This document shows positions 1 through 64,000 of a stretch of DNA of 64,000 nt, one piece after another. The notes under the pieces are model-generated. The model saw nothing but the letters and a program-made list of their open reading frames with translations, was not told the origin of the DNA and searched no databases. Both the position numbers and the translations under genes were made by a program. The stretch is from Anthoceros angustus (Eukaryota > Plantae > Anthocerotophyta): the NCBI GenBank assembly GCA_010909165.1, contig MU008176.1, positions 1,046,856 through 1,110,855 on the forward strand. Direction: 5' to 3'. Numbering within the stretch: the first letter of the stretch is position 1; each line of letters starts with the position of its first letter.

Positions 1-460
1 GGCCATTCCCAACCTCAGCTCATGGACAACGTTTAAGGTTCTCGGGGCCAACTCAATTCCTGGAAGCTAGAGATGAGATCCCAACCGTGGCAACAACCAT
101 GTATCCGCAGAGTCCTACTATACCGAGTCTTTGGTGAAGAAACTGCTGTAACTACTCTGAAGGGAGTCCTTGTCCAACAGGAATTCCTTCGCATGTAACT
201 AGGTTAGGGAAGTGAATAACGTAGGTAGATACACGAACACCCTTATGATCCTAGTTTTACGTATGACAATGAACATGAACTCTAAATGGATGCCCTCACG
301 GAAGAAGAAGCGCGGGCCCTTCTTATTGTCGAACACAATGACGTATTTACAAGCGGCTAGAACGCAATGACATATTTACAAACGGGCCCTAATTGTTATC
401 GAACACAATGACATGCGTGCCACAACGTCTGCAGATGGCTATCTGAGTTGACGATCACGA

Positions 461-1633
461 TCGGTGAGCATAGTAGGTGGACCTGTTTGCGGCATTCTCT
501 TGAACATGTCCATTCCAAACGAGGAGTCCGAGGAACGCAACGATGAACCAATGTTAACCAACATGTGATGAAACAACGTTAAGTCGAACGCGAAAAGAAA
601 GAGGCGTGACACGGGAATCGTTATTTCGTAAGGAAGGAACCACTTGATGTTTAAGATGGGAGGTATGTGATCCTTCTTGATCAACTTTCATAAAATCTCC
701 ATCGTAACATCTCGTAGAGCGTTTTCGAACCGCTTGCCGCTTGGATCTCTCTTCAACGATCGATTCGAGTGGTATCATTAACATGACAAACCGTTACTTA
801 CTGCGGAAGCATGAAACTCATCTCATAGAGAGGCGGACTTGCCGCCATCACCAAGGGAATAGATACGAGTATGGTTTCTTGTGCGATTGCGAGGACAGAC
901 AACATTAAGTGCACACACCACGCTCCCGGTCAAACGCTTCAACCTTGTTGCCGAACCAAGCTATCTTGTTGTTCTTGGTCTCATAGAAGGACAGACAAAC
1001 CTGCAGCTCCAACTCTTGAAGGCCTACTCTGCGAATCGAGTGCCCAAAACTGCTTTGAGAACTTTCCGATCACAATTCTCCATGTCGAGATAGGGTTACA
1101 GCTTTTCTTGTTTGGGTGTTTCTCACCCATGTAAGAAAGCGGTCAATCTTCTCGTCAATCCTTTTTCAACATCGGATCCCCGACCGCACTGAACCATGGA
1201 AGCGGATCAAAGTATCAATATCATGCGGACCTACTCAAGCTTTTAAAAACAAAGAATCGGATGGGAAGCTGCACCAACAACCCATATAGGTTATCTCAAA
1301 AGCTCGAGTCGATGTCTCGAGGACGAACTTGTCCAAAGGCGCGTTGAACATTATGGTATGCAAGATGCCCGACATGCCACATTATCTCGATGAGAAGGTT
1401 AACCCTTCTGACTCTATTGACACACAACGTGCAAAAACAAAGCGTAATCATTCACCAAAGAATCCGACAACGCACATCTTAGCGCTTCCGAATTTGATAT
1501 CGCTCCAGCTCCTGCACGATAGCAAGCATCTCATTCGACTATTCCAACCACAAACCATTGATCCCGAACGGAAAACTAAATTCTATCACAACTGGCGACC
1601 TACCTCTTTCGGATAAAACACCTCGCAATTCAT
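461..1633 (-). pseudogene. ATG101: ATG101 copy 1 (many indels; may be intact if the indels are sequencing errors)
   Basis: Colinear copy of 14484-15708: ATG at 1633 (MNCEVF), exons for ILHTIMFNR and VCLSFYETKNNKIAWFGNKVE, C-terminus SSDSSFGMDMFKRM. Frameshifts cluster at CWG sites and homopolymers. Confidence 0.85.
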
Positions 1634-2053
1634 GGTGCAAGGGATCAATAACCCGCTGCAAATTCTGTGGCATGCAAAGAGAGGACCTCAAGAGACACCG
1701 CAAACACGCAATGCCTAAAAAATTGTTATCACGAATTGATGACGAGATCACAAGCTCCTGTGTTGCTCTGCAGTCGCCATACCTCCTCTGAACTAAAGCT
1801 CAAGCGCCTTCCTTGGGAAATTCGGATCTGGCGCAGATCATCTTGGTGCCGACAAGCGACACGATGAAATACATGCGTGGAGCTTTACACTTGCTAGGGC
1901 TGGTCTGCTTGAGCTTCCACACCGATCCCTCAAGGCACTGGTGGGCAAAATATATGTTCTTTGGAGATATACACATAATCGGGTCTCACAAGATTTTTGT
2001 GCAAGAGTTTACGATTGATTTTTGCAGATAGCGCGTGAGCCCCTGTGGCCGCC

Positions 2054-2269
2054 ATGAGCTCCGTGAGTGGGCGAACCATTCCACAGCATTGAGTTGCGCT
2101 CTGCACCTTCGTTGTGGATCGCCTTGCGCCTAGACCCTTGGATTTCAGCCTTGGTGAGGACGAATGTGCGGATGTTGAATCGGATCCGACAAGCGAGGAG
2201 GGCCGATTGAGAGCGAAGAAATGTTGTGAAGGAACCCGTAGTTCTTTGGGTCTCTTTGGGCTCATGGTT
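2054..2269 (+). pseudogene. TRAPPC13: Truncated TRAPPC13 exon-1 stub (further stubs at 8407-8627 and 9621-9840)
   Basis: ATGAGCTCCGTGAGTGG...GGCTCATGGTT matches 16164-16391, then breaks into AT-rich repeats. Confidence 0.85.
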
Positions 2270-2284
2270 ATATTATATTATTGC

Positions 2285-2625
2285 GTCACTTTGTATATAC
2301 TATAAATAAGGAGTATCACTTTGTACATATTATACATAAACGAACGTCATCTTGTACATATTATATATAAAGAATGTCACCTTGTACATACTATATATAA
2401 TGGGTGTCATGCTCTACATACCATATATAATAAGTACCACCTAGTACATATCATATATAATGAGTACCACCTTGTACATACCATACATAACAAACATCAT
2501 CTTGTACATATTATACACAAGGAGTATCACCTTATATATAATAAGCGTCACCTTATATGTACCATCTACCTTATACATACTATACAAACTAGCATCATCT
2601 TGTACATACTACATATAATAGTTAA
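2285..2625. repeat. Degenerate ~30-bp AT-rich tandem repeat (core CACCTTGTACATAYTATATATAA), also ~8645-8975 and ~9860-10180
   Basis: About ten imperfect units visible directly. They generate the spurious 'HLVHIIY' ORFs. Confidence 0.85.
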
Positions 2626-2849
2626 TAAAACTATTCCTTGCACATATGTACCTACCCATATGGACACAAAGTAAAATTTACATACATTTGATTCTCTTAA
2701 ATATGATATTTTTATATATATATTTGTATATTTGAATTATAAACTATTTTATAATTTTAAAGTAAATCACTTCACACAAAAGCTTTGGTATGGTCATCCG
2801 GGAGCCAAAAATAACCTCTATGGACTTTCTCGTTGAGCAAGAATTTCTC

Positions 2850-3360
2850 ATTACAACCTATTCTCATTACAAGGTACTCATATAACAAGGTTCGTCACGT
2901 CCTTGCATGTCCGGCTTATGACAAGGTCCTCATATAACAAGGTTTATTACATGGTCCTCATATGATGTAACTTCATAATATTAATAGTTTTGAGAATAGA
3001 TACTAAATGAATAGTGTTATTTTGAGAATAAATACTAAACTCCACATTGTTGAGAATACATACAAAACCGTCAATGGAGGATCGTCATATATCGTAATCT
3101 TGGAATACACCCAATGAGGGTAATAGTAGGGGAAGGAAGAAAAATGCATACCTCTCGATAACACATACTAAATCAATAATGTTGAGAATACAATATTAAA
3201 GCGCTATTGGAGAATCGTTGGATCCCTTAATCTTGGAGTATACTACAATGAGGGTAATAGTAGGGGAAGGAAGAAAAATGCATCGCAGGATCATCCGTCC
3301 CTTAATTTTGGAGTATACCACGGTGAGGGCAATGGTAAAGGAAGGAAGAAAACTAAATAT
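2850..3360. repeat. Short-motif arrays in segment B (ACAAGGT units, GAGAATAxATACTAAA units, 3x CAATGAGGGTAATAGTAGGGGAAGGAAGAAAA-like blocks)
   Basis: Direct inspection; repeated at ~10400-10910. Resembles subterminal repeats of a non-autonomous DNA element (inference). Confidence 0.65.
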
Positions 3361-3814
3361 GATGAACCCATAGCAAGGATCCAATATTAACGTGTACATT
3401 TTGGTGGATATGTATACAATAAACCATCAACAGCGACGATACATCAAACCATGAGCAATAAAAGACAACAATTAATCAAAGCGAACCTTTAAACTAAAAG
3501 AAGGAAACAAAGTTCCACTACCAAGCAATCCAAATGATACATAGAACTAAAGATGGGCCCATAGTGAATATTGGATTGTTTGACATAGCAATTATCATGA
3601 ATATTTAAAGAACTATAAATTAGGAAAACTTTCTAATAATGTCGTTATAATCCAAAATTTCATCAGATCCTTTATGGTACGCCCAAAAGAGAATGGATAT
3701 TCGTCTTGCTATATCATTCTATGTCCTTTGAGGAGGCATCTAGGTGTCATAGAACGCCTCCACATCATCAAAGTAGCTCCATGTATTGAAGAGCGCATTG
3801 CTTTCCGGAAGAAA

Positions 3815-3912
3815 CAACACGATATTGAGTGCTGCGCTCCCGGTCAACGTTCAACCTTGTTGCCCAACTAGGCTATCTCGTTGTTCTCGGTCTCATAGAA
3901 GGACAAACAAAC
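3815..3912 (-). pseudogene. ATG101: Isolated diverged ATG101 exon-4 fragment inside segment B (second copy ~11375-11481)
   Basis: At 11375-11481 the minus strand reads CTACAG|GTTTGTTTGTCCTTCTATGAGACCGAGAAC = VCLSFYETENNEIA*LGNKVERLDWE. The splice acceptor is kept and there is a premature stop. Substitutions are shared by both B copies but absent from the A copies. Confidence 0.85.
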
Positions 3913-4015
3913 ACAGAATTCTTAATGAGTAGTTTTAATTTTAACGAGTAATTTTAATTTTAACAAGTAATTTTATATTTAATAAATATAGCATATAATT
4001 AATTAGATACACTTA

Positions 4016-4300
4016 ATGCGGCTTCATCCGAATCCAACGGTTCCGTATCCCATTTGATCGTGAGAGCCGGTCTCGAGGCTAAACTCAACAGCCCAATCCT
4101 AACGGTTCCGTTCAGCTTAACGGTGACAGTCCGTCAAGTCCCATCCCGTCCGTTTGGACTGAGAAGCCCATCTCGTCCCATCCCGTCCCATTCGGTCCTA
4201 AGAAGCCTGTCCCATCCCAAGCGGCTCCGTCCGGTGAACCCCAACAGCCTCCGTCCAATCCGACGGTTCCGTTCAGCCCTAACGGGTCTCGCATATCCGA
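4016..4300. repeat. GC-rich CCCATCCCGT / AACGGTTCCGTTCAG repeat patch (second copy ~11585-11870)
   Basis: Short repeats in an AT-rich context. The internal unit arrangement differs between B1 and B2. No convincing TIR. Confidence 0.6.
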
Positions 4301-6832
4301 GTGTGGTGGCGACCCTTAAAATGGTGAGAGACATTCGAACATGAGCGTAATAAACCTATACATTCACACAAGAAGGCGAAGAAGAAGAAGAATTTTATTT
4401 AAGTCCATCGAGGACGGATTTAACAACTTGTACCATGGTGTGACTAAATTACTTGCACCAAGGCATCCACTCCCTTTAGGCACCCCATCTAAGTACCGAT
4501 CTAAACTCACCCCATCTAAGTACCGATCTAAACTCGGGATGCTTAATCACGGCGTTCTTATAAATGTGTGTCCACTTGGCCTAAGCCATTTGGACCACAA
4601 ACCATCGGACCAAGCCATCAATTATGACAATAATAGGAAACAATCTCTCGAAAATGTAAATTGTGTAATCGTGATTGTACACTGTAACTTGTAACACAAC
4701 TTGTGTACTTGATGGATGTATATCTTTGGAACACCCGCGGTAGAATTCTGAATTTCCTGTTGCCACGCCAACGAGTTCTATGTTGGGCTAATATTACCAG
4801 CATTGGCTTGCGTCTTGCTTTCGAATTTTTCGTCGCCATGGTGGATTGCATCATCCACACATTGCCTCTTAGGCTGCATTTGCTTCTCGCAAGATATCGG
4901 CAACAGACTTCTGATGAGGCTAGGTTACACTTGGAACGCCTCAAGTAGGCACAAGGTCGTCAAAGCATCCAAGATTTCGAGGATCCTAAGTTCTTCGCAG
5001 CTTGTGTCCACCGGAGTTTGGGCGGCAAGGGCGACCTAAGCTCGAGATGTGCCGGTTTGGAGCGGATTCTGGTGAATCCCGTTCTTGGCTGCTGGATGCA
5101 CCTTGAGGTTGAGGAGAAGGCTTGCACTTTCTAGTGGAAGTGCGCATCGACATTGCGCATTTCAAGGAGGCCCGGCAACCAGTCCTTGGAATCAAAGCAG
5201 GCGGATTCACATCACCGCAGCTTGGAAGCTCCTCCTACACCAAAATTTGGGAAGAACCAGAACTGTCAGGATTCAAATGGAAGATGCCTACTTGCGGATG
5301 ATATTCCACTGGCTATGTGAAATGCCAATTTTGTCGGAAATGCCACCACTACTGCAAACGCTTCACAACATGTGGTACATGCCCCCACGCTCGTGCATTT
5401 GCAATTGAGTGTTGCGCCGGATCGTGTAGAATTACGGACCAGTTGAGCCTTTTCTGTCTAGATGCAGCTTGGATTGAGATGCCATCCTTGAGTTTCCTAA
5501 AATCCTTGAGCTGTTGCAATTTACCATTGTCACCTATCTTGCATCTATTTTGAAGCAGGACCTACTTTTACAGGTGTCTCGTGGGCTGTAGTGTTTCTGT
5601 TGAATTATCTATGTTGGTGTCTCGCTAGAGGCTAAATTGCAAATCTTTGTCTAGGTTATGGCTCGGTCGAAGCAAAGATACAGGAGATCGAGGTGAGCAA
5701 GTCGATGCTCCAAGCCTGTCTGAATTCAAAGCACGCATGGAAGCCATGTTTGACTGTGGTATGTGGGTGACCTTTCTTATTGTCATTCACGTGTGGAACG
5801 TTACTTGCCATGTGTTGCGATTTATCCCGAGATTGTGTGCGGTTTGCTCCTTCGAAAGGAGAAGTGCGCTTTTCAACTGTGAATCTAATTACAGGCTAGA
5901 CTCATACCGATGTCTCGTGTCGTAGAAAGATTATGAAGATCTTGCATTTTCTATCATGAACATTGTTTAATAGATCGCGAAGAAATCCTGTATACTTTGG
6001 AGTGTCACACTGCGTAGGTGTGTTTGGACAATGCAATGTCGGTGTGTGCATGAGTTGGAACTTGGTCTAGCGATTGACATTTGACTCATGGTTGGGTTTT
6101 GACCTAACTGCTTTGTGTTTTCAGTGCACTTGTCCAATAGTGGCATGGATGTTGATCAACGGATCACTCAAAATGTGGAAAGGCTCTGTGGTGATCTTTC
6201 TAGACTTGTAACAGAATATAGGAATCGGGACACCAGAACTAGCCATCCTTGCTCGGGACTTGTAAGAACTAGCCATCCTTGCTTCCTCGTGACATACTAT
6301 TCTGATGATTGCTTGTGAGACAGTCTGAAGGACTTGTTTGTGTTGTACAATCGAGACTAATGAGATGCTGAAAATTTCTACTAGATGAAATTTTCTGCCT
6401 TCAAGTCCAAGTCTTGTCTGTCTAGCTTAACTTTTGCATTAATTTCTCTCTCATGATTTGAGGTAACGGCAACAACCATGTATCCGCAGAGTCCTAGTAT
6501 ATAGAGTCTTTGCAGAGGAACTGCTGTACCTGCTCTGAAGGAGTCCTTGTCCAACAGAATTCCTTCGCATGTAACTAGGTTAGGGAAGTGAATAACGAGG
6601 TAGATACACGAACACCCTATTGATCCTAGTTTTACGTATGACAATGAACATGAACTCTAAATGGATGCCCTCACGGAAGAAGAAGCGCGGGCCCTTCTTA
6701 TTGTCGAACACAATGACGTATTTACAAGCGGCTAGAACGCAATGACATATTTACAAGCGGGCCCTAATTGTTATCGAACACAATGACATGCGTGCCACAA
6801 CGTCTGCAGATGGCTACAGGAGTTGATCACGA

Positions 6833-7986
6833 TCAGCTGAGCATAGTAGGTGGACCTGTTTGCGACATTCTCTTGAACATGTCCATTCCAAAGCGAGGAG
6901 TCCGAGGAACGCAACGATGAACCAATGTTAACCAACATGTGAAACAACGTTAACGCGAAAAGAAAGAGGCGTGACACAGGAATCGTTATTTCGTGAGAAG
7001 GAACCACTTGATGTTTAAGATGGGAGGTATGTGATCCTTCTTGATCAACTTTCTGAAATCTCCATCGTAACATCTCGTGAGCGTTTTCGAACCGCTTGCC
7101 GCTTGGATCTCTCTTCAACGATCGATTCAGTGGTATCATTAACATGACAAACCGTTACTTACTCTGGAAGCATGAAACTCATCTCATAGAGAGGCGGACT
7201 TGCCGCCATCACCAAGGGAATAGATACGAGTATGGTTTCTTGTGCGATTGCGAGGACAGCACAACATTAAGCTGCACACACCACGCTCCCAGTCCAAGCG
7301 TTCAACCTTGTTGCGAACCAAGCTATCTTGTTGTTCTTGGTCTCATAGAAGGACAGACAAACCTGCAGAAAGCTCCAACTCTTGAAGGCCTACTCTGCAG
7401 CAGTGCCCAAAAGCTTTGAGAACTTTCCGATCACAATTCTCCATGTCGAGATAGGGTTACAGCTTTTCTTGTTTGGGTGTTTTCACCATGTAAGAAGCGG
7501 TCAATCTTCTCGTCAATCCTTTTTCAACATCGGGATCCCCGCCTTTTGAACCATGGAAGCGGATCAAAGTATCAATATCATGCAGACCTACTCCAAGCTT
7601 TTAAAAACAGCAACTGGATGGGAAGCTGCAGACCAACAACGACATAGGTTATCTCAAAAAGCTCGAGTCGATGTCTCGAGGACGAACTTGTCCAAAAGCG
7701 GTTGAACATTATGGTATGCAAGATGCGACATGCCACATTATCTCGATGAGAAGGTTAACCCTTTACAGCTCTATTGACACACAACGTGCAAAAACAAAGC
7801 GAATCATTCACCAAAGAATCCACAACGCACATCTTAGCGCTTCCCGAATTTGATCGCTCCAGCTCCTGCACGATAGCAAGCATCTCATTCGACTATTCCA
7901 ACCACAAACCATTGATCCCGAACGGAAAACTAAATTCTATCACAATCGACCTACCAGCTCTTTCGGATAAAACACTCGCAATTCAT
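6833..7986 (-). pseudogene. ATG101: ATG101 copy 2 (indels; status uncertain)
   Basis: Colinear copy with the same exon-intron layout; ATG at 7986, stop at 6833; several 1-2 nt indels. Confidence 0.85.
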
Positions 7987-8152
7987 GGTGCAAGGGATCA
8001 ATAACCCGCTGCAAATTCCTGTGGCATGCAAAGAGAGGACCACGAAGAGACACGCAAACACGCCCCCGAGAAAAATTGTTATCACGAATTCGGATGGCGA
8101 GATCACAAGCTCTGTGTTGCTCGCAGTCGCCATACCTCCTCTACGAACTAAA

Positions 8153-10567
8153 GCTCAACCGCCTTCCTTGGGAAATTCGGATCTGGCGCAGATCATCTTG
8201 GCTGCCGACAAGCGACACGATGAAATACATGCGTGGAGCTTTACACTTGCTAGGGCTGGTGCTTGAGCTTCCACACCGATCCCCTCAAGGCGGTGGTGGG
8301 CAAAATATATGTTCTTTGGAGATATACACATAATCGGGTCTCACAAGATTTTGTGCAAGAGTTTACGATACTTGATTTTTGCAGATAGCGCGTGAGCCCT
8401 GTCGCCATGAGCTCCGTGAGTGGGCGAACCATTCCCCAGCATTCGTGGTTATGCGCTGTCAGACCTTCGTTGGTATGGATCGGTCTTTGCGCCTAGACCC
8501 TTGGATTTCACCTTGGTGAGGACGAATGCGGATGTTGAATCGGATCCGACAAGCGAGGAGGGCCAGTTGAGAGCGAAGAAATGTTGTGAAGGAACTGTGT
8601 TCTTTGGGTCTCTTTGGGCTCATGGTTATATTATATTATTAGCGTCACTTTGTATATACTATAAATAAGGAGTATCACTTTGTACATATTATACATAAGC
8701 GAGCGTCATCTTGTACATATTATATATAAAGAATGTCACCTTGTACATACTATATATAATGGGTGTCATGTCTCTACATACCATATATAATAAGTACCAC
8801 CTAGTACATATCATATATAATGAGTACCACCTTGTACATACCATACATAACAAACATCATCTTGTACATATTATACACAAGGAGTATCACCTTATATATA
8901 ATAAGCGTCACCTTATATGTACCATCTACCTTATACATACTATACAAACTAGCATCATCTTGTACATACTACATATAATAGTTAATAAAAACTATTCCTT
9001 GCATATGTACCTACCCATATGGACACAAAGTAAAATTTACATACATTTGATTCTCTTAAATATGATATTTTATATATATATTTGTATATTTGAATTATAA
9101 ACTATTTTATAATTTAAAGTAAATCACTTCACACAAAAGCTTTGGTATGGTCATCCGGGGCCAAAATAACCAGTCTATGGACTTTCTCGTTGAGCAAGAA
9201 TTTCTCATTACAACCTATTCTCATTACAAGGTACTCATATAACAAGGTTCGTCACCGTCCTTGCATGTCTGGCTTATGACAAGGTCCTCATATAACAAGG
9301 TTTATTACATGGTCCTCATATGATGTAACTTCATAATATTAATAGTTTTGAGAATAGATACTAAAGCTCAAGCGCCTTCCTTGGGAAATTCGGATCTGGC
9401 CGCGGATCATCTTGGTATATGGCACGATGAAATACATGCGTGGAGCTTTACACTTGCTAGGGCTGGTCTGTTTGAGCTTCCACACCGATCCCCTCAAGGC
9501 GGTGGTGGGCAAAATATATGTTCTTTGGAGATATACACATAATCGGGTCTCACAAGATTTTGTGCAAGAGTTTACGATACTTGATTTTTGCAGACGGCTG
9601 CTTGCGTGAGCCCTGTCGCCATGAGCTCCGTGAGTGGGCGAACCATTCCCAGCATTCGTGGTTATGCGCTGTCAGACCTTCGTTGGGCTGGATCGGTCTT
9701 TGCGCCTAGACCCTTGGATTTCACCTTGGTGAGGACGAATGCGGATGTTGAATCGGATCCGACAAGCGAGGAGGCCGATTGAGAGCGAAGAAAATGTTGT
9801 GAAGGAACTGTGTTCTTTGGGTCTCTTTGGGCTCATGGTTATATTATATTATTGCGCGTCACTTTGTATATACTATAATAAGGAGTATCACTTTGTACAT
9901 ATTATACATAAGCGAGCGTCATCTTGTACATATTATATATAAAGAATGTCACCTTGTACATACTATATATAATGGGTGTCATACATACCATATATAATAA
10001 GTACCACCTAGTACATATCATATATAATGAGTACCACCTTGTACCATACATAACAAACATCATCTTGTACATATTATACACAAGGAGTATCACCTTATAT
10101 ATAATAAGTACCACCTTATATGTACCATCTACCTTATACATACTATACAAACTAGCATCATCTTGTACATACTACATATAATAGTTAATAAAAACTATTC
10201 CTTGCACATATGTACCTACCCATATGGACACAAAGTAAAATTTACATACATTTGATTCTCTTAAATATGATATTTTATATATATATTTGTATATTTGAAT
10301 TATAAACTATTTTATAATTTAAAGTAAATCACTTCACACAAAAGCTTTGGTATGGTCATCCGGGAGCCAAAATAACCAGTCTATGGACTTTCTCGTTGAG
10401 CAAGAATTTCTCATTACAACCTATTCTCATTACAAGGTACTCATATAACAAGGTTCACACGTCCTTGCATGTCCGGCTTATGACAAGGTCCTCATATAAC
10501 AAGGTTTATTACATGGTCCTCATATGAGAACTTCATAATATTAATAGTTTTGAGAATAGATACTAAA
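8153..10567. repeat. Internal ~1.2-kb tandem duplication (8153-9365 and 9366-10567) with ACTAAA microhomology
   Basis: At 9360-9370 GATACTAAA joins to GCTCAAGCG, the sequence that follows GAACTAAA at 8147-8152. Confidence 0.88.
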
Positions 10568-12789
10568 CTGAATAGTGTTATTTTGAGAATAAATACTAAA
10601 CTCCACATTGTTGAGAATACATACAAAACCGTCAATGGAGGATCGTCATATCGTAATCTTGGAATACACCCAATGAGGGTAATAGTAGGGAAGGAAGAAA
10701 ATGCATACCTCTAAATCGATAACACATACTAAATCGAATAATGTTGAGAATACAATATTAAACTGCTATTGAGAATCGTTGGATCCCTTAATCTTGGAGT
10801 ATACTACAATGAGGGTAATAGTAGGGAAGGAAGAAAATGCATCGCAGGATCATCCGTCCCTTAATTTTGGAGTATACCACAGTGAGGGCAATGGTAAAGG
10901 AAGGAAGAAAACTAAATATGATGAACCCATAGCAAGGATCCAATATTAACGTGTACATTTTGGTGGATATGTATACAATAAACCATCAACAGACGTATAC
11001 ATCAAACCATGAGCAATAAAGACAACAATTAATCAAACGAACCTTTAAACTAAAAGAAGGAAACAAAGTTCCACTACCAAGCAATCCAAATGATACATAG
11101 AACTAAAGATGGGCCCATAGTGAATATTGGATTGTTTGACATAGCAATTATCATGAATATTTAAAGAACTATAAATTAGGAAAACTTTCTAATAATGTCG
11201 TTATAATCCAAAATTTCATCAGATCCTTTATGGTACGCCCAAAAGAGAATGGATATTCGTCTTGCTATATCATTCTATGTCCTTTGAGGAGGGCATCTAG
11301 GTGTCATAGAACGCCTCCACATCATCAAAGTAGCTCCATGTATTGAAGAGCGCATTGCTTTCCGGAAGAAACAACACGATATTGAGCTGCACACACCACG
11401 CTCCCAGTCCAAGCGTTCAACCTTGTTGCCCAACTAGGCTATCTCGTTGTTCTCGGTCTCATAGAAGGACAAACAAACCTGTAGAATTCTTAATGAGTAG
11501 TTTTAATTCTTAACGAGTAATTTTAATTCTTAACAAGTAATTTTATATTTAATAAATATAGCATATAATTAATTAGATACACTTAATGCGGCTTCATCCG
11601 AATCCAACGGGTTCCGTATCCCATTTCGGTCGTAAGGAGCCGGTCTCGTCCGAGGCTAAACCCCAACAGCTCCGTCCAATCCTAACGGTTCCGTTCAGGC
11701 TTAACGGTGACAGGTCCGTCAAGTCCCATCCCGTCCCGTTTGGACTGAGAAGCCCATCTCGTCCCATCCGTCCCATTCGGTCCTAAGAAGCCTGTCCCAT
11801 CCGTCCCGTTTGGACTGAGAAGCCCATCTCGTCCCATCCTAACGGTTCCGTTCAGCCCTAACGGGTCTCGCATATCCGAGTGTGGTGGCGACCCTTAAAA
11901 TGGTGAGAGACATTCGAACATGAGACGAATAAACCTATACATTCACACAAGAAGACTAAGAAGAAGAAGAATTTTATTTAAGTCCACTGAGGACGGATTT
12001 AACAACTTGTACCATGGTGTGACTAAATTACTTGCACCAAGGGCATCCACTCCCTTTAGGCACCCCATCTAAGTACCGATCTAAACTCACCCCATCTAAG
12101 TACCGATCTAAACTCGGGATGCTTAATCACGGCGTTCTTATAAATGTGTGTCCACTTGGCCTAAGCCATTTGGACCACAAACCACTGGACCAAGCCATCA
12201 ATTATGACAATAATAGGAAACAATCTCTACTGAAAATGTAAATTGTGCACTGTGATTGTACACCTGTTAACTTGTAACACAACTTGTGTACTTGACTGTG
12301 GATGTATATACTGGAACACCCGCGGTAGAATTCCTGAATTTCCTGTTGCCACGCCAACGAGTTCTATGTTGGGCTAATATTACCAGCATTGGCTTGCGTG
12401 CTGCTCGAATTTTGCGTCGCCATGGTGGATTGCATCATCCACACATTGCCTCTTAGGCCTGCATTTGCTTCTCGCAAGATATCGGCAACAGACTTCTGAT
12501 GAGGCTAGGGTTACACTTGGAACGCTCAGAAGTAGGCACAAGGTCGTCAAAGCATCCAGTATTTCGAGGATCCTAAGTTCTTCGCAGCTTGTGTCCACCG
12601 GGAGTTTGGGCTGGCGGCAAGGGCCTGACCTAAGCTCAGATGTGCCCAGTTTGGAGCGGATTCTACAGCGAATCCGTTGCTGGCTGCTGGATGCACCTTG
12701 AGGTTGAGGAGAAGGCTTGCACTTTCTAGTGGAAGTCTGCATCGACATTGCGCATTTCTGAAGGAGGCCCGGCAACCAGTCCTTGGAAT

Positions 12790-13850
12790 CAAAACGAAGG
12801 CGGATTCACATCACCGCAGCTTGGCGGAAGCTCCTCCTACACCAAAATTTGGGAAGAACCAGAACTGTCAGGATTCAAATGGAAGATGCCTACTTGCAGG
12901 ATGATATTCCTGTGGCTATGTGAAATGCCAATTTTGTCAGCAGGAAATGCCACCACTACCGGCAAACGCTTCACAACATGTGGTACATGCCCCCACGCTC
13001 GTGCATTTGCAATTGAGTGTTGCGCCAGATCGTGTAGAATTACGGACCAGTTGAGCCTTTTCTGTCTAGATGCAGGTGCCGGATTGAGATGCCATCCTTG
13101 AGTTTCCTAAAATCCTTGAGCTGTTGCAATTTACCATTGTCACCTATCTTGCATCTATTTTGAAGCAGGACCTACTTTTACAGTGTCTCGTGGCTGTAGT
13201 GTTTCTGTTGAATTATCTATGTTGGTGTCTCGCTAGAGGCTAAATTGCAAATCTTTTGTCTAGGTTATGGCTCGGTCGAAGCAAAGATACAGGAGATCGA
13301 GGTGAACGAAGTCGATGCTCCAAGCCTGTCTGAATTCAAAGCACGCATGGAAGCCATGTTTGACCTGTGGTATGTGGGTGACCTTTCTTATTGTCATTCA
13401 CTGTGTGGAACGTTACTTGCCATGTGTTGCGATTTATCCTGAGATTGTGTGCGGTTTTGCTCCTTGCTGAAAGGAGAAGTGCGCTTTTCAACCTGTGAAT
13501 CTAATTACAGGCTAGACTCATACCGATGTCTGTGTCGTATTGTAGAAAGATTATGAAGATCTTGCATTTTCTATCATGAACATTGTTTAATAGATCGCGA
13601 AGAAATCCCAGGTATACTTTGGAGTGTCACACGGTCTGTAGGTGTGTTTGGACAATGCAATGTCAGGTGTGTGCATGAGTTGGAACTTGGTCTAGCGATT
13701 GACATTTGACTCATGGTTGGGTTTTGACCTAACTGCTTTGTGTTTTCAGGCTGTGCACTTGTCCAATAGTGGCATGGATGTTGATCAACGGATCACTCAA
13801 AATGTGGAAAGGCTCTGTGGTGATCTTTCTAGACTTGTAACAGGAATATA
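12790..13850 (+). pseudogene. Exon-like fragments of an unidentified spliced gene in segment B (copy 1 ~5190-6260)
   Basis: AG/GT-flanked coding-like blocks, e.g. AG|GYGSVEAKIQEIEVNEVDAPSLSEFKARMEAMFDLW|GT and CAG|AVHLSNSGMDVDQRITQNVERLCGDLSRLV. Family not recognised. Confidence 0.35.
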
Positions 13851-14483
13851 GGAATCAGGACCTGTAAGAACTAGCCATCCTTGCTCAGGACTTGTAAGAA
13901 CTAGCCATCCTTGCTTCTGGTGACATACTATTCTGCTGACTGATTGCTTGTGAGACAGTCTGGAAGGACTTGTTTGTGTTGTACAATACTGGAGACTAAT
14001 GAGATGCTGAAAATTTTCTACTAGATGAAATTTTCTGCCTTCAAGTCCAAGTCTTGTGTTGTCTAGCTTAACTTTTGCATTAGTTTTCTCTCTCATGATT
14101 TGAGGTAACGTGGCAACAACCATGTATCCGCAAAGTCCTAGTATATAGAGTCTTTGCAGAGGAACTGCTGTACCTGCTCTGAAGGAGTCCTTGTCCAACA
14201 GGAATTCCTTCGCATGTAACTAGGTCAGGAAGTGAATAACGAGGTAGATACACGAACACCCTATTGATCCTAGTTTTCTGTATGACAATGAACATGAACT
14301 CTAAATGGATGTCCTCCTGGAAGAAGAAGCGCAGGCCCTTCTTATTGTCAGAACACAATGACGTATTTACAAGCGGCTAGAACGCAATGACATATTTACA
14401 AACGGGCCCTAATTGTTATCAGAACACAATGACATGCAGGCCACAACGTCTGCAGATGGCTATACGGGAGTTGACAGTCACGA

Positions 14484-15708
14484 TCAGCTGAGCATAGTAG
14501 GTGGACCTGTTTGCAGCATTCTCTTGAACATGTCCATTCCAAACGAGGAGTCCGAGGAACTGCAACGATGAACCAATGTTAAGCAACATGTGACTGAAAC
14601 AATGTTAAGCTGAACGCGAAAAGAAAGAGGCGTGACCTGGGAATCGTTATTTCGTAGGGAAGGAACCACTTCAGTGTTTAAGATGGGAGGTATGTGATCC
14701 TTCTTCTGATCAACTTTCTGTAAAATCTCCATCGTAACATCTCGTAGAGCGTTTTCCAGAACCGCTTGCCGCTTGGATCTCTCTTCAACGACTGATTCTG
14801 AGTGGTATCATTAACATGACAAACCGTTACTTACTCTGGAAGCATGAAACTCATCTCATAGCTGAGAGAGGCAGACTTGCCACCATCACCAAGGGAATAG
14901 ATACCTGAGTATGGTTTCTTGTGCGATTGCGAGGACAGCACAACATTAAGCTGCACACACCACTGCTCCCAGTCCAAACGTTCAACCTTGTTGCCAAACC
15001 AAGCTATCTTGTTGTTCTTGGTCTCATAGAAGGAGAGACAAACCTGCAGAAAGCTCCAACTCTTGAAGGCCTACTACTGCAGGCAACTGAGTGCCCAAAA
15101 CTGTTTTGAGAACTTTCCTGATCACAATTCTCCATGTCGAGATAGGGTTACCTGGCTTTTCTTGTTTGGGTGTTTCTCAGCCCATGTAAGAAACTGGTCA
15201 ATCTTTTCGTCAATCCTTTTTTCAACATCAGGATCCCCGCACTGCACCTGAACCATGGTAAGCAGATAAAAGTATCAATATCATGCAGACCTACTCCTGA
15301 AGCTTTTTAAAAACAGCAACTGGATGGGAAGCTGCAGACCAACAACTGACATAGGTTATCTCAAAAAGCTCGGAGTCGATGTCTCGAGGACGAACTTGTC
15401 CAAAGGCGCGGTTGAACATTATGGTATGCAAGATGCCTGACATGCGACATTATCTCGATGAGAAGGTTAACCCTTTACAGCTCTATTGACACACAACGTG
15501 CAAAAAACAAAGCAGAATCATTCACCAAAGAATCCGACAACGCACATCTTAGCGCTTCCCGAATTTGATACTGCTCCAGCTCCTGCACGATAGCAAGCAT
15601 CTCATTCTGACTATTCCAACCACAAACCATTGATCCCGAACGGAAAACTAAATTCTATCACAACTTGCGACCTACCAGCTCTTTCAGATAAAACACCTCG
15701 CAATTCAT
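14484..15708 (-). CDS. ATG101: Autophagy-related protein 101 (HORMA subunit of the ATG1/ATG13 complex); best-preserved copy, 7 exons
   Basis: Manual splicing gives MNCEVFYLKEL|ELEQYQIREALRC|ILHTIMFNRAFGQVRPRDIDSELFEITY|VQCGDPDVEKRIDEKIDQFLTWAEKHPNKKSQ|VCLSFYETKNNKIAWFGNKVERLDWEQWCVQLNVV...|...KVDQKKDHIPPILNTEVV(PFP)YEITIP|SSSDSSFGMDMFKRMLQTGPPTMLS*, with GT-AG introns. This matches plant ATG101. One apparent homopolymer frameshift near 14660. Confidence 0.92.
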
Positions 15709-16163
15709 GGTGCAAGGGATCAATAACCCGCTGCAAATTCCTGTGGCATGCAAAGAGAGGACCCTGAAGAGACCTGCAAACACGCAGTCGCCCCGACAGA
15801 AAAATTGTTATCACGAATTCAGATGACGAGATCACAAGCTCCTGTGTTGCTTTGCAGGTCGCCATACCTCCTCTACGAACTAAAGCTCAACTGCCTTCCT
15901 TGGGAAATTCAGATCCTGGCGCGCAGATCATCTTGGCTGGCTGCCGACAACTGGCGACACGATGAAATACATGCGTGGAGCTTTACACTTGCTAGGGCTG
16001 GTCTGTTTGAGCTTCCACACACCGATCCCCTCGAGGCAGCTGGTGGGCAAAATATATGTTCTTTGGAGATATACACATAATCGGGTCTCTCAAGATTTTT
16101 GTGCAAGAGTTTACGCACTTGATTTTGCGCAGACAGCAGCTGCGCGTGAGCCCCTGTGCTGCC
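15709..16163. promoter_or_regulatory. Putative bidirectional promoter between ATG101 (-) and TRAPPC13 (+)
   Basis: The two start codons are head-to-head, 455 bp apart. Function is inferred from geometry only. Confidence 0.65.
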
Positions 16164-18739
16164 ATGAGCTCCGTGAGTGGGGCGAACCATTCCCTGGCAT
16201 TCAGGGTTATGCGCCTGTGCAGACCTTCGTTGGCTGTGGATCAGTCTTTGCGCCTAGACCCCTTGGATTTCAGCCTTGGTGAGGACGAATGTGCGGATGT
16301 TGAATCGGATCCGACAAGCGAGGAGGGCTGGTGGCGAAGAAATGCTGTGAAGGAACCTGTGGAGTTGCTGGGTCTCTCTGGGCTCATGGTTCTACCTCAA
16401 ACTTTTGGGTCGGTAATTCCAACGGTCCTTGAATCTGCCAGCTCTCTTGAAGGATTTGGGAGAGTGTCATCAGACCTGATAAGCCGTGGAAAAAATGTGC
16501 TGATGATGGAGAAAAATGGCGTGTGTTTAACGAATACTATGCTTTTTGGGGCTAGCAGGATGCTGGCCGGTTGTCGTGTCCGATTGTATTGAAGCTGTGT
16601 GCTGTTCTCCCTGCAGTTCGATTTACCTCGGAGAAACATTTTGCAGCTATATCAGTGTTGGCAACGGGACAAATCATGATGTCAGAGATGTCGGAATCAA
16701 GGTGAGACTTCTCCTCGTTCTAGGAGAGGCAGGCTGACGATATGGATGTTTGGTAGGTCTGCACTGCTTGTAAATCGCAACTTTGGTGGGCTGACTGCAG
16801 ACATACATCGGATGTCTATGGTTCAGGCTGAGTTGCAGACAGATCGACAAAGAACTGTCCTTGTGGACAACACCAAGAGTCCCATGGACTTCATCAGGTC
16901 TGGAGGCCGCTATGACTTTATCATTGAGCATGACATCAAGGAATTGGGAGCTCACACGTGAGTCTGGCTATATGTCAGTGAAGTACATTGTACTATGTCT
17001 TTCGATGGCTCAATGACAACCTTCTGCTTTGTTTGGTAGGCTTGTATGCATGGCCGTATATACAGATGCAGATGGAGAACGGAAGTATCTTCCTCAGTAC
17101 TTCAAATTCATGGCCTCCAACCCTCTTGCAGTTCGAACTAAGGTGACAAGAAGTGTATGGAAGCCGTTAGCAGGATGCAAGCTGCCGTTTTTCCTAGCCC
17201 AGGCAGCAGGGAAACCTTGTTCAATTAGATCAAAGTACTTGCAACTCAGACCTCTTGCTACCATTACTAACCCAGATTGTTGGTCTTGCCAAGGTGCGAA
17301 CAGTGAAGGTAAATTTCCTCCGCTGTGTGTTTGCTTAATCCTGTTTTAGCCTGTGCAAGTGCCCACATCTGGATCCATGCAAGAGTCTGATGGCTTATGA
17401 TTGTGGTTGCAGGAGAGCACCTTCTTGGAAGCTTGCATTGAGAACAGCACGAAGTCTCATTTGTTTCTGGACCAAGTTCGCTTTGAACCAGCACCTCCTC
17501 TAACTGTGACAGAGGTGGAGGTGGAACGGCAAGAAGAAACACCTACGGGCCCGTTGAGGTGAGTTACCGGCAACTGGCCCATTTAGTCAGTGTCGTCGGT
17601 GTTAGCTAGATCAGTTTGCCTGATTGTAAACCATGTGAACTTGCATGATCTTTCTTGTGCAGGCATTGAGTGTCTGACTGTGGCCATTTCAGTGGATTAT
17701 TGAAGGATGTCAAGTTGGTGAAAGCGAATGGAGGCATTCGACACTTCCTGTATGAGCTGAAGCGGCCTAAGGTAGAGCCAGCTTCGGCAAAAACTGATGG
17801 TCGGAACACCCTAGGAAAACTGGAAATCCTCTGGCGCACAACGTTGGGTGAGCCAGGTCGGCTCCAAACTCAGCAGATACTTGGCAATGTGAGTTGCCCA
17901 ACCTTGGTTGCTGATTGGATGTGATTTGTACGTGCTAGTTGTTATCTTTGGTTTAATTGCTGTCGTTTGGTGGTCTGAGCAGCCTATACCTCAGAGAGAA
18001 GTGGAGTTGCGGATTGCAGAACTGCCATCTCGAATAATCTTGGAGCGACCTTTCTTGGTGCATTTCGACACTTAAATTTAAGTCCCTTTTTCAATTGGAA
18101 TCTGTCAAGTTATGGTGTTTGACAGCGTAGCCTCTGTCTTGTTTAAATCAGGTGCGTATTTGTGTTGGAAATCACACAGATCGTCATGTGGGACCACTGA
18201 AAATTTCCATGTCCCAAGAAGATGACCAGGGAGTTACCAGGGCAGTTGTTGTGAACGGGCTTTGGAGCTTGGTGAGATTTCTAGTTTTACACACATGACC
18301 ATTAGACATTCTGTTCAAATGCATTCAGTCCTTTCATTGTGTTGAAATCTGTCCAGAAGCTTGTGACCTGAATGCTGTGGTGAATCAGATTGTACCCGTG
18401 CTTGAGCCTTATGCCTCCACAGATTTCAATTTGGTAAGCTGCATACAGCCCTAAGTCCAGCTTCTCCAGTCTGCACTGTTGAGCAAGTCAAGCTCCCTGA
18501 AACTTTACCTTGTATGCGCAAATGCTGATCACAGAGTTTGGTAGCAACAAGTATTGGGGTTCAATGGATAGCAGGAATCAGCATTTCTGACACCCGTGAT
18601 GGAAAACCTTACGATACTCTTATGGCAACTGAGGCACGGCGTTTGACTATTCAGATATTTGTGCATGCAAATCCTGCAGCTTCTCGTTAGCTCTGATGGG
18701 ACTCCTTTCTCTTAATAGGTCTTCGTGGAACCAAGCTGA
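16164..18739 (+). CDS. TRAPPC13: Trafficking protein particle complex subunit 13 (TRAPPC13/TRS65, DUF974), multi-exon
   Basis: Spliced product MSSVSGANHSLAFRVMRLCRPSL...LMVLPQTFG|SIYLGETFCSYISVGN...DVGIK|AELQTDRQR...GGRYDFIIEHDIKELGAHT|LVCMAVYTDADGERKYLPQYFKFMASNPLAVRTK|...LGKLEILWRTTLGEPGRLQTQQI...|VFVEPS*. These are hallmark motifs. The last exon is uncertain. Confidence 0.92.
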
Positions 18740-19768
18740 TGAAAAATCGGAGCAGGTAAATGTAACTCACCAACATTGCCGACATCCATTAAAACAACCC
18801 ACCAACGTTGCCCCTTGATCCCGGTAAGCATCCTTGAATTCAGCTTTCCTCATCGTCCAGTTTTGTGTTGTAGTTTCTAACGATCCAGGAATTTGGCAAG
18901 CAACAGAGAGGCATGGAGGCAATAGAAGCGGTGAAGTCCTTCCAGAGTTGTGAACTTTTTGTATCATAATAATACTTTTGCAATTCTTTCAAACTTCGAG
19001 CTCTTCCACCTTGGGAGGCTTGTAGGTACGTTTCCCCGGAAAGTACTAAAAATACTAAAAATAAAGTGAAACTTGAAAATTGAGACAATTGCGAATTTTC
19101 CCACTGGAGCCCTCTAGCAGCGAAGAACCTGGAAGGTTCAATGACAGGTAGGTAGACTTCATTAGGTTAAGGCAAGCCCTATCTCGGGTGAATTCTGACA
19201 CCGGGCTATCAATGGAACCTTGGCATCGTTCTAGATACTTCCATTGCTTCTCCTTTTACGACGTGCAGCGTAGGAGGAGGTTCAGCTACAGCAGCTTGAC
19301 GTGAGCACTCGGCGTCGGCGGGGTTACGGTGTGCTACGTCTTCCTCCTGGTGAGCCGGTCTTCAAATTTTTTGCATTTCGTGTAGCAGGTGTTTGAAACT
19401 TGCTTGGCGCTGTAAGGGCAATGTGACAGGAAATCCTGCAATGTCCTTCATCTTTCAGCTCGTCCAGCGCCGGCGGTGATTGTAACATCCTTCTTATGTT
19501 GTGTGAACTATGTCTCGGGATGCCATTGCTGCGTCCATGGCTCCGCAATTAGGTCCGTTGGCCGAAGTTGGGTGATTTGGCTTGCAACGATGTCGGATGA
19601 GTCTTGTCCGTGTGCCGATTTGGATTTCCTGCTGTTCACTGGTTTTGGGCATTTTTGTTTGGGGAGAATACGTTGCCATAAATTCGCTGACGTGTGTGAG
19701 TGGCAGCTTTGGGGCAGGTCTCATCGTCATACCTGGATCAGCTAGGGAAGCCGCAATTGGAGCAGAGA

Positions 19769-20578
19769 ATGGCTGCTGGTGTCGGGGAGGATTTATTTGA
19801 ATTGAGGCGGCTGCTGTCGGAAGCAAAGCGTCCTAGGGTCCGGCAACTGCTTTCCAGGGAGATTGACAATCTGTCCACATCACAGTTAGGTTCATCAGCG
19901 GTATCCTCTTCTGGAGCAGAACCGAAGACAGTGGTCCAGCAGCAACCAGTGGTGCAACAGCAACCTGTGGCGCAACAGAAGTCTGCCCCTGCTCCCGTGC
20001 AGAGCTCGCCACAACGGCAGGCGACAAGTGTCCCAGTCCCGACTTCCAAGGTCGCCTCCACCGGAGACGTCCGTTACAACACTCTCTCGACATTCAGCTG
20101 GGAGCAGACTAGTGACAGGGTGAAGATCTACTACCCGCTGGAAGGAGCCAGCGAGGACAGAGTGTCTGCCACTTTCCAGCAGTCGTCCTTCGATATCAAG
20201 ATTTACGATGTGAACGGCAAGAACTACCGGTGCGGAATCCCGAGATTGAACAAAGTGATTTCTCCCGAGAACTCGAAGGTGGTGGTGAAGCCTAAGCGCA
20301 TCATTGTTTCCTTGGCGAAGAAGGAGACGGGCAACTGGCTGGATCTTCACAAGAAAGAGGACAAGTTAAAGGGCTCACTGGATGGTAAGGAAAGCAAGGA
20401 CCCTATGGCAGGGATCATGGATATGATGAAGAACATGTATGAAGACGGCGACGACAACATGAAGAGGACCATTGCCCAGGCATGGACGGAAGCTAGGAAA
20501 GGAGACAAGTCGAAGTCTGGTGTCAATCCGCTGGGAAAACAGACTCTTGGGCTGGATAACTTCGGTAGCGGCCTCTGA
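19769..20578 (+). CDS. CACYBP: Calcyclin-binding protein / Siah-interacting protein (N-terminal helical, CS/p23 and SGS domains), single exon
   Basis: DLFELRRLLSEAKRPRVRQLL (N-domain), YNTLSTFSWEQTSDRVKIY (CS), DPMAGIMDMMKNMYEDGDDNMKRTIAQAW (SGS). First ATG at 19769; the ORF track starts at an upstream GTG. Confidence 0.92.
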   Translation: MAAGVGEDLFELRRLLSEAKRPRVRQLLSREIDNLSTSQLGSSAVSSSGAEPKTVVQQQPVVQQQPVAQQKSAPAPVQSSPQRQATSVPVPTSKVASTGDVRYNTLSTFSWEQTSDRVKIYYPLEGASEDRVSATFQQSSFDIKIYDVNGKNYRCGIPRLNKVISPENSKVVVKPKRIIVSLAKKETGNWLDLHKKEDKLKGSLDGKESKDPMAGIMDMMKNMYEDGDDNMKRTIAQAWTEARKGDKSKSGVNPLGKQTLGLDNFGSGL

Positions 20579-21265
20579 CCAGTTATCAAGATCCTGTTTC
20601 AAACAGAAAGAGATACTGCATGTTTGCAATTTAGATGTCCCTGAATGCAGGCGTAGCGGTGGTTTTGTAGGTTGTAGTTCGTGTTGCTCCGACTGTACCC
20701 TATGTGAGACGGCTTTAGTGAATGTTGTTGGAGACCCTTTTGATAGGCTGGGTGATAACGTTTGTGTCTAGAGAGCCTAGGCAAACAGAGTAAGGGACAA
20801 GACAGCAGCTTAGCTCTTGAAACGGGCATTGTGTTTGGTTGCAAACACAATGTACCATGCTCCTCTGGGCTTGCAGGATGTGGTCCTTCACTCACTCCAA
20901 CTTGCAGTGTTGCAGCCAGATGACATCGTAAGTGTTCTGCAAATTAGGCAAGCGTACGACCAGCTTACACAGCGTACTCACGCCTTCCGCTGCTGCACCG
21001 AATGCCGGGTTGTCTGAAATTCCTTATACACCTGTAGGTAGGTAAAGATACGAAATGAAACACCTAGGCCACAGGTGTGTTGGAGGTGTGCCTATGTATA
21101 ATAAACGTGTGGGTAATTTGGCACCGGAGAATGACCGGGTGAGGTGAGTCGAGCAGAAATATCCCGTCCGACGTGAGCCCTGTAAAGAAGATCTGCAGGC
21201 TGCCGCCTCCCGGTAGTTCAATTTAATCTGGAAGGCTGTTGTGTTTGCCAACGCTGGTGGGAGGC

Positions 21266-23240
<1,975 letters not shown>

Positions 23241-23584
23241 CATCCGAAGCCCACTCACACCATAACATGGCTGCAAGGGCATCGCTGACAACAACTGGAG
23301 GCAGATGTCTGTGACGCCAGACCAGCACGGTGTCCTAACCTGCTGGAAAGTTTTGATCACATCCATCATCGGCACCAGGTAACGGACCAGGAAAACTGAG
23401 CGAGGATACTGTGGGTGAGTAGGCAACCATGTGTAAGTAGGGGAAGATCTCCACATCGAATTGGTGGAGGCATGCAACCTGCATTGCATTGCACTGTGGG
23501 CCATAATGACCCGAGTCGACAGCCACATGCGTAGAACCCACGCATGATGTTGCCGGCGTAAACATTCTTCACATACTTAGACTT

Positions 23585-23658
23585 GCCTGGATGGTGTAGT
23601 TGGTTATCACGCCAGTCTCACTCTCTAGAGGTTTCCAGTTCGAACCTGGGTTCAGATA
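23585..23658 (+). tRNA. trnV-CAC: Degenerate tRNA-Val(CAC), probable pseudogene
   Basis: GCCTGGATGGTGTAGTTGGTTATCACGCCAGTCTCACTCTCTAGAGGTTTCCAGTTCGAACCTGGGTTCAGATA resembles plant tRNA-Val(CAC). A and B boxes are present, but the acceptor and anticodon stems have mismatches and no T-run terminator follows. Confidence 0.7.
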
Positions 23659-24374
23659 TATCCCATGAAACCATTCTTTGCATAGATTACGAACAACGTT
23701 CTTCGATTGAAAACCGGAGTTATGTCAGTAAAATGCAGAAAGCATATCTTCAGGCGGTGGCCTCCCAAATCTTGTACGCGGCCACTGAGATCTTCCAGCA
23801 CCCTCGCCCACAGCCTGGTCACATCCAGGCCGTCGCGCACACCGTGACGAGGATATTCACAAATCCTCCAGTACAGTGGGGAGCGAGCTTGACGGAGTCG
23901 CTCCCCCAAGTTGGCAAGTCGGCCTACTACCAGCCCAGGAGCTGTAGAGTACCAACGTGCAGGTTTAGGCGCCGTCAGCGACATGCGGCAGGTGGGGCGT
24001 GGCCCGGCGTTGGCTGCCGCCTCAAAACCTCAAAGCCTGATGAGAGACGTTGCCCACAGTTCCTGGGCCCTCCCCGGCCCCGGCCCCGGCTGCGGCCGCG
24101 CCGGCGGGAAGATCTCTAGCGCGTGCTGACAATGTCGGATGAGGGATGAGGGATGAGGGACGCGGGGGACGTCCTCCCCCCTTTGCTCTCTCTCCTCTTT
24201 CTAGTTCTACACATGCGACGGGCGCTATTAGCAGTGGCCACACTTGGTGATCTGAAACTGGATCGTACTTGTGAAGTTTCTTCCGCTTCCACCTCCAGCA
24301 TCGGAAACGAGCAGACTTGCAGTTCAGACTTCAGAGCGGTGGCCTGGCCTTGGCAATCTGTGCGCTGATCAGCG

Positions 24375-25154
24375 ATGGGCTCGCTTATGGCTGGCTGGGA
24401 CTCCCCGATATCACCGCGCGGAGGTGAGGATTGGGGTTGGCACGGGCTTTGATTTGTGGATGTAGGACGCAATGTTTGTGGTGGTGGTGGGTTCTTCAAC
24501 GGTGCCTTGCCTGCGTCAGATATGCGGCGGAACTCGTCCTTGACTAAAGAGGAGGTGGAGAAATTCTGGAGGAGCAAGAAACAGAACATCGAAGAGCACC
24601 TGCGGGAAGCCATGGCTCAACAGCAGCAGGCTTGCGGGGAAGGGACCTCGGTGAGCTAGGCCGAAGCCGAAGCGGAAGGCAAAGCTTTTGATAATCTGGG
24701 CCAAGGCCATCCGTGGTTTTAAATCATGGTGAGGTTGGCATTGTCCTGCGCAGGATTCCTCCTCTGCTGACGCGGTAACGCACGTTGAGCACCGCAGGGC
24801 CGTAACCATCCCAGGGGCGGATGGTCGAGACGTCAAGGCTCGTGAGTCGGAATCAGCTGACTTCCCGCCCGGGAGCGGAGACTGGTAATCACGCGCGCTT
24901 AGCAAGTGCTGGGCTAGGCTAAGCCAGTGTTCTTCCAGGATTGTATTGCAGAGAGATTTATCAAGTGCGGTGTGGCTGACAGTGTGCTGTGCTTTGGCAG
25001 GTGGACGAGGAGCAGCTGGGCTTTTCTGAACGAGCCGCCCCAGGATATCAGACCTGGGCAGGGAGGCAGCTATGTCCCGCAATTCGATGTTGCAGCTCGA
25101 GCGCAGCTGAGCAGGGAAATGGGGTCCAGCTTCAGTGGTTTGTCAGCGACATGA
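24375..25154 (+). CDS. Small plant-specific protein of unknown function (MGSLMAGWD / SLTKEEVEKFWR / WWTRSSWAFLNEPP family), 4 exons
   Basis: Exons ~24375-24423, 24520-24651, 24754-~24885 and ~25001-25154 splice in frame with GT-AG ends. All three conserved family motifs are present. Confidence 0.82.
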
Positions 25155-25663
25155 ATCACTCTTGTTGACAAGTTTGGCTAATTCAATACCACATAGTAGA
25201 ACATGAACGCGGCAAGTTTGGTAGTTTCCTTTACATGTACAGCGTGTACAGTGTCTTCGAGTTTATAAACAGTTTAGAATTTGTAACGGCTTTCATCCGT
25301 CTGAGCCTGGATTTTGCAGTGCTAGCAAAGCATTTTTCAGACCTGTATACAGGGCCTTACAACGTCCTTTCTGTAGCCCACTTTTCCGCTGTGCAGCCAT
25401 GTCGGTCAGTGCTTGCTGCTTGTCGGGCCCAAGCCTGCAGGAAAACCAACTTAGATAAGTCGACAACGTGCATGATGGAGAGATACCCGCCTTGACACGC
25501 CCAGTACATTCTAGTGGAAAATGACCTTCAGAAGTGCTACCCACCTTGACAGGCCTCTTCACCCCGCTCATGCTTTACACTCTCGACTTTAAGTCCTACC
25601 CACTTGAAAATCACAGTTGGCAGTCACCCATCTCCACGGACTCAGTTGAGCTTGGCTTGTGGA

Positions 25664-28600
25664 TCATAACCACCTTCTGCGCTTGTCTGCGTTCTCCTTG
25701 ATGGTCTTGCTGAGCGTTTTTTGGTCCGAATCCTTGTCAAATGCAGCACCTCTTTTCTGAGCAGGTGATGTCGGGGTAGACTTCGGCTCCGGTATGCACC
25801 GCGGTGCCCTGGGTGTTCCCCCTCCTGTGATCAGTGAAAGATAGTTTTCGTCTGTAAAGAGAATATGCGCCTTCATCCTTGATTCGCCATGGTTCAAGGT
25901 ATGCATCACCGTGCCTGTCTTTGGTCTTCCCTCCTGCCCCTGGAGTATGTCTGGGAGTAAGTTTAATTTCTTGGTTCTGCCTCCACTGTACTCCTTGGTG
26001 GGGGCCTGAATCACGTTCCCTAGTATCTTGGATTCGGTCAGTGTTCCCTTCGGCAAGGTATCACCACTGCCTGCTTCAAGCGAAGCTGTAAGCTTTGATC
26101 GACTCTCTTTCCCATCACAGGTCTCTCCCACAGCAGAAAATGAGCTTTCCAAACTGAAGCGAAGACTGCTCCTTCCTGTCCTTTCCACGGGGAGGCTGGG
26201 CAATCTTCTTACTCGTTGAGGGGACGGCATTGTTATAGCCAAGAGCTCGTTCACCTGCAATTGCATCCAAGCAACGTCCCAAAGCTGTTCCTATGCTGCA
26301 GTGCAACCTTTGCAGGCGGAATTTTGCTGAACAGACGCACCTTCTTTTCCATGGAAGAAATCTCTTGTTTCAAACAAAAGATGTTGGCGTCCTTTCTCCT
26401 GCAAATATCTTCGAGTGCTGCCAATCTCTGTTCAAGTTGACATACCATGTCAGCATTGCTGGCTTGCTCCGAACACTAGGTCATCAGGAAGAGCAAACCC
26501 AGAAGCTTACCTGCTCATTTGCCTCTCTTGAAACTTGACTTGCCATAGTCAAACTTTCCAACTCTTCCCTTAGATGCTGTATCTCGGTTGACTTTTCAGA
26601 CAGCAAAAGTTGCTCAGCCTGCATACAAAATTGCCATGAGGTTTCCACAAGAACGCTTTCGTTTGCTGGCAAAAGGTCGTGAAATGCAGAGCGTCCCTGC
26701 AATACCTTTCTGCTGCGCGATACATCCTCATGGGCTTCCTCTTTCAGTCTCAATTGCTTTGTGAGCTCCACGAGTTCCTGATTAGCCTTGGCCTGAGCGG
26801 CAGCTAACACATTAACAGCTCAGTATGTTTGCTCTGGAAGGAGAGCTGGAGTCGCTCGTCAGAGAACAGACCTGGTTTTTCTTGTCAGCTTCAAGAGCCT
26901 CTGCAAGCTTCACTTCAGCTTCTCTTCTCTTTTTCTCACTTGATCTGATATACGACTTCATACTGCTCATTTGTGCTTCCATGCCCGCTACCTACAAAGG
27001 ATATCCAGAACCATGGATGGAGTCAAAAGGAACAATCTAATGATTAGAAGCAACTACCTGAGCACATACCTTGGAAGCAGCAATCTCCAAATCTGCTAAC
27101 AGTTGCTCTGCGACGAATTCTGGTGAGCTTGGGCAAAACCCCGGGGGCTGCTTTCCTCCATCGAGAGGTGCAATGATATTGTCAACAGCTTTGCTTACTG
27201 CTGCACGTAAGGCAGATGTCACATCAACCCCCCTGGTTTTCCAAGGAGACATATTCAGATCATAACCACCAGACCATTCTGACAGATCTGAGTGATTGGA
27301 AAGCCGCCGGTCATCCTGTTCGGCTGGCAGCCCTTGGGATCTCTGATTCTGGTCTCCACCGTCAGCTGACTGTAAGTAGGAAACCCCGTCTCCCTGTAGC
27401 TCCCCTCCATGCCTACTCCGCCATTCCTGCCACGAGCTGGTGCTGGCCTGCCTGGTAGCGTTCTTGGTTCCATCCTACACATATTGGAATATTTTGCTAA
27501 TAAACCGTCTCGCCTGCATGCACAAGCATTCTTTGCAATGGAAGGTTTAGGAGGGCAGGTCAAACCTTAGGACTGACATAGGACTTCTCAATATCTGAGG
27601 GGAAGATGTCCAGCGAAGTCAAAGCCTCGACCCCAAGTTTCTGACACATATCAATCACGGCAGTCTGCAGTGACGTTACCCTCCCTGTGGCGTGCTCCAC
27701 ACTTTCCTTCAAAGCTACCAAGACTGCACACCGAAGCAACTCGGGAGATGAGAAGCTCGGTGAAAACAAAATGGCAGCAGCATGATCTGCAACATATAAG
27801 TTGCTTCCTCACATTGCCTGCTAGCGATACCTTTGGCCCTGAGCCCTCCTGAGGCTTGGGCCTCAGTCCCTGCTTGCGTTACCCTCTCATACGTCTGGAA
27901 CTCTTTGGCCTGGGACATGACGAGTGACAGCAGCAAAAGAGAGAAGATGGAGGACCTCAATAGACCGAGAATTCATAAGCCTAGGACCCAACAGTAGTAC
28001 GAACAAGCACTGGGAGAACTCAAAAATGAAATCTCTTGTGGCTGACCCTGTCAATCACTGCTGTAAACGCGCTCATAACACCTGATGCTTCCTTCTCCAA
28101 TAGTGCTGTCACTTGCTTCTGCAACAACAACCATGTCCACGAGGAACAACTAAGGTGTCAAGGCCTCCAGCGATGAGATAGCTTGCTCTCGTTTCTTACA
28201 GTTGTTGATGCTAACGCTCTTGAAAGAATATTACACCCTCCCAACGACATATATCCATGTAGGTTATGCGCTTACCCGGATGCCAAGAATGACTGAGGCA
28301 CATTTGGCTTGCGCGGCTTCTCTCCCAGCTTCCACTCCTTCTGGAGTTCTGGTTGGCAGTTGCCACAATCTCGAAGTATCTTTTCCTACCTACAAGAAAG
28401 TGCAAGTTTCCATAGGGAAAAGCTGTATCACCAAAATGCTGCAGCTTCCAGCAACGACCTGGTGACAAGAGTGAACCTTACTGCGGGGCAAAGGTAACTG
28501 TTGCTACTTGTAATTCGAGGAAACCGCAGGGGACTCCCGTAGAAACTATCAAGGGACGTGACGGAGGAGTGGACCGATAACCACTCAGTAGGGTCCTCTA

Positions 28601-29683
28601 CGTCCAGCATAATGTCACCAAACAAGGGATTATCCCATCCTCGAGAGCTCTGTCGTTTCAGTCCCCCAGTAGCCTTGATGCTGTCGAACGTCAATATACA
28701 GCTTTCCAGTACCAGGTCCGAGTTTACTCTTGGATCTGCAGTTTCACACAATGCCTCCGTCGCCTGCTCCTCAATAGCAATTGCTGCAGTCTTATCAGAC
28801 AGCACTTTGTCCCACAACTCCCTCAGTTCTTGCCTTAGGAGCGCCAAAGATTGTTCCTGGCCATTATCAAGAAGCACACACAAGAACTTTCGGAAATTTG
28901 TCCCTGCTCAGAACTGCAAAACCTGCAAAACGCGTGAATAGCACGACCTCGTACCTTGGACTCAACAGCTTGTTGCAGGCTATTTATTTCCTCAACATTC
29001 CTTTCTTTAGATGCTGCCGCTGCAGCAGCTGCCACTGCTACCACAAGAACTCTTTGAAGAGGCGCAAATCCTTCCCACACCTCCGCCTCTCGGCCGTTAA
29101 GATGACTGCCCAACGTTGCCAAGCCAGAAGCAGCGTCTGGGTGGGCCGGCCCATGTTCCGTAGAGAACCAAGCAATGCTCCCATCTCGTGAATTATCAAG
29201 TACCGAAAACCCGACTAGAGAATCTCTGCACTGCAGTTGGGACCGCCCAACTATTCTTGGTCTCCTCATGTTCGATCGCCTCCCGTAAGGGCGGGCTCTG
29301 CTCGATCCCCACAGGCAGAGGCGGTGTATGGGGCCCACGGACACACCGACCGACGTTTCTTGCGGATCTTTTGCTGCTCCCTGAGACTCGCTGTCTCGCA
29401 GGGACAGCTGTGAGAACACTTCAAGCTGGTGCGGAATGCCGACACCGTCTTCCACCTTGCTCAACCCCCCGTCGCAGGGCCCTGAGCGAATTCGCTCGCA
29501 GAAAGACATTTCGTGAAACGGACTACCATCTCGACATAAAATTTCCGGCAAGTCGGCAAGGAATCCTACAACAGGGATCCGTCCGGCACTACCGTAAGTG
29601 TCGGATCCCGCTGCTGATGAATCTTTACACGCGCTGCCTGAAGATGCTCGTCTCCGGGCAGGAGCAAACCGGCGGTTGACCAT
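25664..29683 (-). CDS. Multi-exon coiled-coil protein of unknown function (exon structure only partly resolved; could be two genes)
   Basis: Successive minus-strand ORF blocks with heptad-rich content (LQRVLVVAVAAAAAAASKERNVEEINSLQQAVESK|GT; QEQSLALLRQELRELWDK; LEQRLAALEDICRRKDANI) ending at 25664. Start codon is tentative. Confidence 0.6.
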
Positions 29684-30503
29684 GCAGTGCATCATTTTCA
29701 GCTATCCGCCCCTTCCCGTCTCTTGGCCCTCATACAGACCTGCAACTCTCGATTCCACCTCCTAACGCTCACAAGAAAGGTGTTGAACATCCAAGAAACG
29801 ACACCTCCTCGGGTCCAGATGACAAAAGCTAGGACGAGAAAGAACTTCAAGAGCTGGTTCAGCAAGCAAGAAGCAGCTGGTTTGCCTGATGCCAGGGGGA
29901 AGGAGGAGCTGGTAAACAACCTCAGTGTCTGTGTCTGTCTCCCTGATGCATCAAGAACGAGCATCCCTGTGGACGATTCTCCGAGCACTCTTCCGGAATG
30001 GGCTAAGAAAACCCATCCAGCTCATCCACGTGTGTGCAAATGAGCAGAGCAGGAGCAGCCAGAAAGAGTGATTTGAGAGATTGGAAGCAGTCCACCTTCC
30101 GCAACAGGTGAACTCGGGACAGAAAGACGACCTTTTGCAGGTTTACAAGATGGTAGCCCACACCGGAGACCGAGACGATCGCGAGCGGCCACGAGTTTGA
30201 AGTGAAACATGTTCAAATTCAAAACGATAAAAAGGTTTTTTCAGAACTCGGGCTTACCAAGCCGGACAAGGTTTGGCGCGCACATCGGCATGCAACACTT
30301 CGTAGCGAACATTTCGCACAAAGTGACCGCATCCTAAGTCATACTTTAAAATTCATTACGATGGCCGTTATGTACAACGGGACTCATTCAAAATTGATTA
30401 CGATGGCCGATATGTCCACCGGGACTGCTTTCATTGCTCCAATATGCTCGTTATATATATCTAAATTAAAAAGACGTAATATAATTAAATTAATATTACA
30501 GTA

Positions 30504-30691
30504 TGTTGTAATAAATCTTGCTGAAAAATATTTTATCTAATTATATTAGGGTGATTAGTTCTTAATTATGGTATTATATATTTTATAATTTATAGTGTGT
30601 TGTAATAAATCTTGCTGAAAAATATTTTATCTAATTATATTAGGGTGATTAGTTCTTAATTATGGTATTATATATTTTATAATTTATAGTG
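30504..30691. repeat. Two-copy ~94-bp AT-rich tandem duplication
   Basis: TGTTGTAATAAATCTTGCTG...TTTATAGT occurs at 30504 and 30598. Confidence 0.85.
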
Positions 30692-31008
30692 TACTCTTAG
30701 ATTATGCCATCTTTGTGGTCTTATACCACCTTTGTGGTCTTTGATTGTGCCACCGCTGCGGACTTTTGCCACCTTTTGTGCACTCTTGCTTTGCCACCTT
30801 TGTGGTATTTTTCCATGCCATGGTCTTTATTATGCCACACCTCTCTGGCCTTTTGCCACCTTTGGTGGACTTTACGTTTACCATTTCTGTGGTCTTTTGC
30901 TTTGCCATAGGAGTCTTTTTCTTATGAAAAGACTCCTATGACAAAGCAAAAGACTCTAAGATTGCAAAAGACTCTAAGATTGCAAATTTTATTTGCAATC
31001 TTAGAGTA
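30692..31008. mobile_element. Stowaway-like MITE with internal hairpins
   Basis: TA|CTCTTAGATT ... AATCTTAGAG|TA, i.e. imperfect TIRs flanked by TA. Internal GCCACC/TTTGTGG repeats and two strong inverted repeats. Confidence 0.5.
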
Positions 31009-31019
31009 TTTTCTTATTG

Positions 31020-34000
31020 TGCTCATTAGACAGTGTCATATTCTTAGTAATACAATATCAACAAGAAAACTCTCATTCTCTCCTTTGTATTCTCATCATT
31101 ACACCTGTTGAGCTGGCCCTCTTGCCCCTCGTGGTTGGTGACAGAACGGGCTCGGGGTGGGGTTGCTGCCAGTGTCCTCCCGCCCCCTGGGCCGCATCCC
31201 TCTCCGCCCTTCTTACGGCCTCCTTTGCTTCCTGCCACTCCGTCGGCAAGGGCAAAGGGACCAGCGCATTGGTGGAGGCCGTCTTCCTCCTCTTTACCTC
31301 CAGCCTAGTCCGGCGGGGTTCGGTGGTGCAGGGCCGTTGTGGGGCTGGCTGACGGTGCGCAGCGACCACCAACTCCTCCTCATTGCAACCTCCTCCCAGG
31401 TGCTCGGTGGAGGGACTAAGGAGGAAGTAGGAATTTCTTCCACACTTCCGGGATGGCGAGGGGTCCGTTCGGGCGTATGGAGTCCGGAATCCTCCCAATC
31501 CTCCTCTTCGAGACTACTTTGGCCTTGGAAGGCGGCCCTCCGCCTCCGGCCTCCTCGCGCTCCGCCTCAAGTAGGGCCACTAGACCCTTCCGAGCGCGCT
31601 CTTCCTCTCCCTCCTTGGAGGTTAAGGTGCCCCCACACATGGATGATGAGCGGCGATAACGCCCGACGGGCGCTTCGCTCCATGACTTCTTGGCCTCTGG
31701 TTGATCTGGCGAAGATGATTCTTCCCGATCGGCCCTCTTCCTCTCTGAGGCGCGGAGGAACACCGGCAAGTTGTTACCAAGGTGGTCCACCTTGATGAGC
31801 ATATTCCAGTGGGCGATGATCTTCGCCACCGCCCTCACCGCTTTATCCAGCAGTCCGACATCGCCCACCCGTTTGAGGAGCGGCCCCCGCCTCAAGAGTG
31901 CCGCCCTTGCGCCCACCTTCCCTTCACCTTAAGGGCTGCAGGACTCGCCCCCAACTTCCGCCAGCGGTTGTAAACCGCCCTCAGGACCTCTACGGTCCAT
32001 CTCCTGGGGTCCTCCCTCAGATTCTTGGAGCGGACCTCCTTGTTGGCCACCGTCAACACCTTCCGGGCGTATTCCCGGACCAAGGCAACGCTGTCGAAGG
32101 TCCAAACAGCCTGGAAGATATCCAGTGCGATCCTCCACGGCTCCTCGCCTCATGGTCCGAGTCATCGGGTAGCGTTTGGTGATGTTCCGCTCCACCAGGC
32201 GCCAGGTTCCCAGACCTCTACCGCCTTCTTGGGCCCCATTGCATGCGCCTTCGAGACGTTGTGGCTTGAGGATCAACAGTTCTCCTTTTTCCCTTCGCGG
32301 CGTCGACCGCTCCGGTCGCGAAAGAGAGCCGCTCATAATCGCGCTCGGGCACTCGAAAAGACAGCGAGAGAGGGTGTCCGAGCGCAAGTATCAGCTGAAT
32401 CGCGAGAGAATGACCTTCGTTCGGGGCCAAAGGGTCGGGAATGGCAAGCATGGAAATCGCCTTTGCCGAGTCCCGCATGGCTTACTAGCTTCGTTGCCGC
32501 CGCCGCTCGCGTACTCTAGCCTTACTCTGGCGCATGTACCCGGAGCGTGAGTACTTGCCCATAACAACCACGGCAACCCTACGGTCCGGTCATGCGCCTC
32601 TCGGCCCGTCCATGTGGCCCCTCTTGCCAAAATCGCTTCCCGTTCCAAAGTTACTTTGGCCTTGGAAGGGCGGCCCTCCGCCTCCGGCGCTCTCCCCTCG
32701 CGCTCCGCCTCAAGTAGGGCCACTAGACCCTTCCGGAGCGCCCGCTCTTCCTCTCCCTCCTTCAGGAGGTTAAGGTGCCCCCACACATGGATGATGAACG
32801 GCGATAACGCCGACGGGGGCGGCTTCTCGCTCCGCAGCTTCTTGGCCTCCTGGTTGATCCTGGCGAAGATGATTCTTCCCCAGTCGGCCCTCTTCCCTCT
32901 CTGTAGGGCGCGGAGGAACACCAGCAAGTTGTTACCAAGGTGGTCCACCTTGATGAGCATATTCCAGTGGACGATGATCTTCGCCACCGCCCTCCCCCGC
33001 CCGTGGTCCGAGCATCACCACCCGTTTGAGGAGCGTCCCCGCCTCAAGAGTGCCGCCCTTGCCTTCCACCTTCCCTTCACCTTAGGGCTGCAGGACTCGC
33101 CCCCAACTTCCTCCAGGCGGATGCCTCGGGACCTCTGGTCCATCTCACGGGTCCTCCCTCGATTCTTGGAGCGGACCTCCTTGTTGGCCACCGTCAACAC
33201 CTTCCCGGCGTATTCCGGACCAAAAACTGGTCGAAGGTCCAAACACTGGAAGATATCCAGTGCGATCCTCCACGGCTCCTCCTCCGTGGTCCGAACCGGG
33301 TAGCGTTTGGTGATGTTCCGCTCCACAGGCGGGGTTCCCGACCTCACCGCCTTCTTGGGCCCCATTGCATGCGCCTTTCGGACGGTTGGTGGCAGGATCA
33401 GCAGTTCTCCTTTTTCCCTTCGCCGTCGGCCCGGTCATGAAAGCCGCTCATACAGCGCTCGGGCACTCGAAAAGACGCCGAAGGCGGGGTGTCCGAGCGC
33501 AAGTATTCACCAGCGCGAAGTCGCTCGAGAGAATGACCTCGTTCGGGGCCAAAGGGTGAAGCATGGAAACGCCTTGTGCCGTGTCCAGTCGCGTAACCTC
33601 CCAGCTTTACGTTGCCGCCGCTGCCTCTAGCCTTACTCGCGCGTACCGAGCGTGAGTACTTGCCCATAACAACCACTGGCAACCCTACGGTCCTGGTCCG
33701 CTGCATGCCTGTCTGCCTCTCAGCACCGTCCATGTGGCCCCTCTTGCCAAAATACGCTTCCCGTTCCAAAGTTACTTTTCGTGGCGTACTTATCGCGACT
33801 TACTCTGGAGTGCAGTCCGGACTTACCGCGATCTACCCCGGAGTGCGGTCCGCAGCCGCTCGGCCACTCCGGAGTGCGGTCCGGAGTCACCTGTCTACTC
33901 CGGAGTGCGGTCTGGAGTCACCCAGCCTACTCCGGAGTGAGGTCCGGAGTCACCTTATTACCCACCCTGGCCTTATTTCCTGTCTTGTTTCTCACTCCAC

Positions 34001-34030
34001 ACCCAAAAAAACCAAAAAACTAGCTCATTA
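31020..34030 (-). mobile_element. Degenerate TE-borne ORF ('DWGRIIFA' family) with an internal ~1.15-kb tandem duplication
   Basis: Frameshifted ORF pieces (HWNMLIKVDHLGNNL...KRADWGRIIFARINQE) occur twice (~31455-32640 and ~32645-33780). Homologous to 48.9-52.7 kb. A CCGGAGT repeat patch lies at 33800-33950. Confidence 0.7.
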
Positions 34031-34379
34031 CCTTCTAAGGGAGAGAGCCTACGGTCCACACCTACCTCCCAGCAACCTTCCAGAAGTACAAAAGGCAACA
34101 AGCACCACATTACACCAGATCAGCATCCACACTACAACCAGCATCAACACCGAGCCCTTAGCACCATCATACAGCATGAGCAAAGTTGCACTAGCTTGCA
34201 CCAAGTACTAACACCCCACCGATTTATGCACGCTGTGAGATGAAGTGGGACAAGAGCCTGAACAGGGGAAATCAGATCCAAGCAAGGTTAGACAACTAGC
34301 ACCCCCTTCAGCAGCCACCACCTAAATCCGGTAGCCACACATAGCATACGCATGCACCAAGCCCTAACAAATCCGACCG

Positions 34380-35290
34380 TAGAATGCTAGAAGATGAAGC
34401 AAGACATCAGCCTGAAAAGAGGAAATCATGGAGGCACTGTACAGTAAGATAATTATCACCAGAATCAACATCCAGAACATATGCTTGCATCCAACATCCA
34501 CTAGCGTCATCAGATTACCACCAGCACCAAGCCCTTACAGCCACGACGGATTAGAACACTAGAATAAGAAGGCGGGCATCAGCATGAAAATAGATAAGCA
34601 CTATCCAAGATGGGCAGCACAAGAGGAACAAAAACAGCAGACCACGGCCCCAGCCAAGCGCACGAAATCACACCGTTTGCGAGCACAAGCCGGCCTCTAG
34701 CGGGAGAGCAGTGCGCAAAAAGAAGCGCGCACCAACATCCAGGTTATCAGCAACATCAGTAGCCAACCCATATCACCAGCACCCATACATCAGAAGGAAA
34801 TCGCCAGCACCTGATGCCTACAGCAAATCTATTCAACCTCCTGCATCCACTACTAGGTTAGCACCAGATCACCAGCCACGACGAATTAGCTTAAATCCAA
34901 CATCCACGGTGAGACACACCGACCACCGGCCGCATCGAGCCAACTAGAACGCTAGAATAAACAGCAGGACATCAGCTTGAATAGAGGTGAGCCCTGTCGA
35001 AGATGGGCAGCACAAGAGCAACAAAAACAGCGGGCCTCGGCCCCAGCCAAGCGCACAAAATCACATAGGTCTGGAAACCATGCCGACCTTCAGCGGGAGA
35101 GCAGCGCGCAAAAAGAAGCGCGCATCAGCATCCAAATTACCAGCAACATCAGCAGCCAACCCATACCACCAGCACCCATACATCAGCAGGAAATCACCAG
35201 CACCCCCATCCTTCAGCCAATCTATCCGGCATCCTGCACCCACAACTAGGTTAGCACCACAGCCACATGTGCCCCAACATCACCAACCGT
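34380..35290. repeat. Diverged ~390-bp C/A-rich tandem repeat (2 clear units plus partial units)
   Basis: AAGATGGGCAGCACAAGAG...GCGCAAAAAGAAGCGCGCA...CAGCACCCATACATCAG recurs at ~34607 and ~34999. Confidence 0.75.
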
Positions 35291-35909
35291 CCACCCATGT
35301 TGAGTCCTGTAAATGATTTGGTATTTGGAAACTCCTTGTTGGATTGTGTCTTTGAGTGATTTTTTGTTTTTTTTTGCTAAGTTTGGTGTCAAGAAGAGCT
35401 AGGTTATTAGTAGGAAGGAATATTTACACTAGAAAGTGTCCTTGGCCTATGAGTTTTGGGTTGTTTTCTGGGTTGGATAATAATCGGTCCTTGGACTATG
35501 AACTTGGTACTCCTTGGCCTTCGGTCTTGGTATATTTAATAAAAATCCTATATAAGGGAAAGGGGGTCCTCATATTTAGCAAAGGCAATCAGGTCCATAG
35601 GCTAGTTGTCGAACCAGCTAGGGCGGTAGTTGAAATTGTGTGTGTAATTGGTCAAAAGTGTCTATGTTCGGCGGTAGAGGAACTGGAAGGGCGGGCGCTG
35701 GAGGAAGAAGTGGTAGCGGAAGCCGGTTGGTGGTCGTGGAAAGGCCTAGCCATGACCGATGATAGCTGCCTGCTACTCCTAACTTGGTCGATTACTCAGG
35801 TTCCTACCTTCCCACTCATGAGCTTCCCGCCGCCACCGGGGGCCTCCTTCACAGCGGCCGCTCATGCCCTATCAGGAATTGTCTGGAGCTACCCCTGACC
35901 GCCTGAACC

Positions 35910-36272
35910 ATGTCTTCGAAGGATGCGACGTCGCCTCCTGTTGCGCCGCTCATGGTTGCCTCAGAGGCGGGTTCTCCAACTTCGGTGGGGATTTCCGCTA
36001 CCCCGGTAGTAGACTGCAAGAGCATGGCGCTCAGGGCTGCAGCGGAAATTTCGACTGCCCAATGGCCCAATATGGACCATTGCAGGGTCCGGGCTGGAGA
36101 ATTGGTGAGGGAGCTGGGACTTGGGTTCATGGAAAAACGGTGGAACTATGTGAACCCAAGTCTAGTGCAGGAGTGTGCTCGCCAGCTGAAGGCTAAGTCA
36201 CAAGGGGAAGGAATCAGGGAAAGGCCACAGGATTGGGATGTGGAGATTTTAGGGGAGGATTTACCAGACTAG
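35910..36272 (+). mobile_element. N-terminal fragment of a TE-borne ORF related to the 54-57 kb ORF
   Basis: LGLGFMEKRWNYVNPSLVQE...GIRERPQDW resembles QLMVYGRQWAYTNLELIRVLHQSPSIRGSP at ~56400-56600. The ORF is truncated. Confidence 0.5.
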
Positions 36273-37380
36273 CGACGAGGAAGGAGGGCCCGTGGATTCG
36301 GCAGCAAAGGGCGAAGGGCCAAGCGACCAGATCGGAGGAGGGCGCAGAGATAACGTAGGCAGGGAGTAGTGGCATCCTAGGAATAGAACTTTGGATAGGA
36401 TTAGGTAGGATGCCATCCTGGACCCAAGGCCGTTCGAAATTGTAGGGGGCGCATCTTCGTTTCACCGTTTTAGGACACAGAAATTCGGTGGCTATGACGC
36501 CCTTGTTGTATAAAGGGGCTTGGTTGTGCCCCTCGCATAAGATAATTCCAGGTTGAGATCCCCACGCTGCCTGTGGCTGGTTGGAGACGTCTGATCCATG
36601 GAGGTGGTGTGCGCAAGACGCTCCTAGGGGTGGTCGAGAGCTTGCTCCGCAACCGGTGGGGGAAGGGTGATATAGCGTTCCTCGCTGACAACGGAGGAGG
36701 AAATCGAGGGATTGGCACGGGGCGGGTCTTGAGCTTGCTCATAACGCCTGCTGTGACGCCCGAGAATTCTTCTTTCCCTTACCCTTTGCCCGTTGGCTGT
36801 GTTCCGAAATTGAGAGAGAGTGTGTGTGTGTGGGTGGAAGCCTGCGGGGCGAATCGAGAGAGAGAAAGAAGATAAGGTGAAGGAGTGACCGAACACTGTA
36901 CGCGATGTGAGGTGTGAGGCCGTAGAAAGAAGTTGAGAAGGAGAACTAATTGGGGAACTAACGGTGAAGATTGTTGTGGATCGAAGAGAATCTAAACTGG
37001 TGCTGTCGGTGGAAGTGTGAGGGATCTGAGGGACTTCGGTCCCTAGAAATCGGTGTGTGCATGAAGTGTGGAGTGCAAAATAAAGTCTGATATGTGAGCA
37101 GCGGTAGCCGTCCGTGGCAGGATCCACGGCGCCACACGCCAGAAATAAGTTGCCAGGGTTTGGTGTGGGACCCACCCCGGTAGTCGTAGCAACTACTCGG
37201 CAGTGGTGAGAGCCACCACGGTAGTAGCTCGGGAACGGGGGTTGTGGAATAAGACCCATGGTCGGGGAATAAGATCTGGGGTAGTTAGACAAGTCGGGAG
37301 GTAGTAGTAGTTGAGTAGATAGGTAAGAGGAGTGATAGCAGGTAAGTCTTGACTTAGGCGAAGGTCAGTAGTGATAGAAG

Positions 37381-38240
37381 TTAGCGTTCTTTGGCACAAA
37401 CCATTCTCTTGGGAGCGAATCCTAGGCCTACAACGACATTGAGGGTGAATGTGGACCTCATGGTGTCTCTAGACACAAGTTTCCACTCCACAAGTCCCGA
37501 TACCCCGCCCATGTTGTTCAGCCCCGTAAAGTTGCAACACCTCACGCAGCCCTGAGAAGACGAACCTTTGCCGACGATGTCTCTAAATTCTTCCCCTGCA
37601 GTTGGCTGCTCATTTGAATCGTGTAACTGCTCTGCCCCGGCGTCACTAAATGTGGCCTCCACTCCTGTCGACTCCCGTTCCACCTCGTGATCACCTGGAG
37701 TAGAAGAGGCTTTATAAGCCTTAGGAGGTGAGACAGGGGAGGGAGCGAAGCCTCTGTGGCGGGACGCAGGCTAGCCGACAATCTGTGAGAGAGCCGCAAT
37801 CGGCTCCTCCTTGTCCTCCTCCGACACCATTTCTTCAACTTGCACCTCCTTCTCTTCCATCCCAGTGTTCTTCCCCTTCGCCTCCTTTGCTTCCTTCGCC
37901 TCCTTCTTCGCCTCGGTCTTCAAAAGGAAGGCTGCCCAACTCAAAGCTTTGCATAGTTTCTTCGCTACTAAAAGTCCCAGGGCCATGGACCTGGGCACCC
38001 GTTGAGAGTTGCACCCGCCTGGGCATTTCCCATAGATGTGGTTTAATAGATCATCTACGTGCCTCCACTCCTGAGGTGAGAGTTTGTCTGTGCCTTGCCA
38101 TACAAAGCCTATGTTCTCGTTTCATACCTTGCCAAAGGCATCAGACAACACGTCCGGCCCTCCCAATCTCTCCTTCAAACCCATCAAAAACTTGTCGTTT
38201 CGAACGTCCAAGCCTTTCTCGCGGAGCTTCCCATCACCAT
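37381..38240 (-). mobile_element. Degenerate TE-like ORF (LLNHIYGK...SMALGLLVAKKLCKALSWAAFLL plus K/E-rich coiled coil)
   Basis: Stop- and frameshift-broken ORF in a TE cluster. The 'LSWAAF' motif is loosely analogous to the DWG motif (inference). Confidence 0.4.
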
Positions 38241-38843
38241 CGTGCCCATCATCACAAATTTTATCCCCCCCAGATTCTGCACGGTTGCCGTGTGGATCAT
38301 TTCTTGTGTAGATTCCATGAGAAAAAATGGTATTTTTTCAATATGGTTTCAGTCCACACTGAAGTTCGTCTCAAATTGTTATATGGATTCAATGTTGAAA
38401 AAGGTTTCCAAAGATTCCGTGGCGATACAATATAGATTGCGCATGTTACCTTGCAGCAAACTCCACACATGTTCAACATTTATTCCATGTTTTGATATAT
38501 TGTTGATTTCCATGTCAAAATACCTTATGATGCTCATATTGTTTCTTTTTAATAGAAACTATATAAATCTCATGTGGATAGTATGTTGATTAAACGATCA
38601 TATTCCATATTGATTACATGTAACATAAATATCTAATAATAATACTATTTTATGATAAATTATATATATAGTTAATATATATTAAATAATTAAACAACCT
38701 CATGAATGTTTTATATGGAAACTCCATCGACATAACATATATTTGAGGTTCCATATTCAAGGATTCTATAGTATAATATATTAATAAGAAATATTTTTAA
38801 TATAGCAATCTCGTGGATGTGCTATATGGAAACTCCATCGAAA

Positions 38844-40520
38844 TCAAATATATTCAAGATTCGAGACTAGGGATCCGCATCGCTCGGTGTCTATGTTTGA
38901 CATTAACACATGGGTTGCGGACTGTTTGTTTTCCAACTTCATTCCTCGGTTGAAAGCATGGCGTGCAACCTGAACATTGCCCCACTGCTGTCGACAAACA
39001 GCCGATAGAGTTTGCCAAACTGCAGGCTTGGGTTGAGCAGGCAACTCATTCCCCACAACTGCAATGTTCAGAGCTTATAGTGGTTCGGAAAAACGCTCTC
39101 TCTACATTGAAGTGAGGATTAGATGAATGCCGAGTATGTTTGAGGCATCTATCACCACATAGCTTGGAACCAAGACTGTTTCTATCTTTGGGCTCACAGG
39201 GTCTGGGCCCCTCTCACGCTTGACCTATGAACAAGGTGTTTAAGGGTGTCTGCAGAGACAGGAATAGAGGGATCCGGGATGAAGTTTCCATCTCTTTCAT
39301 CGGGTATGGTAAACTGGCATGCATCTTCCAGTTCACCACATTTTGCAAATCCACCACGGATGCCCACCACTACATTAACTAGCAATCCTCTTCGACAATG
39401 CAGGAGCATGCCCTTGTAAGGCACCGTTTGAACAGGCCTTGGCAAGCAAAGTAAAATGGTCAGCCAAAAGCGTCCTCCTCCATTTGTCCATACATAACAA
39501 GCGCCTCTTGGCGAGCCCTTGCCTACCCAGTGAGGCATTCCAAGTCAAAACATCTTTTGTGTTCATGTCAAAAACCGGGCATCTTCTAGTTTACCACATT
39601 TCACATACATGTCCACAAGGTTGCCCACCACCACGTCACCGCCTCTTCGACAACTGAGTGCATCACCGCCCTTCTCAGAAGGCATCGGTGCTTCCACAAG
39701 CCTTCGAAGGCAAGTAACATGGTTAGCCAAAAGCAAGCCCTCTTGTCGATTTGTCCAAGCCCTTGTGCCTACCCTACCGAGGGCATTCCAAGTCAAAACA
39801 TCTTTTGTGTTCATGTCAAAAACCGGGCATCTTCTAGTTTACCACATTTCACATACATGTCCACAAGGCTTGCCCACCACTACGCCACCTCCTCTTCGAC
39901 AACTGAGTGCCTTCCAGAAGGCATCGGCTTCCACAAGCCTTCGAAGGCAAAGTAACATGGTTAGCCAAAAGCAAGCCCTCTTGCGCATTTGTCCAAGCCC
40001 TTGCATGTGTACCCGAATCGAGCATTCCATGTCACTACATCCTTTTCATGTCACAAAATCGGCGTGCATCTTTCGCCACATTTTGCATACGCAATCAAGA
40101 TCCATGTCACCACATCCTTTGTGGCCATGTCACAAAACTCAAGGCCCATTTTTGGTTCGCCACATTTTGCATACATGTCCACAAGGCTTGCCAACAAACA
40201 AGTTAGTAGGAATGCCACTGCACTACATCGCGGTGCACTTTTCTCGCCAGATTCTGTCGTGCAAATGCACAAGCTTGAAGGGCAGCTACAAAGACATGAG
40301 CATCGCCTTCACTCGACCTACCCATTTCATGGTACATGTATTGCCTCCCAGTTTCCGTAATTAGCATGTGCAGATTATGGAAAAACACATGAAGACATCC
40401 GGTTTGCCCACCCCGGTGAACCCATGGCCTCGCAGCCTACCTCCACATGCATACATGCGCATGATATGGTTCCCCACGTATGCACTCGTCTCGTACCCAA
40501 GTTTGGCGGAGATCATGAAT
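38844..40520 (-). pseudogene. PLS-class PPR gene with E domain, copy A (frameshifted)
   Basis: Motifs YVGNHIMRMYACGG, DAHVFVAALQACA, LVDMYVKCGKLEDA and DVLTWNA. E domain PAQPKPAVWQTL...QWGNVQVARHAF...SATHVLMSNI. No DYW domain. Confidence 0.85.
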
Positions 40521-40949
40521 TGACGCCCACAACCAAATCCTTCTTAGGCATACGCTTTAGTAGGTACAAGAGAGGAAATGGCAGACTACTCGCCACGATT
40601 CCAGTGGCTCCAACGGCATCGAAAGCTTCGACATAACGTGCTCACGTGCAGAATAACACCCATTGCCGATCCTGCACGCCTCCCGTGTTTAGGCTCATCC
40701 GGGAGGTGGACGGAAGGAGAGGTACCATGTCCCATCTGCAGATCCATGCACATGAGGTGCTCATCAACCCAAGTGGGTTAAACATGTTGCTTAAGACAAG
40801 ACTACCGACCCTTACGCCAAGTCGTGAAACGAGCGCTCTTCTTACCTCGTCTGTCCCACCACAGGCGGTGGTCCATAAAAATTCTGCCAAGTGTTCCCGC
40901 CTGCAACGACCGTAGCGGAAAACCCGTCCCTACCCACACTTTCAAGTGT

Positions 40950-42050
40950 TGGGCTCACAGGTCATGGGCCCCTCAGCTTGACCTATGAACAAGGTGTTTA
41001 AGGGGTCTGCAGAGAGGCATAGAGGGATCCGGGATGAAGTTTCCATCTCTTTCACGGGTATGGTAAACTGGCATGCATCTTCCAGTTCACCACATTTTGC
41101 AAGCAGTCCACCATGCCCACCACTACATTAACTAGCAATCCTCTTTCGACAACTGAGTGCATGCATGCCCTTGTAAGGCACCGGTGCTTGAACAGCCTTT
41201 AAGGCAAGCAAAAAAAATGGTCAGCCAAGTCCGCCTCCTCCATTTGTCCATACATAACAAGCGCCTCTTGGCGAGCCCTTCTTGTGCCTACCCAGTCAGA
41301 GGGCATTCCAAGTCAAAACATCTTTTGTGTTCATCTTTGTCAAAAAACTCGGGCATCTTCTAGTTTACCACATTTCACATACATGTCCACAAGGCTTGCC
41401 CACCACTCACGCCGGTCCTCTTCGACAATGATATGCACGCCTTATACAGAGGCATCGGTGCTTCCACAAGCCTTGAAGCAAAGTAACATGGTTAGCCAAA
41501 AGCAAGCCCTCTTGCGCATTTGTCCAAGCCCTTGCATGTGTACCCAATCGAGCATTCCATGTCACTACATCCTTTTGTTCATCTTTGTCAAAATCTGGCG
41601 TGCATCTTTCGATTCGCCACATTTTGCATACAGCAATCAGATCCATGTCACCACATCCTTTGTGGCCATCATCAAAAACCGTCCATTTTTGGTTCGCCAC
41701 ATTTTGCATACATGTCCACAAGGTTCCAACAAACAAGTTAGTAGGAATGCCACTGCACTACATCGCGGTGCACTTTTGCGATTCGGTCGGCAAATGCACA
41801 AGCTTGAAGGGCAGCTACAAAGACATGAGCATCGGCTTCACTCGACCTACCCATTTCATGATGCAGTTGTATTGCCTCCCAGTTTCCGTAATTAGCATGT
41901 GCGAGATTATGGAAAAACACATGAAGACATCCTGGTTTGCCCACCGTGAACCCATGGCCTCCTGACCTACCTCCACATGCATACATGCGCATGATATGGT
42001 TCCCCACGTATGCACTCGTCTGTACCCAAGTTTGGCGGTGAGATCATGAA
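40950..42050 (-). pseudogene. PLS-class PPR gene fragment, copy B (no E domain)
   Basis: Colinear with 39190-40520 and carrying the same motifs; one PLS triplet shorter than copy A. Confidence 0.85.
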
Positions 42051-42529
42051 TTCGACCCCACAACCAAATCCTTCTTAGTGTACAGTTTTGTACATGTACA
42101 ATAGAGGCGAAATGGCGGACTACTGTCCGCCCCGATTCCAGGCTCCAACGGCATCGAGCTTCCCTCGACGCCGCGTGCTCACGGTAGCAGAACAACACCC
42201 ATTGCCGATCCTGCACGCCTCCCGGTTTAGGCTCATCCGGGAGGTGGACGCGGAGAGGTACCATGTCCCATCTGCAGATCCATGCACATGAGGTGCTCAT
42301 CAACCCAAGTGGGTTAAACATGTTGCTTAAGCCGACACCTCGCCGGACCCCTTACGCCGGAAGTCGGAAAGCGCTCTTCTTACCTCGTCTGTTGTCCCAC
42401 CAGGGCGGGGTCCACAAAAATTGCTGCAAGTGCTCTCACAGCAAGTAGTAGGTGGAAAACCCGTCCCTACCCACACTTTCTAAGTGTTGGGCTCCTTACA
42501 CCTGCACTGAGGCTTTGCTTGCAGGAGTT

Positions 42530-43300
42530 GACTTGGCCGAGCCCTTCTGTGCCTACCCAGTCCGAGGGCATTCCAAGTCAAAACATCTTTTGTGTTCATG
42601 TCACAAAACGGCGGCATCTTCTAGTTTACCACATTTCACATACATGTCCACAAGGCGCTTGCCCACCACTACGCCCCGCCTCTTTCGACAACTGAGTGCT
42701 GCCGCCTTATACAGAAGGCATCGGTGCTTCCACAAGCCTTGAAGGCAAAGTAACATGGTTAGCCAAAAGCAAGCCCTCTTGCGCATTTGTCCAAGCCCTT
42801 GCATGTGTACCCAAGAATCGAGCATTCCATGTCACTACATCCTTTTGTTCATCTTGTCAAAATCCGTGCATCTTTCGCCGCATTTTGCATACACGGCAAT
42901 CAAGACATGTCACCACATCCTTTGTGGCCATGTTGTCAAAAACTCAAGGCCCATTTTTGGTTCGCCACATTTTGCATACATGTCCACAAGGCAACACAAC
43001 AAGTTAGTAGGAATGCCACGACTACATCGTGCACTTTTCTCGCCAGATGTGTCGGCAAATGCACAAGCTTGAAGGCGCTACAAAGACATGAGCATCGCCA
43101 CTCGACCTACCCATTTCATGATGTATTGCCTCCCGTGAATTAGTAGCAGAGATTATGGAAAAACACATGAAGACATCCGGTTTGCCCACCCCGGTGAACC
43201 CATGGCCTCGCAGCCTACCTCCACATGCATACATGCGCATGATATGGTTCCCCACGATGCACTGCCCACCCAAGTTTGGAGATCATGAATTGACGCCCAC
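42530..43300 (-). pseudogene. PLS-class PPR gene fragment, copy C (3'-truncated)
   Basis: Colinear with the 5' part of copies A and B; lacks the terminal motifs. Confidence 0.8.
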
Positions 43301-45949
43301 AACCAAATCCTTCTTAGTACATACAGTACAAAGGTACAATGAGACGGAAATGGCGACTGCTCGCCACGATTCCAGGCTCCAACGATAAAGCTTCCCTCGA
43401 CATAACGTGCTCACTAATGAAGAATAACACCCATTGCCGATCCTGCACGCCTCCCGGTTTAGGCTCATCCGGGAGGTGGACGGAAGGAGAGGTACCATGT
43501 CCCATCTGCAGATCCATGCACATGAGGTGCTCATCAACCCAAGTGGGTTAAACATGTTGCTTACACAAGACCGGGACCCCTTACGCCAAGTCGTGAAAGC
43601 TCTTCTTACTGTTGTCCCACCACAGGTGGTCCACAAAAATTCTGCCGCAAGTGCTCCCTCCTGCAACAGTAGCCGGAAAACCCGTCCCTACCCACACTTT
43701 CTAAGTCTTGGGCTCACACCGCCGCACTGGAGGCTTTGCTTGCGAGGAGTTCCTTCGAGGTTAGCAGAGCCCCTCATAGAATCCTGGACACACACCAAGC
43801 TGAGCTCACTTCCACGGTCCACCACCGAAAGACTCGAATTTATTAACAAGACAAGCAACCAACGACTGGGCTCACTTCTCCACAGCGATTCGCCCAATAC
43901 ATAAGTATGTAGCCAGAGGATCAGTCGAGTCGAGGGCTCAAAGCTAGAAGTGGTAGAGCGCAGAGCTTACCAGAAGGCTCGATGGTGGAGCTGCAGAGCT
44001 TACCAAGGCTCATGCACTGTGACTGAGTGAGCAGCGCAGATGCCGAAGGACCTGGATGGCTAGCATTGCTTCATTGCACGTCGAGATGAAATCACGAAGG
44101 ACCTTGGATGAAAGCTCAAGCGTCTCCGGCTTCTTCCACTTCTCCCCATCCGAATTAAAGATCCCATCTCCTAGCAAAGGTTCCAAAGTCTTCCCACATG
44201 AGGTGATGACTCATCAAATGTTTTCATTGACTACAACATAAAGCACAAACGTGTTGAATAGTCCCTTCACAATTTATTCTTTGGCGGTGGAGGTGGTGTG
44301 TACCTTGGGGTAGTTGGCCCTGGTAAGAAGAGGAGGAGGCGGCCTCACATATTGAGATGATTTTCCTCATTAAAGCTCCACACTAGGAAGGAGCACAAAC
44401 GTGTTGAATAGTCTAGACATTGGGTAGTTGGTCCCGAGAATTCGCTCACGGCGGGATCGGCTATAAGCAGTAGGTCCGGCCTCCCACCGGTTGAGAAGGT
44501 GAGGCTAGCTCCGGTGACCATGATATGTAGTATGTAACTCATACATCCTCTCAAAGTTGTAGTACATCTCAAACATTGAGCCAAAATGGCCAACACTGGA
44601 CCTTATGGCTTTGATCCATCCCGCCACCTTTTGAATCGAGCTTTTCATTGATCCAAGCTGGCTTAAGCATGTTGTTTAACCACAGGACACCACAAGACCT
44701 CACGGACCCCTTGTTGGAAGTCGAATGGGAGCTCTTCTTCTCTCGCCTATTGTCCCACCACATAGTACGGTCCGGAAAGACTTGTTGCCACAAGTGCTCC
44801 TGCCCTAGCACCTACCGGCATAGACTAGAAAACTGTCCCTACCCATACACCGAATGCATAATGCGCTAGTCGACATTGACTTTCATAGTACCCCACCGCC
44901 GCCTCCAAAGCTCACCGACTGCACCCGGCCAGCGACCGACTTCCACGACAAGCACCTGCGAGCCTCACAGGCCCGATCGCACCTTGGTGAGCTCTAACTT
45001 GAAGGCCTCTTGCATCTCCCACAGGACGGCATTGGCCAGTGCGAAACCAGAATCTTAAGGTGGGTTGAAGCCCGCCACAACAATGCAACAACAGCCCACA
45101 AAAACACACCCCATATTGAAGCACAACATTTGGCAGCCGTAAGTAGAGGCAAGTTCAATTCTTCGCGGGAATGTCACCGTTCAGATTTGGTACTTCTGTT
45201 CGTGAAAGACGAGATGTGACGGGCTGCAAGGAACTCGTCTTACCAAGCAGCTGTAGTTGCCATGTTTTTGTGACAATGTCGTCCTTGTCACGCAGTTTGT
45301 CCGACCTCTGGAAAGCGGAGAAAATGAAGCTAAGCAAGTCACCAAGGAAACTCATCGAGGGTATTCGCTCAAACCGAATTTACGTGATCCGTGCATCTGT
45401 TTCGCTCGATAAGCTTTCTCCGAGCTCATCGATGAAGGTTCACTAGTTCATATGAAGATACTACTGTTGGATACGCAGAACCCGATCTTGCTGTGGCCAT
45501 CTTTAACCTCCGGTGGTTGCTGCGGACCAAAGAAAGAAGAATTATATCACTCTCTTCCCGGAAATCATCAACGCGTCGACTGGGAACTCCCTTGGAGGCT
45601 TGACTTTGCTCTTCTTCCTCTCCATAGTCTCATCAAGGCACGTGCAACAATCAGAAGATTGTTGAAAAGCTAGGTGGCGAAAGTTTGCGCCACCTAGCTT
45701 CAATACGTGAGTCGAGAGTTCTAATCTCGTGCACCTAGATATGATCCAAAATGCAGACACATCTCCAAGCATTAGACAATGTATCAATCGTCATTCTGCA
45801 TTGGACCCCAAATGCTCCGAGGTTTGAGGTTAGCGGTCTTGAAAGTTGCCCCACTATCAACAAGCAGATAGAGTTTGCCAAATTCGGGCTTGGGTCCAAC
45901 AGCCAACTCATTCCCCACAACAACGCGTTAACTTATAGTGGTTCGGAAA

Positions 45950-48200
45950 GAACGTCAATCTCTCTGCATTGAAGTGAGGGATTAGATGGACAGCTCTGAG
46001 TATGTGAAGCATCTATCACCGATAGCTTGGAACCCAAGACGGCCGTTTATGCTGCCTCCGAGCTTCGTTCGAGATGCCCACACTAGTTCCTTGCATTGGA
46101 CCAATCTATTCGATGCATTCTCAGGAACTTCTTGGTAAAGTCGCACAAAGCATAATTTTCGCTCCACAACCTCATCTTCCCCCAAGGCACTATTGCACAC
46201 AAACATCAGTCTAAGCTGCCCATACCAAGTTATTGGATCCGATCCAGCTGCCTCCATCTGTAAAGCCACATCACTAAACCATGGCCTGCCAAAGAAATCT
46301 TGTGTTGCATGCACATACATAGGCCAGGATCCAAACCGATCACACACTCCAGCAGGTATCGCCATGGCTTTCTTGACTACAATTTCAGTCACTTCATCAA
46401 GCCCTTGGTCCCTTAGATGTGCATGTTGGAATTCAGCTCTCACCTCAGGCTGGCCATCTAAGAACTTCCTGACCTTGTTAGTCAATTGAGTAGAATCACT
46501 TGGGAGATAGAGTTTAGTCAATTGGAAGTGACACATCGATGTCCTGCTAAACACATTCTTACCCGTTCGGACAGCTTCATCCAAAGCAGTGTCATCTGAC
46601 TCCTCTTCAACTTCAAACCCCTCTCTCTGGTGAGTTTGTCTTCTTAAAGCTATTAGTCGTTGCTGGTGATGGACAAGATGAGCTGCAACATTTCTCCGAT
46701 TGGATGCTCTATAAGGGATCTTCATAAGAGCAATATGCATCTTCTCAAACATATTGGTATTAAATTCCCATGCTAGTCCCGACCTTCTAATTGCATCACT
46801 AAAATGTGACATCAAATGCACCTTGAGTATTCCAAACTCAGATTTACGCGATTACTCATATGCAACTTCAAAAATCCACCAAATCTACCATGAGTCATCC
46901 ACTTCTTGCGCTTGCCTCATGTGATGAACTCCGAGAGCAAGTTGTACCATGACAAAAACTTCACAAACACCTTAACTATCGTGTTGGGATACACACCAAG
47001 CAGAAGACAACAACTTGCATCATCGCTCTATGTTCAAATGCGCGAAATTAGCCTGTGATGAGAAATACCCTTCTTTGTCATTACCTAGTAGTCTGAACTC
47101 GGCATATCTGTGGTTTGTTGCAATGAATTGTAATCGTCGATCCATTTCTTTCAATGGCTTTCTACTCGGGCAAATGTTGCTCAAGCGGGTTCCTCACCAT
47201 TTCCACAAGGATTCCTACCATGCGCTTGAAAAGACTGCCACTTTGATGTAAAAGATCCGGGTGGATAGAAAGGTATGGATTTCCCAACTCATCAATCCGC
47301 CATTGAATCCCCAAAGAGCACACTCCACGCATATAATGACCAACGTTCGAGGTGATCATTCTCCTGCATTTGGTTGCATTCGTATCTCGTCATAAATCAC
47401 TTCATATGCATCTCTCGTCTCATGACTCACGGACTTGCACCATGCTCGCCTGCTTTCTTCACAAGACAAATCTGCAGGCCTTTGACACTTGTTAGAACCA
47501 TATGTGCAAGTAACCTTGCAGCCCTCAAACTATCACAAATATATAAGTATATCATTGGAAATACCCATTGCTTGTCTCCCAAGGATCATCCATTTCCAAT
47601 CACTGTATAGGAAGCATCTTTTACAGTTTGAGAATGATCTCCAAGCAACGTTGAAAGGCCTTTAACTTCCTCCTTGCACTTTGCCCCGAACTTGTATGTA
47701 TCTCGGATGGTATGATTGGTAAGAGGGCTAGAAGAGCATGCCCTTCCGGCCTCGGCCTCGAGCTCACATTTGATATTGCCGAGACTCATCATCAAAGGAT
47801 GACCACAATAGTCTGTCATTGGATAAACTAGTCGATCGAATATAAAATCACCCCGCCACAACTCCACCTTCACACTTGCTATCAACTAGACTCATATGGA
47901 TTTCCACCACTTCCGATCCGGTGTGGTGTAAGTCTCGCTAGCTTCAATTTGAGTCCGTATAAAACCTTCCCTATTGGTGAAGCCCCAAATAGTTCCCTCA
48001 ATACTTCACTCGAATCTCGATATGCAATGTGAGTGTATTGTCTCGGGTTCATTCACTAAAACCTCATGCCATCCATCTGTGAGCACGCCAAAGAAGCCTC
48101 ATACTTTCTCACATGTAGCACTTTTGAAGGTCCTCCGGCTTGAGCGAAGGATGAGACAAAGACTTGAACCAAGCGAGCATTTATATCTCGATTAGACAAT
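45950..48200 (-). mobile_element. Plavaka-type (PF18759-like) DNA transposase, frameshifted
   Basis: Ordered motifs: YPMTDYCGHPLMMSLGNI (~47.8 kb); VFPMIYLYICDS (~47.55 kb); NPYLSIHPDLLHQ..LFK (~47.25 kb); IDRRLQF; HFSDAIRRSGLAWEFNTNMFEKMHIALMKIPYRASNRR (~46.75 kb); FFGRPWFSDVAL; LRAVHLIPHF..FFPNHY (end). They match the recalled Plavaka motif order. Confidence 0.75.
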
Positions 48201-48230
48201 CCTGCACCATTTCTACAATTGCGTAAGAAA

Positions 48231-48912
48231 TGTCTTTGTGGCGCGACTTTCACCGATGGCCAGCCGCGCGCACAATCCGTGTCGTTGTAGGAAGAGTCGT
48301 TCCCAAAGGAATAGCGAGCTCCGTTTACGGCGTTGAGGCGATTCTCGTCTTACTGCGTCCGTTCGGTTCCAACGCACACACTCCTCGATTCACGTCTAAC
48401 TACTCGCGACAAACACGCGCGGGCCGGTATGGCCAAGCGTTTAAGGACCCGTTCGCGTCCGTATCGTTCACGTTAAATCACTCACACACCTCGTCCGTTC
48501 CTCTCTCCTCACACACTTATCGGTCTTAGGGAAAGGCGCGGGTTACGATCCGGACCTCCTCCGTCGTTCAGGGCCTCTCCGTCCGGGCTCTGCCGCCCTC
48601 CGAGTCCCTCCGGCTCACGTTCGGTCCGTTCGGCGCGGGCGCGGCTGCAGGCGAGCACGGGTCCCCGATCACCCTCCCACACACCACAACACGTTAGGTC
48701 CGTCACGGGACCACGATCAATCTCCGGGCGCCGTGCACCTTTCGGTGACTCGGGACTCACGTTAGCAAGAAGACACACAAAGGTGCGCAGAGCAGCATCA
48801 ACACCAAGAGAAAGATGATTTATTGAGGCGGTGACCCTCTTATACTACGCCCGGTCGGCGTCTTTATTACCCCTATTACGGTGATCGGTATGCCCTAATC
48901 GGCCGCCTACCA
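48231..48912 (-). mobile_element. 3' LTR of a minus-strand retroelement
   Basis: TG...CA ends. The minus strand contains TATA-like GTATAAGAG and AATAAA. It is directly preceded on the minus strand by a polypurine tract (48913-48934, AGGAGATAGGGGAGGAATAGGA). The left end is uncertain (48231 or 48239). Confidence 0.6.
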
Positions 48913-48939
48913 TCCTATTCCTCCCCTATCTCCTTCGCG

Positions 48940-51900
48940 GCGGTGGTGGGAAGGTCCGGGTTCCGCCTTGGGATTGGTGGTCCAATCTCCCGTCGGCGAT
49001 TGCGGCGCGCAATCGGATGATCGCGGTAGACCCCTCCTCTCCGGAATCACAGCCGGGTTGGGCTCGGCGTGATGCGGCGACCGCCGTTACCACGTCATCC
49101 TCCCAGCCTCCCGTGGGTCCCCTCGGTGGGGCCACCGTCTATCCTCCCCTAAGCGTAAGTCGAAGGGGCTCCTCCTTCTTGCGAGTCCGGACCTCGAGGT
49201 CGGTCTCGACTCGGTCACGAACTCCGAGTCAGGCTTATTTCTGAGTCCGGTGGGTCGGCCTCGTCTCTGAGGTTCGGACCTCGGGGTCCGAACTTGTCTG
49301 GTCCGGTCCCCAAGCTCCGGACCCCTTATCTGTGGACCTCGTACTGCTAGGTCCTCCTCCCTACCCCCCGACCCTTGTCTTGGGTCGGGTTGGCTCCCTC
49401 CTTCTGCACCCCTTTCAGGCCCGTCACCTCCCTTCTCCTGAGCGGGTTGCGGTGAACTTACCCTGGGGTCCGTTGCGTCTCGCTCCTCTTGGGGCTCTTC
49501 TCCCCTGCCGTCGTCTCCAAACAGGGCCCCTAGAGTCCTGTCTTTGTCCCATGCCCTTCTTCCCCTCAAGGCCTTCCGGGGTCCGTCTATTTGGCGGGGA
49601 GGCCTCTCCTGGGGCTCGGCGTGGTAATAGGCAAAGTCGAATCCACTTGTTGGATTGCCTCTTCCACGTGTGCGGGCACCGATACTCCCTTCGCCATAGG
49701 TGCTCAGGTCTTTGCCGCTTGTTGGACCACCTCCCCGGGTTTGATAGGCGGGCAGGCTGCTTCTTGGTGCAAAGGCGCCTCGGTCACCTCCATGGCATTT
49801 GTTGCTCCACTGCTCCAACTCCCTTGCTTCCGTTCGCTGCGACTTACCAGCCATAGCGGCGTTCCCCTTCGCCTTCCTCAATGGACCAGCGGCTTCTTAT
49901 GCCTTCCGGTGCTCTCTCTCTTGTCCATTACATTAACTCCGCCATCTCCCTCTCAGACGGTCGGGCAACTGCGGTGCGGGCTTCGCCAGGCCCTTCTCCA
50001 TCTCGGCGGCGTCCTGCTCCTGTTCCATCGCGTCTCGCTCCTCTTGAGGCGGGCGCTCTATTTCCGTTCGCGTTCGCGACCATGTCCTGAGACTACCATT
50101 CCTCTCAATGGTAGTTTGAAGACTCAAAGTCTCCTTGCGGTCTTCCATCTCACCCATTTCTTTGCTCCACCTCCGGGCTGAGTCGGAGATCCTCCATCTC
50201 CTTGTCGCGAACTTCACAGGCTGGGCGGTCGCGCTTGCTCCGCCACCTCCTGCTCCATCTTGAGGCGGGCGCTCTATCTCCGCTCGAAGTCTTGGATTCT
50301 CGTTGAGAACCCCTTGCTCCCAGCGTCTTGGGTTGTAACTCCAAGGTGTCCTTCTTGTCCTCCGCTCCTGCCGCCTCCCTTCTACCTCCTGCAGTGCGCC
50401 ACAGGGTCCCCGATTTCCGGGTCTTGGCCTCAGTGTTTCTGCGGCTCGTCGTGCTTGCTCTTGCCGCTGCTCGGCCTTGATTGGCGTGGCCGGCCTCCCT
50501 CCACGGTTCGATCACGCGATAGTGATCGCGATCGCTGCGTGGCCCCGCCTCCTTGGCCACCTTCACAGCCTCTCGGCTTGGCTCTGGTCTGGTCGGCGCC
50601 TCCGCGGTCCGCGCCCGCTCTGCGCCCCCTCTTCGCCTCCTGTTCGCTACCCCTCACTGCGAGGTCCTCGGCCCGCTTGGCCTCCTTAGCTGCTTGTGCT
50701 CCTCCGGTGAAGGAATTTAGTCCGGTCCTTGCGGATGGACGGACTTCCCCTCTCGGCCTCCGGCGTTTCCCTTCCTCAATCGGCCGAGGCTTGACCTTCC
50801 TTCTGCCTCCTGGGCCCCTCCAGCTCACGGAGGAGTACCATGCGCCTCGGGTGGCTTCTACCTCCACAGGTCTTCTCGGCCATCCCGAGACCCCAAATCC
50901 ACCAGTGGCAGGACCCGCCGTGTTTCTTCCACGGCCGAGTGAGGCTCCCACAAAGTCCGTGGCGGAGCCGGCATTTCCATCGCCGAGGACCTCCATACCC
51001 GCTGTCGGGAGTAAGTCGGTGGGTTCTCCGGACCTAATCGGGACCCTTAGGTCACGAGTCTTTGACTCGGGCTTCACCCTCCTTGGCCCTTTTGGCGCGA
51101 GCTCCTTCTCCGCCCTTTTCTCCAGGGCTCGGAGGAGGTGAGGTCGGGGCAAGCCCTTTGCCCCTTCACAGTCGGCAGGCCGGCTCAGTGCAGGCTGTGT
51201 CCTCCACTCCTGGCGGCGTCCCTTTACGCCCTCCTTCGCTTCCTCCGCTTCTTGCCACTCAGGTAGGCGGGGGTAAAGTCTTGGCACCGTCGAGGTGCAG
51301 CGTTGGTAAGTGGTCTTGCGTCTCTTGGTTCCCTCACAGTCGGCGGGGCTCCTGGTGTGGTTGTGGTGGTGGCGGGGCTATTGGGTCGGGCCGCCTTCTG
51401 TTTGGTGCTCGGTTGGGGCACGGGAGGAGGCGGGATTTCCTTCCATACTTCCACAGGTGGTGAGGGGTCCGTTCACGTATAGTCGAATTCCCTCGATCGT
51501 CCTCCTCCGGGTCCGTTTGGCCTTGAGTCGGCCTCCCCTCGGGCGCCCTTGCCGCTCCACTTCGGCGGGGCCTCGGTCCTTTCGGGCGCCGCTCAAGCTC
51601 TCCCTCCTTGAGGCTCGAAATGTCCCCATACATGGATCGGTATGGGGCGGCCCAGTGCGAGGCTTCTCGGTCTGAGCTTGCGGGCCTCGCTAAGGCGAAG
51701 ATAATCCTTCCCAGTCCGCCCTCTTCCCATTGCGGCGCATGCGAGAATACCAGCAGTTATCACCAAGGTGATCCACCTTGGTGGCGAGTTCAATGGACAA
51801 TGATCCGGCTACCGCCCTTACTCGGATCCGGCGGGTGGGGATATCCGTTGGTGGTCCTCTGCGTCGAGCCTCGGCCGCCGCGGCATTGCGGCCCTATCTT

Positions 51901-52660
51901 CCCTTCGCCTTGAGGGGCTCGGCACCACTCCCCTTCTTCCTCCTTTGGGCGGTTGTAGGCCGCCTCGGGACCTCAAGGTCCATCGCCTTGGGTCCTCCGG
52001 AGGTTCTTGGACCGCACCTCCTTGTTGACCGCCACAAGATCTTCCGGCGAACTCCGGACGGTGGCCTGTCGAGCGTCGGACCATGGAGCGCATCCGGTGC
52101 CACTCCTCACTAATTCTCCCGCTTCCTCCGGCCGGGGCCCAAAGTCCGGATAGCGCGGGTCACAATGTTGCGCTCCACGAGGTTCCATGGCTCCCAAACT
52201 TCCGAGCTTTTGGGTGCCATCGCCTTCTCTCCCTTTGTTCTGTGCGGCGGAGTTCCGGCACGATCGCCCTCCTCGCGCGTTCGCTCTCCAGCGGCGGTGA
52301 ACTACGCTCGAAGGTCTTGGGCGCTCAAGAGATAAGCGCCCGAGCGGGTTGCGGGCGCAGAGGCTGCGGTGTCTGTGCCGGTTGACCTTCCCCTTGGCGC
52401 CTTGGGAGTAACGGCGGGGCGCCTCTTCCTGTCCGTAGCGCGAGGAGTGCATGGCTTATTCTCGACCTTACGCCTCCCTTGCTGCGGCCTTCGCGCGCGT
52501 ACTCGTTCGCCGCGCGCGATCCAGCGGGCGTGAATACCGCTATAACGGCCCTGGCGAAACTCACGGTCCTCGGTGCATGCCGACCTCCACTCGGGGCCGT
52601 CCCGTGGCGCCGCTAGTCCGTCCTCACGGCTCAACTTCTAAGTTACTTTCCGGGCGTACT
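48940..52660 (-). mobile_element. Long degenerate TE-borne ORF ('DWGRIIFA' family, low-complexity middle, coiled-coil C-terminus)
   Basis: Homologous to 31.4-33.8 kb (AAGTTACTTT...GGCGTACTTATC start region; KRADW motif at ~51700). E/K/R-rich heptad segments at 49.9-50.3 kb. No RT, RNase H or integrase motifs seen. Confidence 0.65.
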
Positions 52661-52899
52661 TATCACCTTGGACTGGGTAGTCGGACTTATCCGTAGTGGC
52701 GCTGCCATAGTAGGTCGGTCGTTGCATTCCGTGATCCGGAGTATACTCCGGTCGATGCTGCTATCATACTTATTCCTCCTTTTCCGCCTTATTTTATCCT
52801 TCGCTCCTACAAAAAACAAAACCCTACTTATTTCTAACCCCAAGGGAAGTCGTAGTCCACATACTCCCCTTCTCACTGTTGGTCTCTCCGCCAACACTA

Positions 52900-54030
52900 A
52901 GCGTGATACTTTTTCACCGCCACCGTTCACCCGAGTGGGCGGCAATTCACCATCAATGCCGAGCGGAGCGGACCCATTGGCGTATACAACCATGGTAAGG
53001 TCCCATCCATCGAGGTGGAGTTTACGGAAGTGCATATGTCGGTACATCGTAAAGGGGCGGATCTCCCTCCTTCACATACTCCCGATTCGGGCACATGCCG
53101 GCTTGCGTTGATTACATACCCGGTGGCGGGTGCCATTTGCATTTCTCGGGGTAAGGCGATGGAGCGGGTGGTGGGGATTGGTGAGCGCACAGGGTATGTT
53201 GGTACTCCGGCGCACAGAGCACACCTTCCATTGCCTCTCGGTAAGACTTTGGCCTCCCACTGATTTTCAAGGCGGACGGACCGAAATGCACCATGACTCT
53301 ATTTGGCGGTCTGCCCAGTGGCGCAGCAATTCTTCACACGCTATCTCGACTTGGGTGGTACGTTCCTCGATTGCCTTCCCATTTAGCTAAAGCTTAAGCA
53401 CCTCCCGTAAAGAGGCGTGTCTCTGACCTCAACCGTGGGATGTCGTAGGTACTCATGTGGTGACCCCACCCCACGCTTATGGGGACGTCCGCGACGTCGT
53501 GGCCGGTCTGAAGTGTAACCTTTCGAGTGCGGTGGCGGCCTCTGCGCGTCCTCCTCCTGCCGAGGCCGGGTTACATCCCGGTGAGGAATCACGATTGCTT
53601 GCCAAAGACTCTCGCCGCCACGCCCGTTGGGCTCCGATTTCCACAGTTTCCTCCCCCGGGGCTTCGACGTCGGCATCCAGGCCCGGTGGTGTAATTGCCT
53701 CAAGGCGCTCACAGGCGGGCCGGTCTCCGGGTTCCCCTTCCACGGTCGTGTCCTCTCGGCCCGCCATTTTTATTGGGGCCAACCCCTGCCTCCGTGATTC
53801 GTGCCATTCGGCACGATCCATGTGTGTTGCGATCGGATGTTTCTCGGCAGATGGCCAGGAGTCGGGCCCCGGCCGGAGTGGCGTCATGCCGTCGTGTTGT
53901 CAGAACTGGTGAGAATCGTTCTCTTCTGGTGGGTCCCTCCATGCTCTTTCCACAGCCGATCGTGCGAAGGCCGGACCTGGATCCTCGGGAGTTCTCCTCC
54001 GGGATGCGCCGATGGCTGGCTCTGATACCA
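52900..54030 (-). mobile_element. Retroelement 5' internal region: tRNA-iMet PBS (54019-54030) followed by possible gag-like ORF remnants
   Basis: GCTCTGATACCA is the reverse complement of TGGTATCAGAGC. Broken minus-strand ORFs follow (MAGREDTTVEGE...; KSYREAME). The gag assignment is weak. Confidence 0.55.
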
Positions 54031-54034
54031 CAGA

Positions 54035-54369
54035 TGTTACGACCAGTCCAGGGATTTGCTGCAGAATTTCGGGGACGGGCTTTCCGTCCTGGTTTCGCTA
54101 TTTGTACAGGATGCGTGCGCGTCCAAGAAGGTCGCGCGTGCCTACTCCACCTACCTTACCTACCCGTGTCTTGGGAGGTGCGGTAGGTATTTGTTACCTA
54201 CGTAATTCAGGTTTTTCCTAGTCCTAACTACAGTTACGATAATCTACCCTATATATGGTTTATATCTAGGTAGCTACCTCTAGTTACGTTTTATAAAATG
54301 CAGCTGCTACGGATGCCCCCGTCTATCTTCCCGTATCGCGAGGGTTTTTACGTGGAATGGGTGTGGACA
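54035..54369 (-). mobile_element. 5' LTR (~335 bp) adjacent to the PBS
   Basis: TGTTAC...GTGGACA with TG/CA ends, 4 nt from the PBS. No partner copy in the window. Confidence 0.6.
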
Positions 54370-54379
54370 TTTGTGGAGC

Positions 54380-56836
54380 ATCTCGCCTCTTGGTGGTAAA
54401 TTTGGGATGGTGTGGGGTGGCAATCATGTTGTTCCAAGTCCTTCCCTCTCCGCCTGCCACGCACTCTTCTCATGCTCCAGCTCCTACAATTGCTGATCTT
54501 GAGCTCCCAACTCCGCGCGCTTCTCCTCCAAATTGTACCGGGTTCTTCGCAATTCCTCTTCCATGTCCCGGATCTTGATGCCTTGGGTAGCCATCACCTG
54601 CTCTTGTGCGTCCATTTGTTGGGTCGCCACCTTCTCCCTTCCTAGGGCCTCTGTTTTGCTCTTTCTCTCCCGCTCTAGCTGGGCAAAATGCTCTTCCTTA
54701 CGCCTCCCTCCGAATCTGTTGGGTGGTTGCACGAATGGCTCTCTCCTCGATGCAGCTGACAACCTCCCCTCTAGGACCTTCTCAGCTCTCCTGGTCCACG
54801 AGATCCCAGCTGGAGCTTCTCCTGACCTTCTCCAAACAGCTGCCTTCTCGTCGGACTCCATGGCTGCAATTGCCATTTAGTCCACTGCTCTCCTCTCCGT
54901 CATTTCTTGGGCTTTGACTTCCTCGACATGCCCACAAGGAGGCTGCTAGTTCCTAGCCTCCTTCAAATCCACTGGTGGGTGCCTCACAAGCACTCGGCAA
55001 TTCTCTAGGGGCCCCAAATTACGCACTTTGTTGGCCTCTTCTTCCGGAAATCTCAGCTCCCTTGCACCTACTTGCCGCGCCACAGCGGCGTGCAGGTCCC
55101 CTCATGGTTGCCCCATCCGCCCTTCCTCCAAGCGCGGGTAGTGGCGGCCCTAGCAGCGCCCATGATGCTTCGCCGCTCCTTCCCCTTCCCTACATGGTAA
55201 TTCTTGCCCTACCGGCGTAGGGTGCTTGCCTACCGCACTAGGCTGCTCCCCTCTGCATGGTAGTCACTTACCTACCGTAGTGGGGCGCCACCACGGTAGT
55301 CTCGCCCTTGGGTAGGTTGCCTCCCTACCGGGGTAGGCTGCTGGGGTGCCTCTCCCCTAGGCACAAACGAGATGGTGGGGACTCCCCCCACCCTTGGGGC
55401 CATCACCCCTCCTGTGGTAGTCCTCCGCTCATAGACTACCATTCGGCCTTCCTCGGCCGGTTCCTGTTCCTCTCCTCCTCCTTGCTCTTGTGGGGGAAAA
55501 GCTTCCCACTCCGGCAACCTTGTTGCCTCTACATCCTCCGCCCTTGGCCCTGGCATGCTTGTGGAGGTCTAACCTCCCACGGTCTTCCTCGATGCAAAAG
55601 GCAAAGGCCTTTCCAAGCTTGGCTGGAGATGAATTATCTCCGAAGGATGCCAAGCATCTTCCAACTCCTTGCTTGTGAGAAGTCCCTCCATTTCCCACAA
55701 ATTGAAATTATTTAAGGGTTATGTAGACCAATTGCACTAAAACAATTACATATTAAAGAAGATTGTTCTTATCAAGAAAATATACATTGAACTAATTAAA
55801 ACGAAAGGTAAGTTAGTTTTAAACACTGCCTAGAGGTGTGCCTTTTGGCTAGAGGCACAACTCTTAACAAACAGGTATGTCTGTTTATATCTATACATAT
55901 AGCTTATCTACTAATGACTTATCACTAAATTATAAGCTATGTAAAACCTCTAAAACCCTAGGGAGCCGTCGGCACATATCTCCTTCTACACAAATGCACC
56001 AAATAGGTGCTAAGGTAGCAGGGCCTTGGCCCTTCCTCATCCACCGAATTTGGCTTGAGGAGCTTCTCCCGGTGGTGGATGTAGGCCTCATACATGATGG
56101 TGCCCCAATCTGGCTTGGCTCCTCTCGAAATCTTCCACAAAAATTGCAGGAAGTTGGTGCTGAAATAGGAAGTCCTTTGGTAATTTACCAACCCCAGCAC
56201 AATCTTCGCAAAGAGCCTCCACTTCAGCTCTTTGATGCTATCTGTTTTCCAGCCATTCTTGGCATGGGCCTTCACTCCTCCGTCCATCATGTCGAGGAGC
56301 TCCTGCGGAATTTCGGAGAGGGCCGTCCTCTTTCCTCCATTCGTCCTCTCGAGGAGAGCAATTCCAGAGCTCTCCTCCTCCGGTCTCCCATACACCTGTC
56401 GAATGCTCCTTACGGTCCAGCAGCGAGGATCCGTTCGAGCATTCCTCTCCGGTAATGCGGCAAGGGCTGCCTCTGATTGATGGAGATTGATGAAGCACTC
56501 TAATCAACTCCAAATTGGTGTAGGCCCATTGGCGGCCATACACCATCAATTGGATGTTATCCTCCTCTGCCCATTGCCGAAAATCAACCAAATCGCGGAG
56601 GTTAAGCTGCCCTGCAAAACAAGTGGATTGGGGCATCTCGACTTCACCCCCTCCTGGCGGCGCAACCTCCGCTGCTGCCTTCTTTCCTTTCCCACTTCGC
56701 GAGGAGGAGCCCTTGACAGGCGGTTCCTTCCCTTTGCCCTTTCCTGCTGGTGATGGACAAACACAGCTCTCTCCAATTGCTCGTAGTAGACATCAGGTGG
56801 CAAGTGCTGGTGGTGTACAAGCGCAAGGGTCACCAA
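54380..56836 (-). mobile_element. Degenerate TE-borne ORF, distant member of the DWG family
   Basis: RQWAYTNLELIR...IRGSP; KWRLFAKIVLGLVNYQRTSYFSTNFLQFLWKISRGAKPDWGTIMYEAY...PCYLSTYLVHLC; coiled coil at 54484-54876. Confidence 0.6.
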
Positions 56837-57149
56837 TTGCTGGTAGTAGACCCACAGTGTGGCGATCTTTGGACATCCATAGCGGTCTCAATTACTGTCA
56901 CAGGGGACCGGGTCTTGAGCAGTAAGTCCGGAGCGGACAACGAAGATTTGTTCAAGCTCAACCTGAACAAGGGTTGAGTGAAGAAAGAACCAAATGCGTT
57001 CACAAGGTCACACTACGAGCATCTCAAAAGACAAGCTTCAGAGCACAATGAGAATTTATGTGCTGCAAAAGTCAAATATACATGCCCTATCACAACTAGA
57101 GAAGAAGCCTGACTGCTGCAACCCGGCTATTGTTGCCAATCAATTGAAG

Positions 57150-57628
57150 ACTATTGTCACTAAGTTTCTCTTGGGAATGGGTCCTTATTCTACCATGTTC
57201 CCTTTGCGCAGAGGAGCTGGAGTCTTGGTTTGAAAATTTACAAGTCTGGAAACTTGGGAATAAATGGCGTATTCAAGAGTTTGCAAATGGCAGCATAGAT
57301 CCATGGGGCTCAAATGCTGTGCACGGAGCTCTGTCCAAAGTCTTTATGGGCGCAAGGTATAATGCCCAGGAGCCTATTACAATTACTTTGGGGCAAGTTG
57401 GGTTCTTCCTATACGTGGTAAGCGAAACATCCATGAATTAATCTCATATATTATATCTAATTATATAATTCTGACTAGGTACTTAAACTCTTGCAGTTGG
57501 AATATGCAATGGATGGAAAAGTAATGGAAGCTCCTAGGATGCATGAGCATCTCTTGGGCATGAAGAACATGGAAACTAGGATTATTGGAGCACGGGCCCG
57601 AATGAGAAGGATCGAAGTCCTCATTTAA
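57150..57628 (+). pseudogene. Unidentified spliced gene fragment
   Basis: EELESWFENLQVWKLGNKWRIQEFANG...ITLGQ, then a CAG|LEYAMDGKVMEAPRMHEH...IEVLI* block. Family not recognised. Confidence 0.3.
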
Positions 57629-60477
57629 TTTTCATCTCATTTAGTTCTTAGTGGTTTAGGAGATTTTTGAGGATGCTTGTTTGTAACTATATCATAGTTA
57701 CAAAAACGCGGATCCTTACATTCTCTTGCTACTTATGGCTGTCTCTTCCCCATTTTGTGGTCTTCTTTGCGGAGAAGATTGCTAGGTTTTATACTAGCAC
57801 TGGGTGTTTCTTATTAGGCATTTGAGGTGGAGTACACTTTTATTCCTTTATGCATATAGATTTCTCTAATATTTTTCAAAAATATTTTTGATATAATAAT
57901 ATGGTATAGATAAGTAATATTTTAATGTCTAATTAATTTTTTATTTAATATTCTGTTTTAATAATATAGTATCTAATGAATATATTAAAATTATTTATTT
58001 TATAGGAACAATTTATTGAATAAGAATAGACACTACATTGAAATGTATATAACTTCAATATCTCATCATTATACAAATAATGTACTTTCATAAGGGACTA
58101 CGTGTGGTCTCCCAACGTCTTTGAACCTAGATGTACTCCATGTATATTCTTGTAGATTATAAATATGTATGTATAATTTATAAAATGAATGTATTCACCA
58201 TGAAGAATCGATAGTAGAAGATACTACATTTTCTACACATGCTTTCTATACAAGCTACTTTGATTCAACATGAATTTTTTTCTTAAAACATGAATATGTC
58301 ATGTACTTTCTACATGTAAACTATGTGATCCTCCTAAATGTTTGAAACTACATAGAATTTACATATACATATATTCAATCATTTTAATATATAAATAAAA
58401 AATACACATTGAAACCACAAAGCAAGCATAGGAGTTGATAATGAATGAACTTAATGTATAATCCACATAACAAAATGGTACCATAGTTTTCAAGTTGATT
58501 AGATGTGAAAACTTTGCCCAAAGTCAATCAATCATCTCATGCATTTTCAACACAGAATTCGTGCGAACCTCCGAACTGTCAGAATCCACACAAAAACCCT
58601 AAAGGGCTGGATCCCGTGCATTTTTCACGCAGAATTTATGTGAACCTCCAAACTGTCACAATCCACATGGAAACCCTTGGGAGCGCGATCTTATGTGTTT
58701 TCAATATAGGATTCGTGTGAATTTCCAAATTATCATAATCCATATAAAAACTCTAAGGGGTGGGATCGTGTACATTTTCAACGTAGAATTCGTACGAATT
58801 TCCGAACTTCTAGAATCCATACGGAAACCTTAGAAGCAGAATTTCAAGGTTGATTAAACATGGAACTCCAGTAAAAAATTATCAAACATTTCGCACATAG
58901 AACCTGCACGTACCTCCGAAGTGATGGATTCTATATGGAAATCGTACTGAATCTGGGGGGGGTAAAATTTGTGATGATTCCGTACCTTGGCCCTGAAGGT
59001 AGGAGTATCTCTTAGTTCATCATCGATGCGGGCAGCTCGATCTTGCACAGCCTTGGCCTGCCGCTTCAAATTGCAAGCTTCCTTAAACAATGAGTGCTCC
59101 CTAGGAGCCATGGCAACAAGTAGCAGGCAGCTCAAGCGGACACGAAGCGAGGAGGAGGAGGGGGAGGAAGCGAGAAGCGAGGATCGGAGGAAGGGAGAGA
59201 GAGGTGGGACGCATCAATGTCCGAACCGTGGGCACAATTGTCAATGGGTAAAGTGAGCTGATTTAGACTTACCCGAAGTTAAGTTTTATGGTTAAAATAA
59301 AAAGTTAAAAGTTAAAATAGATCATAATAATAATTATGATAATGATAATAATAATAATAATAAATACTGTAAGATAAGAAGTGTGATAAAATACATAAAA
59401 GTAAATCATTCAAAATTCATATTCACACCATTCGTACTCTATCACAAGATAGCCAAATGTACTTTGCCATATGGCACAAAAGTGTGGCACCAAAGCATGC
59501 TTGCACCCATCTAAGGACCGGCCAATTTCGAAGCCGTTAAGAATGCCCGAAAGAGTATGGAGGAAGTACCTGTAAAGACTTTAAAGCTGACCCACCTACT
59601 CTTTTCTAATTGCACAATTGCCCTAGGACTGCAAATAACCACACATCAAGTTAGTAATTGTTGCCTACTTAAGGAATTGAATACATCTGACAAATTTTAA
59701 TCTTAAACATAATACCATTATTGTAGTTACTATATATAATTTTTAATTTTATTTGATTTTATTTCTATTTATTAATATATTATGAAAAAAATGTTATTTA
59801 TGCAATGGATACGGTATGATAATTACTTTAAGAAACTGAGGCATATTTTAGTATGTATCTTAAAAGAAGGGGGTGCATAGAGTTCTTGGGTTAGAATATT
59901 TTCAATTTAAGAAAAGCTCAGCGAATATTTGTAAATAGAGCTGACATTAAAGGTGTCGGTGCAATAGATGTTTGGTAATTACTTTAAGAGTCTAAGGCAT
60001 ATTTAAGAAATTGCGAGAAAAAAAGGCATATTTAAGTTTGTATCTTAAAGAGAGGACGATATGAGGGCTACATACATCTAGTTCTTAGGTTAGAAGATTT
60101 TAAATAGGAAGAGCCCAATGAGTATACATAGCTAGGGGCGACATTAGAGGTATTGGTGCAATCCATGGTGAAGACTACATAGAGGTCTTGGGGGTTAGAA
60201 ACTTGTTAGTTTGGAGTTGCTCAATGAGTATAAATAGGGGTGACATTGCAGATTAAAAAGATTTCATTTCTGTATAAGAGCTTGGAGCTTGTAGACGCTT
60301 GAAATAAGATTTCTTTTGAGATTTTTTATTCTTATGATAATTATTGAAAGTGTTTGCTTTACAGTGAAAGTCATCGACAAGCTCAACAATACAATTTGAG
60401 GATAATTATTGTATTTTGTTCCTGATACCATCCTGAGTTAAAATACTTATCTCTTTAGTCAAGACGTATTTTTCAAA

Positions 60478-61950
60478 ATGGCCTTTAAGATATCTCACCA
60501 TCTTTTACTCATGATGATGTGTCTTTTATATATATTGCCTATGAAAGAGGCATCACCCGTAGTTTCCAATACACAAAGACCACTAATAGTGCGATACCAT
60601 CGTGTGGATCCAACTCATCATTATCGTCACTATTTTGGAGGTTTTGACTTAAGGAATACGAGTTATGTGAATAGCGTGATATATACAGGAGCTCCGTTTT
60701 TTAATGCAGCTGTAGCAACCATTTCTTTTTTTGTTTTTCTTATGATAACTGCCTTCGTTCCTCCACTTCGTAGAATAAAACGTCGTATACCCTATAACGA
60801 GACTTTTCTCGGTGTGTTGGGATTTGCAACCTTTGCGGTCGGTGTTATTGCAATGGGAAGTGCCGTTGCAGTTATTATATTGCAGAATACGTATTATGCT
60901 AGGATTTTCCCTTTATCACATTCTCTAGTAATTAAAACTGCCGAACTAGCTACTGAGCAAGTGCAAAGCGCAGCGGATGCTGTGCAAAATATTGCTAATT
61001 ATTTTATTGTCAACTCTGGCCCACCAATAAGCTACTATGCTCTCTCTCTCTATGCCCGCGCACAAATTCATCAGGTCAATAGTGCTAAAAGGAGAGTGTT
61101 GGCAGATCAAACATGGAATGCCTTCTTTTACAGGTTTCATCAATTTAGACATACTAGCGTTATTTGGCAGCAGCTGGGACTTAGCTATACTTTTGTCCCA
61201 CTCTCCATCATATTGATTATTATGAGTATCGGTATGGTAATAGGTAGAATATATTGGTCGGAAATGAAGTGGACACAGTCAACTTTCTATACAACGCAAA
61301 GTTTCATTGCTCTCATCGTAATAGCAGGGCTTTTAATCGTAGGTGGATACTCCTACGGCATGCTGCAGGCAACAAAAGATGCATTTGATGCCTTAAACGC
61401 TTACAATTCTCCATTCAACACGACCTTTGATTTCGAGGGGTTCTTTCCGTGTCGCGACCTCGAAGCAAAAGGAATGCGATTATTAACCGACATTGTTCAG
61501 ATAGGAAGCCCAATAGGCTGGATTGATCCATATATCAATCAAACTTTCTCAATCGATCATGTACAAGAGACTGTAATGAGAAAAGCATGGAACAATAGTG
61601 AAATTTATAGGATCTTAGGAGCAACCTTGCCTCAAATCCAAGCGATGATTAATTGTTCTAACATTTTAGATTGGGTGCACCTTGAAGCCAATATAAACCG
61701 AGACCATGTGCAAGATCCAATTAAGGGTTTCATACTCTCCTTGATAATCTTGATTGTCGCTTTAGCTTTTCTTTCCATTCTTGTGGTCCTTATAGGAGCC
61801 ATTGCGAGACCACTTCCACCTCCCTTGGCGTCCCATGGGCAACTGATAACACCACCGATATCAAGCATTCCTCCCAACACTCTCGCTTGGTTGCAAGGAT
61901 TATTAACAGCTAACGAAGATGTTGCAACTGATGTGGAGGCGCAAGAATGA
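60478..61950 (+). CDS. Multi-pass membrane protein of the plant tweety-like family, intronless, 490 aa
   Basis: Uninterrupted ORF with a signal peptide and ~5 hydrophobic segments. GGFDLRNTSYVNSVIYTGAPFF resembles the family motif GGWNISNxHYWASVxFT, and AFDALNAY...FFPCRD resembles CVAMDEW...ILPCVD. Confidence 0.72.
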   Translation: MAFKISHHLLLMMMCLLYILPMKEASPVVSNTQRPLIVRYHRVDPTHHYRHYFGGFDLRNTSYVNSVIYTGAPFFNAAVATISFFVFLMITAFVPPLRRIKRRIPYNETFLGVLGFATFAVGVIAMGSAVAVIILQNTYYARIFPLSHSLVIKTAELATEQVQSAADAVQNIANYFIVNSGPPISYYALSLYARAQIHQVNSAKRRVLADQTWNAFFYRFHQFRHTSVIWQQLGLSYTFVPLSIILIIMSIGMVIGRIYWSEMKWTQSTFYTTQSFIALIVIAGLLIVGGYSYGMLQATKDAFDALNAYNSPFNTTFDFEGFFPCRDLEAKGMRLLTDIVQIGSPIGWIDPYINQTFSIDHVQETVMRKAWNNSEIYRILGATLPQIQAMINCSNILDWVHLEANINRDHVQDPIKGFILSLIILIVALAFLSILVVLIGAIARPLPPPLASHGQLITPPISSIPPNTLAWLQGLLTANEDVATDVEAQE

Positions 61951-64000
61951 CTAGGCCCCATCTCTACAAACCAGACCTCAAAGTGGGTTTAAGTTATATA
62001 TTTGGCCCATGGTCTAGGACATAAATTCATCCTTAGTGGATTCTATGCTTTATTTTCTTCATTGTTAGACCTTTATACGAATACAAATTATACCTACAAG
62101 TTATGGTGAATTATAATCTTGCACTTATAATCAAGTGCACCGGCCTGAGTTATCTTAAAGTCAACGGCGAGAGTTGAAGACGCATCATCGACAATCCTCG
62201 TTGTACTATGTAGGACCTTTCATTCTCTAGTTTATGTTATAGGTGCCATAAGTGACAAGACGCGGTGTTTCGTGTCTAAAGTCATTTCCTTGTTTCCTTG
62301 ACCCTATTCAAACTTCCTAAGGTGTTTTTAAGGTAGATCAGCTGTCCCCATCTACACTTGGTCAGTAAAGTGATACTTTGTATAGCCCTGTATCAAGTAT
62401 AGGTAATCCACTTCATAAGCAGTGGATATTGTTTTGTAATAATCGGACGTTGAAATAACATTAATGCGATCTCTTAACGTTTATGAAAATTAGTGAGAAC
62501 CCTTATTTGAATCCGTTGTTTTGTGAGAGAACTATCTATTTGGTCTTGGGAGTGCCTATTGTAAGAGCCCCATAGCCTACTGTAAGAGCCGTATGAGGCT
62601 ATCCTGATGAGATTGTTGTGCAGGACTTTGATGTACACTTTCAAAGTCTATTGTAAGAGCCATATGGGCTACTCCTCATGAGATCCTTGTGCGCGACTTT
62701 TATGTACACTTTGAAATATCTATATTGTCTTAGAATTCACCAAAATAAATTATGCTTTGGAGTTTTTGATGCTTTTTTTCCTGACCTTAGTGTTATGCAT
62801 GGTTGTTGTCCATTTAGTCCTAAATTCTATCACGAAGATACAAATGCGCGAGTGAAATTAGTCAGTAGGTGGTAAGAGATTTTGTTTGAAAAAATTTGGA
62901 ACCATGTCATTGAATGTTAATACTAATGAGATCAAGCCTTTTCTAGAGGAGGAAATGTGTCAAGCCAAATTGTTAGCTTTTGTATTTATTTGAATTCTTC
63001 CTATGTTAGATTAAGCATGATAGCAGCTTTTAAATAACACTCAACAATACGAGAGTGGAAAATATTGTCATGACTCAAGAGGTCATTGATTTGTGATGTC
63101 TGATTAATAAATTTAAATCTATGAGACCATATCCAGAGAGGCTTATTAGACACTGATTTAAGTATATTAAGTAATAATTTGCAGAGTAAGTTACAAAATT
63201 GAAAGAAACCAATGTGAAGAGAGCTCAATGGAACAAGTTAATTATAATTGATTAGAATGTGAAGCATTCAAAGAAATTTTAATTAATTGGAAAGCGGCTA
63301 TTGAAGACCATAATCTTAATTAGTTTCACATGGACCTTGATTGTTGGCTGCACCGTTAAGAAACAGTTTATAGAATGCTATATGAACAGTTCTTCATTAG
63401 AAATTAGGCATTCTTTTTTAATTTGACTCTAAAGTAATTGTGTTACATTTTGAGTTGTTTTCTAGTGGATTCTGTCTAATCAATTACATAAACAATCACA
63501 AAAGATCATAACATAGAATACATGACTCGATTGATAAGTCGAAGCTTAAGATTTTGCATTATGGATTACAAATGATGAAAATTGTGCATGCGAAATGGCT
63601 GTGAACATAATTCCATGAGTGACGACAATAAAAATGGAAAAAATTTCATTATTATGGGACTTATGTTTAGTGGCAAGGGTTGTGGAGGAGCGCTCCATAG
63701 GGGTTGAGTGCGGAGCTTCGGAGTGGAAGCTTATTGGCGTAGTGTGCCATCCGGCTCGGAGTTCGAGCCCCATCTTAGTCCTCATCGGTTTGGGATTACT
63801 ACTGTTGGGGGCCTGCGAGTGGTGGATTTGGTCAGGCGGTTCTCGAGACCCACCACGATTGGGTTGCTCTTTTGGGGTCGACGTGAGAATGCCTTCAACC
63901 TTTGTGATGGCCATCTTGACGAGCTCAAGAATGCGGTGGTGATTAGCCGGCCTCATTCGCTTTTGTCCGCTCCTTTTATGGTCTCCTTCCAACCTCTATT

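Follow-up and report, generated by a model that had tools for sequence, protein, structure and literature searches.

A probable decayed PlavakaB-type transposon holding captured PPR scraps, with a hybrid origin favoured

Two transposase–PPR junctions, at ~39 and ~46 kb of the window (the whole 64-kb stretch of DNA analysed), were traced to internal parts of one old, inactive cut-and-paste transposon. The locus is probably best read as a decayed 20.7-kb PlavakaB-type element with captured PPR scraps, for which a hybrid origin is favoured and from which nothing would be translated as a fusion. All PPR parts in it are dead cargo, that is, fragments and not genes, and the PPR content is judged to reflect ordinary gene-fragment capture and not the making of new editing factors. 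An apparent oddity is thereby removed: the transposase–PPR "fusion" is cargo within a transposon and not a new gene-building mechanism.

The enclosing transposon and its transposase

The element and its main parts are as follows.

38250–58976, genes on the minus strand: whole PlavakaB-type DNA transposon, 20,727 bp, with CATCA..TGATG ends and AT/AT flanks, bounded by the sole such inverted-repeat pair in the window
38250–38277, plus strand: 3′ TIR, beginning CATCACAAAT, with a putative 2-bp target duplication AT at 38248–38249
58949–58976, minus strand: 5′ TIR, the element end at 58976 being ATTTGTGATG, with a putative 2-bp target duplication AT at 58977–58978
38664–38862: 3′ subterminal direct repeats, two AT-rich copies at 111-bp spacing, starting ~25 nt past the end of the PPR piece
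58534–58832: 5′ subterminal direct repeats, 77-bp period, 3–4 copies
48300–55600: GC-rich block (57–66%) inside the element, related to 31.4–33.2 kb outside it
45929–48232, minus strand: Plavaka transposase pseudogene (phmmer, tblastn), full-length in extent, with broken frames

The TIRs are 28 nt long with 1 mismatch and gave 2 matches in 64 kb, where 0 were expected by chance; their termini carry the CATCA..TGATG ends that characterize PlavakaB. The AT flanks at both ends are consistent with a 2–3 bp target-site duplication, but would be found in 1 of 16 cases by chance. The transposase, on the minus strand, lies between the two TIRs, with subterminal repeats at both ends of the element, and the 3′ TIR sits 818 nt downstream of the transposase stop codon. 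The initial annotation had seen no room for a TIR at the junction; this is as expected, both junctions lying within a single element that has its TIRs at the outer ends. The GC-rich 7.3-kb block could represent either cargo or a nested repeat.

For identification of the transposase, a phmmer search with a 279-aa ORF was used, which returned 134 relatives, P0001 being the best (E 1.6e-51). PF18759 is present in the relatives P0001, P0006, and P0038, and it is through these PF18759-bearing relatives that the transposase is assigned to the Plavaka family. By tblastn, residues 104–839 of P0001 were placed at 48232–46072. Direct Pfam analysis of the window gave a single transposase match (E 0.028), weak support that reflects the scattering of the gene over many frames. 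A full transposase had been proposed upstream of the 46-kb junction; its full-length extent (48232–45929) held, but an intact gene did not, as its pieces switch among all three frames. In four relatives from other organisms, plain non-coding DNA without PPR sequence follows the transposase stop, and no TIRs could be recognized within 6 kb around the relative L002. Word-index protein searches with the 279-aa ORF and the S2/E1 ORF, and metagenome scans by protein and by a junction DNA pattern, returned no further copy. The family features described here were read from one element, at this locus alone.

The shared 205-bp block

Each junction copy consists of a transposase tail and a PPR fragment.

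39068–39176, minus strand: copy A transposase tail, last ~35 codons with two frameshifts, ending at a TGA stop (39070–39068)
45929–46040, minus strand: copy B transposase tail, directly continuing the transposase body, two frameshifts needed, stop codon lost via a small deletion
38889–39059, minus strand: copy A PPR fragment, with a 72-codon open stretch, comprising E1 and the end of L2/S2 and lacking E2/DYW
45840–45921, minus strand: copy B PPR fragment, S2 only, with 1-nt and 6-nt deletions, breaking off where E1 starts

Homology between the ~39-kb and ~46-kb segments, as initially proposed, was confirmed by self-BLAST, in which 38971–39176 and 45840–46040 (minus strand) formed the sole off-diagonal match of the window (78% identity over 215 columns, E 1e-36). 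On substitutions alone the copies are 87% identical (13% divergence), and ~12 small indels separate them. In both, a Plavaka-type transposase is represented by its final ~35 codons, and ~8 nt beyond these lies the terminal part of a PLS-class PPR L2/S2 motif; the run-on from L2/S2 into E1 is seen in copy A only. Upstream, copy B leads into the transposase body; downstream, copy A leads into E1, the subterminal repeats and the TIR. Neither side of the 205-bp block showed any further homology (z<1), giving sharp borders, and a plain tandem segmental duplication was therefore rejected. The block forms a direct repeat that encloses 6.66 kb, and the two junction copies are this one direct repeat within a single element, not independent loci.

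To examine the tail, a profile was built from the C-terminal 38 residues of 16 homologues and searched against every six-frame piece of the window. The only matches were at 45911–46012 (E 9e-6) and 39105–39224 (E 2.8e-3), both on the minus strand, the next best having an E value of 1.7; alignment of the homologue C termini backed this result. The transposase identity given to this part of the shared segment was thus upheld. The tail had further been described as fused directly to the PPR sequence. The close adjacency stands, but a protein fusion does not: copy A retains its TGA stop between the tail and the PPR piece, the frames of the two parts differ in both copies, and reading of the tail itself crosses frameshifts in both. 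Because of the copy A stop and the frame change in both copies, the "fusion" is one of DNA only, and the sequence predicts no fused translation product.

PPR fragments and the enclosed DNA

Between the two copies of the block lie four further segments.

39188–40959, minus strand: dead PLS-class PPR unit 1
40949–42529, minus strand: dead PLS-class PPR unit 2
42527–43751, minus strand: dead PLS-class PPR unit 3
43752–45839, minus strand: enclosed DNA "Z", ~2.1 kb, contiguous with PPR unit 3 at a native junction, with no family match

The element thus holds two kinds of PPR piece, a 170-nt S2/E1 piece right past the transposase stop and a 4.5-kb triplicated PLS tract. All of them fall within 38250–58976, so that host gene fragments lie between transposon ends, as in Pack-type elements. 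The PPR identity claimed for the shared segment was borne out for the S2/E1 piece by Pfam E_motif (E 5e-4, under the gathering score), by a match to residues 402–453 of the synthetic PPR-DYW protein 9kfx_A in the PDB (E 6.5e-4), and by the nearest ESM Atlas clusters, all of which were E_motif/PPR (score 0.94). Downstream of E1, E2 and DYW were not found; the AT-rich subterminal repeat occupies this position, without any PPR-like piece. A PLS-E editing factor has a complete C-terminal extension (E1 and E2, with or without DYW), whereas here S2 and E1 alone align. As E2 and DYW are absent, the 39-kb piece is not the full E domain that had been reported there. The remainder of that description, a remnant tail between a PLS tract and a PPR piece, was sound, with the refinement that the tract is three decayed tandem units.

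Pieces of these units matched the PLS9-PPR structure 5iww and the synthetic PPR-DYW 9kfx in a PDB sequence search (E 1e-12). Pfam gave almost nothing on them, because here, as in the transposase, the frames are broken. Their stop-free pieces are short and switch frames, and no continuous P-L-S reading frame runs through them. Compared with one another, the units show a substitution divergence of 9–14%, similar to that of the junction block, and ~3 indels per 100 nt. The same 10-nt motif is found at every unit junction, and ~100 nt of non-PPR sequence at the end of the PLS unit precedes the transposase tail.

The enclosed 6.66 kb is made up of Z (2.1 kb) and the triplicated PPR tract. No TIRs or CACTA ends were found at its borders, and a simple nested-transposon insertion was therefore rejected. 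A possible P450-like scrap in Z at 44013–44186 was supported by no tool.

Origin of the layout and comparison with known systems

By analogy with the Pack-CACTA model (PMC6379663) and a review (PMC13317346), we favour a hybrid origin, inferred from the 205-bp direct repeat around 6.66 kb, which is the layout that the model predicts for a hybrid of two neighbours. The ancestral 3′ end, read on the minus strand, would have comprised the transposase tail (~35 codons), TGA, 8 nt, a 170-nt PPR scrap (end of L2/S2 plus E1), subterminal repeats, and a TIR. Two family members in the same orientation may have flanked a chromosomal PPR region. The left member would have lost its 3′ end beyond S2 and the right member everything 5′ of the tail, so that the leftover outer ends came to act as one hybrid element around the intervening DNA, with the retained parts overlapping by 205 bp. 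The enclosed PPR fragment would later have undergone tandem triplication at the 10-nt repeat, and the post-stop PPR scrap could go back to a previous cycle of such hybrid formation.

An internal duplication–insertion arising from faulty repair would produce a layout identical to that of such a hybrid. So, too, would two truncated Plavaka copies that stand separately in tandem around a resident host PPR pseudogene cluster and were never mobilized as one unit; this amounts to an unrelocated intermediate of the hybrid model, in which the PPR tract is not cargo. Such intermediates have been described in rice (PMC6379663), and the 13% substitution difference between the block copies could reflect two different parent elements. 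Nevertheless, the outer flanks are both AT, as after one insertion event (a weak argument), and the PPR tract has decayed as much as the surrounding transposon, leaving this explanation unlikely. If a Plavaka element had inserted between L2 and S2 of a host PLS-E PPR gene and local segmental duplication had then copied the junction, the PPR sequence would be target and not cargo; this reading would account for the order at 39 kb of PLS tract, transposase tail, and S2-E1 on one strand. We regard it as highly improbable, since the element's own subterminal repeats and TIR come directly after E1, placing the PPR piece inside the element, and since the ~100 nt of non-PPR sequence next to the tail means that one gene was not cleanly cut into the two PPR parts.

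The initial annotation had also suggested that a Plavaka element captures PPR modules as a route for editing-factor expansion. PPR pieces are indeed held in the element, but the proposed route is not supported by pieces that are all truncated, out of frame with the transposase and/or frameshifted, and that have no E2/DYW. In its strong form, with Plavaka elements actively capturing and shuffling PPR modules and the tail–E junction as a productive fusion feeding that expansion, the proposal can draw on the presence of two kinds of PPR piece in one element. It is the least credible of the readings, given the stop codon and frame change at the junction, a piece limited to S2 and E1, frameshifts in all PLS units and the transposase, junctions that represent one direct repeat in one element, and relatives that have no PPR sequence after the stop. 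It is also very unlikely that the stop–PPR junction is a fixed trait of a still-active Plavaka family that repeatedly lands beside PPR genes, gains 3′ modules in nested rounds, moves S2/E and PLS modules, and occasionally seeds chimeric PPR genes.

On the favoured hybrid origin, the modest value of the locus is that of a natural fossil: genic DNA stands between outer ends that come from two parents, with an overlap repeat, as a model of gene capture by neighbour insertion and complementary deletion predicts. Its setting is the Plavaka lineage in a seed-free land plant, where the literature so far has little on such elements; Plavaka has been reported in algae and moss, and its loss in land plants has been inferred (PMC13519894). 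PlavakaB elements were described as CMCT-clade DNA transposons of Agaricomycotina fungi with CATCA..TGATG ends (PMC12730594). The PF18759-related transposase and the termini found here match the published features, with which the AT/AT flanks are consistent, although the host is a seed-free land plant, the copy is dead, and host-gene scraps stand in place of a TET/JBP gene. The PPR pieces resemble PLS-class E-type PPR editing factors in their characteristic PLS motifs and in an S2-E1 region alignable with a synthetic PPR-DYW protein, but they differ in having no continuous frame, no E2/DYW, and a truncated E1 end. Compared with the Pack-CACTA/Pack-TYPE hybrid model (Catoni et al. 2019, PMC6379663), the lineage is Plavaka rather than CACTA, the two parents share a 205-bp overlap, and the element is known from one locus. 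It also retains a dead transposase gene (45929–48232) and so resembles a cargo-carrying element of autonomous type, whereas Pack elements are short, non-autonomous, and without a transposase gene. What it shares with that model are genic host fragments between transposon ends and a layout as if two same-orientation neighbours had lost complementary ends.

Extent of the element and state of its transposase

The ends of the element were sought using Plavaka-type termini (CATCACAAAA) and a 2-bp duplication. The longest inverted repeat between 25 and 64 kb pairs 38248–38296 with 58930–58978, and the 28-nt terminal sequence has exactly two matches in the window (38250–38277 and 58949–58976), inverted relative to each other and differing by one mismatch, where 0 are expected. 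The element ends read CATCA..TGATG, exactly the termini published for PlavakaB families, which have 2–3-bp duplications (2025 paper, PMC12730594), and AT is present on both flanks. Together with subterminal repeats, these terminal inverted repeats (TIRs) and end sequences place the element at 38250–58976 (20,727 bp). All features of interest lie on the minus strand; those referred to below are as follows.

Features within the element
38664–38862: subterminal tandem repeats at the 3′ end, 111-bp period
39188–43751, minus: three tandem PPR units, mutually 84–87% alike, with ~3 indels per 100 nt
45985–46821, minus: transposase ORF, 279 aa; a full HMMER scan finds 134 relatives
58534–58832: subterminal tandem repeats at the 5′ end, 77-bp period

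The initial annotation had proposed a Plavaka element holding PPR pieces, and all of these do fall within 38250–58976. The junction of transposase tail and PPR sequence, seen at 39 kb (copy A) and 46 kb (copy B), does not represent two independent loci as had been supposed, both copies being internal to one element. For the same reason the lack of a TIR at the junction, which was correctly observed, is no puzzle; with the 3′ TIR situated 818 nt further downstream than the stop, none is expected there.

The best relative of the 279-aa ORF in the full HMMER scan was P0001 (840 aa, E 1.6e-51), a homologous transposase that carries Pfam PF18759 (Plavaka), as do two further homologues (P0006 and P0038). 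Residues 104–839 of P0001 map onto 48232–46072 by tblastn. The stop-free transposase pieces switch among all three frames, and direct Pfam support for the pieces in the window is weak; the gene covers the full length of a transposase but is dead.

The repeated tail and PPR block

Aligned homologues share a conserved C-terminal tail, ..ILRA.H..PNF....FF.N.YK(F/L/I), with a stop directly after, and this tail is legible in copies A and B only via frame hopping. A profile built from the C-terminal 38 residues of 16 homologues, run against the complete set of 3,487 six-frame pieces from the window, matched exactly two, at minus 45911–46012 (E 9e-6) and minus 39105–39224 (E 2.8e-3), confirming that the transposase tail had been correctly identified; the next match had E 1.7. 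Copy A has kept the natural TGA stop (39070–39068) right after ..HYKL, and copy B has lost it by a small deletion. In the DNA of one relative (L002; GCA_965154635.1, CBCUJL010000004.1, 6001–9768), the annotated 840-aa Plavaka protein ends early, and the conserved tail and natural stop are found ~150 nt beyond its annotated end, so the gene model is probably truncated or missing a short intron.

Self-BLAST of the window gave one off-diagonal match for the region, 38971–39176 against 45840–46040 (78% identity, 215 columns, E 1e-36); the twice-seen junction block is thus real and well above chance. On global alignment the copies are 87% identical at aligned bases, with ~12 small indels. Flanks just upstream and just downstream gave local alignment scores no better than shuffles, so the repeat is a sharply bounded block of ~205 bp. 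Between repeat copies across 38971–46040, indel events (~3 per 100 nt) are about one-third as frequent as substitutions, and many of them sit at homopolymers; the decay is unusual, or else errors of the long-read assembly remain. A near-perfect 34-nt palindrome lies at 45667–45700, just downstream of copy B.

The PPR stretch starts 8 nt beyond the tail, at a position common to both copies. In copy A it is open for 72 codons and aligns to residues 402–453 of the synthetic PPR-DYW protein 9kfx_A (E 6.5e-4), corresponding to the end of L2/S2 plus E1; it matches Pfam E_motif with E 5e-4, below the gathering score, and its ESM Atlas neighbours all belong to E_motif/PPR clusters. E2 and DYW are absent after this piece, and an AT-rich repeat starts ~25 nt past the aligned part. 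In copy A and in copy B alike, the tail is in one frame and the PPR sequence in another, so they are joined at the DNA level and do not form a protein fusion; the initial view of the junction as a productive fusion was wrong. In DNA of relatives from four sources in other organisms (L001, L002, L003–5 and L006), the same tail and stop close the transposase, and beyond them lies AT-rich non-coding DNA without a match to the PPR piece, indicating that the PPR adjacency is derived in this lineage.

Tandem PPR units and other sequence

Pieces of the three PPR units (39188–40959, 40949–42529 and 42527–43751) match PLS9-PPR 5iww_D (E 7.7e-12) and the synthetic PPR-DYW protein (E 5e-13), in both cases via MYAKCG/DVVTW-type motifs, and no long reading frame is left in them. 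The 10-nt motif GTGAGCCCAA occurs at every unit junction (minus; ~39190, 40950, 42480 and 43745), including the border of unit 1 with the transposase tail and, natively, that of unit 3 with the upstream 2.1 kb (43752–45839); this short repeat probably mediated the tandem triplication. Unit 1 finishes with ~100 nt that is not PPR sequence, and the motif and the copy A tail come next, in that order; the PLS tract and S2/E1 piece are therefore not one gene cleanly split.

Within the upstream 2.1 kb, a 58-aa ORF (44013–44186, minus) resembles the conserved LLGDGIF..DGEKW..KVLRDF stretch of CYP704/CYP86-type P450s, a reading that found no support from Pfam, PDB or Atlas. The element also contains a GC-rich block of ~7.3 kb (48300–55600, 57–66% GC), whose ORFs are low-complexity and without a Pfam match. 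Part of it (51404–52059) is 68% like two stretches outside the element (31399–33220); the block is part of a different repeat family, present as a nested copy or as cargo, and may be a later insertion.

Origin of the layout and comparison with known systems

Copy B runs on upstream into the transposase body; downstream, copy A leads through E1 and the subterminal repeats to the TIR. Joined in that order, the two would restore an ancestral 3′ end comprising transposase, stop, 8 nt, a 170-nt PPR scrap, subterminal repeats and TIR. As it stands now, the element carries two copies of the 205-bp block, which flank 6.66 kb of DNA (the upstream 2.1 kb plus the PPR units) without ends of its own. In the Pack-CACTA capture model, aberrant excision removes complementary ends from two neighbours lying in the same orientation, and what remains is a hybrid bounded by the surviving outer ends and enclosing the intervening chromosomal DNA (PMC6379663; review PMC13317346). 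We infer such a hybrid-capture origin here: the left parent would have retained all of its sequence as far as S2, and the right parent all of its own from the tail on, their overlap forming the 205-bp direct repeat. Internal duplication-insertion during faulty repair, rather than a hybrid of two neighbours, would give the same picture. Substitution divergence is 13% for the block and 9–14% for the PPR units, suggesting events of similar age. Under hybrid capture, a previous round of such events may also account for the PPR scrap that follows the stop.

Gene fragments carried as transposon cargo are a known phenomenon, and the PPR pieces are cargo of this type in a dead transposon. The element is of some value because it shows, in nature, the hybrid-capture layout within the Plavaka lineage of a seed-free land plant. 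Plavaka is reported from algae and moss in one paper, which infers that land plants lost it (PMC13519894), so the hornwort element represents a modest extension of range; its layout is what the Pack-CACTA capture model predicts (PMC6379663).
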